This document shows, piece by piece, positions 1 through 64,000 of a stretch of 64,000 nucleotides of DNA. The notes beneath the pieces were generated by a model that was not told where the DNA came from, searched no databases, and was given only the letters and a program-made list of their open reading frames with translations. The stretch comes from an uncultured Actinomycetota bacterium. GTDB lineage: Bacteria > Actinomycetota > Actinomycetes > Prado026. The stretch lies in the NCBI GenBank assembly GCA_963849365.1, contig CAWKHA010000004.1, positions 1,570,051 to 1,634,050 on the forward strand, given 5' to 3'. Position 1 is the first letter of the stretch. Each line of letters starts with the position of its first letter. A program made the position numbers and the translations under genes.

Positions 1-555
1 CGACCGCCGGCAACCTCACGGGCAACAAGGCCCGGAACCGAGGACACCGTGACGCGCTCCCTTGAGACCCGAGTCGCCAAGCTTGGCTTCCCGAGCCCCA
101 TGACCGCATTCTCCTCAGCGCACTTCGCCGCTGCGACACGAGCCCGCGGGTAGAGAAGCGTTCAACAGGATGCTGGCGACGACACCTCGGTCCTGCACCG
201 GCGCGGCACCACTCCGCCGTTTGCATGCAGTCCTCGACAGGGAAACCGCGAACGTGGTCGATGATGAAGCGCATCTCCACCCCCCAGTTCGCTCGAGCCA
301 CGCCAGCACCCTCCGCGATGGCAGTCATCACCTCATCAACAGGCATCCCCTTGAACCGAAGATGTGTGCCAGCGGTGAAGGTCACCTCGGCGTAACGCAC
401 ACCGTTTGCCGATAGGTCCTCTCCGAGCTGCTCAGTATCTAGCTTGAAGGCCTCGGGCCTCGCCAGGGCGTAAGTGGTCTCGCCGTACAGCTCCATGAGT
501 GCTCGAAGCTTGAGAACCTGAAGTACTCGCGGACGCCAGCTAGTGCCGTGTCAGG
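1..555 (-). pseudogene. adenosine/adenine deaminase-like amidohydrolase remnant, 5' truncated and running off the window edge
   Basis: Minus-strand frame reads LYGETTYALARPEAFKLDTEQLGEDLSANGVRYAEVTFTAGTHLRFKGMPVDEVMTAIAEGAGVARANWGVEMRFIIDHVRGFP, like the DGVxYxEVRF...EVxxAVxxG block of adenosine deaminases. An in-frame TGA near 556 removes the N-terminal HxH region. The expected RGVV continuation appears only in another frame (shift near 190-200). Confidence 0.3.
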
Positions 556-588
556 CAACGTTTGCCTTCTTGATGATCTCGGTGAGTG

Positions 589-795
589 AAACTGGGCTTC
601 GATCCGGTTCAGCCAGGACGCGTAGAACGGGACGTAGGCCAGCTCGAGGTTGTTCGCCGCGGCCCAGTCCCCGACCCGGGTGTCCGTGGCGGTGGAACGG
701 TGGCGGCTCCAGTTGTCCAGGACGATTGCGATCCGCACTCCGGGTGGGTGCTGGCGTGGGAGACGCGCTGCCGCTGAGCCAAATGCACCGAAGTG
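589..795 (-). mobile_element. IS630-family transposase C-terminal fragment (no intact IS, no terminal repeats seen)
   Basis: RIAIVLDNWSRHRS...AAANNLELAYVPFYASWLNRIEAQF resembles the LDNxxxH...P.Y.P.LN.IE..W region of IS630/Tc1-type DDE transposases. There is a stop at 796-798 upstream, and the frame degenerates after AQF. Confidence 0.5.
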
Positions 796-891
796 TCACA
801 TTGCGCGTGCGCTCCCGACCGAGGGACTCGATACGGCCGGATCGATGTCGTTGCCGCGTCGGACAGCGTGGCTCCTTGACATCAAAATGCA

Positions 892-908
892 ATATCGTGA
901 TGAGACAT
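892..908. promoter_or_regulatory. weak RTATCG-N5-CGATAY box upstream of racemase-like gene 1
   Basis: ATATCG tgatg AGACAT, with TTGACA at 876-881 just upstream. The right half-site is poor. Confidence 0.35.
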
Positions 909-1045
909 TGCCGGTGATCTCGATCTGGATGGCGATCGATGCAACAGCGCGAGTTGCGGTCGGGTGCCCCGCATGCCGGTGTAGTGGGACTCGGCTGCAT
1001 GGGCATGTCTTTCGGCTATCCGTGTCTGCGTGGAGAGGACTCAGC

Positions 1046-1795
1046 ATGGCGAAGCTCACTGGAGGCCGCACCCTTTACGGTCATGCGCTTGGTGTGATCA
1101 TGCTTGACACCGTGTTTCCGCGAGTGCCCGGCGACGTCGGCAACGCCCTCACCTGGCCGTTTCCGGTGCGATACCGGATCGTGCCCGGCGCGCGCGTTGC
1201 CCAGGTCATCGGGCCGGAGCCGGATTTCTCGCTGCTCGAACCACTGCTGGATGCTGCGCGTGAGCTCGAGGCCGACGGCGTGCGAGCGATCACGACCAGT
1301 TGCGGGCTGCTGGCGATGTTCCAGCGCGAAATGGCCGCTGCGGTTTCGGTTCCGGTCCTCACGTCGGCGCTCTTGCAGATGCCCCTGGTGGCGCAGCTGA
1401 TCCGGCCCGACCAGGCGATCGGCGTCCTTACTGCCCGCGTAAGTGAACTCACCGCACGGCATTTTGCCTATGCCGGGTGGTCGGTTGACCAAGTGCCGGT
1501 GCGGGTGGGCGAGGTCGCGCCGGATGCGCTGCTCCACACCGTATACACCGACGACGCCGCCGTGGCCGACATTGAGGCGCTCGAAGCCGAACTGGTCGAC
1601 GCCGCGAGGCACCTTGTGCACGAGCACCCCGACGTCGGAGTGCTCCTGCTGGAGTGCACCAATTTCGTTCCGTTCAGCCAGGCGATTCGCGCCGCCACGG
1701 GCCGTCCCGTGTTCGACCTCTTCACGCTGGTCATGCAGATCTACAACGCGACCGCCGGTCACGATTTCACCCGCCGCGGACCCGCCGATCTTTGA
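1046..1795 (+). CDS. Asp/Glu/hydantoin racemase superfamily protein (paralog 1 of 3)
   Basis: ATG 1046 follows GGAGAGGA (1032-1039). MAKLTGGRTLYGHALGVIMLDTVFPRVPGDVGNALTWPFPV... aligns end to end with the products of 17089-17862(-) and 36383-37168(-). The ORF-track start at 650 is rejected because that N-terminus looks non-coding. Confidence 0.8.
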   Translation: MAKLTGGRTLYGHALGVIMLDTVFPRVPGDVGNALTWPFPVRYRIVPGARVAQVIGPEPDFSLLEPLLDAARELEADGVRAITTSCGLLAMFQREMAAAVSVPVLTSALLQMPLVAQLIRPDQAIGVLTARVSELTARHFAYAGWSVDQVPVRVGEVAPDALLHTVYTDDAAVADIEALEAELVDAARHLVHEHPDVGVLLLECTNFVPFSQAIRAATGRPVFDLFTLVMQIYNATAGHDFTRRGPADL

Positions 1796-1824
1796 TACCG
1801 AACGGCGATACCGTGTTACGATAT
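1795..1824. promoter_or_regulatory. two overlapping RTATCG-N5-CGATAY boxes plus -10 element of the aminotransferase gene
   Basis: ATACCG aacgg CGATAC (1795-1811) and ATACCG tgtta CGATAT (1808-1824). TACGAT at 1817-1822 is followed 6 nt later by ATG 1829, a leaderless layout. Confidence 0.6.
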
Positions 1825-1828
1825 TGTG

Positions 1829-2779
1829 ATGGGCTCCACGTTCAGCTGGATGGACGGACGGCTCGTACCGGAGGCAGACGCTGCGCTCCCGGTCACGAGC
1901 GAGGCGGTATTGCGTGGGGCGACCGTCTTCGAGGGCGTCCGCGCATATCAAGGTGACGACGGTGAGCTGCTCCTCTTCCGGCTCGGTGATCACCTCGACC
2001 GGTTGTTCGAGACATCGATGAAGTTCCTGCGGATGCGCCTCGCGTACGGGCGGGACGAACTCACCGAGGCCATCTTCACGCTGCTCGAGGCGAACGCAAT
2101 CGCGGCCGACGCGTACATCCGTGTCAACATCTACCTGGGCGAGCCGCTGGCGTATGGCGACGCGGACACACCCACCGGCGCATTCATCCTCGCCGAAGAA
2201 GGCTTCAAGCCGGCGCCGTCGTCGATGCGAGTCACGCTCAGTCCGTGGCGGCGCATGAGCGATCTGATGCTGCCGCCGCGCGTGAAGTCGAGCGCCAACT
2301 ACCTGAACAGCCGGATCGCGATGCTAGACGCGCGGCGCAAGGGCTTCGACACTGCGGTGCTGCTCAACGAGCGTGGCAAGGTGTCCGAGGGCCCGGCCAT
2401 GAATGTGTTCATGGTCCGGTCCGGCCGGCTGATCACGCCGCGTGCTACGGACGGCATTCTCGAAGGCATCACCCGTGCGACCGTCATCGAGATCGCAGCG
2501 CGAGAGTTAGGCATTCCGGTCGACGAGCGGGAGATCGACCCGACCGAGCTGTACCTCGCGAACGAGATGTTCCTGTGCGGCACAGCGTTCGAGATCGCCC
2601 CGGTCAGCGAGGTTGACGGCTACGACATCGGCAACGGCCAGGCCGGACCGATCACCGCCAGCCTCCAGGAGTGCTACGCCGAGTACGTTCGCGGTCGACG
2701 CGTTGCCCCCGACGGGTGGGTCACCCCAGTCGTCCGTGGCCGGCGGATCTTCCCGGCGCACCCGGCTAAGAACTCCTGA
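1829..2779 (+). CDS. fold-type IV PLP aminotransferase (branched-chain / D-amino-acid aminotransferase family)
   Basis: VFEGVRAY, KSSANYLNSRIAMLDARRKGFDTAVLLNERGKVSEGPAMNVFMV and GILEGITR blocks are typical of class IV aminotransferases. GTG 1826 is an alternative start. Confidence 0.85.
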   Translation: MGSTFSWMDGRLVPEADAALPVTSEAVLRGATVFEGVRAYQGDDGELLLFRLGDHLDRLFETSMKFLRMRLAYGRDELTEAIFTLLEANAIAADAYIRVNIYLGEPLAYGDADTPTGAFILAEEGFKPAPSSMRVTLSPWRRMSDLMLPPRVKSSANYLNSRIAMLDARRKGFDTAVLLNERGKVSEGPAMNVFMVRSGRLITPRATDGILEGITRATVIEIAARELGIPVDEREIDPTELYLANEMFLCGTAFEIAPVSEVDGYDIGNGQAGPITASLQECYAEYVRGRRVAPDGWVTPVVRGRRIFPAHPAKNS

Positions 2780-2782
2780 CTG

Positions 2783-3772
2783 TCAACCGCTCGCCACCCT
2801 GTCGTACGCCTCGAGCGCGGTGCGCAGAACGCGCGTCCAGTACGCCCTCTCCGAGCCGGCTGCAAGGTGTGGCGTGATGATCACGTTGTCACCGGCGAGG
2901 GCAAGCAGAGGGTGCTCCTTCGGCAGCGGCTCATAGTGGAAGACGTCCAACGCAGCGCCGGCGATCTGGCCCTCGCGCAGCGCCGCGACGAGCGCGTCCT
3001 CGTCGAGGATCCGACCGCGCGAGGTGTTTATCAGGAACGCTGAGTTCTTCACCATCGCAAATTCCCGGGCGCCGAACTGGCCTTCGTTGCCGCCGGGCCC
3101 TTCCTGCAGGCGATGGTGCAGCGTGATGAAATCGCATTCCCGAATGAGGTCGTCGAACTCGCGCCACTCGAGATGCAGTCGCTCTTCATCGGCTTCCGGC
3201 AGTCGGTGGCGCTGCGTGTACCGCAGCCGCGCACCGAACGGCGCCAGCATCTGGGCCACCGATGAGCCGATCGCACCGACGCCAATGATGCCGACGACCT
3301 TCTCGAACAGGAACCCGGAACTCTGCAGCTGCGTCCAGTTGTAGACGTACCGCGCCTGGGTGGTCAGCGCCGGTTCGTCGCGGCCCGGTGCCCAAGGGTG
3401 CTCGGTTGCCGTCCGTGCGAGGGCGAGCAGGTTCCGCGCCAGCGCGAGGATCATCGTGACGGCGTATTCCGCGACAACATGGTGTCCCTGCTGCCTCTCT
3501 GTGGACAACCGGACAATCTGGACGTCGTCGAGGCCGCTCGGGATGTCATCGGTGTTCGTGGTGGCGATCAGCCGAAGGCTCGGGCGGGCCCGCCTGACCA
3601 CGCCGGCCTCGAGCGGTCTGTCGACCGCGAGGATCACCGCTGCGTCATCCGGCTCGTCGGCGAGCACCCACCCCTCGGGCAGCGCGGCCTGCAAGGCGGC
3701 AACCGCCTCCGTTGCGAACGTACTTTCCGCGAGCAGCGGATGGAGCCGGTGAGCTGCGTCCGAGTCCTGCAC
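2783..3772 (-). CDS. D-isomer-specific 2-hydroxyacid dehydrogenase family (paralog 1)
   Basis: VGIIGVGAIGSSVA Rossmann motif, FLINTSRGRILDEDALVAALREGQIAGAALDVFHYEPLP and ITPHLAAGS. GTG 3772 follows AGGTGG and gives 329 aa, matching paralog 11711-12697. The ORF-track start at 3820 overlaps an operator box. Confidence 0.85.
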   Translation of the reverse strand: MQDSDAAHRLHPLLAESTFATEAVAALQAALPEGWVLADEPDDAAVILAVDRPLEAGVVRRARPSLRLIATTNTDDIPSGLDDVQIVRLSTERQQGHHVVAEYAVTMILALARNLLALARTATEHPWAPGRDEPALTTQARYVYNWTQLQSSGFLFEKVVGIIGVGAIGSSVAQMLAPFGARLRYTQRHRLPEADEERLHLEWREFDDLIRECDFITLHHRLQEGPGGNEGQFGAREFAMVKNSAFLINTSRGRILDEDALVAALREGQIAGAALDVFHYEPLPKEHPLLALAGDNVIITPHLAAGSERAYWTRVLRTALEAYDRVASG

Positions 3773-3811
3773 GACTTGCCACCTACCCTTCGTCTCGCAC
3801 CCGGAGTCTAG

Positions 3812-3858
3812 ATGTCGCAAACCGATATTGCCTGAATGCTAGTATCGGAATACGATAC
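3812..3858. promoter_or_regulatory. two RTATCG-N5-CGATAY boxes (one perfect) upstream of 2-hydroxyacid dehydrogenase 1
   Basis: ATGTCG caaac CGATAT (3812-3828) and perfect palindrome GTATCG gaata CGATAC (3842-3858). Confidence 0.65.
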
Positions 3859-3912
3859 CGATGAGGAGTCAGGAGCGTTGATGGCGCAGTACACCGACGA
3901 CCGGCGACTGGG

Positions 3913-4266
3913 TCATGTGCAGCAACGACGGCACGGGTCGGGCCCTTGTTGATCCTGGTGTTGGCCTGAGGTCATGCTCGGCCTGGTCCGCGCCTGGATG
4001 CCCCGCAGCAGCGCCGCAACCTCGCCGAGCACACACTCCTGCAACGCGTCCGTGGCGGAGTCCCCGCCCGGCTCAACGTCGACGGTCAGGCGGATGTTCA
4101 TCAGCAGCCGACGGATGAAGTCGGCCCACTCGGGGGCCAGTTCACCCTCGTCATCGACCTGCCGCTTCAGAAGCTGGAGCATCAGGAGCTGCTCCTCGAA
4201 CAGCTTGCGGCGCCGCTCTAGTCCGCCTCGCGCCTGGCGACGCAGCGACCTGCGAACCGCTCGCAC
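3913..4266 (-). CDS. hypothetical helical protein (start uncertain)
   Basis: High third-position GC over ...LERRRKLFEEQLLMLQLLKRQVDDEGELAPEWADFIRRLLMNIRLTVDVEPGGDSATDALQECVLGEVAALLRGIQ. No family recognised. GTG 4266 is the candidate start. Confidence 0.3.
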   Translation of the reverse strand: MRAVRRSLRRQARGGLERRRKLFEEQLLMLQLLKRQVDDEGELAPEWADFIRRLLMNIRLTVDVEPGGDSATDALQECVLGEVAALLRGIQARTRPSMTSGQHQDQQGPDPCRRCCT

Positions 4267-4361
4267 CTTCCATCCAGAGGTCCAACAACGTCCGCAAGTC
4301 GGCGCGGTTACTCCGTCATGGATGCTGATGACGACTACGCCGGGTTCACTGAGAGGTCTCC

Positions 4362-5249
4362 ATGACAGAGCTGCACGGGGTCCTGACCGCACTCGCCACG
4401 CCGTTCGGGCCGGACGGGGCCATCGACACCACGCTGCTGGGCAGGCTGGTCGACCGCAGCATCGACGGCGGGGTGCACGGCGTGGTCGCGTGCGGGTCGA
4501 CGGGTGAGTTCGCGGCGATGACGAGCGCGGAGCGCCGCCTGGTGGTCGAGACGGTGGTCGACCACGTGGGTGGTCGCGTACCCGTCGTGGCGCAGACCGG
4601 CGCGACGAGCACCGCGGAGGCCATCGAGCTGTCGCGGCATGCGCAGGGCGCCGGGGCCTCGGTCGTCATGGTGGTCGCGCCGTACTACGAGCCGCTCACC
4701 CTGGACGAGACGCTCGACTACCTGCGTGCCGTCGCCGACGCAGTCCAGATCCCGGTCATGCTCTACAACCTGCCCTCGGCGACCGGCGTCAACCTCGCGC
4801 CGGATACTGTCGGGCAGCTCGCGCGCGAGGTCGAGAACATCCGGTACATCAAGGACACCAGCGCCGACATGGCCCAGGCGGGCCGGCTCATCCACACGTA
4901 CGGGGACCTGGTCGGCACCTTCGTCGGCTGGGACAGCCTGCTCCTCGCCGCGCTCACCGAGGGCGCCGCCGGGGTGATGGCCGGCACCGCCAACGTGATG
5001 CCCGCCGAGCTGGTGTCGATCCACGACGCACTCGCTGCCGGGGACCTCGACCGGGCGCAGTCGGAGTGGGCGACGATCTACTCGCTGATGGACGCGATCG
5101 TTTCCGCGCCATTCATCCCGGCCGTCAAGGCCGCCCTGAACGCGCTCGGGTTCCCCGCCGGCAGCCCCCGGCCGCCGTTGCACGATCTCGACGGGGCCGC
5201 CGCGGCCCGGATCGGCTCACTCGCGGCCGCCCTGCTCCAGCCTGTCTGA
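4362..5249 (+). CDS. DapA/DHDPS-N-acetylneuraminate lyase family class I aldolase/lyase
   Basis: GVLTALATPF, GVVACGSTGEFAAMTSAER, MLYNLPSATG and IRYIKDTS blocks. RBS GAGAGG lies before the ATG. No operator box upstream. Confidence 0.85.
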   Translation: MTELHGVLTALATPFGPDGAIDTTLLGRLVDRSIDGGVHGVVACGSTGEFAAMTSAERRLVVETVVDHVGGRVPVVAQTGATSTAEAIELSRHAQGAGASVVMVVAPYYEPLTLDETLDYLRAVADAVQIPVMLYNLPSATGVNLAPDTVGQLAREVENIRYIKDTSADMAQAGRLIHTYGDLVGTFVGWDSLLLAALTEGAAGVMAGTANVMPAELVSIHDALAAGDLDRAQSEWATIYSLMDAIVSAPFIPAVKAALNALGFPAGSPRPPLHDLDGAAAARIGSLAAALLQPV

Positions 5250-5312
5250 TCCCGCGCAGCAACCGCATCAGCCTCCACCGAACCGGTGGCGCTGGCGAGA
5301 GGAGCCGGAGAA

Positions 5313-6493
5313 TTGGAGACCTGGATTCTTGCCGGTCAGTCCGGCATGGAAGGTCGGGGGTTGCTCCACGACCCGCGGGCGCTACTGGAGCCGGTCGACG
5401 GGGTCCGTGCGCTGAACAGCGCCGGCGAGTGGGAGGTCGCAGCCGACCCCCTGTACCGTATGTGGGAGAGTCTCACTCCCATTCATCGCGTCCTGTCGCG
5501 GCGAAGCTCGAACGAAATGAACCGCACTTGCAGCATCTCACCGATGCTGAGCTGGCCCGCCGCGATCGACTTCACGGCAAGGCCGGCGCGGGACTCAGCG
5601 TCGCATTTGGACAAGCGCTCGCCCAGGCCAAGGGCACGCAGATCGGGCTCATTCCGGCTGCCCACGGGGGCACTTCGCTGGAAGAGTGGCGCGTAGGGCC
5701 GGTGCCCGACGGCGGACAAACCTTGTTCGGGAGTCTGTGGGAGCGAGTCTTGCGGGCTCGCGCGACCGCCCCGGCGAAGCTCGCTGGAATTCTCTGGTAC
5801 CAGGGCGAGAGCGATGGCACCCTGGAGGACTCCGCGTCCTATGCGCAGCAGTTCGACACCTGGGTGAACGACGTCCGGGAGCTGCTCGAAGAGACCCGGC
5901 TTCCGGTGTACATCGTTCAACTCAGCCGAATGGTCGCCACGGAGCTCGGCCCTGGCGTCCCACCCGAAGGCTGGGTTCCGGCCGGCTGGGACGTCGTCCG
6001 GGAGGCGCAGCGCACCGCACCGGATCGATTGGCTGACGTCGGGGTGGTTTCTGCCATCGACCTGGGCCTCGTCGACGATTGCCACGTCGACAGCGCAGGA
6101 TTGGTTCGGCTCGGACGTCGGCTGGCTCGCCTCGCCCTAAGCGACGGGCGAGCGCCTCGCGTCGTACGAGTGGAGCGCGGACCCGATGCCGGCAACGGTC
6201 TGCACCAGGTCCGTGTCGTCTGCGATGAGGTCGACGGTGGTTGGCGACCGGCTAGCCATATCACCGGATTCGAAATCCGTGACGCCTCGAATGAGCGGCA
6301 TCGAGAGGTTGACGTCGTCGACGCCCATCCCGATTGGGATGACCCGCGGAACATCAATATCGTTCTCAACAGCGAAGGTGACTTCGATCCACAGATGAGA
6401 GTTGGCTACGGTCTGGGCTTCAACCCTCCCTGTACGGCTGTCGACGCTGCGGATATGGCGATGCCTGCTTTTGCCCCGCAGGCGGTCGCCTGA
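5313..6493 (+). pseudogene. SGNH/DUF303 sialate-O-acetylesterase-like hydrolase, frameshifted
   Basis: The N-terminal ETWILAGQSGMEGRG (GQSNM-type catalytic Ser motif) is in the frame of ORF 5286-5696. The downstream IGLIPAAHGGTSLEEW and ILWYQGESD blocks are in the frame of ORF 5066-6493. The frames must switch between about 5490 and 5575. Confidence 0.6.
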
Positions 6494-6542
6494 AGTAGGA
6501 GGAGATCGACCGCCGACGCGACGGACCGCGCTCCTTACCCGT

Positions 6543-7976
6543 CTATGAGCGAGCTTCATCTGTGGCAGGGCGCAACATGGCACGGCCGGAGCGGCCGACT
6601 GTCGACGGCACGTGTGCGGCGACTGCGTCAACTCCGAGGCGCCCTGTGAAGACCATCCCGATGGTGAGCACCACCGTCATCGTCAGATTCATGATCAGGA
6701 AGGTCGTGTCAAAGCTGAGCGCTCCACGTGCAGCCGTGGCCACGAGCACGCCACCCAACCCGGTCAGCACAGCTGTCCCTGCCGCTCCCGCCAACTGAGT
6801 TGCGGCGGAATTGAAGCCGCGCTCTTCCTCAGTGGTCCGCCTCTGCACCAGCACGTTGACGGTCGTCATGGTGAGCCCGGCTCCAACACTTGCCAGACAC
6901 GAGGCAGCCAGCGCCCACCAGCCGGAAACCGTCGGAAAGGCGACGGCCGCGGCTACGAGAGTCGCGAGCGCGGTAAGGCCGAAGCCGAGCCTGACGAGCC
7001 GAATCCGGTAGACCTCATCGTCGCCCCGGGTCGGTCGGCTCTGCAGCCAGGATCCGACGGACCAGGCCGTCCCACCTACGGCAAGTGGCAGCCCGGCAAG
7101 CATTGGGCTGTACCCGTGCTGGACGGTCAGCATCAGCGGAATAACGGACTCGAGCCCCATCACGACGCCGGCGAGGATACCGCGAAGACCGATCGGCGCG
7201 GCTACGCCTCGGCGCAGCTGGAACGTCCCGCTGGGCAGCACGCCGCGCAGCCCCCAGGCGAGCAGCAGTCCAGAGCAGGTGGCGACGCCGACGAGGACCG
7301 GCCACGCCGGCGGGTGCTGGCCTACGTGCTCCAGAACCGCAATGGCAGCCGCGACGCCGAGCGCGAACGCCAGGTTCTTGCGACGCATGGCCGGCGCCGC
7401 GGGCCGGTGCAGCGCGCGCAGCACTGGGACCATCAGCAGCATAGCCACGACGGCGAGCGGAATGAGTCCGAAGAACGTCCATCGCCAGCTCGTGTACTGG
7501 GCGATGACCCCGGCGACCAACGGCCCCATCAGGGAGGGGACGACGAAGGTATATCCGATGACCGACTGGACCCTGGGCGCCTTCGCGGCCGAGAACATTC
7601 TGCCGATCACGACGTACACCGAGGTGAGCAGCATCCCGGTGCCGCAACCTTGGAGCAAGCGACCCACGATCACCCAGCTCATCGTCGGCGCCGCACCAAT
7701 CGCTAGCGAGCTCAATGGGAAGAGCAACATGCCTGCTATCAGCGGCGATCGAGGCCCGCGGGTGTCGCTGTACTGCGCCGCCAGAACAAGTCCGACGATC
7801 TTCGCCGTGACGAACCCGGTATAGACCCAGCCAAACGACCCGATACCGCCAAGGTCCTTAGCCGCCGTCGGCAGCACTGCGCCGGCCGACGTCTCCTGAA
7901 AGGCCATCAGCGTGAAGAGAACGAACACCCCGACCAACGTCGCCCGTTCACGCGCGTCAAACGAGGTAGATGGCAT
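6543..7976 (-). CDS. MFS transporter (paralog of 38597-39991)
   Basis: Many hydrophobic spans. MPSTSFDARERATLVGVFVLFTLMAFQETSAGAVLPTAAKDLG... aligns with the MFS at 38597-39991. ATG 7976 follows AGGAAG. Confidence 0.85.
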   Translation of the reverse strand: MPSTSFDARERATLVGVFVLFTLMAFQETSAGAVLPTAAKDLGGIGSFGWVYTGFVTAKIVGLVLAAQYSDTRGPRSPLIAGMLLFPLSSLAIGAAPTMSWVIVGRLLQGCGTGMLLTSVYVVIGRMFSAAKAPRVQSVIGYTFVVPSLMGPLVAGVIAQYTSWRWTFFGLIPLAVVAMLLMVPVLRALHRPAAPAMRRKNLAFALGVAAAIAVLEHVGQHPPAWPVLVGVATCSGLLLAWGLRGVLPSGTFQLRRGVAAPIGLRGILAGVVMGLESVIPLMLTVQHGYSPMLAGLPLAVGGTAWSVGSWLQSRPTRGDDEVYRIRLVRLGFGLTALATLVAAAVAFPTVSGWWALAASCLASVGAGLTMTTVNVLVQRRTTEEERGFNSAATQLAGAAGTAVLTGLGGVLVATAARGALSFDTTFLIMNLTMTVVLTIGMVFTGRLGVDAVAAHVPSTVGRSGRAMLRPATDEARS

Positions 7977-8001
7977 GAGTCTTCCTGGCCGCGCCCTAGC
8001 C

Positions 8002-8031
8002 GTATCAGATACCGATATCAGCAAAGAATAC
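8002..8031. promoter_or_regulatory. two overlapping RTATCG-N5-CGATAY boxes in the MFS / cupin divergent region
   Basis: GTATCA gatac CGATAT (8002-8018) and ATATCA gcaaa GAATAC (8015-8031). Confidence 0.65.
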
Positions 8032-8160
8032 GAGTGCACGAGGGTTATCTCCACCGTGGACCACATCGTGGAAGCACGACGACCATGTGACCGTGCTGCA
8101 GCGTCTGTGCCGAACGCGGTCGTCCACCGGCTGCCATGCGGAGGGTGCTGTCGGGTAGCG

Positions 8161-8177
8161 ATATCGTGCTAGGATAC
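8161..8177. promoter_or_regulatory. RTATCG-N5-CGATAY box overlapping the extended -10 of the cupin gene
   Basis: ATATCG tgcta GGATAC. TGcTAGGAT extended -10 (8167-8175), with ATG 8182 seven nt after the -10, a leaderless layout. Confidence 0.65.
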
Positions 8178-8181
8178 AGCG

Positions 8182-8535
8182 ATGACAGATGTCGAGCGGC
8201 TGTTGCCTGCACGCTTGCGCGCGCTGCTGCCTCGACGTGGAGACGCCGTCCCCGCGTACTGGCTGAGAGCGCCCGGCTGCGATGTGTTGTTCGTGGTGGC
8301 GCCGGCGGGGAGCAGCCTGGCGCCACACGTTCACGACACTGACAACGCCACTGTCGTGGTGTCCGGCGAGACGGTCTTGACGACGGCCCGGGGGGAGGAG
8401 CGATACAGCCAGGGACAGTGGTACGAGACGCGCGCAAACGAGCAGCACAGCGTGCGGTTCGAGGTCCCCACGCTCCAGGTCGAGCTGCGCTTTTCCGGAT
8501 CGACGAACCGCGACGGCTCACGTCCGCACGACTAA
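8182..8535 (+). CDS. cupin-fold protein
   Basis: 117 aa with SSLAPHVHDTDNATVVVSGE...W...EQHSV, a cupin-like metal motif spacing. Convergent 4-nt overlap with the next gene. Confidence 0.65.
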   Translation: MTDVERLLPARLRALLPRRGDAVPAYWLRAPGCDVLFVVAPAGSSLAPHVHDTDNATVVVSGETVLTTARGEERYSQGQWYETRANEQHSVRFEVPTLQVELRFSGSTNRDGSRPHD

Positions 8536-9626
8536 GCGCGAGCTCCTTGTCCCTCGTCCTGGCGTTCGTCGATGTCCAGCCAGGACGAGCCTGTCGCGCT
8601 GCAGGTGCCGCCACACGGGCAGTCCGGGATGTCTTCGCCGTAGTTCGCGGTGAAGTACTTGTGTGCGAGCCGTAGCGCCTCGTCCTCTGTGATGCCCCAG
8701 GACGACCAGTTGGCACGGGACGCCTCCATCACCTTGACCGGGTCGCCCATCCGCCAGTACTCGGAGAACCGGTCCGGCTTCCCGACCCCCAGCGCCTGCG
8801 CCAGGACGCTGATGTAGTGCTTGATCGGCAGCCGGTCGTTCGCGAACTTGCTCAGCTCGCGCGTGCACGAGTGATACAGCGTGACAAGAGTGTTCGCACC
8901 GGACGCAGCCAGGTACTGCTCGAGCTTCTGCTGCGCCGCCAGGTACTCGGCTGTTCCCATGGCCGCGATGACCAGACCCTGGTTGTCGCAGATGTCGAGC
9001 ACCTCAGTCTCCGCGTAGTCCACGTACTCGACGCCCGGAACCCGCTTTAGCAGCTCCGCGGCGATCTTCGGGTGCCGGTCGCGCACCGCGTGCTCCCCGA
9101 GATGTCCGTGCACGACTGCCTTCACATCGACCTCAGACTTCCAAGGCACCTGGTCACCAAGAGCATCGATGCGTTCGACGAGGAAGGCGGCCAGCGGTTC
9201 GCTCGTGAACTCGATGGTCTTGCTCGCACCGAACACGTCGCTGAACTGCATCTCACAAGCTGAGCACCACTGAATGGTTCGCTTGGGCTGGTACGCGGCC
9301 ATCCGCTCGACCGACGTGTTGATGATCTGACCGGCCATGTCGGGGAAGCCGAGGCCGCTGTAGACCTTCCCGCAGCACGTCCGCTGCCCGGCGATGGCAG
9401 AGAAGTCGACGCCGAGCGCCTCCATGACGGCCACCGCCTCACGCTGGAGGTGCGGCGTCTGCCGGACGTTGCAGCCGAAGTTGAGCAGGATCTCGACGGG
9501 CCGTGCGGGAACTTCGCCTGCCTCGGACCAGACCGCCTCCTCCCGCGACACCTGCATGTGCTCGCGCTCCATCATCGCCCGGTAGAACTCGGGGATGGTG
9601 AAGTCACTGAGTCTGGGTCCGGCCAT
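8532..9626 (-). CDS. CCG-motif cysteine-rich protein, HdrB/GlpC/LutA-like (paralog 1 of 3)
   Basis: NFGCNVRQTPHL...TCCGKVYSG...WCSACEMQF fits C-Xn-CCG-Xm-C-X2-C. The second half has a degenerate repeat. C-terminal tail is DCPCGGTC. ATG 9626 follows GGGAGGTG. Confidence 0.8.
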   Translation of the reverse strand: MAGPRLSDFTIPEFYRAMMEREHMQVSREEAVWSEAGEVPARPVEILLNFGCNVRQTPHLQREAVAVMEALGVDFSAIAGQRTCCGKVYSGLGFPDMAGQIINTSVERMAAYQPKRTIQWCSACEMQFSDVFGASKTIEFTSEPLAAFLVERIDALGDQVPWKSEVDVKAVVHGHLGEHAVRDRHPKIAAELLKRVPGVEYVDYAETEVLDICDNQGLVIAAMGTAEYLAAQQKLEQYLAASGANTLVTLYHSCTRELSKFANDRLPIKHYISVLAQALGVGKPDRFSEYWRMGDPVKVMEASRANWSSWGITEDEALRLAHKYFTANYGEDIPDCPCGGTCSATGSSWLDIDERQDEGQGARA

Positions 9627-9669
9627 CGCGGTCACCTCCCGCATGTCATCTCTGTCGACTGGTAACGTG

Positions 9670-9699
9670 ATAACGCTAGCAGATATCGGATGCCGACCT
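9670..9699. promoter_or_regulatory. RTATCG-N5-CGATAY boxes upstream of CCG gene 1
   Basis: ATAACG ctagc AGATAT (9670-9686) and ATATCG gatgc CGACCT (9683-9699, weak right half). Confidence 0.5.
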
Positions 9700-9733
9700 G
9701 TCGGGCTCCGAGGAGCTACCCCTCTGGCCTCGG

Positions 9734-10234
9734 CTAGTGAGCGCCGCCAAGCTCATATTCCGTGTCGATGGTGAGCCACCGGTGGCTGATCTTCCAGTCG
9801 CCGTTGACCTTCCGCAGCTTCCTGATGTCGGTGCCGGTCGCGCACACGCTGCGCGGGTCACCGAGCAGCAGCGTGTGGTGGTAGGCGCACAGGTAGGCCT
9901 CGCTCGTCCGGTCGACGATACGGACGAGGACGTTGGACCAGATGTGCCGGGTGCCGTTCCAGGTGGCGAAGTTGTCGAGGTACTTCTTGCGCAGCTCGTC
10001 CGAGCCGTTGACGGCGCCACGCGGGCTGTGGACCACGCAGTCCGCGGCGAAGAAGTCGATGATGGCGTCCAGATCGCGGTTGTCGTACACGTAGCCGTAG
10101 ACGGTGAAGTCGTCGCGGATCCGTGTTTCCTCCTCGATCAGCTGGGATCGCTCAACCTCGCCCGTCCCGGCCGGCCACCGCGGCAGCTGCGCGATCTCCT
10201 GAAGTGCGGCCACTCCGCCCGCTCCAAGGTCCAC
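9734..10234 (-). CDS. SnoaL-like / NTF2-fold protein (paralog 1 of 3)
   Basis: YVYDNRDLDAIIDFFAADCVVHSPRG...TRHIWSNVLV...AYLCAYHH...NGDWKISHRWLTID is a typical SnoaL_4 pattern. GTG 10234 follows GGAG. Confidence 0.75.
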   Translation of the reverse strand: MDLGAGGVAALQEIAQLPRWPAGTGEVERSQLIEEETRIRDDFTVYGYVYDNRDLDAIIDFFAADCVVHSPRGAVNGSDELRKKYLDNFATWNGTRHIWSNVLVRIVDRTSEAYLCAYHHTLLLGDPRSVCATGTDIRKLRKVNGDWKISHRWLTIDTEYELGGAH

Positions 10235-10266
10235 GATCCGTACTCCGTTCGGTCGCGATGTGATGG

Positions 10267-10368
10267 CTACTCGGCGGCGTCCAGGACGGCGCGGGGGATC
10301 AGTCCCCAGTACTCCCGCTCGTCTGCCGCGGCGATGTGTGGCGTGATGAGCGGTGCAAGGTCACACAT
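10267..10368 (-). pseudogene. 3'-terminal stump of a third D-2-hydroxyacid dehydrogenase paralog
   Basis: APLITPHIAAADEREYWGLIPRAVLDAAE-stop aligns with the C-termini VIITPHLAAGSERAYWTRVLRTALEAY and VILTPHIAAGTEVEYWRYTLRTVLEAY of the two intact paralogs. Nothing homologous lies upstream. Confidence 0.5.
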
Positions 10369-10405
10369 GACCGCCGGGCGCCGCGGATATCGACAGCCCC
10401 GGGGA

Positions 10406-11599
10406 TCAGATCGAGAGCTGCTTGCAGATGGCGTCGATGTCGGTGCGGCGCAGCTGCGAGGCAAAGCACGAGCCTTCCCGGTCGCACGAGCAGAATTGGA
10501 CGCTGGACGCGTATTCGGGAACGAAGTACTTCGTCACCAGCTCGCGGGCCTTGGCCTCGCTGATGTCCCACGATTCCCAGTACGACCGGCTCTCCTGGAG
10601 GATCTGCTCGGGTCCGAGCTGCCAGAAGCGGCGGAACCGGTCCTCGATCATGATGCCGAGCGTCTCGAGCAGCAGGCTCTGATAGTGGATGACCGGTAGC
10701 TCCGGGCTGCTGAACTTCGACCACTCGCGGTGGCACTTGTGGTGGTGGGTCAGGATGCCTTCCGCTCCAACAGCGCGGGCCTGCTCGAGCAGCTCAGCCT
10801 GAACGCTGCGGTACTCCTCCGTGCTGATGTCGCTCAGCTTGGTGTGCCCATACGCATCCCCCAGCTCGGGCCGGGAGTTGCTGGTGCATGGGCTTCCCAC
10901 GGATGGCGCAGTGACCATGCCTGCGAACTCGACACCAGGCATGAGGTCGAGCGTCTCGATGACGGCGTTGCGCGCCTCGAGCTTCGTCGCGTGCACCTCG
11001 GCGCCCTCAGCATGCAGCAGGAATCGTCGGGTGCGTGCCGGGTTCGGGTCGGCCCACGGGACCGAGTCCCCCATCTCCCTGAGCCGGCGCAGCACGAAGT
11101 CGGTGATGTGGACGACCTCGAAGGGAGCGCTTCCGGTCTGTTCGCGCATCTGCGCCACGTTGTGCTGGAACTGGATGAGGCACGAGCCGCACTGCTGCAC
11201 GTTGATCGTCGAGTGCCACGTCGCGAGCCGACCGACGCTGTGCCAGCAGACCCGGTCACCGAGCACGGCGTCGCCGGCGGCGCCGAACGGGCGGCCGCAA
11301 CAGAACTGGGTGCCGGCGGTGGCGACGAAGTCGATGCCGAGGGCCTCGAACAGCGCGACCTGGGTCAGCATGAGGTGCGGCGTCGCCTGAACCCCGCAGC
11401 TGAGGTTCAGCACGACCTCCGCGTCCTGCGTGCGCTTCTTGGGCGTCATCTCCCAGGCGATCTCGTCACGGCGGACCTGCATGCGGTAGCACTCTTCGAG
11501 GTTGCGGTAGTGCCCCTGGGGGTCGAACGGGACGTCGTCGTCGTCCTCGAGGTCGCCGTCGGAACGGCCCATGGCCCGGTCGCCCGTGTAGCTCTCCAT
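10406..11599 (-). CDS. CCG-motif cysteine-rich protein (paralog 2 of 3)
   Basis: NLSCGVQATPHL...FCCGRPFG...QQCGSCLIQF. C-terminal tail is FCSCDREGSC. ATG 11599 follows AGGTAGGAG. Confidence 0.8.
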   Translation of the reverse strand: MESYTGDRAMGRSDGDLEDDDDVPFDPQGHYRNLEECYRMQVRRDEIAWEMTPKKRTQDAEVVLNLSCGVQATPHLMLTQVALFEALGIDFVATAGTQFCCGRPFGAAGDAVLGDRVCWHSVGRLATWHSTINVQQCGSCLIQFQHNVAQMREQTGSAPFEVVHITDFVLRRLREMGDSVPWADPNPARTRRFLLHAEGAEVHATKLEARNAVIETLDLMPGVEFAGMVTAPSVGSPCTSNSRPELGDAYGHTKLSDISTEEYRSVQAELLEQARAVGAEGILTHHHKCHREWSKFSSPELPVIHYQSLLLETLGIMIEDRFRRFWQLGPEQILQESRSYWESWDISEAKARELVTKYFVPEYASSVQFCSCDREGSCFASQLRRTDIDAICKQLSI

Positions 11600-11651
11600 C
11601 AGCACTCCTACCTGCCTGTCATGATCGCGCAACTACTGAAATCGCGACCCA

Positions 11652-11668
11652 ATATCATCGTACGCTAC
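11652..11668. promoter_or_regulatory. RTATCG-N5-CGATAY box upstream of CCG gene 2
   Basis: ATATCA tcgta CGCTAC, between the 2-hydroxyacid dehydrogenase 2 stop and the CCG2 start. Confidence 0.5.
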
Positions 11669-11710
11669 CGACGCGTCAGCACCAACGATCGGCGCGATCG
11701 CCGAAGCATG

Positions 11711-12697
11711 TCACCCGGCGTAGGCCTCGAGCACGGTGCGCAGGGTGTACCTCCAGTACTCGACCTCGGTCCCCGCCGCGATGTGCGGCGTCAGGATCAC
11801 CCGGTCATCGGCCATCGCCAGCAGCGGATGTTCCTTGGGCAGCGGCTCGTAGCGGAAGACGTCGAGTCCGACGCCGGCGATCTCGCCGTTCTTCAGGGCA
11901 CCGACGAGCGCGTCGTCGTCAATGACGCGCCCGCGAGCGGTGTTGATCAGGAACGCGGTCGGCTTCATCATCGCGAACTCGCGGGCGCCGAACTGGTTCT
12001 CGTTGCCGCCAGGCCCGAGCTGCAGCCGGTGGTTGAGCACAAGGAAGTCCGATTCTCGCAAGAGGTCGTCGAACTCTCGCCATTCCACCCCGAGCCGCTG
12101 CTCGTCCTCGATCGGCAACCGGTGACGCTGGTTGTAGCGCAGCCGAACGCCGAACGGCGCGAGCAGCTTGGCCATGTTCGCGCCGATGGTGCCGACTCCG
12201 ACGAGGCCGACCACGTTTCCGCGCAGGAAGCCGGACCCCTGCACGCCTGGCCAGTTGTAGACGTAGGTCTCCTGGTCGGTCAGCACCGGCACATCACGCC
12301 CCGGCAGCCATTCGGCGGCCCTCATCTCGCGCGCGATCGTGAGGATGTTGTGTGCCAGCGTCAGCATCAGGGTGACGGCGAACTCGGCGACCGAGATCCG
12401 CGAGAACGCCGATTCGTTGGGCAGCGTGAGGACCTGGACCTCGGCATGGCCGTCCACTGCCCCGGCTACCGTTGGGCCGCTCGTCGCGACGACCCGGAGG
12501 GCGGGCAGCGCCCGGCGCACTGTCGCGCTGTCGAGGTCGCCGTCGACGGCGAAGATCGCTGCGGCCCCGTCCGGTTCGTCAGCCAGTACCCAGCCCACCG
12601 GCAGCACGTCCCGTATGAAGCCGCGCGCCTCCACGCCGTCCTCGTCATCGGCCATGAGGACGTACAGACGATGGACATGGGGACCATCGGTTGTCAT
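11711..12697 (-). CDS. D-isomer-specific 2-hydroxyacid dehydrogenase family (paralog 2)
   Basis: VGLVGVGTIGANMA, FLINTARGRVIDDDALVGALKNGEIAGVGLDVFRYEPLP and LTPHIAAGT. ATG 12697 follows GAGGTG. Confidence 0.85.
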   Translation of the reverse strand: MTTDGPHVHRLYVLMADDEDGVEARGFIRDVLPVGWVLADEPDGAAAIFAVDGDLDSATVRRALPALRVVATSGPTVAGAVDGHAEVQVLTLPNESAFSRISVAEFAVTLMLTLAHNILTIAREMRAAEWLPGRDVPVLTDQETYVYNWPGVQGSGFLRGNVVGLVGVGTIGANMAKLLAPFGVRLRYNQRHRLPIEDEQRLGVEWREFDDLLRESDFLVLNHRLQLGPGGNENQFGAREFAMMKPTAFLINTARGRVIDDDALVGALKNGEIAGVGLDVFRYEPLPKEHPLLAMADDRVILTPHIAAGTEVEYWRYTLRTVLEAYAG

Positions 12698-12718
12698 GGG
12701 CACCTCGCACGGTCGTTA

Positions 12719-12748
12719 ATAGCGGGATACGATATCGACATCCGACCC
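12719..12748. promoter_or_regulatory. RTATCG-N5-CGATAY boxes in the dehydrogenase / molybdoenzyme divergent region
   Basis: ATAGCG ggata CGATAT (12719-12735) and ATATCG acatc CGACCC (12732-12748). The string GATATCGACATCCGAC recurs at 56830. Confidence 0.55.
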
Positions 12749-12910
12749 TAATGGGTACCCGTCCAGCAAGATTCTGGGGGACGGCCGTGCTGCAGCCTCC
12801 GACGCTGGCCCTGACTCGAACCGCAATACTGCACAGATGAGGTTCCTCGTCGACGTCGAGCGCTGGCCCAGCCGGGGCGCCGCGCGAACCGGCGGCCACT
12901 GAGCGATGCC

Positions 12911-15307
12911 ATGACCAGGCGGACCGTACGCACCTACTGCTCGATGTGCGGAGTGGGCTGCCCGGCAGCGATCACTGTGGACGGAGGGCAGGTGCTCGCC
13001 CTGACCGCGGACCGCGCCCACCCCTCCGGGGGACTGATGTGTCCGAAGGGCCGAGCGGCGCCGGAGATCCACGACCATCCGCACCGGGTGAACTACCCGA
13101 TGCGGCGCACCCGGCCCAAGACTGCGGCCGACCCGGGCTGGCAGCGTATGTCATGGGACGAGGCGCTCGACCTGATCGCCAGGGAGCTGGGACGAATCCG
13201 CAGCGACCACGGGCCGGAAGCGGTCGTGGTGGGCCGCGGCACCTCGAGCGGGACCGGCCTCGGCCCGACCGAGCCGTGGGTGGCGCGCTTCTGCGAGTCG
13301 TTCGGCTCGCCGAACTACATGACGAACACGAACCTGTGCGCGTTCGCCCGCGACGGCGCCTTCTACTACACCTTCGGCGAGAACGGGCAGCCGCCGCCGG
13401 ACGTCGAGCACAGCGGCTGCGTGATCGTGTGGGGGGCCAACCCGCTGGCCACCCGGATCGACCTCGGCGCCGCGATCAGCGCGGCCAAGCAACGTGGCGC
13501 CCGGCTCATCGTGGTGGATCCACGGCGAGCGGGTCTGGCCGGACGCTCGGATCTGCTCCTCCAGGTGCGCCCGGGGACCGACGGCGCCCTGGCCCTCAGC
13601 TTCGTCCACCTCTTGATCGAGAACCGCTGGTACGACGAGGGATTCGTCAAGGAGTGGACGAACGCCGCGTTGCTCATCCGGGAGGACACCGCTCGCCCGT
13701 TGCGGAGCCGTGATGTGGGGGAGGGGCTGCGCACGGTCGCCGGGCCACGCGATGAGGACGGATTCGTCGGCCTGGACTCCGACGCTGGCCAGCTGGTCGA
13801 GTACCGACCGTCGGCTCGGCGCTATGCCTGCGCGCCGGCCGCGCTCAGCCTGACCGGGAAGGTCACCGTAGAGCTCCGCGACGGCTCGCGGGTTCGTTGC
13901 CGCCCGGTCTTCGAAGTGCTAGCCGAGGTGGCCCGACAGTGCGCGCCGGACGTGGCCGCGCAGATCACCGGCGTCGCCGAAGCGCAGATCCGGCGTGCGG
14001 TGCGCATGGTCTACGAGAACCGGCCGGTGTCGCACCACGTGTGGAACGGGATCGTCCAGCACACGAACGGGACGCAGGCGGGGCGCGCGATCGAGATCTT
14101 CTACGCGCTCATTGGCGACTGGGACCGGCGCGGCGCGAACGTCATCCCGCCGCCGCCGGCCACCGGCAGGATCGCGGGGCTCGGACTGCTGCCGCAGGAG
14201 CGGGCCGCGCGTCGGCTGGGACTGGCCGAGCGCCCGCTCGGGCCCGCGGCCGTCGACGGGGACGTCGTGGCGCCGGACGTCTTCACCGCGATCCTCGAGG
14301 GGCATCCGTACCGGGTGCGCGGCCTGCTCTCCTTCGGCAGCAACACCCTGCTCAACACGGGCGACCCGCTCCGGGGACGGGCGGCTCTGCAGAAGCTCGA
14401 GTTCTTCGCCCAGGCCGAGCAGTTCCACACGCCCACCAGCGATCTTGCCGACGTGATCCTGCCGGCCACGACATTCCTCGAGAGCGACCTGCTGATCGTG
14501 ACCCGCGACGGTCGGGCCGAGCGTCGCCTGCCGGCCGTGGCGCCGCAGTACGAGCGACGGTCCGACATCCAGATCATCTTCGATCTCGCGGCCCGCCTCG
14601 GCCTGGGCGAGTGGTTTGCCGACGGGAGCGTGGTGGATGCCTACGACGCAATCCTCGAGCCGGCCGGCCTGACCTGGGACGGGCTGCTGGAGCACCCGAA
14701 CGGTGTCAACGTGCGTCCGGAGGTGGAGCACAAGAAGCATGCGGCGTCGGCCGGTGGGGGCCAGCGTCTCGGGTTCGGTACGCCGTCCGGACTGGTCGAG
14801 CTCTTCTCCGAGCGTTTCGCCGACCACGGTTACCCACCGTTGCCAAGCTACGTGGAACCGGTCGAGAGTCCGGTCGGCACCCCTGAACTCGCTCGCGACT
14901 ACCCGCTCGTGCTCACCAACGCCAAACGGGGCCACTTCCTGCACAGCCAGCATCGCGGCATCGCCAGCCTCCGGCGGCACTACCCACAGCCGACTGTCGA
15001 GATCCACCCGGAGACCGCTGCGCGGCACGGCATCGCTGACGGCGCCCTGGTCGCTCTCGAAACGCCCAGGGGCGGAATCCGGGTCACGGCGAAGGTCACC
15101 GAGACGATCCGTCCGGGCGTTGTGTGCGCCAACCACGGCTGGTGGGAGGGCTGTGAGGAGCTCGGCCTGGATGCGCTCGACCCGCTCGACGAGACCGGCG
15201 CGAACGTCAATTTGCTGGTCCACAACGACATGCGCGACCCGATCGGTGGGGGCGTCGGCCACCGGTCCGCCCTCTGCCGACTCCGTCCGCTGCCGGACCT
15301 CGCCTGA
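12911..15307 (+). CDS. molybdopterin (bis-MGD) oxidoreductase, DMSO-reductase superfamily, cytoplasmic
   Basis: N-terminal CSMCGVGC...CPKG 4Fe-4S motif, 798 aa, VWGANP and VVDPRR blocks. No Tat signal. Confidence 0.85.
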   Translation: MTRRTVRTYCSMCGVGCPAAITVDGGQVLALTADRAHPSGGLMCPKGRAAPEIHDHPHRVNYPMRRTRPKTAADPGWQRMSWDEALDLIARELGRIRSDHGPEAVVVGRGTSSGTGLGPTEPWVARFCESFGSPNYMTNTNLCAFARDGAFYYTFGENGQPPPDVEHSGCVIVWGANPLATRIDLGAAISAAKQRGARLIVVDPRRAGLAGRSDLLLQVRPGTDGALALSFVHLLIENRWYDEGFVKEWTNAALLIREDTARPLRSRDVGEGLRTVAGPRDEDGFVGLDSDAGQLVEYRPSARRYACAPAALSLTGKVTVELRDGSRVRCRPVFEVLAEVARQCAPDVAAQITGVAEAQIRRAVRMVYENRPVSHHVWNGIVQHTNGTQAGRAIEIFYALIGDWDRRGANVIPPPPATGRIAGLGLLPQERAARRLGLAERPLGPAAVDGDVVAPDVFTAILEGHPYRVRGLLSFGSNTLLNTGDPLRGRAALQKLEFFAQAEQFHTPTSDLADVILPATTFLESDLLIVTRDGRAERRLPAVAPQYERRSDIQIIFDLAARLGLGEWFADGSVVDAYDAILEPAGLTWDGLLEHPNGVNVRPEVEHKKHAASAGGGQRLGFGTPSGLVELFSERFADHGYPPLPSYVEPVESPVGTPELARDYPLVLTNAKRGHFLHSQHRGIASLRRHYPQPTVEIHPETAARHGIADGALVALETPRGGIRVTAKVTETIRPGVVCANHGWWEGCEELGLDALDPLDETGANVNLLVHNDMRDPIGGGVGHRSALCRLRPLPDLA

Positions 15308-15354
15308 TTGATCCCCTCGACGTCGCGAGCTGGGGCCTGGACCAGGTCGGACCG

Positions 15355-15384
15355 ATACGGCAGACTGATATCGAGATACGATGT
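15355..15384. promoter_or_regulatory. tandem RTATCG-N5-CGATAY boxes upstream of the MDR reductase gene
   Basis: ATACGG cagac TGATAT (15355-15371) and ATATCG agata CGATGT (15368-15384). A weaker third unit follows. Confidence 0.55.
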
Positions 15385-15420
15385 CGTAGCGATGCGTCTC
15401 GGCTAGGAGGAGCGGCGAAG

Positions 15421-16308
15421 ATGGCAGTGCGCGCGCTACAGGCCGACGGCAATGGCGGTATCGAGGTCCTCACCCTGCGTGACGTGCCGGCGCCGGAGGC
15501 GACGTCGGGACAGATCCTGGTCCGGACGGTATCGAGCACGATCAACCCGCTCGACATCAAGATGCGGGGCAAGAACGTTCCGTTCCCGGTCACCCTGGGC
15601 TGCGACGTCGCCGGCATCGTTGTCGAGAGCGAGGCCGCGGACTATCGGCCCGGCGACCGGGTCATCGGTCTGACCTACCCGGACGACGGCGCCGGCGCGT
15701 GGACCGACCTGGTCGCGCTCAGCCCGGTCCAGGTGGCTCATGCGCCCGCCAGCGTCTCGCTGGCGGAGGCGGCCACGATCCCGCTCGCCGGCCTGACGGC
15801 GCTGCAGACGTGGGACGCCCTCACGCTGTCCCCTGGCGCTCGGGTGCTGGTGCTGGGAGCGGCGGGAGGGATCGGTGGCTTCGCTGTGCAGCTCGCGGTG
15901 CACGCCGGGATGAATGTCGACGCGCTCGTCGCCTGTGCCGAGCAGATCGACTCGGTGCTCAGTCTCGGCGCGGATCTCGTCACGGACAATCATGCAGCGC
16001 TGCCCGGCCACGCCTACGACGCCGTCTTCGACCCGATCGTCGCGCCGCGGCTGGGCATCGACGTACGCGAATTCGTCACCCCGGACGCCCAGTACGTGGC
16101 GGTCGGGAGCGACGAGTCGCAGATCCCAGGTGGGCAGGAAGTCTCGGTCGACGACGACCCGGACGGATTGCGTCGGCTGGCCGAGCTGGTCGACTCCGGT
16201 GCCGTCAAGGCGCGCATCGCCGGCCACTATCCGGTCCAGCAGTTCCGGGCCGCTCATCAGCGGTTCGAGGCGGGCGGCCTGTCCGGGAGGGTCGTGCTGC
16301 ACTTCTGA
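15421..16308 (+). CDS. MDR-family NAD(P)H quinone oxidoreductase / zinc-type alcohol dehydrogenase-like
   Basis: ILVRTVSSTINPLDIKMRG...LGCDVAGIVV...PGDRVIG and VLVLGAAGGIGGFAVQLA. RBS AGGAGGAG. Confidence 0.8.
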   Translation: MAVRALQADGNGGIEVLTLRDVPAPEATSGQILVRTVSSTINPLDIKMRGKNVPFPVTLGCDVAGIVVESEAADYRPGDRVIGLTYPDDGAGAWTDLVALSPVQVAHAPASVSLAEAATIPLAGLTALQTWDALTLSPGARVLVLGAAGGIGGFAVQLAVHAGMNVDALVACAEQIDSVLSLGADLVTDNHAALPGHAYDAVFDPIVAPRLGIDVREFVTPDAQYVAVGSDESQIPGGQEVSVDDDPDGLRRLAELVDSGAVKARIAGHYPVQQFRAAHQRFEAGGLSGRVVLHF

Positions 16309-16357
16309 CCACGCGGCGCCGTCGCCGACCTTCCACGCTCCTGTGAATCGTGCAACA

Positions 16358-16374
16358 ATATCGACTACTGATAT
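16358..16374. promoter_or_regulatory. RTATCG-N5-CGATAY box upstream of the metallophosphoesterase gene
   Basis: ATATCG actac TGATAT. Confidence 0.6.
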
Positions 16375-16414
16375 AGCGGGACTTCGGGCATCCGCCGAAG
16401 GGAGTGTCATCGAG

Positions 16415-17092
16415 ATGACCGCTGTCGAACAGCTGCCCGACGAGCAGGCCATGGCCGGGGTCACCGACGTGACCGCACGCCGGATCGGCTTGCTGGGCGA
16501 CGACCACAACGAGCAAGAGGATGGCAGCGATCTGCCCGATGAGGTGCTCACCGCTTTCGACGGCGTGGATCTCATCGTCCATCTCGGGCACATGGGCTCT
16601 GGCGACGTCTTCGCAAGAGGTGTGCTCGATCGGCTTGCCAAGGTGGCCCCGGTTCTCGCGGTCCGCGACTACATGACCAACGGCGCGAAGCAGCTGGTCA
16701 TCACGCCGGCCGACGGCGAGCGCGTCGCCGGGCTGACACGGGTCATCAAGGCCGGTGGTGTCCGCATCGGCGCGTTGCACAATCCCGGCCGCGGTCCAGG
16801 TCCGGAGATCGAGACACCGCCGGGTGGCCTGCCCGAGCTGCACGGTGTGGCGGTCGGCGACGTCCTCGCCGCGAAGTTCGGGGGCCCGGTGGATGTGGTG
16901 GCCTACGCAGGCAGCCACCGGGCGGCGACGCTGCTTGCCGACGGCGTGCTGTTCGTCAATCCCGGCAGCCCGACCTACCCGAAGGGGCCGGGACGGGTCG
17001 CAGGGGAGTGGGCGCTCGGCACGGTGGGCATCCTCGACGTCGCCGACGGCGTCGCGGCGTTCGAGACGGTGGAGCTCTCGCTGCTCAGCTAG
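16415..17092 (+). CDS. YfcE/MJ0936-like metallophosphoesterase
   Basis: RIGLLGDDHN, DLIVHLGHMG, AYAGSHRA and LFVNPGSPTYP blocks. ATG 16415 follows GAAGGGAG. Confidence 0.65.
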   Translation: MTAVEQLPDEQAMAGVTDVTARRIGLLGDDHNEQEDGSDLPDEVLTAFDGVDLIVHLGHMGSGDVFARGVLDRLAKVAPVLAVRDYMTNGAKQLVITPADGERVAGLTRVIKAGGVRIGALHNPGRGPGPEIETPPGGLPELHGVAVGDVLAAKFGGPVDVVAYAGSHRAATLLADGVLFVNPGSPTYPKGPGRVAGEWALGTVGILDVADGVAAFETVELSLLS

Positions 17093-17862
17093 TCAGCTGC
17101 GCTCATCAGGCGATCGGTTTGCATCTGCTCAGGAGCCGGGGGATGGAGCCAGTCGGGGCCAGACGTTCCGAGATAGGCGTGGATGCCGAGGGTGTAGAGG
17201 TCGAAGACCGGTAGGTGGCTGGTCTCGCGCACCGTCTGGCTGAACGGCGCGAGGTTCGCGCACTCGAGCACGATGGCGCCGACCTCGGGGTGCTCGATGC
17301 ACATCTCGCGCGTGAGCTCCTCGAGTTCGGCATGGATCCGTGCCGGGTCGCACTCGGGCGCATCGCCGACGAAGGTCCGGGAAAAGTGGCTGTCCGGTCT
17401 GGGCGCCGCTTGCACGATCGGGATGTCGTCGGCTGACCAGCCGCAGCCTGTGAAGTGCAGCTCGTTCAGCACCGCGTTCGCGGTGATGATGCCCACCTTC
17501 TGGCCCGGCCTGATGCTCGCGGCGGCGAGCGGAACCTGCAACAGGGAAGACGCGAACACCGGGACGGAGACAGCGGCCGCGAGCTTCGGCTGGTGTGCAG
17601 CCAGAAACCCGCAGCTGGTGAGGATCGCGCGCACACCGTCGGCCTCGAGCTCGTGGACCGCGTCGATCATCGGTGCGAGCAGAGACGGGTCGGGCTCGCT
17701 GACGGCTAGACGCTCCGGGATGGCGCCTCGGACCACGCGATACAGCACCGGAAAGGGCCAGGTGCGTGCATTGCCGATGTCTCCGCGCAGTCGGGGGAAC
17801 TTCGTGTCCAACATGAGGACCCCGACGGGAAGCCCGTACAGGGTGTGCCCACCCCTCAGCAT
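17089..17862 (-). CDS. Asp/Glu/hydantoin racemase superfamily protein (paralog 2 of 3)
   Basis: MLRGGHTLYGLPVGVLMLDTKFPRLRGDIGNARTWPFPV aligns with paralog 1 from residue 1. TATCAT -10 (17874-17869, minus strand) places the transcription start on ATG 17862. ATG 17880 is an alternative start. Confidence 0.8.
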   Translation of the reverse strand: MLRGGHTLYGLPVGVLMLDTKFPRLRGDIGNARTWPFPVLYRVVRGAIPERLAVSEPDPSLLAPMIDAVHELEADGVRAILTSCGFLAAHQPKLAAAVSVPVFASSLLQVPLAAASIRPGQKVGIITANAVLNELHFTGCGWSADDIPIVQAAPRPDSHFSRTFVGDAPECDPARIHAELEELTREMCIEHPEVGAIVLECANLAPFSQTVRETSHLPVFDLYTLGIHAYLGTSGPDWLHPPAPEQMQTDRLMSAAD

Positions 17863-17881
17863 CGGGCCATGATAGACCATA

Positions 17882-17898
17882 GTATCGGAACACGATAT
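17882..17898. promoter_or_regulatory. RTATCG-N5-CGATAY box at the -35 position of the racemase-like gene 2 promoter
   Basis: GTATCG gaaca CGATAT. Confidence 0.65.
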
Positions 17899-17945
17899 AG
17901 CGACCTGACGTGTCGCGCGGGCGGCGCCAGCCCCGAGCGGGGGAA

Positions 17946-19250
17946 TCAGCCCAGCACCGTCATTGTCGACTCCGCGTTGGGGACTCGCTTGCGCGAGAAC
18001 TCCCCGAGGTTGATGACGTGACCGGTGTAGTCGCACTCGTACCGGAGCGGATCCACATCGTGGTCGTGCCCGGCCTCGACACCATCCACCAGCGTCGCGA
18101 TGAACCGGCCTGCGAGGGGCGCGTTCTTGAACTGATTGCCGCTGGTCCCCATGGCCACGTAGTAGCCGTCGAGATCGGCGCGGTCGTAGATCGGCGCCCA
18201 GTCGTCGGACACGTCGTACACGCCCGCTACCCCCGTCGGGCGGTCGGGCACGCCCAGCTCGGGCAACCGGCGTGCCAGGCGGGTGACCTGCACGCGGAAG
18301 CGTTCGGCCGTGGCCCGTGGGCTGGCCGCGTCCGGGTCATCCACCCACTCCAACGGATCGCACTCCGGTTCCGTGCCGCCGACGAGGAGGAAGCCGCCAG
18401 GTGCCGTTCGCCAGTAGATGCCGAGGTCCAGGTCCGCGACCACGATGGCCAGCTCGGCACCGTCACGACTGCGTGGGGCCGCGACCTGATGCACCTCCTG
18501 CCGCATGGGGCGAACGCCGACGGAGAACTCCGCGCCCACGCCGGCGAGCCGATTCAGACTCGTCGACCATGGGCCCGCCGCGTTGACCAGCACCGGGGCG
18601 TACACATGGGTTCCGTCCGCCAGGCGCACGCCGACAACTCGACCGCCCTGTTCCTCGACTCCGGTCACGTTCTGGTTGAAGAGGAACTCCACGCCGGCGC
18701 GTTGCCCGGCGAACGCCAGGTTCTGGGTCGCGAGCTGCGGGTCGCTGATGTACCCACCGTCTGGTGTGTAGATCGCGCCGAGCCGTTCCGTTGCGTCATC
18801 GGCGAAGGCCGCGTCGTCGACCCGTCTGGGCGGCCAGTACCTGCCGGTGTCGATCCCCGGGATCCGTGCCTGCAAGGTGTCGGCGTCCCACTGCTCGTAC
18901 GGCACGCCGACCTCGTCGAACAACGCGATCACGCGGTCACGGGGGAGGATAGGGACATCCAGCAGCGCGTAGCCGGTGCGGACGAACGTCGCGAGCTGCG
19001 CCTCGTCGCCGGACCGCACATGCTCCGGCCAGTTCGCCCAGTAGTGCTTCGACTCCCACGCGGTGGCCACGGCGTCGCGGGTGGGGTACTCGAACCGAAC
19101 GATGGCGCTCGACGCGCCCGTCGACCCCAGACCGGGTCCGCCGGCCTTGTCGACGACGATGACCGTGCGACCACGTCGGGCCAGCTCCAGCGCCGCGGAA
19201 CAGCCCATCACGCCGGCGCCCACGACGACCACGTCCGCGGAGCGTGACAT
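17946..19250 (-). CDS. DAO-family FAD-dependent oxidoreductase (sarcosine-oxidase-beta / D-amino-acid dehydrogenase-like)
   Basis: MSRSADVVVVGAGVMGCSAALELARRG dinucleotide fold sits right at ATG 19250. The 733-aa ORF-track extension upstream is antisense to the next gene. Confidence 0.85.
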   Translation of the reverse strand: MSRSADVVVVGAGVMGCSAALELARRGRTVIVVDKAGGPGLGSTGASSAIVRFEYPTRDAVATAWESKHYWANWPEHVRSGDEAQLATFVRTGYALLDVPILPRDRVIALFDEVGVPYEQWDADTLQARIPGIDTGRYWPPRRVDDAAFADDATERLGAIYTPDGGYISDPQLATQNLAFAGQRAGVEFLFNQNVTGVEEQGGRVVGVRLADGTHVYAPVLVNAAGPWSTSLNRLAGVGAEFSVGVRPMRQEVHQVAAPRSRDGAELAIVVADLDLGIYWRTAPGGFLLVGGTEPECDPLEWVDDPDAASPRATAERFRVQVTRLARRLPELGVPDRPTGVAGVYDVSDDWAPIYDRADLDGYYVAMGTSGNQFKNAPLAGRFIATLVDGVEAGHDHDVDPLRYECDYTGHVINLGEFSRKRVPNAESTMTVLG

Positions 19251-19340
19251 CCCTACGACACCACCCGAGACACGTGCACGACGCAATCGCCGTCGGCGCC
19301 GATAGTCACTCGCTGCCTCCCGCCCCTGTCCCCCGAGTCG

Positions 19341-19370
19341 GTGACGTATTACGATATCTATAAACGATAT
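19341..19370. promoter_or_regulatory. RTATCG-N5-CGATAY boxes in the FAD oxidoreductase / dehydratase divergent region
   Basis: GTGACG tatta CGATAT (19341-19357, weak left half) and ATATCT ataaa CGATAT (19354-19370). Confidence 0.55.
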
Positions 19371-19395
19371 TGGATGCAAGGCACTGGAGCGGGTG

Positions 19396-20400
19396 ATGAC
19401 AGGCCTTTCAGCGCTGGCGCGCACGGTGGCGACGATGTCGGAGAACGTCGCTCCGAAGATCGCCCCGTACGTCGTCTGCACGCCGTTGGTGCATTTCGCC
19501 GCGGCGAGCCAGGCCTGCGACTCCACGCTGCTGGTCAAGAGCGAGCACCAGCAGTACACCGGGTCTTTCAAGCTGCGCGGAGCCCTATCGAAGATCCTCA
19601 GCCTGTCGGCGGAGGAGCGAAGCCGCGGAGTCGTGACGTCCTCGACCGGCAACCATGGTCTCGGGCTCGCGCAGGCCCTCGAGTCGCTCGGTGGCCGCGG
19701 CATCGTCTGCGTCCCTGAGGGTGCCTCGCCCGCGAAGCTCGCCGCCCTGTCCCGCTTCGACGTCGAGCTCAGGACCCTCGGCAAGGAGGCGGGCGAGACC
19801 GAGACCCTCGGGCGGAAGCTCGCCGATGACCTCGGCATAGTCTTCGTCAGCCCGTACAACGACCTCGACGTGATCGCCGGCCAGGGCACGGTAGGCCGGG
19901 AGATCGTCGCGCAGCTCGGCTCGAGCCCGCTCACCACCGTGGTCACGTCGGTCGGCGGCGGCGGGCTGATAGCGGGAGTAGCTGCCTCGGTGAAGGCGGC
20001 GCTGCCGACCGCCCGCGTCATTGGCGCCTCACCCGCGAACGACGCGGCCATGGCGGCTTCCGTCCGCGCTGGGAAGATCATCGAGATCGACGCGCTGTCC
20101 ACCATCAGCGACGGCACCGCCGGCGGTATCGAGCCCGGCTCGATCACCTACCCGCTGTGCGCCGAGCTCGTCGACGAATGGGTCCTCGTCAGCGAGCAAC
20201 AGATCTACGAGGCGCTGCGGCTGACCATCGACACCGAGCACCAGCTCATCGAGGGGGCCGCAGCGGTCGCCATCGCGGCCGCCATCGAGGCTGGCCGAGC
20301 ACACCCGAACCAGACCCTGGCAGTCGTCTCGTGCGGTGCGAACATCTCGACGTCGACGCTGCGGATCGCCCTAGGATCGGCCGAGAGGAGACCATCGTGA
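19396..20400 (+). CDS. PLP-dependent threonine/serine dehydratase family enzyme
   Basis: GSFKLRGA (PLP lysine), SSTGNHG and GGGGLIAG blocks. GTG 19393 is an alternative start. Confidence 0.85.
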   Translation: MTGLSALARTVATMSENVAPKIAPYVVCTPLVHFAAASQACDSTLLVKSEHQQYTGSFKLRGALSKILSLSAEERSRGVVTSSTGNHGLGLAQALESLGGRGIVCVPEGASPAKLAALSRFDVELRTLGKEAGETETLGRKLADDLGIVFVSPYNDLDVIAGQGTVGREIVAQLGSSPLTTVVTSVGGGGLIAGVAASVKAALPTARVIGASPANDAAMAASVRAGKIIEIDALSTISDGTAGGIEPGSITYPLCAELVDEWVLVSEQQIYEALRLTIDTEHQLIEGAAAVAIAAAIEAGRAHPNQTLAVVSCGANISTSTLRIALGSAERRPS

Positions 20401-20759
20401 CCTTCACGACTCTGCACAGTCCCGACGTCCCTCAACCGACGGGCGCCTACAGCCAAGGCCGGCGGATCGGGCCGTTCGTCCAGACCAGTGGCCAGGTCGC
20501 CAAGGACCTCGACCTGGACATCGAGGGCCAGACTGTCCAGGCACTGGAGCAGATCCAGGCACTGCTCACCCACGAGGGTCTGGGTTGGCCAGACGTGCTG
20601 ATGATTCGCGTCTTCCTCGCCGACGACGCGCTCTGGCACGGCATGGACGTGGCCTACCGTCGTGTCGTCGCGCAGCCGTACCCGCCGCGCACCACGGTCG
20701 GCGCCACCCTCGGACCGGACATGCTCGTCGAGATCGACGCGCTGGCGGTGATCGCGTGA
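20397..20759 (+). CDS. ridA: RidA/YjgF family reactive-imine deaminase
   Basis: PQPTGAYSQG...VQTSGQV...IRVFL...YPPRTTVGA...VEIDALAV. GTG 20397 follows GAGAGGAG and overlaps the upstream stop (GTGA). Confidence 0.85.
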   Translation: MTFTTLHSPDVPQPTGAYSQGRRIGPFVQTSGQVAKDLDLDIEGQTVQALEQIQALLTHEGLGWPDVLMIRVFLADDALWHGMDVAYRRVVAQPYPPRTTVGATLGPDMLVEIDALAVIA

Positions 20760-21766
20760 CCACCGGCGACCGATCGGTCTTCGACCAGCCACCTCGAGTG
20801 AACAGCGGCGGGCACGTCGGCCCGATCGACGCCTCGCTCGTCCCCCGTTTCGTCGGCGAAGCGACGTTCCTGCGCCTACCACGGCCAGGCGAGGTCGGCG
20901 ACATCGACATCGCCATTCTCGGGGTCCCCTTCGACTCCGGGGTCTCCTTCCGGCCCGGCGCGCGGTTCGGCCCGGCACACGTCCGGGAGTCGTCCAGGCT
21001 GATCCGGCCCTACAACCCCGCACTGGGCATCGAGCCGTTCGCCGTCGCCCAGGTCTGCGACGTGGGCGACCTGGCGGTCACGCCTTACTCCATCGACGAA
21101 GCGGTAGCCACCATCCAGGCGGGCGCACGGGAGCTGAGTGAGCGAGCCGCGCACCTGGTCGCGATCGGGGGTGACCACACGATCGCGCTCCCGCTGCTGC
21201 GCGATGTGCACCGCCGGCACGGACGCGTCGCGGTCGTGCACTTCGACGCGCACCTCGACACGTGGGACACCTACTTCGGCCAGCCGATCACCCACGGCAC
21301 GCTGTTCCGGCGTGCGGCAGAGGAGGGTCTGCTCGATCGGGACGGCTGCCTGCACATCGGGACCCGGGCATCGTTGTACGCCGCCTCCGACCTCACCGAC
21401 GACCGAAGCTTCGGCTTCGACATCATCTCGGCCGACGACCTGCAGGACCTCGGCACCCGAGCAACGGTCGAGCGGATGCGCGAACGGCTTCAGGACCGAC
21501 CCGTCTACGTGTCGGTCGACATCGACGTGCTGGAACCCGGGCTGGCGCCGGGCACCGGCACTCCCGAGCTCGGCGGCCTGCTCGGTCGCGAGCTACTCGG
21601 TCTGATCCGAGGTTTGGCCGGGCTGAACATCGTCGGGGGTGACGTCGTCGAGGTTGCCCCCGCCTACGACCACGCACAGATCACGGGGATCGCTGCGGCA
21701 CACGTTCTGTACGAACTCGTCTCCGCCATCGCGGTCACCCGCAGAATCAGGGGGAGCAGCTCGTGA
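20756..21766 (+). CDS. agmatinase/arginase-family ureohydrolase (guanidino-acid hydrolase candidate)
   Basis: Mn-site motifs GGDHTIALP, VHFDAHLDT and SVDIDVLEP. GTG 20756 overlaps the ridA stop (GTGA). Confidence 0.85.
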   Translation: MTTGDRSVFDQPPRVNSGGHVGPIDASLVPRFVGEATFLRLPRPGEVGDIDIAILGVPFDSGVSFRPGARFGPAHVRESSRLIRPYNPALGIEPFAVAQVCDVGDLAVTPYSIDEAVATIQAGARELSERAAHLVAIGGDHTIALPLLRDVHRRHGRVAVVHFDAHLDTWDTYFGQPITHGTLFRRAAEEGLLDRDGCLHIGTRASLYAASDLTDDRSFGFDIISADDLQDLGTRATVERMRERLQDRPVYVSVDIDVLEPGLAPGTGTPELGGLLGRELLGLIRGLAGLNIVGGDVVEVAPAYDHAQITGIAAAHVLYELVSAIAVTRRIRGSSS

Positions 21767-23367
21767 CCGCAGGCGTCCAGATCGAGACAGCGAGCAGCAA
21801 CGGAGGGGCCGCGGTCGTCCGTACTCTCCAGGCTCACGGCGTGCGCACCGTGTTCGGCATCCCCGGCACGCACAATCTCGAGATCTACCGCCACCTGGCC
21901 GAGTCGTCCATTCGAGTGGTCACCACTCGCCACGAGCAGGGCGCCGGTTACGCCGCCGACGGCTACGCGCAGGTCAGCCGTACCCCCGGCGTCGTCATCA
22001 CCACCACCGGTCCCGGCGCGCTGAACGCGGCCACTGCCGTCGCCACGTCGTATGCCGAGTCGCGACCGGTCCTGCTCATCTCCTCGGGTCTGCCCCTCGG
22101 CGCCAACGACCGTGACCTCGGCGGCCTGCACGACACCAAGGACATCCTTGGCGCAATGTCGTCCCTGACCGCCTGGAGCGTTCGCCCCGGGACGCCGGAG
22201 GAGGTCGTCGACGCGATCTCACAGGCGTTCACGCTGTTCGCCACCGAGCGACCCCGCCCGGTCTTCATCGAGATTCCGGTCGACGTCCTCGAGTCCGCCT
22301 GGAGCGGCTCGACGACCGCTCCGATCCGATACTCGGCCCGCAGCCTCGCCGATGACGCCGCATTGGCGCAGGCCGCAGCCTTGTTGAGCCGCAGCCGACG
22401 GCCGGCGATGGTCCTCGGCGGCGGTGCGATCGACGCAGCAGCAGAGATCCGCGATCTGGCCGAACGACTCGACACGGTCGTCGTCTCGACATGCAACGGC
22501 AAGGGAGTGGTATCGGAGACGCATCCGCTCAGCGCCGGGGCGTCGATCCGCCTGCGCGCGGTCCAGCGCTACCTCGAACACTGCGACGCGCTCCTCGTCA
22601 TCGGCAGCGAGCTCGGTGACGCCGACCTGTGGGGCGGACAGATCAGCAACCCACACGTGATCCGGATCGACATCGACCCCCGGCAGCTGCACAAGAACCT
22701 CCCGGCGACCGTGCCCCTGCTGGGTGACGCACGCGCCATCGTCGGCGAGCTGGTCAAACGCGTGAATCCCCGCTCGGTCGACACACGAGCGGCCGACGTC
22801 GCCGCCGTCCTTCGCGTGGCAGCAACCGAAGAGGCGCTGCTCGATGGACGCGACTGGGTCGAGATCAACAGTGCGCTGCGTGAGGCACTTCCCCAAGACA
22901 CGATCGTCGCCGGCGACTCGTCACAGGTCACCTACTTCGGAACCGCACACTTCTTCCCGACCGAGCTACCGGCGAGCCTGCTCTACATGCCCCGCAGCGC
23001 AACGCTCGGCTACGCGCTGCCCGCGGCGATCGGGGCGAAGCTGGCCGCCCCGCAGCGGCCGGTGGTCGCGCTGCTCGGTGACGGCGCGTTCATGTTCTCC
23101 GTACAGGAGCTGGTCACGGCTGTCGAGCAAGATCTCGGCATCGCGATCGTCGTGATCAACAACCGGGGGTACTGCGAGATCAAGCAGCAGCAGGCGCGGC
23201 GCGGAGTCGACCCGATCGGAGTCGACCTCTATGTGCCCAATCTCGCGGACCTCGCGCTGTCGTGCGGTGCGGCGGGCGTGACTGCGCGCGACCCTGACCA
23301 TGCCGCGAAGCTGACTGCCGCAGCGGTGAACGGGGCCGGCCCCACCCTTGTCGAGCTGATGGTCTGA
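21763..23367 (+). CDS. thiamine-diphosphate enzyme, acetolactate synthase large subunit / 2-oxoacid decarboxylase family
   Basis: FGIPGTHNL, HEQGAGYAADGYA and TPP motif LLGDGAFMFSVQELVTAVEQDLGIAIVVINN. GTG 21763 overlaps the upstream stop (GTGA). Confidence 0.85.
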   Translation: MTAGVQIETASSNGGAAVVRTLQAHGVRTVFGIPGTHNLEIYRHLAESSIRVVTTRHEQGAGYAADGYAQVSRTPGVVITTTGPGALNAATAVATSYAESRPVLLISSGLPLGANDRDLGGLHDTKDILGAMSSLTAWSVRPGTPEEVVDAISQAFTLFATERPRPVFIEIPVDVLESAWSGSTTAPIRYSARSLADDAALAQAAALLSRSRRPAMVLGGGAIDAAAEIRDLAERLDTVVVSTCNGKGVVSETHPLSAGASIRLRAVQRYLEHCDALLVIGSELGDADLWGGQISNPHVIRIDIDPRQLHKNLPATVPLLGDARAIVGELVKRVNPRSVDTRAADVAAVLRVAATEEALLDGRDWVEINSALREALPQDTIVAGDSSQVTYFGTAHFFPTELPASLLYMPRSATLGYALPAAIGAKLAAPQRPVVALLGDGAFMFSVQELVTAVEQDLGIAIVVINNRGYCEIKQQQARRGVDPIGVDLYVPNLADLALSCGAAGVTARDPDHAAKLTAAAVNGAGPTLVELMV

Positions 23368-23401
23368 GACCCTGAGCGGGAGACCTGTCACGACCAGGCA
23401 C

Positions 23402-24382
23402 TCAGTACCGGGCACCCGCAACGCGAGTGGCAAGTGGGTCTAGGTCAGAAAGATCATCTGCGTCGAGCCGGACGTCCAGTGATCCGACGTTCTCTTCGAG
23501 CCACTTCCTTCGCTTGGTGCCAGGTATCGGAACGACGGGGACCCCGAGCTCGGCGGACCTTCCGCGGACCCACGTCAGTGCGACTTGTGCCGGGGTCGCC
23601 CCCCGTCGAGCAGCCACCGCCGCTACCACTCGTGCGATGGCCTGGTTCGAATCGGCCGCAGGGCCGGTGAACCTCGGGGTTCCGGCCCTCATGTCGCCTG
23701 GTCGGATCGTCAGGGTGTCCAGCGATCCGGTCAGGAAGCCACGCCCGAGTGGCGCGAAGGGGACCAGCGCTACGCCCAGCTCACGGGCGGCTCGCAGCAC
23801 GGTGATCTCGGGGTCGCGCGTCCACAACGAGTACTCGCTCTGCACCGCCGCGATCGGGTGGACGGAGCTTGCTCGCCGTAGGAGCGCGTCGTCCACCTCC
23901 GACAGGCCCAGGTAGCGCACCTTGCCCTCGGCCACCAGGTCCGCCATGGCGCCGACGGTCTCCTCGATCTCGGCATCCTCAGCAGGACGGTGCAGGTAGT
24001 AGAGATCGATGTGCTCGACCCCGAGGCGCAGCAGCGAGCTCACGCAGGACTGCTTGACGTACGCCGGGCTCCCACGCACGCGACGACTCTCCCTCCCCTC
24101 GGACACGTCTATGCCGAACTTCGTCGCCAGCTGCACCTCATCACGTCGGCTCGCGATCGCACGGCCGACGAGCACCTCGTTGTGGCCGGCGCCGTAGACA
24201 TCCGCGGTGTCGAGGAACGTGATCCCCAAGTCCAGAGCGCGGTGGATGGTCTCGGTGGCCTCGTCCCAGTCGGAGGCTCCGTAGCCTTGGCTCATCCCCA
24301 TGCAGCCCAGACCCAACCCGGAGACGGCCAGTCCTCCGATGCTGACGGTCGGCACCGTCACGGGCGCTCGCCGGGAGGTCAT
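23402..24382 (-). CDS. aldo/keto reductase
   Basis: GLGCMGMS, FLDTADVYG and DLYYLHRP blocks. ATGA overlap with the upstream cyclodeaminase-like gene. Confidence 0.85.
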   Translation of the reverse strand: MTSRRAPVTVPTVSIGGLAVSGLGLGCMGMSQGYGASDWDEATETIHRALDLGITFLDTADVYGAGHNEVLVGRAIASRRDEVQLATKFGIDVSEGRESRRVRGSPAYVKQSCVSSLLRLGVEHIDLYYLHRPAEDAEIEETVGAMADLVAEGKVRYLGLSEVDDALLRRASSVHPIAAVQSEYSLWTRDPEITVLRAARELGVALVPFAPLGRGFLTGSLDTLTIRPGDMRAGTPRFTGPAADSNQAIARVVAAVAARRGATPAQVALTWVRGRSAELGVPVVPIPGTKRRKWLEENVGSLDVRLDADDLSDLDPLATRVAGARY

Positions 24383-25296
24383 CGGTACTCGCCTTGCATG
24401 ACAGCTGTGGCCACGACGAGATCCTGCCAGGCCATCCCCACGCTCTTGAACACCAGCGGTCGATCAGCGGGCAGCTCGACGGCGCCCAGCACGACATCGC
24501 GCATCGGCACCAGGTCTTTGCGATCCAGCACTCCCTCGTCGACAGCCAGGGCCACGTCGCCGGCCTCGCGCAGGGCAGTGCTGACATCCTCGACGATGAC
24601 ACATGCCCGGCCGACGAGGCGCGCATCCGGCTCGCGCGCGTCGGGCTCGTGCGAGCCGACGGCCACCACCACCGCGTCGTCGCGCAGGAGCTCGGTGTCG
24701 AACAGTGGCGACCGAGCTGACGTTGCGCAGACAACTACGTCGGCTGCGCGCAGCACCTCCTCCGCCTGCCGCGAGTCCAGGAGAACCGTGCCACGCGGGT
24801 CCTGGGGGTCGCGGACCACGAACGTGGCGTCATCCAGGGGTCGCACGGCAGCCAGGGCGGCCATGTGTCCGACGGCCTGAGGGCCGGCGCCGATCACCGC
24901 AACTCTCAGCGGCCGGTCCGTCAGGCGCCCGAGGATGGCCGCAACAGAGACCGCCGGGGTGCGCAGCGTTGTCAGCGCGGTCCCGTCGAGGATGGCTCGC
25001 AGCTGGAGGGTGTCGGCGTCGAACAGCAGGTAGGCAGCCTGGATGCGGGGTAGCCCCCGGCTCGGGTTTCCCGGGGCGACCGTAGCCACCTTGACGCCGA
25101 CCGCTGAGGGGGACCCTGAGGGCATGAGGAGGAACTGGCCGTGGTCCAGGTCTACCGGAACTCGGGCCGGATCGGCGGCAGGGTCGAGGCCGCTGCGCAA
25201 CGCGTCCGTGATGGCCGCCACCGCAGCGACTGGTCCAAGCCTCGCTACGGCGACAGCATCGACGTACCTCACGGCAGTGGACAGGGCCAGCATCAT
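24379..25296 (-). CDS. ornithine cyclodeaminase / mu-crystallin family (imine reductase-type) protein
   Basis: KVATVAPGNP, LTTLRTPAVS and RVAVIGAGPQA blocks. TATGGT -10 (25310-25305, minus strand) places the transcription start at GTG 25299 / ATG 25296, a leaderless layout. Confidence 0.8.
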   Translation of the reverse strand: MMLALSTAVRYVDAVAVARLGPVAAVAAITDALRSGLDPAADPARVPVDLDHGQFLLMPSGSPSAVGVKVATVAPGNPSRGLPRIQAAYLLFDADTLQLRAILDGTALTTLRTPAVSVAAILGRLTDRPLRVAVIGAGPQAVGHMAALAAVRPLDDATFVVRDPQDPRGTVLLDSRQAEEVLRAADVVVCATSARSPLFDTELLRDDAVVVAVGSHEPDAREPDARLVGRACVIVEDVSTALREAGDVALAVDEGVLDRKDLVPMRDVVLGAVELPADRPLVFKSVGMAWQDLVVATAVMQGEYR

Positions 25297-25321
25297 CACC
25301 ACAAACCATAGAAACAGTTGC

Positions 25322-25340
25322 CGATATCGGAGCATAGGAC
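25322..25340. promoter_or_regulatory. palindromic core CGATATCG between divergent promoters (cyclodeaminase-like / FAD oxidoreductase)
   Basis: CGATATCG at 25322-25329. The flanking half-sites are poor (ATATCG gagca TAGGAC). Confidence 0.45.
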
Positions 25341-25411
25341 TGTAGAGTCGCTCCCGCAACCGACCGAGTTCGCGCGTTCGACCAGTGCGCCGGTCCGCGA
25401 GGAGATGACTG

Positions 25412-26527
25412 ATGGGTGTGGAGTCGTACGACGTCCTCGTCGTCGGCGGCGGGATGGCCGGTGTCTCGATCGGGTTCGAGCTCGCGGCAGACCGGAGCGT
25501 CCTGGTCGCGGACATGGAACGCACGCTCGCGTTCCACACCACCGGGCGGTCTGCCGCGATGCTGCAGCAGTGCTACGGAAGCCCGACGATCCGCATGCTG
25601 ACGGCTGCGAGTCGCAGCTACCTGGAGGACCCGCCCTGGGAGCAACAGCTGCTGTCGCCGATGCCGATGCTGTACATCGGCCGGGCCGGCCGTGGCGACG
25701 CCGTCGCCGAGCTCTATCGGGAGGTCCAGCCGCTTGTCCCGGAAGTGGCGCTGCTCGATGCCGCCGAAGCTGTTGCGCTGCAGCCGTTGTTGCGACCGGG
25801 CAGCGTGGATCTGGCGCTGGTCGAGCCGCACGCGATGACGATCGACGTGCACGCCCTGCACCAGGGCTACGTCCAGGGCCTGCGCGCCCGCGGGAGCGCG
25901 ACCATGGTCGACGCACAGGTCTGCTCGGCCTCACGGGACGTTGAGGGGTGGACGGTGCAGCTGACTGGCGGCCGCACGGTCCGGGTCGAGCTGGTCGTGA
26001 ACGCGGCTGGCGCCTGGGCCGACCGGCTTGCCGAGCGTTGCGCAGTCCCGGCGGTCGGGCTGCGCCCCCTTCGCCGCAGCGTCTTCATGGTCGACGCACC
26101 GGCTGGCGCGGCCGCGCCGATGATCGACGACATCGACGAAGCCTTCTACGTTAAGCCAGAGGCCGGCGGATTGCTCTGCTCGCCCGAGGACAAGACGCCG
26201 CAGGACCCCGGGGACCCTCGACCCGACGAGCTGGAGATCGCGCGCGCGATCGAGGTGATCAACGAAGTCACCACGCTCGATGTGCGGCACATCCGGTCAG
26301 CGTGGGCGGGACTGCGCAACTTCGTCGCCGACGGCGAGCCGGTCGTCGGGTTCGACCCGACAGTCGAGGGGTTCTTCTGGTTCGCCGGCCAGGGCGGGTA
26401 CGGGATCATGACGGCACCGGCGCTGGCCCGGATGGGCGCTGCCCTGGTCCGCCGTGAGCCGGTCCCTGCCGACCTCACCCAGCGGGGCCTGACCGACTGG
26501 GAGCTGGCGCCCAGCCGATTCGGGTGA
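25412..26527 (+). CDS. DAO-family FAD-dependent oxidoreductase
   Basis: YDVLVVGGGMAGVSIGFELA dinucleotide fold and HTTGRSAAM. RBS GAGGAG. Confidence 0.85.
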   Translation: MGVESYDVLVVGGGMAGVSIGFELAADRSVLVADMERTLAFHTTGRSAAMLQQCYGSPTIRMLTAASRSYLEDPPWEQQLLSPMPMLYIGRAGRGDAVAELYREVQPLVPEVALLDAAEAVALQPLLRPGSVDLALVEPHAMTIDVHALHQGYVQGLRARGSATMVDAQVCSASRDVEGWTVQLTGGRTVRVELVVNAAGAWADRLAERCAVPAVGLRPLRRSVFMVDAPAGAAAPMIDDIDEAFYVKPEAGGLLCSPEDKTPQDPGDPRPDELEIARAIEVINEVTTLDVRHIRSAWAGLRNFVADGEPVVGFDPTVEGFFWFAGQGGYGIMTAPALARMGAALVRREPVPADLTQRGLTDWELAPSRFG

Positions 26528-26575
26528 GATCGATGGCCACCCGTCTCCTCCTCTTCCCCCTGACTCCACCCGGCG

Positions 26576-26592
26576 ATATCGTGCTCGGATAT
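26576..26592. promoter_or_regulatory. RTATCG-N5-CGATAY box upstream of the amidohydrolase gene
   Basis: ATATCG tgctc GGATAT. Same GCGATATCGTGCT string as at 8159 and 52282. Confidence 0.6.
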
Positions 26593-26626
26593 TACTCGAA
26601 CCTGGCCGCAGGGTAGGAGGCTCGTC

Positions 26627-28666
26627 GTGAGCGTCGCGTTCGAAGACGTGTCGGTCGTCCCGATGGACGCCGAGCACGTCGTCCATGGCCAGACCGTCGT
26701 CGTCGAGGACGACCGGATCACCTGGGTCGGACCCGCCACGGACGCGCATGTCCCAGCCGGAGCCCAGCGCATCGATGGGAGCGGGAAGTTCCTGATGCCG
26801 GGGTTGGCGGACATGCACTGCCACCCGTGTGACGAAGACGACCTGCTGCTGCTGGTGGCGCACGGCGTCACGACCATCCGCAACCTGGAGGGCATGCCGC
26901 GCCATGTGCTCTGGCGGGAGCGCGTCGCCTCGGGCCAGATGCTGGGCCCGACGATCTACACGTCCGGTCCGATCGTGGACGGTCGGCCGGTCCGCGGCTT
27001 CGGCAGTCTGTCGGTCGTCACCGCAGAGGAGGCGGTCGCGGCGATCGAGCAGACCAAGCGCGGCGGGTACGACTGCGTCAAGGTCTACGACCAGCTGTCC
27101 CCCGAGGCGTACGGCTGGGTCGTGGCGGCAGCCCGGGAGCGCGATCTGCCGGTGGTGGGGCACATCCCGTTCCAGGTCGGGCTCTACGAGATCCTCTCCA
27201 GTGGTCAGCGCTCGATCGAGCACCTCTACGGCTACCCGCAGGCGCTGCAACCACAGTCGCGAGCGGTCGAAGCGCCGCACGACCTCGGACAGCTGCGCAA
27301 GGGACTGTTCGACATGGCTCAGCACGCGGAGCTGGGACGCCTCCCGGAACTCGCGGCTCAGACGCGGGAGGCGGGCACGTGGAACTGCGCGACGCTGATC
27401 GTCCGTGGCCGGTGGCTGGCCGGACCGGCTGCGCTGTCCGCGCTGCCTGAGCTGGCGTACCTGTCGCCGTTGCGTGCGGCCCAGGCCCGGGACTTCTTCC
27501 ATCACTACCCGACCGAACCGGAGCGCTTCGCGGTGCCGGAGTTCAACGCGGCTGTCCTGCGCGGCCTGAACGAGGCCGGCGCGGGGGTGCTGGTCGGGAC
27601 CGACGCAGGCGTCCCGGGCTTCGTGTACGGCGCGTCCGAGCACGAAGAGCTGCGGGCGTTCGTGGAGGCCGGCCTCAGCCCCTACGAGGCGCTCCGCGCC
27701 GCGACGACCGCTCCGGCCGAGTTCCTCGGCCAGCCCGGCCAGTGGGGACAGGTCGTCGCCGGCGCCCGTGCGGACCTGGTGCTGCTGGACGCCGACCCGA
27801 TCGCCGACATCGCGAGCACAACGCGCCGCAGCGGCGTCATGGTCCGCGGGCGATGGCTGCCGCAGACGGAGATCGACCTCCTGCTGGCCGACCTCGCGGC
27901 GCGGCGCCGCGAACCCATGGCCTACCGCACGCGCTCAGGGAGCGCACCGGCCGTGCCGAAGGGCAGCGAGGAGCTGCAGTTCGACGTGACCTGGGCCGGT
28001 TTCGCCGTCGGCGAGGAGCACATCGCCGACGAGCAGAACGCACAGGGAGATCGTCGTGTCGTGGCGACGTCGTCCATCGACGGACTGGGCACGGCCCTGG
28101 GTTCGGAGGCCGGCACGTACCGGGCACAGGTGAGCGTGGACTCGGCCGGGGTCGACCAGTCCGCCTGGTTCGAGTTCGACGGCGACGACGGTACGGACCG
28201 GGTCGAGATCACGCGCGTGAACGGGTCGGTGCACGTCCGGCACAGCCAGGCCACCCACGACGAAGAGGTGACTGTCGCCGACCCGGACGCGACCGCCGTG
28301 TTCGGCCGTCCCTTGACCGCCCTGTACCTGCGGCTTGCCGAGCGGCTCGCCGGGCTCGAGGTTGGCGACCAGGTCGACGTGCCCGTCATCGCGCCCGGGA
28401 TCTCGCCGGACCTGACCGTCATGGCGTCGAGCATGCACGCGAAGCGGCTGCCCGCCGCCGGCTCCGACGACCCTGGTCCGCGCTATCTCCTGGAGTTCCA
28501 GCGGCCGAACTGGTCCGCGGTCGCCCGGCTCACCTGCGACGTCGCGAACCGGCCCGTCCGCATCGAGATGAGCACGGACCTGACCTACTGGCACAACAAC
28601 TCCGCCGACAGCCTGCCCGACGACGAGTCCATCGTGCGTGTCACCCGGGTCGCAGCCGCGCGCTAG
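26627..28666 (+). CDS. metal-dependent amidohydrolase with about 250-aa C-terminal domain of unknown function
   Basis: GLADMHCHP (HxH), VKVYDQ, VVGHIP, LVGTDAG and ADLVLLDADP blocks in residues 1-420. Residues from about 425 on match no family I recognise. GTG 26627 follows AGGAGG. Confidence 0.8.
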   Translation: MSVAFEDVSVVPMDAEHVVHGQTVVVEDDRITWVGPATDAHVPAGAQRIDGSGKFLMPGLADMHCHPCDEDDLLLLVAHGVTTIRNLEGMPRHVLWRERVASGQMLGPTIYTSGPIVDGRPVRGFGSLSVVTAEEAVAAIEQTKRGGYDCVKVYDQLSPEAYGWVVAAARERDLPVVGHIPFQVGLYEILSSGQRSIEHLYGYPQALQPQSRAVEAPHDLGQLRKGLFDMAQHAELGRLPELAAQTREAGTWNCATLIVRGRWLAGPAALSALPELAYLSPLRAAQARDFFHHYPTEPERFAVPEFNAAVLRGLNEAGAGVLVGTDAGVPGFVYGASEHEELRAFVEAGLSPYEALRAATTAPAEFLGQPGQWGQVVAGARADLVLLDADPIADIASTTRRSGVMVRGRWLPQTEIDLLLADLAARRREPMAYRTRSGSAPAVPKGSEELQFDVTWAGFAVGEEHIADEQNAQGDRRVVATSSIDGLGTALGSEAGTYRAQVSVDSAGVDQSAWFEFDGDDGTDRVEITRVNGSVHVRHSQATHDEEVTVADPDATAVFGRPLTALYLRLAERLAGLEVGDQVDVPVIAPGISPDLTVMASSMHAKRLPAAGSDDPGPRYLLEFQRPNWSAVARLTCDVANRPVRIEMSTDLTYWHNNSADSLPDDESIVRVTRVAAAR

Positions 28667-28683
28667 CCGCCAGGTCGAGTCCG

Positions 28684-29925
28684 TTGATCCAGCGCTACCG
28701 CACGCTCTTCCGCGCGCCCGGCGCCGCGGCGTTCTGCTGCGCGTCGTTCGTGCAGCGCATGCCGGTCGCGATGTACCCGCTCGGGATCATCCTGATCATC
28801 GCTGCACGCGACGGTCGGTACGGCTTCGCGGGCGTGCTGAGCGCGCTCTACCTCCTCGGCAACGCGGCAGGCAGCCCGGTGCTAGCCGGACTGGCCGACC
28901 GGCACGGACAGCGGCGGGTGCTGCTGCCGGGTGCTGCGGTGCATGCAGCCGGTGTCGCGACGTTCGCGGTCCTGCTGAGCAACGACGTGCCGGACTGGCT
29001 GCTCGCTGTCCCCGTCGTGGTGTTCGGCTTCAGCTACGTCTCGGTGGCCTCGCTCGTCCGGGCGCGCTGGGTGTTCGTGCTGCACGGCGCACCGGGTCTG
29101 GCCACAGCGCTCTCGCTGGAGTCCGTGCTGGACGAGGTCGTCTGGATCGTCGGGCCGCTGGTCGCGACGGTGCTGGTGACGGACGGTGCGTCGCTGTTCA
29201 TCCTCGCCGTCGGAGTCGTCCTCGTCGTCACCGGATCCATCGGCTTGGCCTCCCTGCGCGGCACCGCACCGCGGCCGCCCCCGCGCGACAGTGCCGCGCG
29301 CGCCTCCGCGCTGCGCACCCGCGGCATGGCTCGGATCACGCTGGCGACCGCCGGGGTGGGGGGAGTGTTCGCCAGCTCCGAGGTGGCGATGGTGGCGTTC
29401 TGCGCTCAGCACGGGCAGCGCGCGCTGAGCGGCGTGGTGCTCGCGCTGGCAGCCGCCGGTAGCGCCGTGGCGGGTCTCCTGTACGGCGCCGTCGACTGGC
29501 GCACCGACGTGCTGGACCGATACCGGGTGCACGCGGTGACGTTCGCCGTGCTGCCAGCCATGCTCTTCGCCGCAGCGAACGTGCCGGCGCTGGCCGTGGC
29601 CAGCTTCGTCCTGGGCCTGGGCACCGCACCGGCGCTCATCACGACGTTCGGCCTGGTCCAGCAGATCGTCCCTGCCCGCTCACTCACCGAGGGACTGGCC
29701 TGGGCCAACGCCGGGATCAAGGTCGGCTACGCCCCCGGCGCGGCGCTCGCCGGCATCGTCGCCGACCAGCACGGCGCCCGGGCCGCGTTCCTCGTTACAG
29801 TCGTGGCGTCCGTCTTCGTGGCGCTGTTCGCCCTTTCCGTCCGCGTGCGCCGTGACCCGGGACCGCCGTCCCACCATCCACTGGATGGGGTAGTCCGGGT
29901 CGGTCAGCGCCGGGCGCTCGGGTGA
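28684..29925 (+). CDS. MFS transporter (start uncertain)
   Basis: About 12 hydrophobic spans, LADRHGQRRVLL loop motif. TTG 28684 is the first start after the upstream stop. The last ~20 codons read antisense through the oxidase stump at 29865-29988. Confidence 0.7.
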   Translation: MIQRYRTLFRAPGAAAFCCASFVQRMPVAMYPLGIILIIAARDGRYGFAGVLSALYLLGNAAGSPVLAGLADRHGQRRVLLPGAAVHAAGVATFAVLLSNDVPDWLLAVPVVVFGFSYVSVASLVRARWVFVLHGAPGLATALSLESVLDEVVWIVGPLVATVLVTDGASLFILAVGVVLVVTGSIGLASLRGTAPRPPPRDSAARASALRTRGMARITLATAGVGGVFASSEVAMVAFCAQHGQRALSGVVLALAAAGSAVAGLLYGAVDWRTDVLDRYRVHAVTFAVLPAMLFAAANVPALAVASFVLGLGTAPALITTFGLVQQIVPARSLTEGLAWANAGIKVGYAPGAALAGIVADQHGARAAFLVTVVASVFVALFALSVRVRRDPGPPSHHPLDGVVRVGQRRALG

Positions 29926-29988
29926 GAAGGACTGGACCCACTCTGTGCGCGGTCGTGCTGTCCCAGTGCCATCGCGGCCAGCAGTCGG
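29865..29988 (-). pseudogene. 3' stump of a sarcosine-oxidase-like gene (near-identical copy of 35181-35305)
   Basis: About 94% nucleotide identity by eye to the 3' end of the gene at 35185-36390, with a 1-nt deletion. Translates LLAAMALGQHDR then out of frame. Confidence 0.65.
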
Positions 29989-30000
29989 TCGTTAGCACGG

Positions 30001-30029
30001 TTGACGATATCGCCAAGTGAGAGCAGACT
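30001..30029 (+). promoter_or_regulatory. sigma70-like promoter with embedded CGATATCG core (copy of 37187-37215)
   Basis: TTGACG (30001-30006), a 17-nt spacer containing CGATATCG, then CAGACT (30024-29). 29991-30030 matches 37177-37216. Confidence 0.55.
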
Positions 30030-30061
30030 GGAGTCCCATCCCTCGGCGAAAGCGTGGCGGC

Positions 30062-30217
30062 ATGACCAGTGCTCACACGTGCAGCCGCTGCGGGAACCCC
30101 CGGCTGATCATGCAGCTGAGCTTCGACCCGGTGCCGCGGGTGCGCACCGAGTGCCGGGAGTGCGGCACCGTCACGACCGGCTTCACGGTGCACGATCTGG
30201 CCGAGGACGCCCAGTGA
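30062..30217 (+). CDS. small zinc-ribbon / rubredoxin-knuckle-like protein (51 aa)
   Basis: MTSAHTCSRCGNP...TECRECGTV has two CxxCG knuckles. The N-terminal half recurs after the Rieske gene (38418: MAAERTCRHCGNP...TECR). RBS is weak. Confidence 0.4.
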   Translation: MTSAHTCSRCGNPRLIMQLSFDPVPRVRTECRECGTVTTGFTVHDLAEDAQ

Positions 30218-30255
30218 CCGCCTAGCTGTGCCCTGAGGATTGCGGTTGGGCTCGG

Positions 30256-31404
30256 CTATCGCCGTCGACCCGACTCACGCGCTGCCATCGCCTCGCGCAC
30301 CCGCCGCCTGGCCAGGTCGCGCCCGGCGGCATGCGTCGTGCTCCCGTCCGCCTCGGCCTTCGTCAGCACCTGGACGGTGTTGGCGGCGATCCGCCGCTCC
30401 ACGTCAGCCAGCAGCTCGTCCCGCTGCACCGGGAAGCCGGTCCGTCTGCTGCGGATCTCGTACGCGGCCGCGATCACGCCGCCGGCGTTGGCGATCAGGT
30501 CGGGGACGACGGTGACGCCGCGGGAGGACAGCAGACTGATCGCGTCCTCCGTGCAGGGCAGGTTCGCCCCCTCGACAAGGACCCTGGCTGCGATGGACGC
30601 GGCTTCCGCGGCCCCGATGACGTCCTGGGTCGCGGCAGGGATCAGGACGTCGCAGTCCAGTCGCAGCTGCGCGTCGGGAGCCACCGGGGTCGCCCCGCTG
30701 GCGGTGGCGAGGCACCCGTCGCCCATCTCCTCGCGCGCCTCGAGCGGTCCGGGGACGTCGAGCCCGTCCTCGTCCAGGATGGCGCCGTCAGCGGTGGACA
30801 CCGAGATGATCGAGGCACCGAGCCGGTGCAGTCTCGCGGCGGTCGCTGCGCCGACGGCGCCGAAGCCCTGGACGACTACCCGAGCTCCGTCGACGGCCAG
30901 GCCGGCGAAGGCCATCGCCTGGATCGCTGACGCGGCGACTCCGTGACCGGTCACGCCCCAGGCGTCGTACGGGACTCCGCCGAGGGCGCTCGGACCCCCG
31001 GTCGCAGCGTCCACCGTCCCCAGCTCGTCCTGCAGGATCGCCGCGTCGACCTCGGTCAGGCCCACGTCGAGACCGAACATGTACTCACGAGGGACCTCGC
31101 TGGCGAGAGCCCGTGCGAACCGTCGCAGCGCGAGCTCCTTGTCGGCGCACTTCGGGTCGAACCGCAGACCGGCTTTGGCGCCGCCGAACCGAAGATCAGC
31201 TGCCGCCCACTTCCACGTCATGACGCGAGCCAGCCGAGCGACCTCGTTGATCGTCAGGGACGGTCGCATCCGCGTGCCGCCCTTGCCGGGTCCGCGGGAC
31301 GTGTTGTCGATGACGAGCGCTCCTTGCATGCCGAGCGCCTCGTCGCGCACGAGGACCACCTTCTCCGGGCCCCACTCGTCGGCCGTGCAGATCTCGTCGA
31401 TCAT
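30256..31404 (-). CDS. Glu/Leu/Phe/Val amino-acid dehydrogenase family
   Basis: GPGKGGTRM, RFGGAKAGL (catalytic Lys region) and VVVQGFGAVGAATA. ATG 31404 follows GGAG. The 836-aa ORF-track extension is rejected. Confidence 0.85.
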   Translation of the reverse strand: MIDEICTADEWGPEKVVLVRDEALGMQGALVIDNTSRGPGKGGTRMRPSLTINEVARLARVMTWKWAAADLRFGGAKAGLRFDPKCADKELALRRFARALASEVPREYMFGLDVGLTEVDAAILQDELGTVDAATGGPSALGGVPYDAWGVTGHGVAASAIQAMAFAGLAVDGARVVVQGFGAVGAATAARLHRLGASIISVSTADGAILDEDGLDVPGPLEAREEMGDGCLATASGATPVAPDAQLRLDCDVLIPAATQDVIGAAEAASIAARVLVEGANLPCTEDAISLLSSRGVTVVPDLIANAGGVIAAAYEIRSRRTGFPVQRDELLADVERRIAANTVQVLTKAEADGSTTHAAGRDLARRRVREAMAARESGRRR

Positions 31405-31449
31405 TCGACTCCAGCCCTCGCCTAGCCCGGCGGTCGTCGACAGAGTACA

Positions 31450-31466
31450 ATATCGGCTACTGATAT
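31450..31466. promoter_or_regulatory. RTATCG-N5-CGATAY box in the amino-acid dehydrogenase / SnoaL divergent region
   Basis: ATATCG gctac TGATAT. Confidence 0.65.
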
Positions 31467-31488
31467 CGTTAGCCTTCGAGGAGGACGG

Positions 31489-32073
31489 GTGCTCGACCTG
31501 ACCAGCGGGAGCGGAGCCCGCCTGCTCCTGTCCGTCACGGGGCTGCCACGCGTTCCTCAGGGTCTCGCCAAGGACCGGGAGCTGGAGCTGGTCGCCGAAG
31601 AGGCTGCGCTGCTGGACTACGTCACGTCGTACGCGCACGTCGTCAACTCCGGGGACATCGACGGGGTCGTGGACAGCTACGCGGCCGACTGCGTGTGCAT
31701 CAGCCCGCGGGGGTGCTACATCGGTACGGCGGAAGTGCGCCGGAACTACGAGCTCTACTACGACCCGGTGCGCTGGTTCACACTCTGGATGAACGTCACG
31801 GTGCGCTTCGTGCGCCCCTTCGACGACGCATACGTGTCCGCCTACCAGTACAGCATCGGCGTCAGTGACGCGGATCCAGTGGCACAGGGCGCGATCTCCA
31901 CCGACGTCTGGCACGTGACGCGGGTCGAGCGGTCGTGGAAGATCGTCGAACGCCGGATCGACTTCGTCGACCGCTGCAACCACCGGCTGCTTCCAGCCGT
32001 CTCGGCCGAGCGGACCGATGGCGGTCTCCGTCCCATCTCTGTACTCTCGGACAGCGATATCTCGCGGCGTTAG
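31489..32073 (+). CDS. SnoaL-like / NTF2-fold protein (paralog 2 of 3)
   Basis: YAHVVNSGDIDGVVDSYAADCVCISPRG...WMNVTV...AYVSAYQY...ERSWKIVERRIDF. GTG 31489 follows GAGGAGG. Confidence 0.75.
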   Translation: MLDLTSGSGARLLLSVTGLPRVPQGLAKDRELELVAEEAALLDYVTSYAHVVNSGDIDGVVDSYAADCVCISPRGCYIGTAEVRRNYELYYDPVRWFTLWMNVTVRFVRPFDDAYVSAYQYSIGVSDADPVAQGAISTDVWHVTRVERSWKIVERRIDFVDRCNHRLLPAVSAERTDGGLRPISVLSDSDISRR

Positions 32074-32088
32074 CAGGAGAGGAACGAC

Positions 32089-33396
32089 GTGGCCGGGGAG
32101 CAGACCAGCGGCCGAGGCGGCATCGTCGTCATCGGCGGCGGCATCGTGGGCGTCAGCACCGCGCTGCACCTGCAGCGGGCGGGTCACCAGGTGACGCTCA
32201 TCGAACGCGACTCGCCGGGATCGGGCGTATCCGGGCACAACGGCGGGGTCTTCAACGTCGGCGAGTGCATGCCGACGGGGACTCCAGGCGTGCTGCGCAG
32301 CATCCCGCGGCTGCTGGTCGATCCGAACGCGGCGCTGATCGTGCGATACCGCTACCTGCCCCAGCTCGCGCCCTGGCTGGTGCGGTTCGTTCGCTCGACC
32401 AGGTCCGAACGCGTCGAGGAGATCGCTGCGGCGATGCAGCAGCTCACCGACCGGTCCATCGACGGGTACCGCCCGCTCGTCGAGCACACTCCGGCCACGG
32501 AGCTCATGCACGAGGGTGGCATCCTGCTCGGCTACCGGACCGAGCAGATGTTCGACGCGGCTCGGTACGGTCGTGAGCTGCGCGTCCGTCACGGGGTCGA
32601 GTTCGACGTCCTCGACGACGTGGAGATCACAGCTCTCGACCCTGTCCTCGCCGGCAGGTTCGACCGGGCGATCTACCGACGACAGCCACACTTCACGGAC
32701 GACTCCCAGCGATTCGTCGAGCTGCTCGCCGACGACTTCGTCGCACGAGGCGGCCTGGTCCGCCACGCCGTCGCCCAGGGCATCGACGCGCGCAACGGCC
32801 GGGTGAAGGCAGTGGACACCACGGCCGGACGGGTGTCTGCGGACGTGGTCGTCATCGCCGCCGGTGCCTGGTCGAGGCGTCTGGTGCGCCAGCTCGGCTT
32901 CGACGTGCCGTTGGAGACCGAGCGCGGCTACGGAGTCTTCCTTCCCGACCCCGGGGTCGAGCTACGGCTGCCGGTCATCCTCGAGGACCTGCACATCGGG
33001 ATCACCCCGACCCGGGCCGGTCTGCAGCTGACCGGGATCGACGAGCTCGCCAGCGCTGACGCGCCGCCTCGGTCCGCGGTCGCCAAGCGGGTCATCCGGG
33101 CGGCGACGACGGTGTTCCCCGAGCTGCGCACCGAGGGTGCGGTGTCGTGGATGCACTGTCGTCCGTCCCTGCCCGACTCCCTGCCCGTCATCGGGGAGGT
33201 GCCCGGACACCGCAACGCGTTCATGGCCTTCGGCCACGGGCACAAGGGCCTGGGCATGGGCGGGATCACCGGCTCGCTGATCCGCCAGCTGGTCGACGGG
33301 GAGCGGCCGAGCCTGGACCTGAAGCCGTACAGCCCGCTGCGGTTCAGCAGACAAGGACGCCGGCAGGTGGCGCGAGACAGCGTCACCGTGGCGTGA
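32089..33396 (+). CDS. DadA-like FAD-dependent D-amino-acid dehydrogenase family
   Basis: IVVIGGGIVGVSTALHLQRAGHQVTLIE and AFGHGHKGLGMG. GTG 32089 follows GGAGAGGA. Confidence 0.85.
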   Translation: MAGEQTSGRGGIVVIGGGIVGVSTALHLQRAGHQVTLIERDSPGSGVSGHNGGVFNVGECMPTGTPGVLRSIPRLLVDPNAALIVRYRYLPQLAPWLVRFVRSTRSERVEEIAAAMQQLTDRSIDGYRPLVEHTPATELMHEGGILLGYRTEQMFDAARYGRELRVRHGVEFDVLDDVEITALDPVLAGRFDRAIYRRQPHFTDDSQRFVELLADDFVARGGLVRHAVAQGIDARNGRVKAVDTTAGRVSADVVVIAAGAWSRRLVRQLGFDVPLETERGYGVFLPDPGVELRLPVILEDLHIGITPTRAGLQLTGIDELASADAPPRSAVAKRVIRAATTVFPELRTEGAVSWMHCRPSLPDSLPVIGEVPGHRNAFMAFGHGHKGLGMGGITGSLIRQLVDGERPSLDLKPYSPLRFSRQGRRQVARDSVTVA

Positions 33397-33414
33397 GATT
33401 GGACGGGTCCAGAC

Positions 33415-34432
33415 GTGTCGACCTCGCAGTACTACCACCGGCTCCGCGACAGCCAGCGCCTGCTCCTGAGGCGGGACGAGGTGCGCTGGCACCTGCAGGT
33501 CACCGAGACGCCGCCGCAGTCCGACGTGGTCGTCGACTTCGGCTGTGGCCAGCAGCTGGTTCCGAGCATCATGGTCGAGATGGTGGACGTGCTGACTGCG
33601 CTCGGTGCTCCGGTGGCCGCGGTGGCGGGCCCGCAGTGGTGCTGCGGGATGCCGGTGGAAGAGGAGGAGGAGGGTGGCAGCCTGCGAGTGGTGAGCGCCT
33701 CGGTCCGTCACCTGTCCAGAGTTCCAGCCACGCATGGTCTTCCAGTCCTGTGGAGCGTGGTGGCCACACACGGCGAAGTTGCGCGAAGCCGGTGAAGCGG
33801 TTCCGTTCGGCCTGGAGCATCTGAGCCAGCTGGTGCTGGACACGCTGCAGGGCCGTGTCGACGACATCGCGTGGCGAGAGGCGCCGACCACCCGGGTGCT
33901 GCTCCATCTCAAGGCGCAGGACGCGACTGAGGAGGACCGGGCCGAGCGGCCCTCGCTCAGCACGACCGACCGCGCGGTGCCAGCGATCCTGGAGCTGATC
34001 CCTTCGGTCGAGATCGTGGGCGAGGTCGAGGCGCCCTCGGCCGGTCGGCCCTGCGAGACGGACGAGGACGGCGACGACGACTCGCTCCTGGCCGCGCTCT
34101 CGGCCCAGGAGCGTCAGGGGGTCTTGGACGAGTTGGTCGCCCAGGCGGATCGGGCCGGCGCTGATCTGATCGTGTGCGCTCACCACCGCTGCTACCAGGA
34201 GTGGGGCAAGTTCGCGAGCGAGCGCCTTCCGGTCCACCACTACATCTCGGTGCTGGCCGACGCGCTGGGGTTGGCTCAACCAAGCCGTTTCCACCAGTGC
34301 TACGCGCTGCCGTCCACCGACGACATCGTCGAGGCGACCGCGCCGCAGTGGCGGTCCTGGGACCTGAACCGGGACGAGGCGGTCGTGATCGCCCAGGAGA
34401 TCTTCCCGAAGCATCCGCGCTCGCGCAGCTGA
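33415..34432 (+). pseudogene. CCG-motif protein (paralog 3 of 3), frameshifted and with degraded CxxC
   Basis: DFGCGQQLVP...WCCGMP is in the frame of ORF 33415-33795. The remainder (EFQPRMVFQSCGAWW...HHRCYQEWGKF...) is in the frame of ORF 33734-34432. Deleting one nt near 33718 restores alignment to paralogs 1 and 2. The CxxC reads CGAW and the C-terminal Cys tail is absent. Confidence 0.7.
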
Positions 34433-34632
34433 CGTGCTGCTCATAGCCACGATCTCGAGCGGTAGCCGTGCCGAAGCCTCCGGTGCCCGATTCTGTGAGC
34501 GCCATCCTGGCCAAGCCCAACCCGGCGGTGAGGGGGGCGATCCGTTCCGACGGCCAGCCCGTCATGGTCGCCTGGAGGTACCTAGCATCTGAGACAGGCA
34601 GGACTGCGGGATCGAGCAGCTGATACCAGATG

Positions 34633-34944
34633 TCATCTCTGCGATGCCTTCACCAACTGGTGGGTCGTGACGAAGCCACTGGACTCGATTTCTGCGACTT
34701 CCGAGGTGGACACGTCGCAAACGGTCACGATCCGCTGGAGTCGACGAACCAGAACGGCGACCTGCGTTGTAGGCGAGGCCTCAACGGTAAGCACAGCGAC
34801 GTCAGGCCAGCCACTCGGTCGCGTCAAGATTACCTCGACCCGCGCCACAGTGAGCGGCAATCGTCCGATGACGCTCACGATTCTGCCTACGTCGCTCATC
34901 CCATCAGTGAACCGAACGACAACTCGATGCCGAAATGCCCGCAT
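34633..34944 (-). CDS. ACT-domain protein, acetolactate-synthase small-subunit-like
   Basis: 103 aa with beta-alpha-beta-beta-alpha-beta-like pattern HRVVVRFTDGMSDVGRIVSVIGRLPLTVARVEV...AVLTVEA...VAVLVRRLQRIVTVCDV. Family call is tentative. Confidence 0.4.
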   Translation of the reverse strand: MRAFRHRVVVRFTDGMSDVGRIVSVIGRLPLTVARVEVILTRPSGWPDVAVLTVEASPTTQVAVLVRRLQRIVTVCDVSTSEVAEIESSGFVTTHQLVKASQR

Positions 34945-34981
34945 GTTGACCAGCTCTTCCTGCCCGGGTTCCCGGACAACG

Positions 34982-35010
34982 AAAAGCCCCGGGTGACAGC
35001 ACTCCGGGGC
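34982..35010 (-). terminator. intrinsic terminator candidate downstream of the racemase-like 3 / sarcosine-oxidase-like operon
   Basis: Perfect 7-bp stem GCCCCGG (34986-92) / CCGGGGC (35004-10) with an 11-nt loop, followed on the minus strand by TTTT. Confidence 0.5.
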
Positions 35011-35184
35011 AGCGGCGTCCGGTCCTCAGTGGAGACCGGCTCGCCGCTAGACGATGATGACGATGTGGCGCGTCATGCACACATGGTGACACCTAGCGGC
35101 CCGCGTGTCGACCGATCACGTGTGTTGACGTGGACACAAGAGCGTTGATTTTGAAGTCCCCTTGGACGCTCATTCAGACTGCCG

Positions 35185-36390
35185 TCACACCATCCACTGG
35201 ATGGGGTAGTCCGGGTCGGTCAGCGCCGCGCGCTCGGGTGAGAAGGACTGGACCCACTCCGCCGTGCGGTCGTGCTGTCCCAGTGCCATGGCGGCCAGCA
35301 GTCGGCCGATGGTCGGGACGAACTTGAAGGCGTGACCTGCGCCGAGAGCGAGGTGCGCGCGCTGCGACCCGGGTACCGCGCCGAGGACGAAGTCGCGGTC
35401 GGCCGGGAGCGTGTACAGGCACCGCACGGACCGGACGGCTGGACCGCTGCCAGGGAACGTCTCAGCCATGAACTGCGAGAGGCGCCCGAGTGCTGCATCG
35501 TCGGTCCCGGGCGTCCGCTTGTCCGGGTCGACGGCGGGCCCGCCGCAGTCCTGTCCTGCCTTGATCGTGGGTTCGCCGTAGCAGGGGAATCCGTAGAAGC
35601 CCGGGTCGTCGATCCAGATCCACACCGGGAACTTGTCTGGCGCGAACGCGTCCGGTCGGCCCGGCTGGAAGTACGTCACCTGCTGGTCGAGCACGGTCAG
35701 CCGCGGCGCCCAACCCAGCGGGGCGACCAACCCGGCGGTCCAGGCGTCGGCGCAGATCACGACCGACTGCGCGGCGAACGTGCGCCGCGCCGTCACCACC
35801 TCGACGGACTCAGGGTGCTCGCGGAGCTCGAGGACCGGTGTGCGATCGACCAGCACCGCCCCCGAGCTCGCCGCCAGGCCGTGCAGGCTGGTCGTGGTCC
35901 GGCCGGCCGACACGATGCCCGTCCGCTCCTGGTAGAGCCCGGCCGTCGACTCCTCGACGCGCACCTGGGGCCAGCGCGCCTGGATCTCCCGCCCGTCGAG
36001 GAGCTCGTACGCGATCCCGGCTCCGGCCAGGCTGGCGGCATAGACGTCCAAGGACAGGTCCGCTGCGGCCGGGCACAGGTCGATGCCCCCGGTCCTGGTC
36101 ACTAGACGCTGCCCGGACGCCGCCTCCAGCTCGGCCCAGTCGTCGTACGCCTGCTTCGTCAGGTCGACGTAGTCCGCCCGGTGGTAGCTGTGCCGGAGGA
36201 TGCGGGAGGTGTCGTGCGAGGCACCCCGGTCGTGACCGAGGGCGAACTGCTCGACACCGAGGACCCGCACCCCGGCGCGCGCGAGCTGGTACGTCGTCGC
36301 GGCTCCCAGACCCCCGAGACCCACCACGATGACGTCATACGTAGCCGGGGCCTCGTCCGCCGTCGACGCGACGACCGGGCTGTCAGACAT
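35185..36390 (-). CDS. monomeric sarcosine oxidase / N-methyl-amino-acid or pipecolate oxidase-like flavoprotein
   Basis: YDVIVVGLGGLGAATTYQLA, GASHDTSRILRHSY (MSOX-type GSSHGxTRIIR block), and VRCLYTLPADRDFVLG with Cys at the covalent-flavin position. Confidence 0.85.
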   Translation of the reverse strand: MSDSPVVASTADEAPATYDVIVVGLGGLGAATTYQLARAGVRVLGVEQFALGHDRGASHDTSRILRHSYHRADYVDLTKQAYDDWAELEAASGQRLVTRTGGIDLCPAAADLSLDVYAASLAGAGIAYELLDGREIQARWPQVRVEESTAGLYQERTGIVSAGRTTTSLHGLAASSGAVLVDRTPVLELREHPESVEVVTARRTFAAQSVVICADAWTAGLVAPLGWAPRLTVLDQQVTYFQPGRPDAFAPDKFPVWIWIDDPGFYGFPCYGEPTIKAGQDCGGPAVDPDKRTPGTDDAALGRLSQFMAETFPGSGPAVRSVRCLYTLPADRDFVLGAVPGSQRAHLALGAGHAFKFVPTIGRLLAAMALGQHDRTAEWVQSFSPERAALTDPDYPIQWMV

Positions 36391-37168
36391 GCCCGTAGAA
36401 GTCTCGGTGGACCGCCAGACTGTACGCGTAGTCGAGCAGGGTGGAGAAGCTGGCCACGGGGATGTCGATCTCGCGCTGGATGGCCCGGGCGAACGGTTGG
36501 AAGCCCGTGCACTCCAGGACGAGTGCTCGGATGCTGGGGAAGCGGTCGACGAAGTCCCGGCAGATGCGGACCATGTCCGCCTCGGCCTTCGCGTAGTCCG
36601 CCGTGGGGATCTCCGGGCGCTTGTTGACCTCCCACAACGAGTCGAATTCGGGGCACTCGTACTCGTCCATGGCGCCCACGATCACGATGTTGCTGTCCGG
36701 GTCGATGCCGACCTTGCGCAGATGGGTGTCGGTCAGTTCCTTGCGCGAGGAGGCGAGCAGGCCCACGTCCGCCCGCGGTCCGATCAGCTGCTGCAGCCAC
36801 GGCACCTGCAGCAGGCTCGACAGGAACACCGGCACGTCGACGGCTGCCGCGACCTCCGGCTGGAAGTACGCGAAGTAGCCACACTCGCCGATGATCGCCC
36901 GGCACCCGAACCGCTCCAGGCGACGCGCCGCGGCCAGGATCGGCTCCAGGCACGGGCCCTTGTCCTCGACCGCGCACAACGCATAGATGTCGATGCCGGT
37001 CACCACGTCGTACTGGATCGGGAAGGGGTACGCGCTCGGGTTGCGGACGTCCCCGGGGAACGCCGGGTACACCTCGTCGAGCAGCATGACGCCCAGGCCC
37101 ATGCCAGACCCAAGGCGTCCCGGGCGTGCGTAGATGCGCGTGATCCCCCGATCGCGTTGCCGGTTCAT
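36383..37168 (-). CDS. Asp/Glu/hydantoin racemase superfamily protein (paralog 3 of 3)
   Basis: GLGVMLLDEVYPAFPGDVRNPSAYPFPIQYDVV aligns with paralogs 1 and 2. 8-nt overlap (ATGTCTGA) with the downstream oxidase gene. Confidence 0.8.
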   Translation of the reverse strand: MNRQRDRGITRIYARPGRLGSGMGLGVMLLDEVYPAFPGDVRNPSAYPFPIQYDVVTGIDIYALCAVEDKGPCLEPILAAARRLERFGCRAIIGECGYFAYFQPEVAAAVDVPVFLSSLLQVPWLQQLIGPRADVGLLASSRKELTDTHLRKVGIDPDSNIVIVGAMDEYECPEFDSLWEVNKRPEIPTADYAKAEADMVRICRDFVDRFPSIRALVLECTGFQPFARAIQREIDIPVASFSTLLDYAYSLAVHRDFYGHV

Positions 37169-37186
37169 CGGGGCAGGTTAGCACGG

Positions 37187-37215
37187 TTGACGATATCGCC
37201 ATACGAGGGCAGACT
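37187..37215 (+). promoter_or_regulatory. sigma70-like promoter with embedded CGATATCG core, Rieske oxygenase / racemase-like 3 divergent region
   Basis: TTGACG (37187-92), a 17-nt spacer containing CGATATCG (37191-98), then CAGACT (37210-15). Confidence 0.55.
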
Positions 37216-37258
37216 GAATGATCGTTGTGGTCCTCTTCCGCCAGGCCAGGAGAAGACG

Positions 37259-38413
37259 GTGGTGAACCTCTCGCGCGTCTCGGAGCTGACCGACCAGGCG
37301 GTAGCGACGGGCAGGTTGCTGCCGCAGGCTGCGTACACCTCGCCAGACTGGTTCGAAGCGGAGCGGCGGCCGATCCGCGAAAGGACCTGGACCTACGTCG
37401 GCCATGCGTCGGACCTGGCGCCAGGGCGCTTCCGTCGGGTCCGCGTTGGTATCGAGGACATGATCGTGACTCGGGACCGCGACGGGGAGCTGCATGCCCT
37501 GCACAACGTGTGCCGGCATCGTGCTGCCGAGGTGGTGACCGAGGAGTGCGGGACAGCTCATTCGCTGGTGTGCCCGTACCACCTGTGGAGCTACGACCTG
37601 GCTGGAAACCTGAAAGTCGCGCACGGCATGCCTGAGCACCTCGCGCTGGCTGACTTCCCGCTGAAGTCGATGACCGTGCGCGTCTGGCAGGGCCTGGTCT
37701 TTGTGGTTCCTGAGGAGAAGGGGCTCGACGGGACCGACTTCGAACCAGCCGCCGACCGTGATGCGGCCGAGTTCGCCAGGCTCCGGCTCGATGAGGCCAA
37801 GGTCGTCCACAGCGAGGTGTACGACATCGCAGCGAACTGGAAGACGGTCTGGGAGAACTTCAGCGAGTGCTACCACTGTTCGGCTAACCACCCCGAGTTC
37901 CTGGCGGCCTACGACCTGGCCAGTCTGTATGACGAGAACGGCGAGACTGGCATCGTGCGGCTCAAGGAGGGGATGTGCTCGCTGAGCCTTGACGGGCAGC
38001 CGGTGTGCCAGCGAGCGCTCGGCGACTTCGTCGACGTGCCGACGAGTGAGTGGACCCTCCAGTTCGCCGGTGCACATCCGACGTTCTCGGTCAGCGCGAC
38101 TCCGGACTACGCCGTCGTGCACTGCTTCACGCCGATCTCGGCTGACCGCACGATCCTCAAGTGCGACTGGCTGGTCCATCGGGACGCCGTCGACAACGTC
38201 GACTACAAGATCAAGGACGTCGTGGTGGTGTGGCACCAGACCAACGTGCAGGACATCGCCCTGTGCGAGTCCGCCCAGCGCGGGATCCGCTCCAGCGCTT
38301 TCGAACCCGGTCCGGTCTCCGCGCTCCGGGAGCCGTTCGTCGCGAGGTTCCACGCTCAGTACGCTGCCTGGCTCCGCCAGGGCCTCCACGAGGTCGCCGA
38401 GGTGGTGGGCTGA
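37259..38413 (+). CDS. Rieske [2Fe-2S] non-haem-iron oxygenase alpha subunit (GbcA/Stc2/choline-monooxygenase-like group)
   Basis: CRHRAAEV...CPYHLW Rieske motif and NWKTVWENFSECYHCSANHPEF mononuclear-iron region. GTG 37259 is 6 nt after AGGAG. Confidence 0.85.
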   Translation: MVNLSRVSELTDQAVATGRLLPQAAYTSPDWFEAERRPIRERTWTYVGHASDLAPGRFRRVRVGIEDMIVTRDRDGELHALHNVCRHRAAEVVTEECGTAHSLVCPYHLWSYDLAGNLKVAHGMPEHLALADFPLKSMTVRVWQGLVFVVPEEKGLDGTDFEPAADRDAAEFARLRLDEAKVVHSEVYDIAANWKTVWENFSECYHCSANHPEFLAAYDLASLYDENGETGIVRLKEGMCSLSLDGQPVCQRALGDFVDVPTSEWTLQFAGAHPTFSVSATPDYAVVHCFTPISADRTILKCDWLVHRDAVDNVDYKIKDVVVVWHQTNVQDIALCESAQRGIRSSAFEPGPVSALREPFVARFHAQYAAWLRQGLHEVAEVVG

Positions 38414-38417
38414 ACGG

Positions 38418-38500
38418 ATGGCCGCTGAGCGCACGTGTCGCCACTGCGGCAACCCCTTCCAGCCGACGGCACTCACCATCGCCACCGAGTGCCGGTCAGC
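38418..38500 (+). pseudogene. degenerate copy of the zinc-ribbon mini-gene
   Basis: MAAERTCRHCGNPFQPTALTIATECR matches 30062-30217 at the first CxxCG and at TECR, then diverges with the second knuckle lost. The open frame continues antisense into the MFS gene. Confidence 0.35.
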
Positions 38501-38596
38501 TGAGCCGCTGAGGCATGTCGGCGCGACTACCCCCACACGTCGAGTGCCTTGTCGCCCGCCGGTGGACAGTCTTGCTCGGGAGCCGGCACCTTCGGT

Positions 38597-39991
38597 CTAT
38601 GTGGCGGGTTGGTCCGATTCCGCCAGTTGCGCGCCCTGGACTAGTCGTAGCCGTCCCGTCAGCGTGAGGCCGATCAGCAGGATCCCGACCATGGTCAGGT
38701 TGACGGTCAGGAACGCCGTGCTGAAGCTGAGGCCACCACGCGCCGCGATGGCTATGAGAACGCCGCCCAATCCGATGGTTACCGCCTGAGCCGTCGCGCT
38801 GGAGAGTTGTGCGGCAGCGGAGTCGAAGCCGCGATTGGCATCGGTGGTCTGGCGTATCACCAGCAGATGGAAGATCGTGAAGGCCAGGCCGAAGCCCAGG
38901 GCGGCCATGCTCCATCCCGGGTACATCAACCAGCCGGGCACGGGCGGTAGCGCGAGGACTGCTGCGACGAGGGCACCAATGATCGCCAGGGCAAAGCCGG
39001 CGCGAACGAGCGCGATCCGGTGCGAGTCGTCGTCCCGCCGCAGGACCCGGCCAGCGATCGATCGCCCGGACGCTTCGGCGAGGCCGGCAGCAGCCAACGG
39101 AAGCGCGGCGGCCGTGGGTCCGTATCCGTGTTGCAGCGTCAACGAGAGCGGAATGAGCGCCTCGACTCCGATGAAGGCGCTGTTGTAGATGCCGCGCATC
39201 GACACGGCCGCCGCGACGCCGCGGCGAACCCGGAATGCGCCGGGTGGCAGCACCGCGCGCAGGCCCCAGGCCAGAAGGCAGCCGGCCAGGATCGTCGCAA
39301 CCGCCAACACCGGCCATCCCGGCGGATGCTGGCCGATGGCCTCCAACACTGTCACGGCCATGACGATGGCCACTGCGAACGGCAGGTTGTTGCGGCGCGA
39401 TGTTGCCATCGACGGCCGAGGCAGGCGCCGCACCACCGGTAGCATCAAGGCGATCGCGAGGACGCTTCCGGGCACCAGCGCGAGGAAGACCCATCGCCAG
39501 CCCACATGCTGGGTCAGCAAGCCAGCAATGAGCGGCCCGAAGAGCGCGGGCGCGACGATCGCCAGTCCGGTCCGGGACAACACGATGGGCACGGACGCGA
39601 CCGGAAAGATCTGTCCGATGAGCACATAGACGGACGTGAACAGCAGGCCGCCGGCGAGCCCGTGGGCGACGCGGCCAGCGACGAGGACAGGCATGTTCGG
39701 CGCAAGCCCGCACACCAGCTGCGCGATCGCGAACAGCACCAGCCCAACTACCAAGACCGCGCCCGGGCCGTGGTTGTCGCTGTACTGCCCAGCCAGGACC
39801 AGGCCCAGCACTCTGGCGATGACTGCGCCGGTCAGCGCCAGGCCGATCCCTCCGATGGCGCCCAGATCCCGTGACGCAGTTGGCAGCACCGCCAGCACCG
39901 CCATGTCCTCGAAGGACGCCATGGTCATGACGGTCAGCACGCCAATCAGCGCGGCGCGTTCGCGCCCGTCGAAGCGTGCTGACCCACGCAC
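38597..39991 (-). CDS. MFS transporter (paralog of 6543-7976)
   Basis: FDGRERAALIGVLTVMTMASFEDMAVLAVLPTASRDLG... aligns with the MFS at 6543-7976. TAACAT -10 (40003-39998, minus strand) puts the transcription start on GTG 39991, a leaderless layout. Confidence 0.85.
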   Translation of the reverse strand: MRGSARFDGRERAALIGVLTVMTMASFEDMAVLAVLPTASRDLGAIGGIGLALTGAVIARVLGLVLAGQYSDNHGPGAVLVVGLVLFAIAQLVCGLAPNMPVLVAGRVAHGLAGGLLFTSVYVLIGQIFPVASVPIVLSRTGLAIVAPALFGPLIAGLLTQHVGWRWVFLALVPGSVLAIALMLPVVRRLPRPSMATSRRNNLPFAVAIVMAVTVLEAIGQHPPGWPVLAVATILAGCLLAWGLRAVLPPGAFRVRRGVAAAVSMRGIYNSAFIGVEALIPLSLTLQHGYGPTAAALPLAAAGLAEASGRSIAGRVLRRDDDSHRIALVRAGFALAIIGALVAAVLALPPVPGWLMYPGWSMAALGFGLAFTIFHLLVIRQTTDANRGFDSAAAQLSSATAQAVTIGLGGVLIAIAARGGLSFSTAFLTVNLTMVGILLIGLTLTGRLRLVQGAQLAESDQPAT

Positions 39992-40000
39992 ATCACGATG

Positions 40001-40017
40001 TTATCAGGACTCGATAT
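40001..40017. promoter_or_regulatory. RTATCG-N5-CGATAY box overlapping the -10 of the MFS paralog 2 promoter
   Basis: TTATCA ggact CGATAT. Same layout (GATATCG-N5-TGATAC) as upstream of the paralogous MFS at 8002-8018. Confidence 0.6.
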
Positions 40018-40210
40018 CGATGCTGGGAGCTACCTCTCGACGACATGAAGGGTTGCGGAGATCGGCTTTGATCTCCCCCGTCGCTGAACATGATCAAGTA
40101 GGCCGCTTGGATTGCGGCGCGGCGACGCGTGACGTTCCTGGTCGACGTCGACTTTGGCACGGATGGAGGGCCGCCCGCCCGAGCCCTTCTCATCGACCGA
40201 CAGGCCTGTG

Positions 40211-40227
40211 ATATCGTAAAGCGTTAT
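40211..40227. promoter_or_regulatory. RTATCG-N5-CGATAY box upstream of chrA
   Basis: ATATCG taaag CGTTAT. Confidence 0.55.
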
Positions 40228-40273
40228 CGACAGCCCGCAACCGACCATCGGCTCGGCGTGAGGAGTCCGAATC

Positions 40274-41542
40274 GTGCTTCGCCGATCGGCCCCCGACGTC
40301 GGATCGCAGCCGGTCGCCGAACCGGTCGCCGACACTGACGGAGAGACCCCGACCTTTGAGCGGGGGTCAGCCTGGGAAGTGTTCCGAGTCGCCTTCCGCC
40401 TCGGTGTCACCTCGTTCGGCGGTCCCATCGCGCACCTGGGGTACTTCCGCACTGAGTACGTGCAACGACGGAAGTGGCTGGACGAGAAGACGTACGCAGA
40501 CCTGATCGCTCTGTCGCAGTTCCTTCCCGGTGCAGCCAGCAGCAAGCTGGGCATGTCAATTGGCATCATGCGGGCTGGCTTGCCCGGAGGTCTGGCGGCC
40601 TGGCTCGGTTTCACGATGCCGTCCGCGATCCTGCTGGCCGCTGCCGCGACCGTCCTGCGCAGTTCGAGCAGCGAGACCACCGACCTGCTGCATGGTCTCA
40701 AGGTGGTTGCCGTCGCCGTTGTCGCGCAGGCCGTGTGGGGGATGGCGAAGGCGTTCGCGCCCGATCGGGGTCGGGCCACGATTGCCCTGGCCTCGGCTGC
40801 GGCGGTGTTGTTGCTGCCGATCTCGTTCGGGCAGATCTCGGTCATCGCCACCGCCGGTCTCATCGGCTACTTCTTCCTGCGGACCGACACCGCCTCGATC
40901 GGGCCCCAACCCGATGTCCGGGTGCCGCGCTGGCTGGGCGTCGCTTCCTGGGCGGTGCTGTTCGGACTTCTGTTCGGCCTTCCGATCGCGCGAAGCCTGA
41001 TCGCCTTCCAGCCGCTGGCGATGTTCGACTCGTTCTTCCGCTCCGGTTCGCTCGTGTTCGGTGGCGGTCACGTCGTCCTGCCGCTGCTGAACGCCGAGGT
41101 GGTGCCGAACCACTGGGTCAACCAGGACCAGTTCCTGTCCGGCTACGGCTTGGCCCAAGCTGTGCCCGGCCCGTTGTTCACCTTCGCGGCCTACCTGGGC
41201 TCAGGGATGCGGCCGACGCCGAACGGCGCTGTGGGCGCCGGGATCGCCGTGTTCGCCATCTTCCTGCCGTCCATGCTGATCACGTTGGGCTCGCTGCCCT
41301 GGTGGGGCGCGCTGCGGACCCGCTTCGGCGCCCAAGCAGCTCTGCGCGGAATCAGCGCAGCCGTCGTCGGCATCCTGTTGGCCGCGCTGTACAACCCGGT
41401 CTGGACCAGCGCGGTGACCCGGCCCGTGGACTTCGTCCTCGCCATCGGCGCCTGTGCATTGCTGATGGTATGGAAGCTCCAACCCTGGATCGTCGTCCTC
41501 GTGACCGGCGCCGCCGGCGCGTTGGTGGCTTGGCTGAGCTGA
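40274..41542 (+). CDS. chrA: chromate ion transporter (CHR family, two fused halves)
   Basis: LGVTSFGGPIAHLGYFRTEYV..., SQFLPGAASS, and second-half SLVFGGGHVVLPLL...GLAQAVPGPLFTFAAYLG. GTG 40274 follows GAGGAG. Confidence 0.85.
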   Translation: MLRRSAPDVGSQPVAEPVADTDGETPTFERGSAWEVFRVAFRLGVTSFGGPIAHLGYFRTEYVQRRKWLDEKTYADLIALSQFLPGAASSKLGMSIGIMRAGLPGGLAAWLGFTMPSAILLAAAATVLRSSSSETTDLLHGLKVVAVAVVAQAVWGMAKAFAPDRGRATIALASAAAVLLLPISFGQISVIATAGLIGYFFLRTDTASIGPQPDVRVPRWLGVASWAVLFGLLFGLPIARSLIAFQPLAMFDSFFRSGSLVFGGGHVVLPLLNAEVVPNHWVNQDQFLSGYGLAQAVPGPLFTFAAYLGSGMRPTPNGAVGAGIAVFAIFLPSMLITLGSLPWWGALRTRFGAQAALRGISAAVVGILLAALYNPVWTSAVTRPVDFVLAIGACALLMVWKLQPWIVVLVTGAAGALVAWLS

Positions 41543-41554
41543 GCGCAGCCAGGA

Positions 41555-42616
41555 TCATCCACCACGCGTGAGGAGATCCCAGATGTCGCTGTCGAGGACT
41601 CGTCGCGCCACGTCCAGGTGAGTCTGACGCTCCGAGCACTCCTCGTCTCGCCACGCCCACAGACGCGTCGTGCTGCGGTGCAGCTGATGCTCCAGCGTGA
41701 AACCGAGCGCCCCGAGCACCTGATGCGCGGCGGTCGCAATCTCGCCCGCGGACCTGCCAGCGGAGGCTTTCGCCGCCGAGATGGCAAAGCCGGCGTTGTC
41801 GGTGTCACCCTGCTCCAGCGCCGCGAGCGCAGCCTGGCCGGCGATCACCATGGCGGATGTCTCGGCTGCGAGACCGGCCAGCAGGTGCTGTACCGCCTGG
41901 AACCGGTCGATGGGACGACCGAACTGTTCCCGCTCGCCCGCGTACCGGACGGCAAGGGAGAGCACCTGTTCTGCCGCCCCCGACATCGCCAGCACCCGGC
42001 CCAGGGCGTAACGGCGCGCCAAGGCAGCCACCGTGACGTCCGCGCCAGGGGAGAGGACGTCTGCCTGCGCGAGGTGGAGGCCGTCAGCCAGCACGTCGTT
42101 GCGCGGCTCGCCGGCCAGGTTGGCTCCCGGCTGCACGGCCACCGCGTCCGGTCGCAGCAGGACGATGCGCGTGCCGTCCGGCGTGGCCAACAGACCCACG
42201 ATGAGCTCGGCAACGCTGGCCCAGGGCACGCGTCGGAGCTCGCCGGTGAACACCCACCCGTTGGCCGCGGGCTCGAGCATCGCGCCCGACTCCACGGGGG
42301 CCGCGGTCAGTGGCCCGGATGGGACCGAGACGCCGGCGCACTCGAGCAGCCAGCCGGCGCCCCACATGGTCTCGACGAGGGGGGCTGCGAGGCTGGCGCG
42401 CCCCGACGCACGGATCACCGCGGCGGCCGCTCGGAGCGAGCCACCACCGCCGCCGTGGTCGATCGGGGTCGAGACCAGCGTGAAGCCGCTGTGCTCAAGC
42501 TGTTGCCAGGTCACGCGATCGAAGGCGGCGCGGTCCTTGTGACCGTCGTGAGCGTCGGACCGCGCGCAGATGCGCTCGACCTCCGCCATCAGGATCGCGG
42601 CCTCGTCTGCGCTCAT
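41555..42616 (-). CDS. acyl-CoA dehydrogenase family protein (short, partner-subunit type)
   Basis: C-terminal ACAD block YAGEREQFGRPIDRFQAVQHLLA...GALGFTLEHQLHRSTTRLWAWR, with a divergent N-terminal half. Confidence 0.75.
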   Translation of the reverse strand: MSADEAAILMAEVERICARSDAHDGHKDRAAFDRVTWQQLEHSGFTLVSTPIDHGGGGGSLRAAAAVIRASGRASLAAPLVETMWGAGWLLECAGVSVPSGPLTAAPVESGAMLEPAANGWVFTGELRRVPWASVAELIVGLLATPDGTRIVLLRPDAVAVQPGANLAGEPRNDVLADGLHLAQADVLSPGADVTVAALARRYALGRVLAMSGAAEQVLSLAVRYAGEREQFGRPIDRFQAVQHLLAGLAAETSAMVIAGQAALAALEQGDTDNAGFAISAAKASAGRSAGEIATAAHQVLGALGFTLEHQLHRSTTRLWAWRDEECSERQTHLDVARRVLDSDIWDLLTRGG

Positions 42617-42636
42617 GACGAGTCGCTCATGACGAG
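42610..42636. repeat. tandem 13/14-bp microduplication at the junction of the two acyl-CoA dehydrogenase genes
   Basis: CGCTCATGACGAG at 42610-22 and again at 42624-36. One copy carries the ATG of the downstream gene and the other the TGA of the upstream gene (minus strand). Confidence 0.7.
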
Positions 42637-43781
42637 GCCAGACCGCGCGCCACGATCCCGCGCAGGATCTCGGTCGCGCCGCCTCGCAAGGTGAATGCTG
42701 GCGAGTGCAGGACAGCCTCGGCGACCATCCGGCACAGCGGATCCTCGCTGTGCAGGTCCACAGCGCCCTGCAGGTTCAGCTGGACGACGTCGACGATCTC
42801 GCGTTCGAGCTGCGTGCCGAGGTCCTTCACCATCGCAGCCTCCACCGCGGGGGACTCGCCCTCGGCCAGTGCGCCGGCCACAGCCAGTGACATCTGGCGC
42901 AACGCCCACAGCCGGCTGACGACGCGACCCAGGCCGTCCGCGACCAGCGGATCGTCCACGCCTGCCTTGCGCAGTCGATCCGTCCACAGCATCAGGAGGG
43001 GCAACGTGCTCATCAGGCGTTCGGGGCCGCTGCGCTCGAAGGTCAGCTCCGCCGTCACCTGCTGCCAGCCGTTCCCGATCACCCCGAGCACGGCGTCGTC
43101 CGGCACGAACACGTCGTCCATGACGACCTCGTTGAAGTGCGGTTCCCCGTCGATGGCGTGGATGGGCCGGACGGTGACGCCGTCGGCGTGCATGTCGATG
43201 ATGACCTGGCTCAGTCCGGCGTGCCGGTCGCCGTCGGAGGGCGAGGTGCGCACGAGCGAGAGCATCCGGTCGGCGACCTGTGCGCCGCTCGTCCACACCT
43301 TCGAGCCCTTGACCAGCCAGCCGCCCGCCGTCGCCGTGGCACGGGTGCGGACCGACGCAAGGTCTGAGCCGGAGTCCGGCTCGCTCATCCCGATGCAGAA
43401 CAGGCATTCCGCGCGCGCCATCGCTGGCAGCAGGCTCTGCTTCTGTTCGTCGGTGCCGAAGCGCAACAGGTTCGGCCCGACTTGTCGATCGGTGATCCAG
43501 TGCGCGGCCACGGGGGCACCAGCTGCGAGCAGCTCCTCGGTCACCACGAACCTGTCCAGCGCGCTGCGCTCCTGGCCTCCGAATTGGCGGGGCCAGGTCA
43601 TGCCCAGCCAGCCACGATCGGCCAACCGTCGGCTGAACGAGCGGTCGACGCCCCCGAGCCAGTTGTCGCAGTGCGGGACGAACCCGCCGGAGGCCAGCTC
43701 GGCCGCCAGGAAGTCACGTACCTGCGCGCGCAGGTCCTCGGTCTCGGCTGGCAGCGCGACGGCGTTCAGGGTCTGGCGCAC
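42627..43781 (-). CDS. acyl-CoA dehydrogenase
   Basis: GWLGMTWPRQFGG, CIGMSEPDSGSDLASVRTRA, GSKVWTSGA and TLRGGATEILRGIVARGL. Confidence 0.85.
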   Translation of the reverse strand: MRQTLNAVALPAETEDLRAQVRDFLAAELASGGFVPHCDNWLGGVDRSFSRRLADRGWLGMTWPRQFGGQERSALDRFVVTEELLAAGAPVAAHWITDRQVGPNLLRFGTDEQKQSLLPAMARAECLFCIGMSEPDSGSDLASVRTRATATAGGWLVKGSKVWTSGAQVADRMLSLVRTSPSDGDRHAGLSQVIIDMHADGVTVRPIHAIDGEPHFNEVVMDDVFVPDDAVLGVIGNGWQQVTAELTFERSGPERLMSTLPLLMLWTDRLRKAGVDDPLVADGLGRVVSRLWALRQMSLAVAGALAEGESPAVEAAMVKDLGTQLEREIVDVVQLNLQGAVDLHSEDPLCRMVAEAVLHSPAFTLRGGATEILRGIVARGLASS

Positions 43782-43807
43782 GGGTGCCTGGTGGGTGAGT
43801 CGACGGC

Positions 43808-44629
43808 TCAGGCGAAGCCGAAGTCGCGGAGGTCGTCGTTCATCTGCACCTTCCGGTCGGTGGACTCGCCACGCTTTCCCACGATGAGCGCACAGGCGAC
43901 CTGGTAGTCACCGCTAGGGAAGGTGCGCGCACGCGTGCCCGGCACCACGATGGAACCCGCCGGGACGCGCCCCTTGTAGGTCACCGGCTCCGGACCGGTC
44001 ACGTCGATGATGTGGCTGGACCCCGTCAGGCATGTCTGAGCGGCGATCACGGCGCCTTCCTCGACGATGACGCCCTCCACGATGATGGAACGCGAGCCGA
44101 TGAACGCGCCGTCCTCGATGATCACGGGGCGTGCGCCGGGCGGCTCGAGAACCCCGCCGATCCCGACGCCACCGGACAGGTGCACGTTCTTGCCGATCTG
44201 AGCGCAGCTGCCAACCGTCGCCCATGCGTCCACCAGGGTGCCGCGGTCGACGTAGGCGCCGATGTTGACGAAGCCGAGGGCGATGATGACCTCGGGCGCC
44301 ACGTACGACCCGTAGCGAACCACGGAGCCGGCGGTGATCCGGTTGCCACGAGCGAGGATGTCGCGCTTGATCGGGATCCGGTCGTGGTACTCCATCGGCC
44401 CCGCGCGCTCGACAATCATCGGCGCCACGTGGAAGTACTGCAGGATCGCCTGCTGCACCCACGTGTTGACCTGCCACTCGCCGTCGATCTTCTCAGCGAT
44501 GCGCAGCATGCCGCGGTCGAGGCAGTCGATGGTCTCCTCGATGGCCGCGCGGTGGCCAGGCGATTCACGAGCGGTGGGATCGTCCACCACCTCGTTGACC
44601 AACTTCTCCAGCTCAGCGACTTCGGACAC
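43808..44629 (-). CDS. dapD: tetrahydrodipicolinate N-succinyltransferase-type hexapeptide acyltransferase (proteobacterial short form)
   Basis: NIGAYVDRGTLVDAWATVGSCAQIGKNVHLSGGVGIGGVLEPPGARPVIIEDGAFIGSRSIIVEGVIVEEG is close to identical in pattern to E. coli DapD as I recall it. GTG 44629 follows GAAGGAG. Confidence 0.85.
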   Translation of the reverse strand: MSEVAELEKLVNEVVDDPTARESPGHRAAIEETIDCLDRGMLRIAEKIDGEWQVNTWVQQAILQYFHVAPMIVERAGPMEYHDRIPIKRDILARGNRITAGSVVRYGSYVAPEVIIALGFVNIGAYVDRGTLVDAWATVGSCAQIGKNVHLSGGVGIGGVLEPPGARPVIIEDGAFIGSRSIIVEGVIVEEGAVIAAQTCLTGSSHIIDVTGPEPVTYKGRVPAGSIVVPGTRARTFPSGDYQVACALIVGKRGESTDRKVQMNDDLRDFGFA

Positions 44630-44692
44630 GCATGAACTCCTTCGAAGTCGATCGGCCGGTCGGGCGGCGGGGCCTACAACTGACGGCATACG

Positions 44693-44709
44693 ATATCGCA
44701 TGCCGATTC
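44693..44709. promoter_or_regulatory. RTATCG-N5-CGATAY box upstream of the dapD-like gene
   Basis: ATATCG catgc CGATTC. The 16-mer GATATCGCATGCCGAT is repeated exactly at 46358. Confidence 0.6.
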
Positions 44710-44742
44710 TGATGTCGAGTCTGTCGTGCAGCCAGCCCCATG

Positions 44743-46218
44743 TCAGTAGGACAGGTACACCGTCTTGGACTCGGTGAAGAACTGGCGGGCGGCCTTGCCC
44801 AGCTCCCGGCCGCCGGACCCGCTGTCCTTCATGCCGCCGAAAGGGACCTGGAGCTCGATGCCCGACGTCCCCTGATTAATGCGGACGATGCCCGCTCGAA
44901 CCTCGGACGTGAACTGCATGGCCCGGTGCAGATCGCGGGTGAACAGGCTCGCGCTCAGCCCGTACGGAGTGTCGTTGGCCAGATGCAGGGCCTCGTCGAA
45001 GGTGTCGACCGGCAGCACCGCCACCACCGGGCCAAAGACCTCGTCCTGGGCGATGGGGTCGTTCGGCTGGACGTCGACGAACACGGTGGGCGGGACGAAG
45101 TAGCCCTCGGCCAGATCGCCGTCGGCCCGCGAACCGCCGGCAATGGCACGAGCGCCCGCCTGATGCGCGGCGGCCAGGTGCCCGAGCACGTCCTGCAGGT
45201 GTTGGGCCGAGGCCAGCGGGCCGAGGGTGGTGCGCGGATCGAGCGGGTCGCCCAGACGCCAGTCCTGCGCACGCTCACACAGGCGCTGGAGCAAGGGCTC
45301 GACCACTGACTTCTCGACGATGACCCGGCTGGTCGCGGTGCACTTCTGGCCGGATCCGCCGAACGCGGCCACGGAGATCTGCTCGGCGGCCAGGTCCAGG
45401 TCGGCATCAGCGAGCACCACGGCCGGGTTCTTACCGCCCAACTCCAGCTGCACCTTCTTGCCGCGGGTCGCGGCCTTGGCCTGCAGTGCACGGCCGACCT
45501 GCGTCGAGCCGGTGAAGGTCACGGCGTCGATGCCGGGGTTCTGCACGAGCTCGTCCCCGACCACCGAGCCCTTGCCCAGGACGAGATTCAGGACGCCGTT
45601 GGGGATGCCAGCGTCGACGAGAGCCTGGGAGAGGTGGACCGAGCTCAGCGGAACGACCTCCGCGGACTTCCAGACCACCGTGTTGCCGAACGCGAGGGCA
45701 GGCGCGAGCTTCCAGCTGGGCAGCGAGATCGGGAAGTTCCACGGTGTGATGACACTGACCACGCCCACCGGCTCGCTGCGCCGGAGCAGCAGCGTGTCGC
45801 TGTTGTGAGACGGGAAGGTCTCGCCGTCGGGGTCCAGCGTCTGCGCTGCGTAGTAGCGGAAGATCCGCGCGCCAAGGGCGACCTCGCGAAGGCTCTCGGC
45901 CTTGGTCTTGCCTTCTTCCCGGGACAGGTCGCGGGCGATGAGGTCCGCACGGGCATCCAGGATGTTGGCGGTCCGCTCGAGCAGCTCGCCGCGCGCCGGT
46001 GCCGCGGTCCGCCGCCAGCGTGTGGAAGCCTCGCCGGCGGCGTCGACAGCGGCACGGGCCAGATCGACATCCGCGAGATGCGTCAGGGCCACATGCTCCG
46101 AGGGGTCCGCCGGGTTCACGTCGGGCGATGTGGCCGGTCCGGAGTGCCAGCTTCCAGCGACGAACGAGCTCAACTCGGGAATCAGCGTCGACGACGCCGG
46201 TGTGGCCGCATCCAGCAT
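44743..46218 (-). CDS. NAD(P)-dependent aldehyde dehydrogenase
   Basis: ITPWNFPISLPSWKLAPALAFGNTVVWK, ELGGKNPAVV, and FGGSGQKCTATSR with the catalytic Cys. Confidence 0.85.
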   Translation of the reverse strand: MLDAATPASSTLIPELSSFVAGSWHSGPATSPDVNPADPSEHVALTHLADVDLARAAVDAAGEASTRWRRTAAPARGELLERTANILDARADLIARDLSREEGKTKAESLREVALGARIFRYYAAQTLDPDGETFPSHNSDTLLLRRSEPVGVVSVITPWNFPISLPSWKLAPALAFGNTVVWKSAEVVPLSSVHLSQALVDAGIPNGVLNLVLGKGSVVGDELVQNPGIDAVTFTGSTQVGRALQAKAATRGKKVQLELGGKNPAVVLADADLDLAAEQISVAAFGGSGQKCTATSRVIVEKSVVEPLLQRLCERAQDWRLGDPLDPRTTLGPLASAQHLQDVLGHLAAAHQAGARAIAGGSRADGDLAEGYFVPPTVFVDVQPNDPIAQDEVFGPVVAVLPVDTFDEALHLANDTPYGLSASLFTRDLHRAMQFTSEVRAGIVRINQGTSGIELQVPFGGMKDSGSGGRELGKAARQFFTESKTVYLSY

Positions 46219-46345
46219 GGCTAGGCACTTCCGATCTCGTAGGACTCGCCAACGCAGTCCGAAGGCGGCACGGAGCAGCCGGGAACTCGCCTCAGTTCCG
46301 TGCGAGACGGCGACCGCCTACCCATCCTCAGGACATGCGGCTATG

Positions 46346-46375
46346 GTATCAGGCCGTGATATCGCATGCCGATGG
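46346..46375. promoter_or_regulatory. two overlapping RTATCG-N5-CGATAY boxes in the aldehyde dehydrogenase / M20 peptidase divergent region
   Basis: GTATCA ggccg TGATAT (46346-62) and ATATCG catgc CGATGG (46359-75). TATGGT -10 at 46342-47. Confidence 0.65.
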
Positions 46376-47555
46376 TTGGGACGGGCCGGCAGGTGGCCTC
46401 GGCGGCCCCGCGGCCAAGGCGGTCCGGACCAGTCTGGAACGCCGGGTCGTCGAGATGACGGCGGTGCTCGGTGAGCTCGTCACCGCGGAGTCGTCGACCG
46501 ACGACCCGCAGGGACTGGCGAGGGTCGCGGAGCTGCTCGAGTCGATGCTGGCGCCCTACGGGACGATCGAGCGACGCCCGTCGGCAACCCATGGAGTGGA
46601 CCACCTTCTCCTCAACGTGCCCGGCGAGCATGCGCAGCTCCCACCCGCGGTGGTGCTGGGTCACTTCGACACCGTGTGGGCCCGCGGGACGATCGAGCAC
46701 ATTCCGTTCCGGGTCAGTGACGTCGGCGTGGTGACCGGACCGGGCTGCTTCGACATGAAGGGCGGTCTGGTCCTTCTGCTGTTCGCCCTGCGAGAGCTGG
46801 CTGCGCTCGGGGTCCGGCCGCGCCGCCCGGTGCGGATCGTGCTCAATGCCGACGAGGAGGTCGGCAGTCCCAGCTCCCGAGGACTCATTGCCGAGGCCGC
46901 GGACGGGGCCGCCGTCGCGCTCGTGCTCGAGGGCCCGCTCCCGGGCGGGACCTTGAAGACAGCGCGCAAGGGGAGCGCCAGCTACACCGTCACGATCACC
47001 GGCCGGGCCGCCCACTCCGGCATCGAGCCAGACAAGGGTGTCAGCGCTGTCCTCGAGCTGGCCCATCAGGTGCTGGCGATGGATGCGCTGAACCACCCCG
47101 ACCGCGGCACGACCGTGAACGTCGGGGTGGTCAGCGGTGGGTCCAGGGTGAACGTCGTTCCGGGGAACGCGGAGGCCAGGATCCACGTACGCAGCGTGAG
47201 CGCCGGCGAAGCCGATCGAGTCCGGGCCGCCCTGCAGGACCTGCAGCCACACCTGCCCGGCGCCAAGATCGACGTGCTCGCCGGGCTGGCGCGCGAGCCG
47301 ATGGAGCGGACGCCGCAGATCGGACAGCTGTTCGCCACGGCAGCGGCCATCGCCGCCGAGATGGGCGTCTGCGACCTGCGGGAGGGATCGACCGGCGGCG
47401 CGAGCGACGGCAATCTCGTCGCGGCGCTCGGCATCCCGACGTTGGACGGCCTCGGCCCAGAAGGGGGTGGCGCTCATGCCGATCACGAGCATGTCGTCGC
47501 CGCCAGCCTGCCACGACGGGCCGCGCTGCTCGCCGGACTGCTCTGCGAGGTCTGA
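46356..47555 (+). CDS. M20-family metallopeptidase (carboxypeptidase G2 / DapE-ArgE deacylase-like)
   Basis: GHFDTVW, DMKGG, NADEEVGS and GGAHADHEHV blocks. GTG 46356 is 8 nt after TATGGT, a leaderless candidate. ATG 46455 is an alternative start. Confidence 0.8.
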   Translation: MISHADGWDGPAGGLGGPAAKAVRTSLERRVVEMTAVLGELVTAESSTDDPQGLARVAELLESMLAPYGTIERRPSATHGVDHLLLNVPGEHAQLPPAVVLGHFDTVWARGTIEHIPFRVSDVGVVTGPGCFDMKGGLVLLLFALRELAALGVRPRRPVRIVLNADEEVGSPSSRGLIAEAADGAAVALVLEGPLPGGTLKTARKGSASYTVTITGRAAHSGIEPDKGVSAVLELAHQVLAMDALNHPDRGTTVNVGVVSGGSRVNVVPGNAEARIHVRSVSAGEADRVRAALQDLQPHLPGAKIDVLAGLAREPMERTPQIGQLFATAAAIAAEMGVCDLREGSTGGASDGNLVAALGIPTLDGLGPEGGGAHADHEHVVAASLPRRAALLAGLLCEV

Positions 47556-47563
47556 CGGCTATG

Positions 47564-47580
47564 ATGTCGGATGGCGATAT
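47564..47580. promoter_or_regulatory. RTATCG-N5-CGATAY box upstream of the 2-oxoacid dehydrogenase operon
   Basis: ATGTCG gatgg CGATAT. TATAGT -10 at 47584-89, with GTG 47598 eight nt later. Confidence 0.65.
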
Positions 47581-47597
47581 CGCTATAGTGACCCCGT

Positions 47598-48668
47598 GTG
47601 GGTGACCGACCGGAGTCCGCGAGGCGACAGATGCCAGAGCAGCTGCAGCAGATACTGACTCCCGAGGGGGTCCTGGTCGCCGAGGCGCCGGTGGACCTCG
47701 ATGGCGCGGTGCAGCTGTACCGATGGATGGTGGAAGCGCGCGTCTACGACAAGAAGGGCGTCGCGCTGCAGAAGCAGGGCAGGCTCGCGACCTACGCGCC
47801 GTTCGAGGGCCAGGAGGCCGCTCAGGTCGGCAGTGCCGCCGTTCTCCGCCCGGACGACTGGGTCGTTCCGTCGTATCGCGATCCGATCCCGATGTGGATG
47901 CAGGGCTATCCGATGGACCTGCTCTTCGCGGCGCGGCGCGGCACAGAGCTGGGAAACTCTCCGCCACCGGGGGTGAACGTCCTGCCGCCGTCGATCACCG
48001 TCGGTGGACACATGGTCCATGCCGTGGGACTCGCGTGGGCGGAGCAGCTGCGTGGCACCGGTCGAGTGGCCATGACGTACTTCGGTGACGGCGCGACCTC
48101 CGAGGGTGACTTCCACGAGGCGATGAACTTCGCCGGCGTCATGAAGGCCGGCTGTGTGTTCCTGTGCCAGAACAACGGGTGGGCGATCTCCCTGCCGTTC
48201 GAGGAGCAGAGCGGGTCTGCGACTGTCGCGGCGAAGGGGGCCGCCTACGGCATGCCCGGTGTGCGTGTGGACGGCAACGACGTCTTCGCGGTGTATCAGG
48301 CGTCCCGGCAGGCGGTCGACCTGGCTCGCGAGGGCGGCGGTCCGACCCTGATCGAGGCGGTGACCTACCGGATGGGACCGCACAGCACCGCGGACGACCC
48401 CAGCCGTTACCGCGACTCGGAGATGCTGACCGGCTGGCGCGAGCGTGATCCGCTGGAGCGCCTGCGTCGGTACCTGGCAGCGGCGGATCGATGGACGCCT
48501 CAGTGGCAGGCCGAGCTCGAGGAGCAGGGGTCGCAACGCGTCCTGGACGCGGTGTCGGCCGCCGAGCTGCTCGACCCGTTCACGCCTGGCGAGCTGTTCG
48601 ACGCGATGTTCGCCGTGCTGCCGCCGGCGCTCGCCAAGCAGCGCGCCCAGGCCGTGGAGGAGGCCTGA
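47598..48668 (+). CDS. 2-oxoacid dehydrogenase E1 component, alpha subunit (TPP-binding)
   Basis: YFGDGATSEGDFHEAMNFAGV...FLCQNNGWAIS TPP motif and YRMGPHSTADDPSRYR. Confidence 0.85.
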   Translation: MGDRPESARRQMPEQLQQILTPEGVLVAEAPVDLDGAVQLYRWMVEARVYDKKGVALQKQGRLATYAPFEGQEAAQVGSAAVLRPDDWVVPSYRDPIPMWMQGYPMDLLFAARRGTELGNSPPPGVNVLPPSITVGGHMVHAVGLAWAEQLRGTGRVAMTYFGDGATSEGDFHEAMNFAGVMKAGCVFLCQNNGWAISLPFEEQSGSATVAAKGAAYGMPGVRVDGNDVFAVYQASRQAVDLAREGGGPTLIEAVTYRMGPHSTADDPSRYRDSEMLTGWRERDPLERLRRYLAAADRWTPQWQAELEEQGSQRVLDAVSAAELLDPFTPGELFDAMFAVLPPALAKQRAQAVEEA

Positions 48669-49645
48669 TGGCCAGCCGTACCTTTGCCCAGGCTCTCAAC
48701 CTCGCGCTCGACACGGCGCTGACCCAGTACGACGACGTCGTCGTCCTGGGGGAGGACGTTGGCCGCACCGGCGGCGTCTTCCGCATCACTGACGGCCTGC
48801 GCGACCGGCACGGCCCCAACCGCGTGATCGACTCCCCGCTGGCGGAGTCGGGCATCGTGGGGGTCGGCCTGGGAATGGCGATCGCCGGCCTGCGTCCGGT
48901 GCTCGAGCTTCAGTTCATGGGGTTCTCCTATCCCGCCTTCGACCAGATCATCAGCCACGTGTCGAGAGTCCGTAACCGAAGCCGGCACCGATTCACCGCG
49001 CCGCTGGTGATCCGGATCCCCTTCGGCGGCGGCATCGGCGCGGCCGAGCACCACTCGGAGTCGGCCGAGGCGATCTATGCGCACACCCCGGGCCTGAAGG
49101 TCGTGGTGGCCTCCCGGCCGAGCGACGCGGCCAGCATGCTGCTGGCCGCGATCGAGGATCCCGACCCCGTCATCTTCCTCGAGCCCATCCGGCTGTACCG
49201 GGCGGTCAAAGAGGAGATGTCGGACACGGTCACCGCAGGTGGGCTCGGGACCGCAGCGCTGGACCGTGCCGGTGACGACATCACGCTGGTCTCCTGGGGG
49301 GCGATGATGACGGAGACGCGAAAGGCCGCCGACGCCCTCGCGGACGCCGGGATCTCGGCGGAGGTCGTCGACATGCGGAGCCTCGCCCCGATCGACATCG
49401 GCCCGCTCGCGGAATCCGTGCGCAAGACCGGTCGAGGAGTGGTCATCCACGAAGCGCCGCGCAGCGCTGGCCTCGGCGCCGAGATCATCGCTCAGCTGCA
49501 GGAGCACTGCGCTTACGACCTCGAGGCGCCGGTCGCCCGGGTGACCGGCTGGGACACGGTCTTCCCGTTGAAGATGGCCGAGCACCACTACCTGCCCAGC
49601 GTGCAACGGATCGTCGCGGCGGCCAAGGGGGTGCTCGACGCATGA
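48668..49645 (+). CDS. 2-oxoacid dehydrogenase E1 component, beta subunit
   Basis: VVVLGEDVGRTGGVFRIT, VIDSPLAESGIVG and HSESAEAIYAHTPGLKVV. ATG overlaps the alpha-subunit stop (TGATG). Confidence 0.85.
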   Translation: MASRTFAQALNLALDTALTQYDDVVVLGEDVGRTGGVFRITDGLRDRHGPNRVIDSPLAESGIVGVGLGMAIAGLRPVLELQFMGFSYPAFDQIISHVSRVRNRSRHRFTAPLVIRIPFGGGIGAAEHHSESAEAIYAHTPGLKVVVASRPSDAASMLLAAIEDPDPVIFLEPIRLYRAVKEEMSDTVTAGGLGTAALDRAGDDITLVSWGAMMTETRKAADALADAGISAEVVDMRSLAPIDIGPLAESVRKTGRGVVIHEAPRSAGLGAEIIAQLQEHCAYDLEAPVARVTGWDTVFPLKMAEHHYLPSVQRIVAAAKGVLDA

Positions 49646-50886
49646 CAGCTCGGGAGTTCCTGCTGCCGGACATCGGCGAGGGCCTGGTCGAGGCGGAGAT
49701 CGTGCACTGGCTGGTCCCGGTCGGCGGCGAGGTGAAGGTCGACGAGTCGCTGGTCGAGGTCGAGACAGCCAAAGCCGTCACCGAGATCCCGAGCCCGTTC
49801 GCGGGCACGGTGATCTACCACGGCGCGGCGGAGGGCGAGATGCTCGAGGTCGGGCGCACGCTAGTGGTCATCGGCGACCCGGCTGAGGTGTGGCCCGTTG
49901 CCACCGACGGTCGACCCACCAGCAGCGCGGACGCCCGTCCCATCGTCGGAAGCCTGGTTGAGGATCCGGTGGATCTGACGCCCGCGCCCGCGGCTGCCGG
50001 GGGGCTGGCCACGCGGTCAGCCGCCATGCCACTGGTGCGCCGGCTGGCCAAGGATCTCGGTGTGGACCTGGGCGGCATCACCGGCACCGGGCGGGACGGC
50101 CGCATCACTCGTGGCGATGTCGAGGCGGCCGCGGCCCGGACGCGGTCGGGTCAGGCGACCACTTCGCCGCAGGGGCGGCACGAGCCGCCGGCCTCGCGCG
50201 ACGGTGACGACCGACAGCCGCTGGGTCGGCTGCGGTCCAGGATCGCGGCGAACGTGAGCCGCTCCTGGGCGGAGATCCCCCAGGTGACGGCCTTCGACGA
50301 GGTCGACGCGACGCGGCTGTTGGCGGCACGGTCGGTGCTGCAGAAGCGCCTGGGCGTTCCGATGCCCATCGACGCGCTGGTCGTGGCCTCCCTGATCTCG
50401 GCACTTCGTGAGGTGCCGGTCCTGAACGCCGCCCTGGACGGTGATGAGATCGTCTACCACTCCCAGCATGACATCGGCGTTGCCGTGGACACCCCGGATG
50501 GTGTCGTAGTCGCGGTGATCGCGGACGCCGGCAACATGGGCGTGACTCAGCTGGCAGCTGAGGTGACCAGACTCAGCGAGAGCGCCAGAAGCCAGTCGCT
50601 GCGCCCGCGCGAGCTCACGGGTCAGAGCTTCACGCTGTCCAACATCGGCGCCGCGAACGGTGGCTGGGGCACACCGCTGGTGCCGTACGGCACGGTCGCG
50701 ATCCTGTCGATCGGCCGGGCGAAGGACCGCCCCATCGCTCGGGACGGTCAGCTGGCCGTTGCCCCAGTGATGCCGTTGTCGCTGTCGTTCGATCACCGTG
50801 TCGCCGACGGGGCGTCGGGTCGGCGATTCCTGACGGTCCTGATCGAGAACCTCAGCGAGCCGGCCCTGCTCCTCGCCAACGGTTGA
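49642..50886 (+). CDS. dihydrolipoamide acyltransferase E2 component
   Basis: Lipoyl domain LVEVETAKAVTEIPSPFAG, peripheral-subunit-binding segment, and catalytic DHRVADG. ATGA overlap with E1 beta. Confidence 0.85.
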   Translation: MTAREFLLPDIGEGLVEAEIVHWLVPVGGEVKVDESLVEVETAKAVTEIPSPFAGTVIYHGAAEGEMLEVGRTLVVIGDPAEVWPVATDGRPTSSADARPIVGSLVEDPVDLTPAPAAAGGLATRSAAMPLVRRLAKDLGVDLGGITGTGRDGRITRGDVEAAAARTRSGQATTSPQGRHEPPASRDGDDRQPLGRLRSRIAANVSRSWAEIPQVTAFDEVDATRLLAARSVLQKRLGVPMPIDALVVASLISALREVPVLNAALDGDEIVYHSQHDIGVAVDTPDGVVVAVIADAGNMGVTQLAAEVTRLSESARSQSLRPRELTGQSFTLSNIGAANGGWGTPLVPYGTVAILSIGRAKDRPIARDGQLAVAPVMPLSLSFDHRVADGASGRRFLTVLIENLSEPALLLANG

Positions 50887-50892
50887 TGCCCG

Positions 50893-51414
50893 CTAGGGCA
50901 CGAACGGCGTGCAGGCCGCCGCCACGTCGATGCAGACGGCGCGGGCCCGGATCTTCCACTGGTCACCGCGCTTGACCAGGTTGTCGCAGATCAGACCGGC
51001 GACGGTTCGGGACACTGAGCTGCTGTTGTCGAGCACTCCGTAGTGGTAGACGCACGTCCAGGCCTCGGTGAGATCGTCGGACAACCGCACGACCAGGTTG
51101 CCGAACCGGTGATGCTGATGCGGGAGGTCGCGATGCATCGCCTCGTAGTTGGCCCGGATCGCGTCGGCGCCGGACGCTTGACCGCGACTGTTGGTGAGGG
51201 CGGCGTCAGGCGTGAAGAAGGCCATGAGGCCGTCGATGTCGCCGGAGTCCCAGGTGTAGGCGTAGCGGGCCACCAGGTCGTGCAGGGCCAGCTCCTCGCT
51301 GAGGTACTGCAGACTCGGACGGCCTGGTCGAGGGCGCCGCAGCTGGGCGCGTGCCCACTCCCAGGCGGTCGAGGCGCCGACGTCCGGCGCGAACGCGCTC
51401 GTCAGGGCCGACAT
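50893..51414 (-). CDS. SnoaL-like / NTF2-fold protein (paralog 3 of 3)
   Basis: YAYTWDSGDIDGLMAFFTPDAALTNSRG...HHRFGNLVV...AWTCVYHY...GDQWKIRARAV. TAGTAT -10 (51428-23, minus strand) lies 8 nt before ATG 51414. ATG 51432 is an alternative start. Confidence 0.7.
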   Translation of the reverse strand: MSALTSAFAPDVGASTAWEWARAQLRRPRPGRPSLQYLSEELALHDLVARYAYTWDSGDIDGLMAFFTPDAALTNSRGQASGADAIRANYEAMHRDLPHQHHRFGNLVVRLSDDLTEAWTCVYHYGVLDNSSSVSRTVAGLICDNLVKRGDQWKIRARAVCIDVAAACTPFVP

Positions 51415-51438
51415 GAGGCGACATACTAACATCTAGCG

Positions 51439-51455
51439 ATATCGGTAACCGATGA
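51439..51455. promoter_or_regulatory. RTATCG-N5-CGATAY box between SnoaL 3 and the enoyl-CoA hydratase gene
   Basis: ATATCG gtaac CGATGA. TACTCT -10 (51458-63) lies 7 nt before ATG 51471. Confidence 0.6.
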
Positions 51456-51470
51456 CATACTCTGCCGCCC

Positions 51471-52235
51471 ATGACGGAGGTCGGGTACCGGGTCATCGAC
51501 CATGTGGCTGTCATTGAGCTGACCGCGCCGGAACGGCGGAATGCTCTGACGCCGTCGACAGCGCTCGCGGTCGCCAGTGCGGTGGCCGAGGCCGATCACG
51601 ACGCCGAGGTCGGAGCCATCGTCGTCCACGGAGGGCCGCACTTCTGCGCAGGCGCCGACCTCAGCACGCTCAGCGATGCGCAGACCGATCCGGCTCACCC
51701 TGACAACTACAGCGCGGTAGGCCAGATCTACGAGGCGTTCCTGCGCCTGGGCGCGGCCGAGGCGCCGACGATTGCAGCGATCCGTGGCGCGGCTGTCGGC
51801 GCCGGCCTGAACCTCGCTCTCGCGGCCGACCTGCGCATCGTCGCCAAGGACGCGCGGCTGATGTCAGGTTTCGGCAGGATCGGCGCGCACCCTGGGGGCG
51901 GTCACTTCGCCCTGCTCACCCGCGCGGCCGGGCGCGAGGCCGGCGCGGCGATGGGGCTCTTCGGCGTCGAGGTGAGCGGCGCCCGCGCTGCCGAGATCGG
52001 GTTGGCCTGGGCAGCCGTCGACGATGCCGAGACCGAGTCGGTCGCCATGGAGCACGCACGGCGAGTGGCGGCGGATCCGGAGCTGGCCCGCGCCATGGTC
52101 ACGTCGTTCCGGCAGCAGGCCGACCTCCCCGGTCTGCCGTGGGCCGTGGCCGTTCAGCTCGAGCGTGGTCCGCAGATGTGGTCGCTGCGTCGAGCAGCTG
52201 ACGTCGACTCGGCACGCAACGGGCGGGGTCACTAG
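51471..52235 (+). CDS. enoyl-CoA hydratase/isomerase (crotonase) family
   Basis: RRNALT, FCAGADL and GAAVGAGLNLALAAD oxyanion-hole blocks. Confidence 0.85.
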   Translation: MTEVGYRVIDHVAVIELTAPERRNALTPSTALAVASAVAEADHDAEVGAIVVHGGPHFCAGADLSTLSDAQTDPAHPDNYSAVGQIYEAFLRLGAAEAPTIAAIRGAAVGAGLNLALAADLRIVAKDARLMSGFGRIGAHPGGGHFALLTRAAGREAGAAMGLFGVEVSGARAAEIGLAWAAVDDAETESVAMEHARRVAADPELARAMVTSFRQQADLPGLPWAVAVQLERGPQMWSLRRAADVDSARNGRGH

Positions 52236-52271
52236 AGACGTCCGGGCGGATCCAGCCGAAGCGGGCTCATG

Positions 52272-52288
52272 GTATCAGTCAGCGATAT
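52272..52288. promoter_or_regulatory. RTATCG-N5-CGATAY box upstream of the dapB-like gene
   Basis: GTATCA gtcag CGATAT. TGcTAGCGT extended -10 (52291-99), with GTG 52306 seven nt after it. Confidence 0.65.
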
Positions 52289-52305
52289 CGTGCTAGCGTA
52301 GAAGC

Positions 52306-53124
52306 GTGACCGAGAATCGCCGAAGCAACGGTCCCGCAGCAGCGATCAGGGTTGTCGTGGCAGGGCCGAACGGGAAGATGGGCAGCGTCATGATGTCCGG
52401 GCTCCCGGAGCAGCCCGGCATTGAAGTCACCGGTGGGTTGACACGCGACGATCCGAACGCCGCGCAGCTGCTCGCAGGCGCCGATGTGCTCGTGGACTTC
52501 ACGATCGCCGAGGCCGCGATCCCCCTGATGCTCGCCGCGATCGACGCCGGCGTCCGGCCGGTGAGCGGAACGTCGGGGCTGGGCGAGCAGGCCCTGGACG
52601 AGGTCGATCGCGCGGCGCGGGCCAGGGGCCTACCGGCTGTCTGGGCATCGCAGTTCACCCCGGGCGGCGCGCTGATGATGCACTTCTGCCGGCTGGCCGC
52701 GCGCTACCTCGACGCGGCAGTCGTGACCGAGTGCCACCACGCCACAAAGGCTGACGCGCCGTCAGGAACCGCCTGGGAGCTGGCCAAGCAGATCCGGATC
52801 GCGCACGGCGCCGATCTCGTCGACTACCCGCCGCAGACCCAGCCGGTCGCGTCGGTGATGGGCGGTGACGAGGGTGGAGTGCGCATCCACAGCATGCGCC
52901 TGCCGGGAGCGCTCGGCTGGAACGAGGTGACGTTCGCGGGCCCGCATGAGACGCTCTCGATCCGGCAGACAGACGGCGACCGCGTGGGCTTTGTCCCGTT
53001 CGTCGCGCGCGCCGTTCACGAAGTCATGAACACAGATCGCGTCGGGCTCATCCGTGGGTTCGGCTCCGTCATCGGCCTGGAAGTCGAGCCAACAGACGCC
53101 ACGCCGGTCCCGGCGTCAGCATAA
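52306..53124 (+). CDS. 4-hydroxy-tetrahydrodipicolinate reductase (DapB) family imine reductase
   Basis: IRVVVAGPNGKMG and the signature ECHHATKADAPSGTA. Confidence 0.8.
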   Translation: MTENRRSNGPAAAIRVVVAGPNGKMGSVMMSGLPEQPGIEVTGGLTRDDPNAAQLLAGADVLVDFTIAEAAIPLMLAAIDAGVRPVSGTSGLGEQALDEVDRAARARGLPAVWASQFTPGGALMMHFCRLAARYLDAAVVTECHHATKADAPSGTAWELAKQIRIAHGADLVDYPPQTQPVASVMGGDEGGVRIHSMRLPGALGWNEVTFAGPHETLSIRQTDGDRVGFVPFVARAVHEVMNTDRVGLIRGFGSVIGLEVEPTDATPVPASA

Positions 53125-53134
53125 GGAGTCCGAC

Positions 53135-54112
53135 GTGGAGGCAGTCAGGGTCCACCAGCACGGCGGCCCAGAGGTGATGCAGCTCGAGACGCTGCCGACG
53201 CCGGAACCGGGACCCGGCCAGGCGCTCGTCCAGCTCACGACGTCGGGTGTGAACTACTTCGACCTGCGGCAGCGCAGTGGCGACAAGCCATGCGTCCTAC
53301 CGATCACGCTCGGGAACGAAGGCGTCGGCGCGGTCACGGCACTCGGCCCTGGCGCCGTAGCATCCGGTGTCGAGGTCGGGACCCGAGTGGCCTGGCAGAT
53401 GCAGCAAGGCACGTACGCGACCCATGCGGTGGCGCCGGCTGACGCGCTGGTCCCACTGCCGGACGCCATCGACGACCGCACCGCGGCGGCAGTCATGCTG
53501 CAGGGACTGACGGCCCAGGCGATGGCCTGCTCGGCATACGAGATCCAGGCGGGCGAGACCGCTCTGGTTCACGCAGCCGCCGGTGGTGTCGGCGGCCTCC
53601 TGACCCAGATCGCGACGGCTCGCGGCGCCCGGGTGATCGGAACCGTCTCGACGTCGGACAAGGTGGAACCTGCCCGGAAGGCTGGCGCCACCGACGTCAT
53701 CGTGCGCAGTGAGCAGGACGTCGCGGCGGAGGCGCGGTCACTCACCGACGGCCGGGGCGTGGACGTCGTGTTCGACGGCATCGGTAAGGCCACGTTCGAC
53801 GAGAGCCTGCACGCGCTGCGCCCGCACGGCTTCCTGATCCTGTACGGCGTCGCCAGTGGCGCCGTACCGCCGGTGGACACCCACACGTTGGCCCACGACG
53901 GTGGCCGGTACCTCACGCACGCCATGGTCGGGCAGTTCGTGACGGACCGCGATCAGCTGCTGCGCCGCTCGTCCGAGCTGTTCAACTGGATCATCGGCGG
54001 ACAGCTCGAGGTCAACATCGCGCAGACCTACCCGCTGGCAGACGCGGCCCAGGCCCACGCGGCCATGGGAAGCGGGAGGACAGTCGGCAAGCTGCTGCTC
54101 TCCATCGCATGA
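53135..54112 (+). CDS. MDR-family quinone oxidoreductase
   Basis: LGNEGVGAV and VHAAAGGVGGLLTQIA. GTG 53135 follows AAGGAG, 10 nt after the dapB-like stop. Confidence 0.8.
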   Translation: MEAVRVHQHGGPEVMQLETLPTPEPGPGQALVQLTTSGVNYFDLRQRSGDKPCVLPITLGNEGVGAVTALGPGAVASGVEVGTRVAWQMQQGTYATHAVAPADALVPLPDAIDDRTAAAVMLQGLTAQAMACSAYEIQAGETALVHAAAGGVGGLLTQIATARGARVIGTVSTSDKVEPARKAGATDVIVRSEQDVAAEARSLTDGRGVDVVFDGIGKATFDESLHALRPHGFLILYGVASGAVPPVDTHTLAHDGGRYLTHAMVGQFVTDRDQLLRRSSELFNWIIGGQLEVNIAQTYPLADAAQAHAAMGSGRTVGKLLLSIA

Positions 54113-54207
54113 CGTCCGGCGAAACGATCGTGAGCTGCGGTTCGAGGGTGCCCCCACGCGACAGCTGAAGGAGGGCCCGCCGCGCGTCCATGCCGTTCCA
54201 CTGGCCC

Positions 54208-55413
54208 TCAGCCGGTGGCCTCGCGCACGGCCTCGTCGAAGGAGACGCCGCGGGCGATCATGGCCCGTAGCCTGGGTAGTAGGCGCGTCTGGTTCATCCC
54301 GAACGCGCCGGTCAGCCGTGCCCCCGTACGATGCAGGGCCACATAGGCCTCGTCTGCCTCGCTATCGAGCAGGGTGACGACTTCGTCGGCGGCGACGTCT
54401 CCGACGAACTGCAGCCGGGTTCCGTACTGGTCGGACCACACGTATGGGACCGTCGTGAACGCCTCGGCGTCCTCTGGTAGGACCGCGTTGCGCCCGGCCA
54501 ACCGGCCCTGCTCGGCCGCGCTGGTCCAGTTCTCCAGGCGGACCGGCTCCGCTGAGTTCGGCGGGGTCCAGCGGACAACGTCGCCGGCCCCGAAGATCCC
54601 CGCAGAGCCGGCATTCAGCGTGGCATCGCAGACGAGCCCTCCGGTCAGGTCCAGGCCGCAGTCGCGCAGCCAGCCGGTCTCCGGCTCGACGCCGATGCCC
54701 ACGACCACGAGGTCGGCGTCCAGTGACGTCCCATCTGACAGCAGCACCTGCTCCACCCGGTTGGAGCCCTTGAGGTCGGTCACGAACACCCCCGTGAGCA
54801 GGGTGGTCCCGTTGCGCTCGTGCAGCCGCGCGCAGACGGCGCCGCTCTGTTCCCCGACAACGCGCGCAAGCGGTGTCGGCATCGGCTCGACGACGGTGAC
54901 GGTCACTCCGCGCTTGCGCGCGGCTGAGGCGACTTCTGAGCCGATCAGGCCGGCGCCCACGACGACCAACCGGGCAGTCCGTTCGAACGCCGTGCGGATA
55001 CTCAGCGCATCGTCAAGGGTTCGAAGTGTGACGACGCCGTCCAGGCTGTTGTCGTCCGAGCCGGGCAGCCGACGCGGCGTGCTCCCGGTGGCAATGACCA
55101 GCGCCGTGTAGGTCACCGGCTCGTCTGCCAGCCAGACGGTGCGTGCGTCGACGTCCAGACACGTCGCCGGCGCGCCGATCCTCAGGTCGACGCCCAGCTT
55201 GTCGCGCAGCGCCTCGCGCGAGCGGTATACCGGAGGTTGCGGCTCGGCGTCGGTGGCTGTGAGGAACTCCTTGGACAGCGGCGGTCGGTCGTAAGGTAGG
55301 TGCGGCTCGTTGCCGACCAACGTGATCGTTCCGCCGTAGCCGGCACGCCTGGCCCCGTCGACAGCGAACAACCCGGCTCGGGAGGCGCCGACCACGACGA
55401 GGTTCTCGCGCAC
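54208..55413 (-). CDS. ferredoxin-NAD(P)+ reductase (pyridine nucleotide-disulfide oxidoreductase family)
   Basis: LVVVGASRAG, PYDRPPLSK, VVVGAGLIGSEVA and GAGDV. GTG 55413 lies downstream of GGAGGA. Confidence 0.85.
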   Translation of the reverse strand: MRENLVVVGASRAGLFAVDGARRAGYGGTITLVGNEPHLPYDRPPLSKEFLTATDAEPQPPVYRSREALRDKLGVDLRIGAPATCLDVDARTVWLADEPVTYTALVIATGSTPRRLPGSDDNSLDGVVTLRTLDDALSIRTAFERTARLVVVGAGLIGSEVASAARKRGVTVTVVEPMPTPLARVVGEQSGAVCARLHERNGTTLLTGVFVTDLKGSNRVEQVLLSDGTSLDADLVVVGIGVEPETGWLRDCGLDLTGGLVCDATLNAGSAGIFGAGDVVRWTPPNSAEPVRLENWTSAAEQGRLAGRNAVLPEDAEAFTTVPYVWSDQYGTRLQFVGDVAADEVVTLLDSEADEAYVALHRTGARLTGAFGMNQTRLLPRLRAMIARGVSFDEAVREATG

Positions 55414-55461
55414 GACGACTCCGTCCTCCAGCCTTGCATGCTGGGTCGTTAACACTCTACA

Positions 55462-55478
55462 GTATCGGCTGCCGATAC
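55462..55478. promoter_or_regulatory. perfect RTATCG-N5-CGATAY box between ferredoxin reductase and ferredoxin genes
   Basis: GTATCG gctgc CGATAC, both half-sites perfect. Confidence 0.7.
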
Positions 55479-55492
55479 CGGAGGTGGGTCGA

Positions 55493-55732
55493 TTGACTGA
55501 CACGGAAGAGCGCGTGATCGGGGACATCCTGGTCCGGATCGACCGGTCGGTGTGTGTGGGGTTCGGTCATTGCGTCGACGAGAGCGGTGAGGCGTTCCAT
55601 CTGGAGGACGACAACATCGTCGCCTTCCAGCAGCCGGAGCAGGTTGACCGGGCACGTTTGCTGGCCGCGTGCGAAGCGTGCCCCGTCGGCGCCCTGAGCG
55701 TGTTCACCACCTCCGGCGAGCAGCTCGTCTGA
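55493..55732 (+). CDS. small single-cluster ferredoxin (3Fe-4S/4Fe-4S type)
   Basis: RIDRSVCVGFGHCV...ACEACPVGAL cluster ligand pattern. TTG 55493 follows GGAGGTG. GTG 55484 and GTG 55514 are alternative starts. Confidence 0.75.
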   Translation: MTDTEERVIGDILVRIDRSVCVGFGHCVDESGEAFHLEDDNIVAFQQPEQVDRARLLAACEACPVGALSVFTTSGEQLV

Positions 55733-55809
55733 AGCAGCCCCCACGCAGCAGGTGACCTTCGTCAGCGGCATGAGGCGGCAGCTCAGCCATCACGAGGACG
55801 GGAAGTGAC

Positions 55810-56256
55810 GTGACTGACGAGATCAGAGTCAGGACGGAAGACAACGAGCTCACGCTCGAGGAGATGTCCGCCGCCCTTCCTGACACGGCGGGAATCATGG
55901 AGAAGGTCGGCCACAGCTGGTGGCATGTCGCCTACGCCGCCCGCGGCGGCAACTGGGGCCTTGCGGAGTACTACGTCAAGCGGATGACCAAGCTGGAGAA
56001 CACCCTCAAGGTGCTCCGTCCCAAGCACCGCGAGCGCCTGGAGCGCTTCCAGGCGGAGGCGTTGCCCGCGGTCCGGGCGGCGATCGACGCGAAAGACCTG
56101 GATCGGTTCGAAGCGGCCTTCGCCGCGGCGACGGACATGGCGAATGATCTCCACGCGGAGTCGGGCTACCCGTACATCAAGTGGGTGCTGCCTGAGCAGG
56201 CGCCGCAGGGGCTGGTGCTCGATCTGGTGGCAGAGCCGAGTCCTGCCGACGCCTAG
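55810..56256 (+). CDS. conserved-looking hypothetical protein (148 aa), no family recognised
   Basis: High third-position GC, helical composition, WWHVAYAARGGNWGLAEYYVKRM. Immediately downstream of the ferredoxin gene. Confidence 0.5.
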   Translation: MTDEIRVRTEDNELTLEEMSAALPDTAGIMEKVGHSWWHVAYAARGGNWGLAEYYVKRMTKLENTLKVLRPKHRERLERFQAEALPAVRAAIDAKDLDRFEAAFAAATDMANDLHAESGYPYIKWVLPEQAPQGLVLDLVAEPSPADA

Positions 56257-56290
56257 AGGTTGCGCCGAGCCGAGAGGTTGCGAGCGACGT

Positions 56291-56710
56291 TCAGCGCCGT
56301 GACGACGCTGACGCGGTGGACGAGCGTGACGGCTTCCGGCTCGAATCGCCGTCGCTGACCTCCTGGACCAGGTCGATGACCTTGGCCCTGGCCTCGTCCA
56401 ACGCTCGCTGGCCCAGCGGAGTGATTCCGTAGTACTTGCGGATCTTGCCCCCGACGACGCGGTCCTGGCGAACCAGGAACTGGGCCCCCTCCAGGTTGTG
56501 CAGCAATGGGTAGAGCGTGCCGGGCGAGAGGCGGTAGCCGTGCTTCTCGAGCTCTTCGGTGAGGCCGACGCCATAGACCGGCCCCATGCTCGCGTGATAG
56601 AGCACGTGGATCTTGACGAAACCGAGCAGGAGGTCGCGGAAGATCTTCGAGTGCTCCTCCAGTGACCTGTGGACCGCCGCCGGATCGGTCGCAGACGTGC
56701 GCGTTGCCAT
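56291..56710 (-). CDS. PadR-family transcriptional regulator
   Basis: LLGFVKIHVLYHAS...GVGLTEELEKHGYRLSPGTLYPLLHNLEGAQFL...YYGITPLG winged-helix pattern. ATG 56737 is an alternative start. Confidence 0.8.
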   Translation of the reverse strand: MATRTSATDPAAVHRSLEEHSKIFRDLLLGFVKIHVLYHASMGPVYGVGLTEELEKHGYRLSPGTLYPLLHNLEGAQFLVRQDRVVGGKIRKYYGITPLGQRALDEARAKVIDLVQEVSDGDSSRKPSRSSTASASSRR

Positions 56711-56751
56711 AGGACGGCCAACCCTTCGTCTCTTCATCGAATCGTAAACCG

Positions 56752-56768
56752 TGATCGGTGATCGATAT
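56752..56768. promoter_or_regulatory. RTATCG-N5-CGATAY box proximal to the PadR gene
   Basis: TGATCG gtgat CGATAT. Confidence 0.5.
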
Positions 56769-56830
56769 TAGCGGCCGACCCGGCGTTGCGTGTGCGAACG
56801 GCGCTGGCCTTGTCGTGCCGCTGGATACCG

Positions 56831-56847
56831 ATATCGACATCCGACAC
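56831..56847. promoter_or_regulatory. RTATCG-N5-CGATAY box proximal to TPP enzyme gene 2
   Basis: ATATCG acatc CGACAC. GATATCGACATCCGAC is shared with 12731. Confidence 0.55.
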
Positions 56848-56861
56848 CGTAATCCAATATC

Positions 56862-58556
56862 ATGGCTTCCGTGGATCAGACGCTCGCGCACGACGCAGCC
56901 TTGGGACGAGATCTCCTCTTCCGGTACCTGGTCGACCTCGACATCCCGTACATCTTCGGCAACCCGGGGACGACCGAGCTTCCGCTGATCGACGGCTGCA
57001 ACGACTACGCCTCGGTCGACTACGTGCTGGCGCTGCACGAGGACATCGCGGTTGCCCAGGCCATTGGCTATGCCCGCGGCTCGGGCAAGATCGGTGTTGT
57101 CAACCTGCATGTGACGCCCGGGGTGGCCCATGGGCTGGGCAACATCTACAACGCCTTCCGCGCGCGGGTTCCGCTGCTCATCGTGGCCGGCCAGCACCAC
57201 AGCGGTCTCAATGTCTACGACCCGATCCTCACCGCGGACCTGGGCGGCCTGATGCGCCCGTTCACCAAGTGGTCGTACGAAGTCTCCTCGCTCCCCGACC
57301 TGCCTATCGCGCTGCAACGGGCGTTCAAGGAGTTGACGACGCCGCCGTACGGCCCGGTGTTCCTGTCCATCGCCACCGACCTGTTCCTGGCCGAGTACCC
57401 CGACCCACCGGGCCCCAGGTTGAGCAAGATCGGGCCCACCCGGGCGCTCGAGAGCGCGGTCGAGCACGCGGCAACTCTGCTTGCGGAAGCTGCCAATCCG
57501 CTCATCCTCGCCGGCGACGGCGTGGGCTTGAACGGCGCCTGGGAGGACATGGTCGCCCTGGCCGAGAGCCTGGACGCGGTCGTGCTGACCGAGGGGTACG
57601 CCACGTTGTGGAACTTCCCATCGAACCACCGGCTCTTTGCTGGCCCGATGCCGAACCTTGCGACCGAGATGCGCAAGCAGCTCGACGACGTCGACGTCCT
57701 CCTCACCTGCGGAGTGACCTGCCAGGCCCCGGTGTCCCGCTACGACGGCGGCGGCCCGCTCGTGCCGTGGCGGGTGCGCACGATCACCGTCGACGACAGC
57801 CCTTGGGAGATCGGCAAGAACGAGCCGGTCGAGGTGGGTCTGCTCGGCGATGTGAAGGCGAACCTGGCGGCGCTGGCCGCGGCGGTCCGGCGCAGATCCG
57901 TCGTCGGGGCACAGCGCGAGCATCGCCGAGCGGCCGCCGAGGCGCGATGTAGGCATCGGGTCGACCAGTGGGCGGATCGGGCCGCGCGTGCCCTGGAGGC
58001 GAACCGGCTGTCCGCGGACCTGGTCGCAGCCGAGCTGCGTGACCGGCTTCCTCATGACGCCATTTTCGTTGACGAGTCAATCTCCAACCGACCGTCGTTC
58101 GTGAACATCCTGCAGTTCCGCGACCCCCTGTCCTACTTCAACGTCAACGGCCTGTCCCTCGGCTACTCGCCAGCCGCAGCAGTGGGCATCCACCAGGCGC
58201 TGCCGCATCGGAAGGTCGTCAACGTGGTGGGCGACGGGTCCCTCATGTACTACCCGCAGGCCTTGTGGAATGCGGCCGCCGATGAGGCGCCGATCCTGTT
58301 CGTGGTGCTCAAGAACGGGACCTACCGCGTCCTGAGCCTGATCATCGACCGCATGGGCGGTCCCTGGGGCGCCGAGGGGCTGCCGGTGCCCGGTCTGAGC
58401 CTGGACGCGTCGACGATCGACTTCGTCGCGCTGGCGGGCGCGCAGGGTGTGCCGGGCGAACGAGCAGCCGACCCCGCGCAGCTGCGTGCCGCGCTCGAGA
58501 AGGGGCTGACCTCCGAGGGGCCGTACCTGGTCGAGGTCGTGCTGGACCAGCGGTAG
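56862..58556 (+). CDS. thiamine-diphosphate enzyme, benzoylformate decarboxylase / acetolactate synthase-like
   Basis: IFGNPGTTELP, HEDIAVAQAIGYA and TPP motif VVGDGSLMYYPQALWNAAADEAPILFVVLKN. Confidence 0.85.
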   Translation: MASVDQTLAHDAALGRDLLFRYLVDLDIPYIFGNPGTTELPLIDGCNDYASVDYVLALHEDIAVAQAIGYARGSGKIGVVNLHVTPGVAHGLGNIYNAFRARVPLLIVAGQHHSGLNVYDPILTADLGGLMRPFTKWSYEVSSLPDLPIALQRAFKELTTPPYGPVFLSIATDLFLAEYPDPPGPRLSKIGPTRALESAVEHAATLLAEAANPLILAGDGVGLNGAWEDMVALAESLDAVVLTEGYATLWNFPSNHRLFAGPMPNLATEMRKQLDDVDVLLTCGVTCQAPVSRYDGGGPLVPWRVRTITVDDSPWEIGKNEPVEVGLLGDVKANLAALAAAVRRRSVVGAQREHRRAAAEARCRHRVDQWADRAARALEANRLSADLVAAELRDRLPHDAIFVDESISNRPSFVNILQFRDPLSYFNVNGLSLGYSPAAAVGIHQALPHRKVVNVVGDGSLMYYPQALWNAAADEAPILFVVLKNGTYRVLSLIIDRMGGPWGAEGLPVPGLSLDASTIDFVALAGAQGVPGERAADPAQLRAALEKGLTSEGPYLVEVVLDQR

Positions 58557-58646
58557 GGGGAGGCTGTCGGGGGGCACGTGCGCGGGGTTGTCGACTGCGC
58601 CGGAAGGTGGCGGGCGATCGTTACGCAACCGCGTCTTCAGCGGACG

Positions 58647-58685
58647 TTGACAGGCACCCCACCCATCGTTACCGTGTGCCGATAT
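58647..58685 (+). promoter_or_regulatory. sigma70-like promoter with overlapping RTATCG-N5-CGATAY box, ABC importer operon
   Basis: TTGACA (58647-52), 17 nt, TACCGT (58670-75). Box TTACCG tgtgc CGATAT (58669-85) covers the -10 and the start site. Confidence 0.6.
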
Positions 58686-58805
58686 CGGAGACCAAGCGTA
58701 GCCCGTGGAAGTGAGCTAAGAGCAATATGGTCGGCAGGCGCCGATAGCGATCCCAGCCCCGGTTGGAGGTCGCTCCTCTGGGGTTGATTCGAAGCGGGGC
58801 TGCGT

Positions 58806-59786
58806 GTGCTGAGGTACGTGATACGGCGGTCAGCCTGGGCGGCGTTCACGCTCTGGGCAATCTCGCTCGTCTCCTTCGTGGTGATCCAGCTGCCGCCGGG
58901 CGACTTCGCGAGCGAGTACTACGCGCGGCTCGCCGAGAGCGGCATCTCGCCGCCCGCCCTGAACCAGATCCGTAAGAACCTGGGTCTGGACGAGCCGGCG
59001 TACCTGCAGTACCTGCACTGGGTGACCGGCATGGTGCACGGCGACTTCGGCCTCTCATTGAGCATGCAGGAGCCGGTCTCGACGATCATCGCCGGCGCCG
59101 CCGGCTACACCGTGCTGATCGCCGTGCTCTCGGTCGGCGTCACGTGGTTCCTCGCGGTGCCGCTCGGGATCTACTCCGCGGTCCGCCGGTACTCGTTCTT
59201 CGACTACGTGATCACCACCATCGGCTTCATCGGCCTGGGCGTGCCGTCGTTCCTGCTGGCGCTGGCGCTGATGTACTTCGCGTTCCAGTGGTTCGGCATC
59301 AACCTCGGCGGTCTGTTCTCGCCGGAGTACGTGACCGCGCCGTGGAGCATCGGCAAGCTGATCAACATGGTCGAGCACCTCATCATCCCGGCGATCGTGC
59401 TCGGGATCGGCGGCATCGCGTATCTGCACCGGGTCATGCGCGCCAACCTGCTGGACGAGCTCGGCAAGCCGTACGTGGTGACCGCGCAGGCAAAGGGACT
59501 GTCGCGGTGGCGGGTCATCAGGAAGTATCCGGTTCGGGTGGCGCTGAACCCCTTTGCCAGCTCGATCGGCCTGCTCCTCCGTGAGGCCATGTCGGACACC
59601 ATCATCATCTCCGTCGTGCTGGCGCTGCCCACGCTGGGTCCGATCCTGCTGGTCTCCCTGCGCGCTCAGGACATGCTGCTGGCCGGTGCGATCATCATGC
59701 TGCTGGGAGTCATCACCGTCGTGGGCACGTTCATCTCGGACATGGTGCTGATGGCTCTCGACCCGCGGATCCGCCATGCTGGATGA
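58806..59786 (+). CDS. ABC importer permease (DppB/OppB type)
   Basis: MLRYVIRRSAWAAFTLWAISLVSFVVIQLPPGD is a typical N-terminus. Multiple TM spans. Confidence 0.85.
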   Translation: MLRYVIRRSAWAAFTLWAISLVSFVVIQLPPGDFASEYYARLAESGISPPALNQIRKNLGLDEPAYLQYLHWVTGMVHGDFGLSLSMQEPVSTIIAGAAGYTVLIAVLSVGVTWFLAVPLGIYSAVRRYSFFDYVITTIGFIGLGVPSFLLALALMYFAFQWFGINLGGLFSPEYVTAPWSIGKLINMVEHLIIPAIVLGIGGIAYLHRVMRANLLDELGKPYVVTAQAKGLSRWRVIRKYPVRVALNPFASSIGLLLREAMSDTIIISVVLALPTLGPILLVSLRAQDMLLAGAIIMLLGVITVVGTFISDMVLMALDPRIRHAG

Positions 59787-60993
59787 CGTCAGGAAGCACC
59801 GACTGCCATTCCGGCTGCACCGCGGGGGACGCAGTGGTTCGGCCGTAGAGCAGGTGCCGCCGTCGGCCGCGGGACCCGCCACCCTGCTCACCGAGCAGCG
59901 ACTCGCGGTCGCCAGTCAGCGACAGCTGGTCTGGTGGCGGTTCCGCCGGCACAAGATGGCCATGGTCAGTGCGGCGATCCTGATCCTCATGTACATGGTC
60001 GTGATCTTCGCCGACTTCCTCGCCACGCATGATCCGCAAGACTCCAGCGCTGCGCGCATCTTCATGCCCCCCCAGCGGGTCCAGCTCTTCGACGGCCTCT
60101 CGTTCTCACCCCACATCCACCCGGTCCAAGGTCACCGTGACCCGGTCACCCTCCAGCCGGTGTACACCGTCAACGACTCGACGAACATTCCCGTGCACTT
60201 CTTCGTGCACGGCTACTCGTACAAGCTCTTCGGCCTGTTCACCACCGACATCCACCTGATGGGCGTGGACGGTCAGGTGAACGGGCAGCCGGCGTCGAAT
60301 TCGCTGGCTCTGGTGGGCGCGGACGAGGAGGGTCGCGACGTGTACTCGCGGCTGATGGTCGCCACCCGGACCTCGATGAGCATCGGGTTGATCGGCGTCT
60401 CGATCAGTCTCGTGCTCGGCTGCCTGCTCGGCGGCATCTCCGGCTACTACGGCGGCCTCATCGACACGCTCGTGCAGCGACTCATCGAGGTCATCCGGGC
60501 GATCCCCACGATCCCACTCTGGATGGGGCTTGCCGCAGCCATGCCGCGGGACTGGAGCGTGATCAAGGTCTACTTCTGCATCACGCTGATCATCTCGTTC
60601 ATCGGGTGGACCGGGCTGGCCAGAGAAGTGCGAGGCCGATTCCTCCAAGTGCGCAACGAGGACTTCGTGACAGCGGCCGAGCTCGCCGGCACCCGCCCGC
60701 GACGGGTGATCACCACGCACATGCTGCCGCTGTTCACCAGCCACATCATCGCTACGACCACCTTGGCGCTTCCCGGCATGATCGTCGCGGAGACGTCACT
60801 GAGCTTCCTGGGGCTCGGGCTGCGTCCCCCGGCGGTCTCCTGGGGTGTGATGCTCCAGGAAGCCCAGAACATCCAGGCCGTCGCTCTGACGCCCTGGCTG
60901 CTCGCGCCGGTCGTGCCCGTGGTCGTGTCGTGCCTGGCCTTCAATTTCGTCGGAGACGGACTTCGAGATGCCGCTGACCCGTACGGAAACTGA
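59776..60993 (+). CDS. ABC importer permease (DppC/OppC type) with long periplasmic loop
   Basis: LVGADEEGRDVYSRLM, IGLIGVSISLVLG and IRAIPTIPLWMGLAAAMP. Overlaps the upstream stop. Confidence 0.85.
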   Translation: MLDDVRKHRLPFRLHRGGRSGSAVEQVPPSAAGPATLLTEQRLAVASQRQLVWWRFRRHKMAMVSAAILILMYMVVIFADFLATHDPQDSSAARIFMPPQRVQLFDGLSFSPHIHPVQGHRDPVTLQPVYTVNDSTNIPVHFFVHGYSYKLFGLFTTDIHLMGVDGQVNGQPASNSLALVGADEEGRDVYSRLMVATRTSMSIGLIGVSISLVLGCLLGGISGYYGGLIDTLVQRLIEVIRAIPTIPLWMGLAAAMPRDWSVIKVYFCITLIISFIGWTGLAREVRGRFLQVRNEDFVTAAELAGTRPRRVITTHMLPLFTSHIIATTTLALPGMIVAETSLSFLGLGLRPPAVSWGVMLQEAQNIQAVALTPWLLAPVVPVVVSCLAFNFVGDGLRDAADPYGN

Positions 60994-63226
60994 GTTGGCG
61001 CCGGCTGATCCCGCGCCGATGCCCGGATCGGACATCCTGCTGTCCGTCCGCGACCTGGCGACGCACTTCCAGACCCCCGAAGGCATCGTCAGGGCCGTCG
61101 ACGGCGTGTCGTTCGACATCCCGACCGGCAAGGTCGTTGGTCTGGTCGGCGAGACGGGCTGCGGCAAGAGCGTCGCGGCCCGCTCACTCCTGCGGATCGT
61201 GGAGCAGCCCGGGAAGATCGTCGGCGGCCAGATCCTGCTGCGACAGGACGACCAGTGGTGCGACCTCGTCGAGCTCGACCCGTTCGGCGACGAGATACGG
61301 CGGGTACGAGGTGGCGAGATCGGCCTGGTGTTCCAGGAGCCGGGGACCTCCTTCAGCCCAGTGCACACCATCGGCAACCAGCTGCTCGAGGCCGTGCAGC
61401 TGCACTCCGACCTGTCCGGCGATGCCGCCCGCCAGCGTGGCGTCGAGCTGCTCACCATGGTCGGGGTGCCCCGACCAGACGGGTACCTCGACTCGTACTC
61501 CTGGCAGATGTCCGGCGGCCTGCGGCAGCGCGCGATGATCGCCATGGCGCTGGCCGGGACGCCGCGCCTGCTCATCGCGGACGAACCGACCACCGCCCTG
61601 GACGTGATCACCCAGGCGCAGATCCTGCGCACCATGCGCGACCTGCAGAAGAGCGCCGGCCTCAGCCTGCTGATGATCACGCATGACCTCGGCGTGATCG
61701 CCCAGATGGCGGACGAGGTCGTCGTGATGTACCTGGGCCGGGCGGTCGAGCGCGGACCGGTCGACCAGATCTTCCACGACCCGCACCACCCCTACACCAA
61801 AGCCCTGCTGCAATCGGTGCCCAGTGCCCAGCGTGGCAAACGTTCGCGGTTGACGACCATCTCCGGAACGGTGCCGCACCCGCTGCACCGGCCGGATGGG
61901 TGCGCGTTCCATCCGCGGTGCCAGTCGCGGATCGGGGAGATCTGCGAGAACTCCCAGCCCAGCGTGCACACCCTCGGTCAGCGCCAGGAGTACGAGTGTC
62001 ACCTGGTCGAGCAGTCGGCGGACACGGCGCAGCTGGGGAGTGCTGCGACCGCCGTGGCGCTGGCCGCGCCGCCCGTGGATTCGGCCGCCGGGAGGGTCCT
62101 CCTGACGATCGAGCCGGTCGAACCGGCTCCGAGGGCTTCGGCTCAGCTTGCACCTGACCCGAAGCTGCCGGTGCTCGAGGTGGTCGAGCTGTACAAGACC
62201 TTCACCATCCAAGGGCGCTCGCTGGGCCGCGCCAAGGGCCGTATCCAAGCCGTCCAGGACGTGACCTTCTCACTGGCGCCGGGGGAGACCTTGGCACTGG
62301 TCGGTGAGAGCGGCTCGGGCAAGACCACGACGGCGCGTTGCGTGATGCGCGACCACACCCCCGACGGCGGGCAGATCATCTTCCGCCCCAACGACTCGGT
62401 CGAGGTGGATCTTGCGAAGCTGGGCAAGAGGCAGCTGCGTTCGGTCCGGCGCGACCTCCAGATGGTGTTCCAGGATCCGTACTCCTCGCTCAACCCCCGC
62501 ATGACGGTGGTCGAGATCATCAGCGAGCCGCTTCTCGTCAACCACGTCGGTGACAAGCGGTCGCGCAAGGAACGGGTCGGCGAGCTGCTCGACCTGGTGG
62601 GGCTGCGCCGGGAGTACATGCACCGGTATCCGCATGCCTTCAGCGGCGGTCAACGGCAACGGATCGGCATCGCACGAGCACTGGCGATGAACCCCCGGCT
62701 GGTCGTGGCGGACGAGCCGGTCTCCGCTCTTGACGTGTCGGTTCAGGCACAGACCCTCAACCTTCTCCTCGACCTGCAGACTCGGCTGGGGCTCACGTAC
62801 CTGTTCGTGTCGCACGATCTGAGCGTCGTGCGCCACATCAGTGATCGGATCGCGGTCATGTACGCCGGTCAGATCGTCGAGATGGGTGAGCGAGACCAGG
62901 TGCTCATGACGCCACGGCATCCCTACACCTCAGCGCTGCTGGGTGCCGTGCTCAGGCCCGATCCCCGGCAGCGCGCCACGCTCGATCCGCCGCCCGGGAG
63001 CGTGGCCAACCTGGCGGACCTGCCCACCGGCTGCTACTTCCACCCGCGCTGCCCGTTCGCGATCGACAAGTGCAGGACCCAAGCCCCGGCGCTCGAGGCC
63101 ACCCCCGACGGCCACCAGGCCCGATGCCACCGGGCGTCCGAGCTGCGGCTTCCGGGCATGGACGATGCGCAGGCGCAACCACCGGGTGGCCCGGCGCACC
63201 CCCAGGCCAACGGGTCATTGACATGA
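60968..63226 (+). CDS. fused double ATPase of peptide/opine-type ABC importer (DppD-DppF fusion)
   Basis: Two Walker A motifs (GETGCGKS, GESGSGKT) and two signature motifs (MSGGLRQR, FSGGQRQR) in one 752-aa ORF. Confidence 0.85.
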   Translation: MPLTRTETELAPADPAPMPGSDILLSVRDLATHFQTPEGIVRAVDGVSFDIPTGKVVGLVGETGCGKSVAARSLLRIVEQPGKIVGGQILLRQDDQWCDLVELDPFGDEIRRVRGGEIGLVFQEPGTSFSPVHTIGNQLLEAVQLHSDLSGDAARQRGVELLTMVGVPRPDGYLDSYSWQMSGGLRQRAMIAMALAGTPRLLIADEPTTALDVITQAQILRTMRDLQKSAGLSLLMITHDLGVIAQMADEVVVMYLGRAVERGPVDQIFHDPHHPYTKALLQSVPSAQRGKRSRLTTISGTVPHPLHRPDGCAFHPRCQSRIGEICENSQPSVHTLGQRQEYECHLVEQSADTAQLGSAATAVALAAPPVDSAAGRVLLTIEPVEPAPRASAQLAPDPKLPVLEVVELYKTFTIQGRSLGRAKGRIQAVQDVTFSLAPGETLALVGESGSGKTTTARCVMRDHTPDGGQIIFRPNDSVEVDLAKLGKRQLRSVRRDLQMVFQDPYSSLNPRMTVVEIISEPLLVNHVGDKRSRKERVGELLDLVGLRREYMHRYPHAFSGGQRQRIGIARALAMNPRLVVADEPVSALDVSVQAQTLNLLLDLQTRLGLTYLFVSHDLSVVRHISDRIAVMYAGQIVEMGERDQVLMTPRHPYTSALLGAVLRPDPRQRATLDPPPGSVANLADLPTGCYFHPRCPFAIDKCRTQAPALEATPDGHQARCHRASELRLPGMDDAQAQPPGGPAHPQANGSLT

Positions 63227-63272
63227 GATGTATCGGTTATTACTATCGCCTAGCAATATCGGGGGTCGAGTT
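63218..63272 (+). promoter_or_regulatory. sigma70-like promoter with three tandem RTATCG-N5-CGATAY boxes, solute-binding-protein gene
   Basis: TTGACA (63218-23), 17 nt, TACTAT (63241-46). Boxes are GTATCG gttat TACTAT (63230), CTATCG cctag CAATAT (63243) and ATATCG ggggt CGAGTT (63256), in 13-bp register. Confidence 0.6.
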
Positions 63273-63390
63273 TTCCTAGATCCGTGCATGGCAGTGGGTC
63301 GCCGGAGACGCACGGCTCCGGGTCAGACACATGATCGTGAAGGTGACCGGCCGAAAGCCGGGACCTGTCAGACCTCGGAGTGTGAACCAG

Positions 63391-64000
63391 ATGGCGTTCG
63401 ACATCTCCCGCAGGCAGTTGCTAGGCAACGCCGTGCTCCTGGGCGGCGCGACGGCCCTTCTGGGCGCGTGCACGAGCAAGGGCGGAGCCTCGCCGTCCTC
63501 CACCTCGGTCGCGGGGACGTCGATCGAGGGCTACGACGTCATCAGTGACCGGTCGAAGTTCCCCACGACGTTCCACGAGCGGCCGGAGTTCGCCGCTCAG
63601 GTCGCCGCCGGCAAGCTCCCCCCGGTCGATCAACGGATCGGCCAGGACCCACTGGTCATCAGGGCGCAGAGCGTCGGCAAGTACGGTGGCCAGATCCGGA
63701 TGGGGATGGTCTCCAACGACTCTGACAACGCCGACATCCTGGCCGGCCCGGACAGCCTGCTCTTCTTCGACCACACCGGAAAGACCATCATCCCCAACAT
63801 CGCGCTCGGCTACGAGCTGAGCGGCGACTTCAAGCAGCTGACGCTGCACCTGCGTAACGGCATGAAGTGGTCCGACGGTCATCCGTTCACCGCGGACGAC
63901 CTGGTCTTCTGGCGCAACGACGTCAACCTCGACGACGACATCGGGTACCAGTCGGGCGCACTGACCATCGGCGGCGAGAACGTCACGATGGAGAAGGTCG
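63391..64000 (+). CDS. ABC importer family-5 solute-binding lipoprotein (partial, continues past the window)
   Basis: MAFDISRRQLLGNAVLLGGATALLGAC Tat/lipobox-like signal, then GGQIRMGM...LTLHLRNGMKWSDGHPFTADDLVFW typical of peptide/opine-binding proteins. Not in the ORF track because it has no stop in the window. Confidence 0.8.
   Translation, partial: MAFDISRRQLLGNAVLLGGATALLGACTSKGGASPSSTSVAGTSIEGYDVISDRSKFPTTFHERPEFAAQVAAGKLPPVDQRIGQDPLVIRAQSVGKYGGQIRMGMVSNDSDNADILAGPDSLLFFDHTGKTIIPNIALGYELSGDFKQLTLHLRNGMKWSDGHPFTADDLVFWRNDVNLDDDIGYQSGALTIGGENVTMEKV

Follow-up and report, generated by a model that had tools for sequence, protein, structure and literature searches.

Gene content of the window

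The window, by which is meant the whole 64-kb stretch of DNA analysed, has about 55 genes, with five DAO genes, four racemase-like genes and two 2-HADH genes among them. Three of its genes, which lie in a large amino-acid catabolic island, encode proteins of the CCG type, and these and the genes considered with them are as follows.

8182..8535, plus strand: small cupin gene (Cupin_2, E 9e-7)
8532..9644, minus strand: CCG1, 370 aa (PF02754, 35 bits)
9734..10234, minus strand: SnoaL1, 166 aa, NTF2-like protein of the SnoaL_4 family (Pfam SnoaL_4, 48 bits, E 1.3e-12)
10276..10368, minus strand: relic of a 2-HADH 3′ end (tblastn, E 4e-4)
10406..11632, minus strand: CCG2, 408 aa, or 399 aa with the start at 11605 (PF02754, 22.1 bits)
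11711..12703, minus strand: 2-HADH, NAD-dependent, D-isomer-specific, glyoxylate/hydroxypyruvate reductase-like (PF02826, E 6e-46)
21763..23367, plus strand: TPP-dependent enzyme (Pfam)
31489..32073, plus strand: SnoaL2, start codon uncertain (SnoaL1 paralog, 34% identity)
32089..33396, plus strand: DadA-like FAD-dependent oxidoreductase of the DAO family (PF01266, E 1.7e-59)
33415..34432, plus strand: CCG3, CCG paralog of the P0136 type, frameshifted, about 338 aa when joined (comparison with the intact homolog P0136)

The cupin gene is convergent to CCG1, with a 4-nt overlap at the CCG1 stop, and a 58% cupin homolog is convergent to the CCG1 ortholog in neighbourhood L028. What had been taken for a ‘HADH stump’ is genuine: 10368..10276 on the minus strand corresponds to residues 297-327 of the neighbouring 2-HADH, with 52% identity over 31 aa, and its position directly upstream of SnoaL1 is held by an intact 2-HADH in relatives. 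The best NCBIfam match of the intact 2-HADH of the window is glyoxylate reductase, below the cut-off. At the other locus the gaps between SnoaL2, the DAO gene and CCG3 are 15 nt and 18 nt. The DAO protein scores 190 bits with the DadA subfamily model, against a cut-off of 383, and its top PDB matches include the Pyrococcus PDH beta subunit (1y56_B). A second TPP gene is present at 56862-58556.

CCG3 is split over two frames, the N-terminal part running from 33415 to about 33717 and the C-terminal part from 33722 to 34432. Judged against the intact homolog a single frameshift at about 33717-33722 breaks it, and this could be a sequencing error. The joined motif, C-X31-CC-X34-C-G-A-W, has four Cys only, and there is no Cys tail. 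The sequence-only reading of intact paralogs of 365-400 aa does not hold for CCG3. Intact CCG3 orthologs come after CCG1 or the DAO gene in L014, L042 and L037.

Motifs, fold and family placement

CCG1, CCG2 and CCG3 are paralogs from a branch of the ‘CCG’ iron-sulfur superfamily (HdrB/LutA/GlpC/EtfD) that has no name of its own and whose hosts are mainly soil Actinobacteria and Chloroflexi. Their recognition as stand-alone proteins of the HdrB/GlpC/LutA type is borne out by the PF02754 matches (cut-off 20.6 bits) and by fold comparison. CCG1 and CCG2, which share 31% identity, each have the one canonical motif and degenerate second repeat ascribed to them, the canonical motif being C-X31-CCG-X34-C-X2-C in both (C58, C90, C91, C127 and C130 in CCG1, where residues 58-130 correspond to nt 9255-9473; C79, C111, C112, C148 and C151 in CCG2). 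In the second lobe of CCG1 three of the five Cys are gone, while C219 and C260 are kept, together with conserved His 179, 181 and 258, in what is a remodelled site (nt 8856-9110); the second-site residues of CCG2 are C249 and C300. The corresponding H-H-C-H-C-R pattern also occurs in relatives that do have an N-terminal 2x[4Fe-4S] domain, which gives it a redox context. The extra C-terminal Cys clusters that had been pointed out are there as well, CPCGGTC in CCG1 (C342, C344 and C348; nt 8601-8621) and CSCDREGSC in CCG2. Their common pattern, CxCx3-5C, is invariant in its family form, CxCxGx(1-6)C. Among 61 orthologs none of the 10 Cys of CCG1 varies, and the His residues vary little if at all.

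The AlphaFold model of CCG1 (pLDDT 87.8, pTM 0.89) has Foldseek matches to LutA (4e-7), Mycobacterium smegmatis EtfD (3e-5) and HdrB (about 1e-4), with Asp/Glu racemases as weaker structural neighbours, and on this model the CCG proteins have the two-lobed HdrB/LutA fold. The family profile matches EtfD (1.7e-15) and HdrB (5e-14), with alignment motif by motif. No named family fits, as had been supposed: in the NCBIfam search no curated cut-off was reached by the CCG proteins and no Lut model was matched, the best match being GlpC, whose score of 43 bits is below its cut-off of 278, in an alignment of residues 48-286 to 165-400 that covers both CCG lobes. The absence of a ferredoxin domain and of the classical partners was likewise seen. 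CCG1 and CCG2 have no CxxCxxCxxxC ferredoxin motif and, in a Pfam search, no domain besides CCG, and none of LutB/C, GlcD/E, HdrA/C or GlpB is among the roughly 55 genes of the window.

Neighbourhoods in relatives

A 6.6-kb contig of a relative has the order TPP enzyme, 2-HADH, SnoaL1, CCG2, SnoaL2 (minus strand), CCG1, DAO, CCG3, in which the two loci of the window are united as one cluster. This gene set is conserved in the lineage. In L037 the stop and start codons of CCG1-DAO-CCG3 overlap, and L012 has the order SnoaL2 (minus strand), CCG1, DAO; in both, DAO orthologs (62-69%) are directly 3′ of the CCG1 orthologs and a SnoaL2 ortholog (59%) flanks them. A TPP gene of the same Pfam families as that at 21763..23367 is directly 5′ of 2-HADH-SnoaL1-CCG2 in L037, L039 and L040, and the window gene, compared by Pfam families alone, is possibly a displaced member of the cluster.

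SnoaL1 has just 10 homologs among 5.8e9 proteins. It is adjoined by 2-HADH in eight of nine contigs, to which the relic in the window can be added, and by a CCG gene in five of the seven informative ones, with CCG2 orthologs (66-70% identity) directly after it in L037-L041; in L044 and L045 SnoaL1 is without a CCG neighbour.

The sequenced flanks of 27 CCG1-ortholog neighbourhoods give a wider view. The commonest neighbour is an Opp-type ABC transporter (13/27), a second CCG paralog is less than 3 kb away in 10, a SnoaL_4 gene is at most two genes off in 8 and a DAO gene is in the flank in 8. HTH-CCG fusion paralogs adjoin the CCG1 orthologs in L008, L024 and L033, and in L043 the gene for a TrxB-like flavoprotein (Pyr_redox_2) overlaps the stop of the CCG1 ortholog. 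The SnoaL_4 genes near CCG1 orthologs belong to two subfamilies (c34 and c13) with no detectable similarity to each other, and the SnoaL gene is divergent from the CCG gene in L012, L022 and L037. The linkage of the CCG genes is real but lineage-limited. That they are ‘always next to’ SnoaL and dehydrogenase genes is correct for the window and close relatives but not across the family. The connection with SnoaL, 2-HADH and DAO genes survives rearrangement in relatives, and CCG-SnoaL co-occurrence is confined to some lineages.

Comparison with known systems

With HdrB, the catalytic subunit of CoM-S-S-CoB heterodisulfide reductase (PDB 5ODC, 8RVY), the two-lobed CCG fold is shared, as are all five Cys of motif 1 and its spacing, CX31CCX35CXXC; in HdrB and EtfD a five-Cys CCG motif holds a non-cubane [4Fe-4S] cluster. 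HdrB, however, has two complete motifs, two such clusters and HdrC and HdrA as partners, whereas the second motif of CCG1 has two of the five Cys, HdrA and HdrC are absent and the hosts are apparently aerobic soil bacteria. The window protein also has a C-terminal helical extension of about 45 residues and the CxCxGxC tail. The GlpC of anaerobic glycerol-3-phosphate dehydrogenase, GlpABC (and also GlcF and HdrD), gives the best NCBIfam alignment. In GlpABC the CCG protein GlpC serves GlpA, which is one of the DAO-family flavoproteins. A pairing of this kind may apply here, but GlpC has an N-terminal 2x[4Fe-4S] domain that the window proteins are without, and there is no GlpB.

DAO-family hetero-oligomeric dehydrogenases with Fe-S subunits include archaeal L-proline dehydrogenase complexes, D-hydroxyproline dehydrogenase, opine oxidases and HcnABC. 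In an amino-acid catabolic setting, as here, the gene for their DAO-family FAD subunit lies beside genes for small Fe-S proteins. Their accessory subunits are of the [2Fe-2S], ferredoxin or Pyr_redox type and are not known to be CCG proteins.

LutA, of the LutABC/YkgEFG lactate utilisation system, is the best structural match of CCG1 (model 9a6l_A) and resembles it in standing alone, in being a CCG protein that has no ferredoxin domain and in its association with hydroxy-acid oxidation. LutA is about 240 aa long, comprises two CCG domains and has its gene together with those for LutB (Fer4 and LUD) and LutC (LUD) (PMC3924224); here LUD-domain genes are absent, and CCG1 and CCG2, at 370-408 aa, have extra N- and C-terminal parts. 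Mycobacterial EtfD (Rv0338c family; PDB 9OJN), also an actinobacterial CCG protein, is the solved structure that the family profile matches best. Its altered motifs, with a linear [3Fe-4S] and a His-completed non-cubane [4Fe-4S] cluster, form an electron wire to menaquinone (PMC13083937). EtfD has about 1000 aa, five TM helices, haem b and two cubane clusters and takes electrons from ETF, whereas the CCG proteins of the window are soluble and stand-alone with no ETF genes nearby. As the sequence-only reading had it, no description of a system of such composition was found in the literature.

Proposed function of the CCG proteins

The gene set is probably a new form of an electron-transfer module of already known type, with its function predicted. 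The leading explanation, to which a probability of roughly 0.45 is given, is that the CCG paralogs are Fe-S electron-transfer subunits of DAO-type flavoprotein dehydrogenases. CCG1 would join CCG2, CCG3 or both in a complex that also includes the DadA-like flavoprotein, where a D-amino acid, a cyclic amino acid or a related amine would be oxidised to yield FADH2. The CCG subunits, which are without the customary ferredoxin domain of the 2x[4Fe-4S] type, would pass its electrons on to the respiratory chain, probably at the level of menaquinone, or to a different acceptor, and the 2-HADH, SnoaL and TPP enzymes would act in the same pathway, outside the Fe-S complex, on the resulting 2-oxo or 2-hydroxy acid. 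The role would be akin to that of GlpC in serving GlpA. It would also resemble that of the CCG domains in EtfD, where variant motifs hold variant clusters (PMC13083937). Flavoprotein linkage (L012, L037, L043, the window and DAO in 8/27) and the pairing of paralogs (10/27) favour this explanation. Against it, 19 of the 27 sequenced flanks are without a DAO gene, neither a membrane anchor nor a quinone site was found, and the cubane relay that known CCG proteins have in HdrC, LutB or the N-terminal domains of GlpC, GlcF and EtfD is absent. Further, the frameshift in CCG3 means that the full set is not obligatory in this genome, and the motif-1 ‘CC’ pair is complete, the catalytic configuration of HdrB and not the non-catalytic His-/Thr-modified one of EtfD.

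That last feature is instead what would be expected if the CCG proteins were catalytic like HdrB, which is rather unlikely but has the most to be said for it after electron transfer. On this view a small molecule taken up through the Opp-type ABC or MFS transporters encoded nearby would have a bond, for instance a disulfide, reduced or cleaved at the exposed non-cubane motif-1 cluster, with electrons from a DAO-type or TrxB-like flavoprotein. The prevalence of Opp/Dpp-type transporters, often in the same gene string as CCG1 orthologs, the overlapping TrxB-like gene in L043 and the HTH fusions, which fit a ligand-recognising CCG domain, are consistent with this, but redox sensing via an Fe-S cluster explains the fusions equally well. 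HdrB uses two complete clusters on one pocket and here the second site is minus three Cys; sensitivity to oxygen is expected of exposed clusters of the Hdr type (PMC13083937) and the hosts appear aerobic; and amino-acid catabolic enzymes dominate the neighbourhoods, with no sulfur-metabolism or thiol-cofactor genes seen in them.

Two ideas had been put forward from the sequence, that the CCG proteins are an electron outlet of dehydrogenases or that with the SnoaL-like proteins they make up a new thiol/disulfide-dependent isomerase or reductase. The former fits better because of the CCG1-DAO-CCG3 overlaps in L037, and the latter is the weaker since the most constant neighbour of SnoaL1 is 2-HADH, not CCG. 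A joint enzyme, be it an isomerase, a reductase or a dehydratase, would account for SnoaL_4 genes adjoining all three CCG genes of the window, for CCG2 directly following SnoaL1 and perhaps for the racemase-like structural neighbours, but with 19 of 27 neighbourhoods having no SnoaL gene, mutually unrelated subfamilies and divergent transcription, it is quite improbable, the more so given SnoaL1 without CCG in L044 and L045. Barely less improbable is that there is no specific module, just neighbours in a large, often-rearranged amino-acid catabolic island, the CCG partners being encoded elsewhere or the CCG proteins being Fe-S or redox sensors. With so many DAO, racemase-like and 2-HADH genes in the window, adjacency to a dehydrogenase is easily obtained; its gene order differs from that of relatives and gene relics are present, neighbour sets differ widely among lineages, and the view covers 64 kb, the contig being 2 Mb or more in length. 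Yet seven or eight gene families stay together despite rearrangement, at 55-83% protein identity, there are stop/start overlaps in L037 and L043, and SnoaL1, rare as it is, has CCG2 beside it in most of the informative contigs.

Stand-alone CCG paralogs at two loci

The three CCG (PF02754-type) paralogs of the window, CCG1, CCG2 and CCG3, represent a stand-alone, paralog-pairing family that has a second site of Cys2/His3 composition and a CxCxGxC tail, and whose genes, lying in islands of amino-acid catabolism, show linkage to those of DAO-type flavoproteins. Two of the paralogs are on the minus strand, where the transcription order between 8.5 and 12.7 kb is 2-HADH, CCG2, a 171-nt spacer, SnoaL1 and CCG1:

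11711-12703, minus strand: 2-HADH, NAD-dependent D-isomer-specific 2-hydroxyacid dehydrogenase (PF02826, E 6e-46; 156 bits, cut-off 25)
10406-11632, minus strand: CCG2, 408 aa (PF02754, 22.1 bits, gathering threshold 20.6)
9734-10234, minus strand: SnoaL1, NTF2-like (SnoaL_4, PF13577, E 1e-12; 48.2 bits, gathering threshold 24)
8532-9644, minus strand: CCG1, 370 aa (PF02754, 35.0 bits, gathering threshold 20.6)

The third is on the plus strand, in a string of genes separated by gaps of 15 and 18 nt:

31489-32073, plus strand: SnoaL2, NTF2-like (SnoaL_4, 24.2 bits, threshold 24; marginal)
32089-33396, plus strand: DAO, DadA-like FAD flavoprotein (PF01266, E 2e-59, 203 bits)
33415-34432, plus strand: CCG3, in two frames (33415 to about 33717, and 33722-34432), about 338 aa when joined

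The G+C content of the window is 64-72%. 2-HADH attains no NCBIfam equivalog cut-off, and DAO scores 189.9 bits with the DadA model NF001933, under its curated cut-off of 383, with membership of the DAO family holding.

CCG1 and CCG2 are 31% identical. With CX31-39CCGX35-36CXXC, the Pfam-type cysteine pattern, taken as the criterion, each has the motif C-X31-CCG-X34-C-X2-C once and a single Pfam CCG match, and they end in CPCGGTC and CSCDREGSC, respectively, of the form CxC-X3/5-C; the sequence-only reading, that each has one canonical motif, a degenerate second repeat and an extra C-terminal cysteine cluster, is borne out. Neither a CxxCxxCxxxC ferredoxin motif nor Fer4 nor any Pfam domain besides CCG was found in the two proteins. 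The 171-nt spacer encodes a peptide ending in LITPHIAAADEREYWGLIPRAVLDAAE and a stop codon, which corresponds to residues 297-327 of the adjoining 2-HADH (52% identity, E 4e-4), so the dehydrogenase stump noticed there earlier is real. A scan of positions 8000-13000 for promoters and terminators gave no signal exceeding shuffled expectation.

CCG3 had been taken for an intact protein of 365-400 aa, and this does not hold: it carries a single frameshift relative to its intact 340-aa homolog P0136, its motif is CX31CCX34CxxW, ending C-G-A-W and so having four of the five cysteines, and it has no cysteine tail. Its place in the family comes from the visible C..CCG..C motif and from tblastn, in which it matches CCG1 and CCG2 with E values between 1e-32 and 1e-42; a Pfam scan of its C-terminal part gave no match. 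An 836-aa minus-strand ORF (30256-32766) runs across SnoaL2 and the first part of DAO; Pfam backs it no further than the 3′ stretch from 30256 to about 31425, an ELFV dehydrogenase, which leaves the starts of the ELFV gene and of SnoaL2 uncertain. Also frameshifted is a SASA-family (sialate O-acetylesterase-like) gene at 5286-6493 on the plus strand, the N-terminus of which (WILAGQSGMEGRG...) shares its frame with ORF 5286-5696, and the remainder, PF03629 positions 60-225, with ORF 5066-6493; an intact 408-aa ortholog adjoins the CCG1 ortholog of another locus, L001. Two frameshifted genes in 64 kb, SASA and CCG3, are either pseudogenes or the outcome of assembly indels.

Family placement, fold and motif anatomy

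Placement in a well-characterized family was looked for with curated profiles and none was reached, the best NCBIfam match being GlpC at 43 bits with a cut-off of 278 (GlcF, 19 vs 333; LdhH, 27 vs 800); the match covers both CCG lobes of GlpC and stays outside the ferredoxin domain. When 1.8e9 representatives were searched exhaustively with HMMER, 509 clusters had E<=1e-3 and 42 clusters had E<=1e-30, and the family is rare, conserved and real. Its named carriers are soil and freshwater metagenome-assembled genomes (Acidimicrobiales, Kribbellaceae, Streptosporangiaceae, Jatrophihabitans, Limnocylindria and Chloroflexi) and Kribbella shirazensis, in all of which the protein is annotated merely as ‘Fe-S oxidoreductase’ or ‘(Fe-S)-binding protein’. 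A plasmid collection gave one distant match, from Ilyobacter (24% identity).

The AlphaFold model of CCG1, built with 62 sequences, has a pLDDT of 87.8 and a pTM of 0.89, the tail being poorer (pLDDT 61-74). Foldseek comparison of the model with the PDB returned LutA (the integrative model 9a6l_A, E 4e-7), EtfD of M. smegmatis (9ojn, 3e-5) and several HdrB chains (about 1e-4), with Asp/Glu racemases more distant. A single-sequence search of PDB chains with CCG1 found no match at E<=10; a profile of 109 family representatives reaches EtfD (1.7e-15) and HdrB (5e-14) by sequence. The equivalences between lobes were taken from the alignment of this profile to EtfD and HdrB, lobe 1 against lobe 2 in the global mode of hhalign having given no internal-repeat alignment. 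In lobe 2 of CCG1, L182 stands where the canonical motif has its opening Cys, and I218 and Y257 stand in place of the leading Cys of ‘CC’ and of ‘CxxC’, respectively, while C219 and C260 are retained and histidines are present at 179, 181 and 258. The second repeat has two of the five cysteines in CCG1, CCG2 and CCG3 alike.

Across 61 CCG1 orthologs of 54-90% identity ten cysteines are at least 90% conserved, of which motif 1 has five, lobe 2 has two and the tail has three; the histidines are conserved like the cysteines. The lobe-2 signature H-x-H...C...H-x-C-R is present in most of about 100 representatives, both in stand-alone forms of 320-340 aa and in forms of 415-450 aa with an N-terminal 2x[4Fe-4S] domain, and so is wider than this genome and no local quirk. 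The CxCxGx(1-6)C tail is confined to subfamilies of 365-470 aa. That its three cysteines join the two of lobe 2 in rebuilding a five-Cys non-cubane site does not fit the distribution, as tail and C219/C260 occur independently: the 320-340-aa relatives that have no tail retain C219 and C260, and relatives with a fused helix-turn-helix domain (P0114, P0120 and P0122) have the tail and neither of the two cysteines. The low pLDDT of the tail in the model, where its placement is poor, also speaks against the idea.

Homology ties the window's CCG proteins to the CCG modules of HdrB, LutA, GlpC and EtfD, and by analogy they may act like them, yet they are set apart from each of these families by the defining features they fail to show. 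HdrB has two complete CCG motifs with two non-cubane [4Fe-4S] clusters and is encoded with HdrC, HdrA or HdrE, whereas the window's proteins have one complete motif at most and none of these partners inside the 64 kb. LutA is about 240 aa with two CCG domains and has LutB and LutC, which contain LUD domains, encoded alongside it (PMC3924224); CCG1 and CCG2, in contrast, are 370-408 aa and have no LUD-domain partner in the window, and the likeness is structural only. In GlpC, GlcF, HdrD and EtfD an N-terminal 2x[4Fe-4S] domain is fused to the CCG lobes, but CCG1 and CCG2 have no such domain and score below the curated cut-offs. Altered CCG motifs in EtfD go with altered clusters: four cysteines hold a linear [3Fe-4S] cluster, five cysteines and one histidine a non-catalytic non-cubane [4Fe-4S] cluster, and a histidine in the CxxC of one lobe can ligate the cluster of the other (PMC13083937). 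These variants make the lobe-2 His and Cys residues and the four-Cys motif of CCG3 plausible metal ligands rather than signs of decay.

Gene linkage

The surroundings of CCG1 were sampled in 27 non-redundant neighbourhoods of orthologs (57-83% identity), drawn from genome and metagenome scans and from contig look-ups; a scan of genome contigs with very specific peptide patterns gave six loci. The tallies rest on a home-made codon log-odds gene caller, which took the place of a GC3-based caller that mis-called several genes, and on BLASTP clustering.

Genes near CCG1 orthologs, with the number of the 27 neighbourhoods that have them
Opp/Dpp-type ABC transporter with SBP_bac_5 protein of about 690 aa: 13
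Second CCG paralog at most 3 kb away: 10
SnoaL_4 gene no more than two genes away: 8
Flanking gene of the DAO family: 8
2-HADH: 3

The features that recur around CCG1, in amino-acid catabolic islands, are thus a further CCG paralog, a gene for a flavoprotein and a transporter of the peptide type. The second paralog may be of the CCG2 type (P0110), of the CCG3 type (P0136, directly after CCG1 in L014 and L042), of a type overlapping CCG1 (P0117, in L003) or, by Pfam, fused to HTH_31 (L008, L024 and L033). In L043 the stop codon of the CCG1 ortholog is overlapped by a gene for a TrxB-like Pyr_redox_2 flavoprotein. The SnoaL_4 neighbours form two subfamilies with no detectable mutual similarity, c34 of the window type and c13, which is Chloroflexi-like, is transcribed divergently from the CCG gene and scores 96 bits with PF13577; neighbours of the latter type escaped tblastn searches with the SnoaL proteins of the window and were recovered by clustering and then Pfam.

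The linkage was also traced from SnoaL1, which has only 10 homologs among 5.8e9 proteins, in the contigs that carry them. The 6.6-kb contig L037 has the order TPP-dependent enzyme, 2-HADH, SnoaL1 (62% identity to that of the window), CCG2 (69%), SnoaL2 on the opposite strand (59%), CCG1 (83%), DAO (69%) and a CCG3-type gene (82%, with P0136 as reference), the stop and start codons of the CCG1-DAO-CCG3 string overlapping, so that the full seven components, which the window has at two separate loci, form one contiguous run in a relative. The 2-HADH of this contig (366-1312) is split into two ORFs of 199 and 130 aa, probably by a frameshift or an assembly error in the metagenomic contig. The order 2-HADH, SnoaL1, CCG2 recurs in L038-L041, except that L041 has no 2-HADH, and L012 has SnoaL2 (minus strand), CCG1 (83%) and DAO (62%); with the joined order of L037, these repeats indicate that the gene set stayed together despite rearrangement. 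The relic upstream of SnoaL1 in the window is a remnant of the ancestral junction of 2-HADH with SnoaL1. The steadiest neighbour of SnoaL1 is 2-HADH (eight of nine contigs), and CCG2 follows it directly in five of the seven informative ones. The claim that the CCG genes are always next to SnoaL and dehydrogenase genes is therefore upheld in the window and in close relatives but too strong for the family, SnoaL_4 and 2-HADH being near CCG1 in 8 and 3 of the 27 neighbourhoods; co-occurrence of CCG with SnoaL, likewise, is seen as linkage in relatives but is limited by the same count and by the steadier tie of SnoaL1 to 2-HADH.

Other features of these loci merit mention. Two short fragments of Ldh_2 (malate/L-lactate dehydrogenase 2 family) genes lie between CCG2-like and CCG1-like genes in L001 (9400-9900) and L002 (2229-2679), the position of the window's dehydrogenase stump, which suggests repeated insertion and deletion between paired CCG genes. 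FhuF-like proteins with a C-terminal CCx10-12CxxC of the [2Fe-2S] type head strings of ABC-transporter and CCG genes at at least six loci (L001, 7146-8147; L006, about 1000-2000; L010, L025, L030 and L032), and their recurrence could point to a metal chelate or another reducible imported substrate. In L044 and L045 a convergent DapB-like gene is downstream of SnoaL1. The window itself has a third SnoaL paralog (50893-51414, minus strand), 32% identical to SnoaL1, which is flanked by 2-oxoacid dehydrogenase E2 and enoyl-CoA hydratase genes and has no adjoining CCG gene.

The surrounding catabolic island

By Pfam, about 55 genes of the window make up a large amino-acid catabolic island, probably for D- or cyclic amino acids:

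17946-19250, 25412-26527, 32089-33396, 35185-36390 and others: five DAO-family genes
20756-23367, plus strand: arginase-family gene overlapping the start of a TPP-dependent enzyme gene
58806-63999, plus strand: Opp/Dpp-type ABC transporter (a pair of permeases, a double ATPase in fused form, and a large SBP_bac_5 protein cut off by the window end)
further genes: four Asp/Glu-racemase-like, a class IV aminotransferase, two 2-HADH; DHDPS-, DapB- and THDPS-like, ornithine cyclodeaminase/mu-crystallin; aldehyde dehydrogenase, ELFV dehydrogenase, a 2-oxoacid dehydrogenase E1/E2 set, acyl-CoA dehydrogenases; amidohydrolase, M20 peptidase, MFS and chromate-type transporters

The arginase/TPP pair is reminiscent of arginine catabolism by way of 2-ketoarginine, which uses a TPP-dependent decarboxylase and a guanidinobutyrase; upstream of it are the DAO gene at 17946-19250 (minus strand) and a PALP enzyme gene. 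The transporter is 49 kb from CCG1, and the same type directly precedes CCG1 orthologs in the 13 neighbourhoods counted elsewhere. The island's mix of families is also found around the CCG1 orthologs of Chloroflexi and of other Actinobacteria. Among the roughly 55 genes, in 64 kb of a contig of at least 2 Mb, there are none for LutB/C, GlcD/E, HdrA/C, GlpB, ETF or Fer4-type proteins, in agreement with the initial view of stand-alone proteins with no ferredoxin domain or classical partners nearby; the LUD domain was absent both from the window and from the neighbourhoods fetched.

Proposed role

GlpC serves the DAO-family flavoprotein GlpA. On that analogy, and given the fold, motif anatomy, residue conservation and gene linkage observed, the CCG paralogs may be Fe-S electron-transfer subunits of the DadA-like flavoprotein, a reading to which we give a probability of roughly 0.45. 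They would bind each other and the flavoprotein and pass on its electrons as GlpC does for GlpA, in a role paralleling that of the EtfD CCG lobes within the electron wire to menaquinone; the 2-HADH, SnoaL and TPP proteins would belong to the same pathway, acting on its 2-oxo or 2-hydroxy acid product outside the Fe-S complex. The main rival, which we consider rather unlikely, is HdrB-like catalysis, in which the CCG protein would act on a small molecule brought in from outside and the flavoprotein would donate the electrons: the intact ‘CC’ pair of motif 1, the linkage to transporters, the TrxB-like partner seen in L043 and the HTH-fused paralogs would suit it, but the second cluster site is lost and no sulfur-metabolism context was seen.

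Mere co-location in a plastic island is improbable, as the gene set is preserved through rearrangement in relatives. A dedicated enzyme formed of CCG and SnoaL proteins is very unlikely, since the SnoaL_4 neighbours are of two unrelated subfamilies, are found in few of the CCG1 neighbourhoods (8/27) and, in the case of SnoaL1, adjoin 2-HADH more constantly than CCG.

Electron transfer from DadA-like dehydrogenases, if true, would explain how oxidation of D- or cyclic amino acids is coupled to respiration in some Actinobacteria and Chloroflexi, and would give a function to proteins now labelled only ‘(Fe-S)-binding protein’. A literature search found no paper describing such a CCG arrangement with SnoaL, D-amino acid dehydrogenase or FAD oxidoreductase, in line with the sequence-only reading that no system of this composition had been described. 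The clusters of CCG domains rank with the most unusual Fe-S clusters known, as the non-cubane [4Fe-4S] cluster of Hdr and the linear [3Fe-4S] cluster of mycobacterial EtfD show (PMC13083937). The family, its function being one that context suggests, is timely given the EtfD cluster chemistry, as it offers three more natural motif variants (Cys5 with a Cys2/His3 site, Cys4 and the CxCxGxC tail) in small soluble proteins that may suit spectroscopy and structure work better than large complexes.

A bolder and on the whole unlikely picture is one of hetero-oligomers of CCG1 with CCG2, CCG3 or another paralog, in which one Hdr-type non-cubane cluster per subunit, together with lobe-2 Cys2/His2-3 and CxCxGxC tail sites not seen before, would provide a ferredoxin-domain-free conduit from a DAO- or TrxB-type flavoprotein to the quinone pool or a small-molecule substrate, the HTH-fused paralogs being new CCG Fe-S transcription factors sensing redox state or a ligand. 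Such paralogs, with an XRE-type HTH_31 domain at the N-terminus, adjoin CCG1 orthologs at three independent loci (L008, about 6500-7900, 468 aa; L033, 623-1950, 441 aa; L024, 2-1160, partial; representatives P0114, P0118 and P0129). These fusions could form a class of regulators in which a CCG domain serves for Fe-S or ligand sensing, and suggest a regulator type not recognized so far. Motif 1 and the cysteine tail are kept in them, the Cys and His residues of lobe 2 are lost, and P0129 has, in addition to HTH_31, a fused EamA transporter domain.

Follow-up and report, generated by a model that had tools for sequence, protein, structure and literature searches.

A translationally coupled four-gene operon that most likely degrades arginine-like guanidino amino acids in a soil actinobacterium

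The window, that is the whole 64,000-nucleotide stretch of actinobacterial DNA analysed here, contains a tight chain of four genes:

19393..20400 or 19396..20400, + strand: DEH, a PLP serine/threonine-dehydratase-like protein of fold-type II (334-335 aa; start GTG 19393 or ATG 19396)
20397..20759, + strand: divergent Rid-family imine/enamine deaminase (120 aa; catalytic Arg kept)
20756..21766, + strand: ureohydrolase (UREO) of the Arginase family, guanidino-acid hydrolase branch (336 aa)
21763..23367, + strand: ThDP-dependent 2-oxo-acid decarboxylase of the AruI clade (534 aa)

The three GTGA overlaps reported in the preliminary description were confirmed, with the ORF coordinates placing the GTG/TGA junctions at 20397-20400, 20756-20759, and 21763-21766. 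Nowhere else in the window do 4-nt overlaps occur in succession, and most other same-strand neighbours are spaced by 10-110 nt. A GGAG motif lies 5-8 nt 5' of the start of DEH, and neither a promoter-like site nor a credible terminator was found inside the chain. The metagenome contig L189 has the identical gene order with the overlaps ATGA, GTGA, and GTGA, and because the chain recurs there with its overlaps, it represents a real and conserved operon. In high-G+C operons 4-nt overlaps are common; they indicate co-expression and do not imply a shared substrate.

The ThDP enzyme contains three ThDP domains. Its top model is NF005712 (AruI subfamily; 462 bits, cut-off 500), and the biosynthetic acetolactate synthase (ALS) model reaches 297 bits. 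In the tree, the enzymes of the window and L189 fall within one clade (support 100/99), together with four ureohydrolase-adjacent decarboxylases (L011, L157, L158, L173), of which that of L011 passes the AruI cut-off with 514 bits, and with four further relatives that have no ureohydrolase found beside them. The source genome's own IlvB (1042 bits on NF005860) lies outside this clade. Thus, the enzyme groups with 5-guanidino-2-oxopentanoate decarboxylases and apart from the genome's ALS, in agreement with the AruI-like character first proposed for it. Pairs of ureohydrolase and ThDP genes recur on L011, L157, L158, L173, and L185, with transporters and an aldehyde dehydrogenase nearby.

Among solved structures, UREO scores highest with GbuA (270 bits), followed by GpuA (244), PAH (236), and the agmatinases (191-210), and all its metal-ligand motifs are intact. 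The earlier assignment to the guanidino-acid type therefore stood, with guanidinobutyrase, guanidinopropionase, and proclavaminate amidinohydrolase as the nearest enzymes and SpeB farther away. UREO also formally passes the agmatinase model TIGR01230 (214 versus a cut-off of 174), and the genome encodes no threonine dehydratase homolog other than DEH. Both observations would suit a set of housekeeping functions only, in which threonine dehydratase and ALS serve to make isoleucine and valine while an agmatinase serves to make putrescine. This explanation is very improbable, because a bona fide IlvB is encoded elsewhere while the ThDP enzyme belongs to the AruI clade, UREO resembles GbuA, GpuA, and PAH more closely than SpeB, DEH has no regulatory domain, the genes adjoining the operon include neither a small ALS subunit nor an arginine decarboxylase, and neither the dehydratase nor the ThDP gene turned up in genomes of the same genus (for the dehydratase, two genomes that are 89% and 82% complete). 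The operon-type ureohydrolases share ten fixed changes at sites conserved across 81 relatives (F65, V103, R157, Q176, A205, E260, G262, L276, G277, G295). Q176 sits in entrance loop A, and L276-G277 resembles the L-L-S of PAH, whose substrate is bulky. The L189 operon encodes a second ureohydrolase with the typical signature besides the operon-type one, and the latter therefore may not be a guanidinobutyrase.

The Rid protein belongs to the Ribonuc_L-PSP family, scores 52.9 on TIGR00004 (cut-off 106), and retains the catalytic arginine (R98 in YPPRTTV). Its family is narrow (52 homologs), and in relatives the window-type Rid lies beside the gene for the ureohydrolase, that for the ThDP enzyme, or both. 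On L194 the TPP gene follows Rid directly, and a Streptomyces relative adjoins an arginase-family gene and an aminotransferase. The operon-type ureohydrolase almost always has a window-type Rid directly upstream (the window, L189, L022, L195, and the JGI-19972 and P0138 contigs) or a 34-aa remnant of it (L190-192), and tblastn found a Rid homolog in 0 of 80 loci anchored on other ureohydrolases.

Further genes around the operon bear on the origin of the 2-oxo acid:

17946..19250, - strand: DAO-family FAD oxidoreductase (DAO434), 434 aa, divergent from the operon
23402..24382, - strand: aldo/keto reductase; its gene converges on the ThDP gene and overlaps the OCD-like gene by 4 nt
24379..25296, - strand: imine-reductase-like protein of the ornithine-cyclodeaminase/mu-crystallin (OCD) family, the family of DauB
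25412..26527, + strand: DauA-type FAD D-amino-acid dehydrogenase; main-chain ligands kept, side-chain pocket E87M, H48M, V242D
26627..28666, + strand: 679-aa amidohydrolase
44743..46218, - strand: KGSADH-like aldehyde dehydrogenase, the only one in the window

The two flavoenzymes, DauA-type and DAO-family, were overlooked in the preliminary description. The DauA homolog, which matches D-arginine dehydrogenase with 288 bits (next match 63 bits), is encoded 2 kb downstream of the operon and divergently paired with the OCD-like gene, whose product matches best with Pyr2C/Pip2C and ketimine reductases, all below the curated cut-offs. In the DauA homolog, Glu87 is replaced by Met and Val242 by Asp; in the PaDADH structures, Glu87 is the residue that binds the guanidinium of D-arginine. 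On L022, a 73%-identical DauA-like copy is divergent from DEH-Rid-UREO and is followed by a DapB-like reductase gene, and on L191 and L192 DauA-like copies lie upstream of the module. DAO434 homologs are directly upstream of and co-linear with DEH-Rid on L029 and DEH-Rid-UREO-TPP on L195, and DAO434 persists as a remnant on L020. Two 680-aa copies of the amidohydrolase, which may free an amino acid from an amide, adjoin the Rid-UREO-TPP module of a JGI contig. Together with Rid, the DauA-type and DAO-family enzymes supply the known flavoenzyme route to the 2-oxo acid, which is the textbook way into 2-ketoarginine metabolism. With the DauA homolog and its OCD partner so close and a second DAO-family enzyme adjacent, the claim that the 2-oxo acid must stem from the dehydratase found no support.

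The four genes most likely degrade arginine-like guanidino amino acids by the known keto-acid route, to which a dehydratase has been added and in which an unusual enzyme releases urea. Specifically, we consider it about an even chance (probability roughly 0.5) that the operon serves as the trunk of a module degrading guanidino amino acids of the arginine type and centred on an intermediate of the 5-guanidino-2-oxopentanoate (2-ketoarginine) type, which would make it a variant of the arginine dehydrogenase/transaminase route (DauA or AruH, AruI, KauB, GbuA). While gene identities, family placements, operon structure, and a conserved though reassorting linkage are established by the data, we infer every substrate in the following scheme. 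The imine or enamine would be made by the DauA-type dehydrogenase and the DAO-family enzyme, by the PLP beta-eliminase of the operon, or by both, and Rid would hydrolyse it to the 2-oxo acid. The AruI-type enzyme would decarboxylate this acid to a guanidino aldehyde, which would be oxidised by an aldehyde dehydrogenase encoded elsewhere before the ureohydrolase frees urea. If the classical route is used, the KGSADH-like enzyme is a candidate for the aldehyde-to-acid step. The OCD-like reductase, like DauB, might turn the imine or 2-oxo acid back to the L-amino or imino acid. The sequence from 2-ketoarginine via 4-guanidinobutyrate to GABA and urea is established (PMC2242806), and Rid2 and Rid3 proteins hydrolyse or deaminate iminoarginine made by DauA (PMC5619798). 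The window Rid could be placed in none of the Rid subfamilies, which counts against this main reading, as do the loss of Glu87, the score of the ThDP enzyme below the AruI cut-off, the ten-site difference of UREO even from AruI-paired members of the typical guanidinobutyrase-type relatives, and the lack of an aldehyde dehydrogenase gene adjoining the operon (the nearest is 21 kb away). It also leaves the dehydratase without a necessary role, although the adjacency of DEH and ureohydrolase is the most conserved link of the clade.

Alternatively, Rid and the ureohydrolase might form the trunk. The ureohydrolase would then cleave an alpha-functionalised guanidino acid, either 2-ketoarginine or, as a D-arginase, D-arginine; the products, urea and 5-amino-2-oxopentanoate or D-ornithine, would lead by cyclisation or oxidation to delta1-pyrroline-2-carboxylate, from which the OCD-like reductase (DapB-like in L022) would make L-proline, and the ThDP enzyme would be an optional branch. 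The position of Rid directly 5' of operon-type ureohydrolases, the ten fixed changes of UREO, the separate typical ureohydrolase of L189, the matches of the OCD-like protein, the DapB-like gene of L022, and the missing guanidinium-binding Glu are all consistent with this alternative. Moreover, the ThDP gene was not found on L021 or L022; on L190-192 the sequence stops too soon to judge. Nevertheless, we regard it as unlikely: in both the window and L189 the ureohydrolase gene shows translational coupling with that of the AruI-type decarboxylase, the OCD-like matches stay under their cut-offs, the UREO differences are known from sequence, and a 2-ketoarginine amidinohydrolase is, as far as we are aware, without precedent.

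The dehydratase DEH (PALP family) has K60 within SFKLRG and both the SSTGNHG and GGGG loops. Its top models are NF005292 (342 bits, cut-off 371) and, second, EutB (250 bits, cut-off 413), and its closest solved structures are those of TdcB and of Thermus threonine deaminase, with 180 and 179 bits, respectively. The dehydratase gene is linked to the ureohydrolase, directly or via Rid, across seven related contig types with differing flanks (L189, L022, L021, L190-192, L195, JGI-19972); on an eighth, L029, the sequence stops after Rid. This linkage, which outlives both the decay of Rid (L190-192) and the absence of the ThDP gene (L021, L022) amid unrelated flanks, favours DEH as the committed entry, as does its position at the head of the coupled operon. 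DEH would act on a beta-substituted guanidino amino acid, such as 3-hydroxyarginine or a capreomycidine-type compound, and remove water or a ring nitrogen from it by beta-elimination, Rid would quench the enamine/imine to 2-ketoarginine, and the AruI-like and GbuA-like enzymes would complete the route. The chemistry is coherent, each downstream enzyme's top match suits a C5 guanidino 2-oxo acid, and of nine clade-specific substitutions of DEH, two lie within active-site motifs (A to L at K60+1; S83 of the asparagine loop). We see this as possible but on the unlikely side. DEH homologs of 52-71% identity are solitary in 79 genome loci, next to purine genes, siderophore ABC/TldD genes, or glyQS and with no Rid, ureohydrolase, or ThDP gene close by, and the operon-linked clade is shallow (stem 0.05) and nested among them. 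No acidic residue was gained in the recognised pocket motifs, the P0138 contig keeps Rid and ureohydrolase without the dehydratase, and a literature search found no pathway with a dehydratase entry to a guanidino 2-oxo acid. DEH is a recently recruited, little-changed member of an otherwise stand-alone family, and the special substrate once suggested for it is not supported. Nor is there positive evidence that this substrate is a beta-hydroxylated guanidino compound. The genome contains no arginine beta-hydroxylase gene of the TauD/VioC type; a beta-hydroxy or cyclic guanidino amino acid is a possible substrate. Of the earlier interpretation, the placements of the ThDP enzyme and hydrolase were retained, whereas the obligatory dehydratase entry and the special substrate were not.

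The surrounding island shares regulatory features with the operon:

17089..17865, - strand: EutA-like protein of the Asp/Glu-racemase superfamily (NF005679 264.5 bits, cut-off 231), with its own operator box
19341..19370: two operator boxes of an island-wide regulon, RTATCG-N5-CGATAY, in the divergent promoter region, at 19354-19370 (1 mismatch) and 19341-19357 (2 mismatches)
56291..56737, - strand: PadR-family regulator, candidate repressor of the boxes

The window contains 15 copies of ACGATAT (1.6 expected). Boxes akin to these operators are found 5' of the dehydratase in L191 and L192, of the L189 units, and of PadR in L190, where this PadR gene with its two boxes lies directly 3' of the ureohydrolase. 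The PadR-type operator at 19354 would tie the operon to the rest of the island. The island as a whole has about 30 operator boxes and, among its genes, at least five for DAO enzymes and two for racemase-like proteins. Such contents would also suit a functional mosaic, in which the dehydratase and Rid deaminate L- or D-serine/threonine in a TdcB-TdcF-like manner, the ureohydrolase and ThDP enzyme take arginine-derived compounds, and a common promoter only reflects the membership of the entire island in a single amino-acid-catabolic regulon. No canonical Ser/Thr-dehydratase motif is missing from DEH, its relatives are ordinary, and the module parts reassort freely among related contigs. Still, this mosaic is quite unlikely, since the dehydratase keeps adjoining the ureohydrolase where the other genes differ wholly, even after Rid decay, and, as the only threonine-dehydratase homolog of the genome, not found in the same-genus genomes, it arrived together with the module.

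For the preferred 2-ketoarginine-type module, one of the closest known parallels is the DauA-DauB/AruH-AruI-KauB-GbuA system of Pseudomonas aeruginosa: homologs of DauA, the DauB family, AruI, and GbuA occur within 7 kb, and the presence of a Rid protein is in keeping with the documented speeding-up of iminoarginine hydrolysis by such proteins (PMC5619798). Unlike there, the decarboxylase and ureohydrolase share one operon with Rid and a PLP dehydratase, an aminotransferase and an adjoining KauB-type aldehyde dehydrogenase are absent, the DauA homolog lacks Glu87, the ureohydrolase signature has diverged, the ThDP enzyme does not reach the AruI cut-off, and a PadR-type box takes the place of DauR, ArgR, or GbuR. 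In the arginine oxidase/dehydrogenase pathway of cyanobacteria and P. putida (PMC2242806), a flavoenzyme likewise yields 2-ketoarginine and a guanidinobutyrase-type ureohydrolase frees urea, but Rid and PLP dehydratase are missing, and no ThDP decarboxylase is needed because peroxide-driven decarboxylation is possible. The order of a fold-type II PLP dehydratase and a Rid with catalytic Arg recalls TdcB-TdcF and IlvA-RidA; however, the window Rid is far from archetypal RidA (52.9 versus 106), and the genes that accompany its relatives are of the arginase-family and ThDP types, not dehydratases. The hydroxyectoine triad EutA/EutB/EutC is mirrored by racemase-like (passing NF005679), threonine-dehydratase-like, and OCD-like proteins within 8 kb. 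The scores for EutB (250/413) and EutC (57/472) show that these are not EutB/EutC orthologs, and no ectoine hydrolase or deacetylase gene was seen near the operon. Finally, actinobacterial guanidinobutyrase-type modules combine an XRE-cupin regulator, an NCS1 or SSF permease, and a ureohydrolase with or without an AruI-like enzyme. They differ from the window by having no Rid or dehydratase, typical residues at the ten sites, and another regulator, and their proteins, some of them paired with AruI-like enzymes, are 59-70% identical to the window ureohydrolase.

The dehydratase, Rid, ureohydrolase and ThDP genes form a real and conserved operon. The features discussed here are:

17946-19250, - strand: 434-aa FAD oxidoreductase of the DAO family (DAO434), divergent from the operon
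19393/19396-20400, + strand: ORF, PLP-dependent dehydratase
20397-20759, + strand: ORF, Rid (imine/enamine deaminase)
20756-21766, + strand: ORF, arginase-family ureohydrolase
21763-23367, + strand: ORF, ThDP-dependent enzyme
24379-25296, - strand: ornithine-cyclodeaminase/mu-crystallin-family gene (OCD-like)
25412-26527, + strand: DauA-like gene, divergent from the OCD-like gene

ORF and junction sequences confirmed the three consecutive GTGA overlaps noticed in the preliminary description, with a GTG start overlapping a TGA stop at every junction of the chain. This is the sole run of consecutive 4-nt overlaps in the window, where most same-strand neighbours are spaced 10-110 nt apart. GGAG lies upstream of the first start codon, and the divergent intergenic region contains the island-wide operator box RTATCG-N5-CGATAY at 19354-19370, differing at one position, as well as a weaker version of it at 19341. 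Neither a promoter-like site nor a credible terminator was seen inside the chain. On a related contig, L189, the same four genes are joined by ATGA, GTGA and GTGA junctions. Among the sequencing runs listed as containing the operon, none is an RNA run, and the DNA runs hold only small fractions of its words, which speaks neither for nor against expression.

The ThDP enzyme carries the N, M and C domains of its family (PF02776, PF00205 and PF02775). Its best match among 52 models was the AruI subfamily of 5-guanidino-2-oxopentanoate decarboxylases (NF005712; 461.8 bits, below the cut-off of 500), as compared with 297 bits for the biosynthetic acetolactate synthase model. The L189 ortholog reached 459.9 bits against NF005712, and the genome's own IlvB, encoded elsewhere, 1042 bits against NF005860. 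In a maximum-likelihood tree, the enzymes of the window and L189 fall inside a clade with 100/99 support, and IlvB belongs to a separate clade supported by 100/100. Besides four relatives without a ureohydrolase found beside them, the former clade contains four decarboxylases encoded next to ureohydrolases (L011, L157, L158, L173), and the L011 protein passes the AruI cut-off with 514 bits. By sequence, the ThDP enzyme thus groups with AruI-type 5-guanidino-2-oxopentanoate decarboxylases and apart from acetolactate synthases, and the corresponding activity is predicted for it. At six loci around the best ThDP matches of class-level relatives (G009, G013, G029, G034 and G038), no dehydratase or Rid gene adjoined, and the only pair found was ureohydrolase-ThDP, in G034 and G038. 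The unpublished genomes G017 and G039 underlie none of the conclusions drawn here.

The metal motifs of the ureohydrolase are complete (GGDH, DAHxD, DxD), and residues H141, D164, H166, D168, D255 and D257, which we take to be the binuclear-metal ligands, align with GbuA, GpuA and PAH. Among solved structures, P. aeruginosa guanidinobutyrase GbuA scored 270 bits, guanidinopropionase GpuA 244 and proclavaminate amidinohydrolase PAH 236, versus 191-210 bits for agmatinases and 164 for the guanidine-hydrolase type. The protein exceeds the cut-off of one agmatinase model (TIGR01230; 214.3 bits, cut-off 174.3) and stays below that of another (NF002564; 292.6 bits, cut-off 302), and no arginine decarboxylase was seen beside the gene. 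Judged by HMM scores, scores against solved structures and the tree with an above-cut-off AruI member (L011), the ThDP enzyme lies in the AruI clade and the hydrolase is closest to GbuA, GpuA and PAH. Consequently, the opposite pattern, with acetolactate synthases and SpeB as nearest relatives, which the preliminary description had named as speaking against its guanidino route, is absent from the sequence data. Housekeeping acetolactate synthase and SpeB functions, for which the TIGR01230 score might be cited, are highly improbable in view of these placements.

We assign a probability of about 0.5 to the reading that the operon, whose gene families, linkage and structure are observed and whose substrates are all predicted, encodes a variant of the 2-ketoarginine route. 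An imine or enamine would be made by a flavoenzyme (DauA-type or DAO434), the operon's PLP enzyme as an eliminase, or both, and hydrolysed by Rid to a 5-guanidino-2-oxopentanoate-type acid. The AruI-type enzyme would decarboxylate this acid, an aldehyde dehydrogenase encoded elsewhere would oxidise the product, and the ureohydrolase would then release urea, with the OCD-like reductase possibly salvaging imine or oxo acid. The conversion of 2-ketoarginine via 4-guanidinobutyrate to GABA and urea is an established route (PMC2242806).

Neighbouring genes, which the preliminary description had left out of account, offer candidates for several of these steps. The DauA-like protein is clearly homologous to the D-arginine dehydrogenase of P. 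aeruginosa: the alignment scores 288 bits and spans the full length (residues 7-370), and the next match reaches 63 bits. Residues Y53, R222, Y249, R305 and G332, the main-chain ligands of DauA, are all aligned and kept. Glu87, which we take to pair with the guanidinium of D-arginine, is replaced by Met, as is His48, and Asp stands in place of both Val242 and Ser243. Within the side-chain pocket, the negative charge seems to have moved, hinting at a different, perhaps shorter, cationic D-amino acid as substrate. The OCD-like protein found its best matches among pyrroline- and piperideine-2-carboxylate reductases and ketimine reductases, all below cut-off; DauB belongs to the same ornithine-cyclodeaminase/mu-crystallin family. 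With the DauA-like, OCD-like and operon enzymes taken together, 7 kb of DNA thus hold four of the five families that make up the Pseudomonas D-arginine/2-ketoarginine route. For DAO434, the Atlas clusters retrieved were all of the generic 'FAD-dependent oxidoreductase' kind, and matches to solved structures were weak. The sole aldehyde dehydrogenase of the window is KGSADH-like and lies 21 kb from the operon. Elsewhere in the genome (G000:C1:676000-702000), a second ureohydrolase, 38% identical, is encoded among at least four aldehyde dehydrogenase genes. This region probably serves a separate catabolism of polyamines or guanidino compounds and could supply the missing aldehyde dehydrogenase step.

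The Rid protein stays far below the RidA model TIGR00004 (52.9 bits, cut-off 106) and scores at most 47 bits against solved RidA homologs. Within its YPPRTTV sequence, R98 lines up with the P-A-R arginine of five solved homologs and is the equivalent of RidA Arg105, and deaminase activity in the Rid superfamily is determined by the active-site arginine (PMC5619798). Iminoarginine released by DauA is hydrolysed by Rid2 and Rid3 proteins and not by RidA or Rid1 (PMC5619798); the similarity to the Rid2 protein PSPTO_0102 is weak (30.8 bits), and neither NCBIfam models nor solved structures yielded a subfamily assignment. A 60%-identical Rid gene directly precedes a window-type ThDP gene on contig L194, where an amino-acid ABC transporter and an M20 peptidase come before it, and in Streptomyces a 56%-identical Rid gene adjoins an arginase-family gene and an aminotransferase gene. 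Rid is the hub of the module, around which flavoenzyme, amidohydrolase/peptidase, dehydratase, ureohydrolase and decarboxylase reassort. The Streptomyces locus (L193:4583-8381, Streptomyces goshikiensis) looks biosynthetic: the arginase-family gene overlaps a class I/II aminotransferase gene, and FemAB-like, HpaB, methyltransferase, ATP-grasp, PanD and Asp/Glu-racemase genes are also present, so that the cluster may encode an arginine-derived natural product.

The dehydratase is a fold-type II PLP enzyme (224 bits against PF00291) with K60 in SFKLRG, the asparagine loop SSTGNHG and the tetraglycine loop GGGG all present. Its best model is NF005292 'threonine/serine dehydratase' (342 bits, below the cut-off of 371), its best solved relatives are TdcB and the Thermus threonine deaminase, and it falls below the cut-off of 413 for the hydroxyectoine dehydratase EutB (NF005680 and TIGR02991; 250 and 233 bits). 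Homologs of 52-77% identity occur at 80 genome loci, and DAO434 and Rid genes adjoin just one of them, the closest (L029, 77%). The others stand alone, in Nocardioides beside purine genes and in Kribbella beside a siderophore-type ABC transporter with TldD/PmbA, or glyQS. The operon-linked dehydratases form a shallow, short-stemmed clade that is nested among Nocardioidaceae homologs which stand alone. Nine positions are specific to this clade, two of them in active-site motifs (the residue after K60, changed from A to L, and S83), and none of the nine is an obvious guanidinium-binding gain. At E<=1e-10, the genome (97.6% complete) has no homolog of IlvA/TdcB-type threonine dehydratases besides this gene. 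Two genomes of the same genus, which are 89% and 82% complete, yielded no such homolog at E<=1e-20, and neither the dehydratase nor the ThDP gene was found in them. This distribution and the shallow, nested clade indicate that the dehydratase came with the module, and it looks recently recruited rather than specialised. A role as housekeeping IlvA was rejected, as the protein lacks a regulatory domain, its gene belongs to an accessory island, and no copy was found in the same-genus genomes. Most class-level relatives carry an IlvA-like gene of 410-500 aa; the genus may be auxotrophic for isoleucine or have a different route to 2-oxobutyrate.

These findings bear on two further explanations. 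The preliminary description had proposed that a beta-hydroxylated or cyclic guanidino amino acid enters through the dehydratase. This interpretation is supported in part: its expectations of an AruI-like ThDP enzyme and a hydrolase nearer to GbuA than to SpeB held, but the dehydratase looks recruited and not specialised. A genome search gave no match to a TauD/VioC-type arginine hydroxylase, with which an exogenous hydroxylated substrate is still compatible, and we regard this entry as possible but doubtful. Alternatively, the locus could be a co-regulated mosaic in which the dehydratase acts on serine or threonine. The resemblance to TdcB would suit such a mosaic, which we consider quite unlikely.

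The ureohydrolase, in turn, has diverged from its relatives. Homologs with 59-70% identity usually occur in a module of XRE-cupin regulator, NCS1 permease and ureohydrolase, and AruI-like enzymes accompany some of them, together with transporters and an aldehyde dehydrogenase; relaxed tblastn detected no Rid homolog in any of their loci. Compared with 81 homologs of the widespread actinobacterial Gbh type, the ureohydrolases of the operon clade show ten fixed differences (F65, V103, R157, Q176, A205, E260, G262, L276, G277 and G295), all at positions where these homologs are 86-100% conserved. A205 and E260, the latter in the DxDxxDP motif, replace invariant G205 and D260, and L276-G277 stand where typical enzymes show T/S-S and PAH shows L-S. 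The proximity of these residues to the active site is judged from the motif register only, which would place Q176 in entrance loop A as defined for E. coli agmatinase (PMC8125230). A further ureohydrolase, 57% identical, is encoded in L189 between an MFS transporter gene and the dehydratase gene, immediately before the latter (L189:1905-2903), with an operator box ahead of it at L189:1747. This extra copy has typical Gbh-type residues at nine of the ten signature positions, and thus two kinds of ureohydrolase coexist in one operon. The pattern suggests that the operon-type enzyme may act on a different guanidino substrate than typical guanidinobutyrase.

Such a shift would be in keeping with a trunk leading directly from Rid to the ureohydrolase, in which 2-ketoarginine or D-arginine is hydrolysed and proline is the end product. 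The OCD-like reductase would fit this scheme and the AruI-type enzyme would be an optional branch of it; we think the scheme unlikely. A wider scheme would be a so far undescribed pathway for arginine analogues. The recruited dehydratase would act as an ammonia-lyase on a guanidino amino acid with a beta substituent (3-hydroxyarginine or a capreomycidine-type compound, for example), and the Rid-coupled ureohydrolase a new specificity class converting an alpha-functionalised product, e.g. 2-ketoarginine, to urea and pyrroline-2-carboxylate. The imine reductase would then yield proline, with the AruI-type decarboxylase as a parallel exit. We offer this scheme tentatively and regard it as doubtful.

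The composition of the module varies among related contigs, as do the flanking genes, which differ in each; the operator box recurs.

Module in relatives (contigs with a dehydratase of >=75% or a ureohydrolase of >=84% identity)
Window and L189: dehydratase-Rid-ureohydrolase-ThDP; in L189 also an MFS gene and second ureohydrolase upstream
L195: DAO434-dehydratase-Rid-ureohydrolase-ThDP, co-linear; the last two in frameshifted pieces, ThDP only 45-55% identical
JGI-19972: two 680-aa amidohydrolases, MFS, Rid, split PALP, Rid, ureohydrolase, ThDP
L022: DapB-like and DauA-like, divergent from dehydratase-Rid-ureohydrolase
L029: DAO434-dehydratase-Rid, then contig end
L020: 39-aa DAO434 remnant, then dehydratase alone
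L190-192: DauA-like upstream, then dehydratase, 34-aa Rid remnant, ureohydrolase, two boxes, PadR
L021: dehydratase-ureohydrolase
P0138 contig: amidohydrolase-Rid-ureohydrolase, without dehydratase

Some contigs retain fragments of genes. The first 34 Rid codons persist between dehydratase and ureohydrolase (L190:939-1040, L191:2475-2576), and the last 39 DAO434 codons upstream of the otherwise lone dehydratase (L020:9863-9976); these remnants are traces of module decay. On two metagenome contigs (L195:10408-12854, L194:8438-9844), one of them labelled 3.3x coverage, the ureohydrolase and ThDP genes are broken into three to four frame-shifted pieces, either through assembly indels or as real pseudogenes. 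In L190, the PadR gene directly follows the ureohydrolase and is preceded by two operator boxes (L190:2178-2718). This arrangement supports PadR as the candidate regulator acting on the boxes, and it suggests a place for the module near the core of their regulon.

The core chemistry is already known, and so are the enzyme families. No guanidino pathway linked to a dehydratase came up in literature searches, and a translationally coupled dehydratase-Rid-ureohydrolase-AruI-like operon, a dedicated narrow Rid family and a diverged Rid-linked ureohydrolase were not found described. If the 2-ketoarginine reading is true, soil actinobacteria have repackaged the Pseudomonas-type route as one translationally coupled operon with a dedicated Rid, which would be a natural genomic case for Rid serving flavoenzyme-made iminoarginine, a proposal so far backed only in vitro. 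In two large, poorly annotated families, the Rid-linked clade of diverged ureohydrolases and the recruited dehydratase offer concrete candidates for new specificities that can be assayed; proteins of these two kinds routinely carry the wrong labels 'agmatinase' and 'threonine dehydratase'. In addition, the module provides a handle on the effector of the 60-kb catabolic island, for which PadR is the candidate regulator.

Elsewhere in this island, a stretch of about 2.8 kb between an amidohydrolase and a SnoaL-like gene (28667-31488) contains no convincing long ORF according to codon-position G+C. A gene of the Asp/Glu-racemase superfamily lies beside a DAO-family oxidase gene twice, at 17089-19250 and 35185-37177, and the oxidase of the latter pair passes the N-methyltryptophan-oxidase model.
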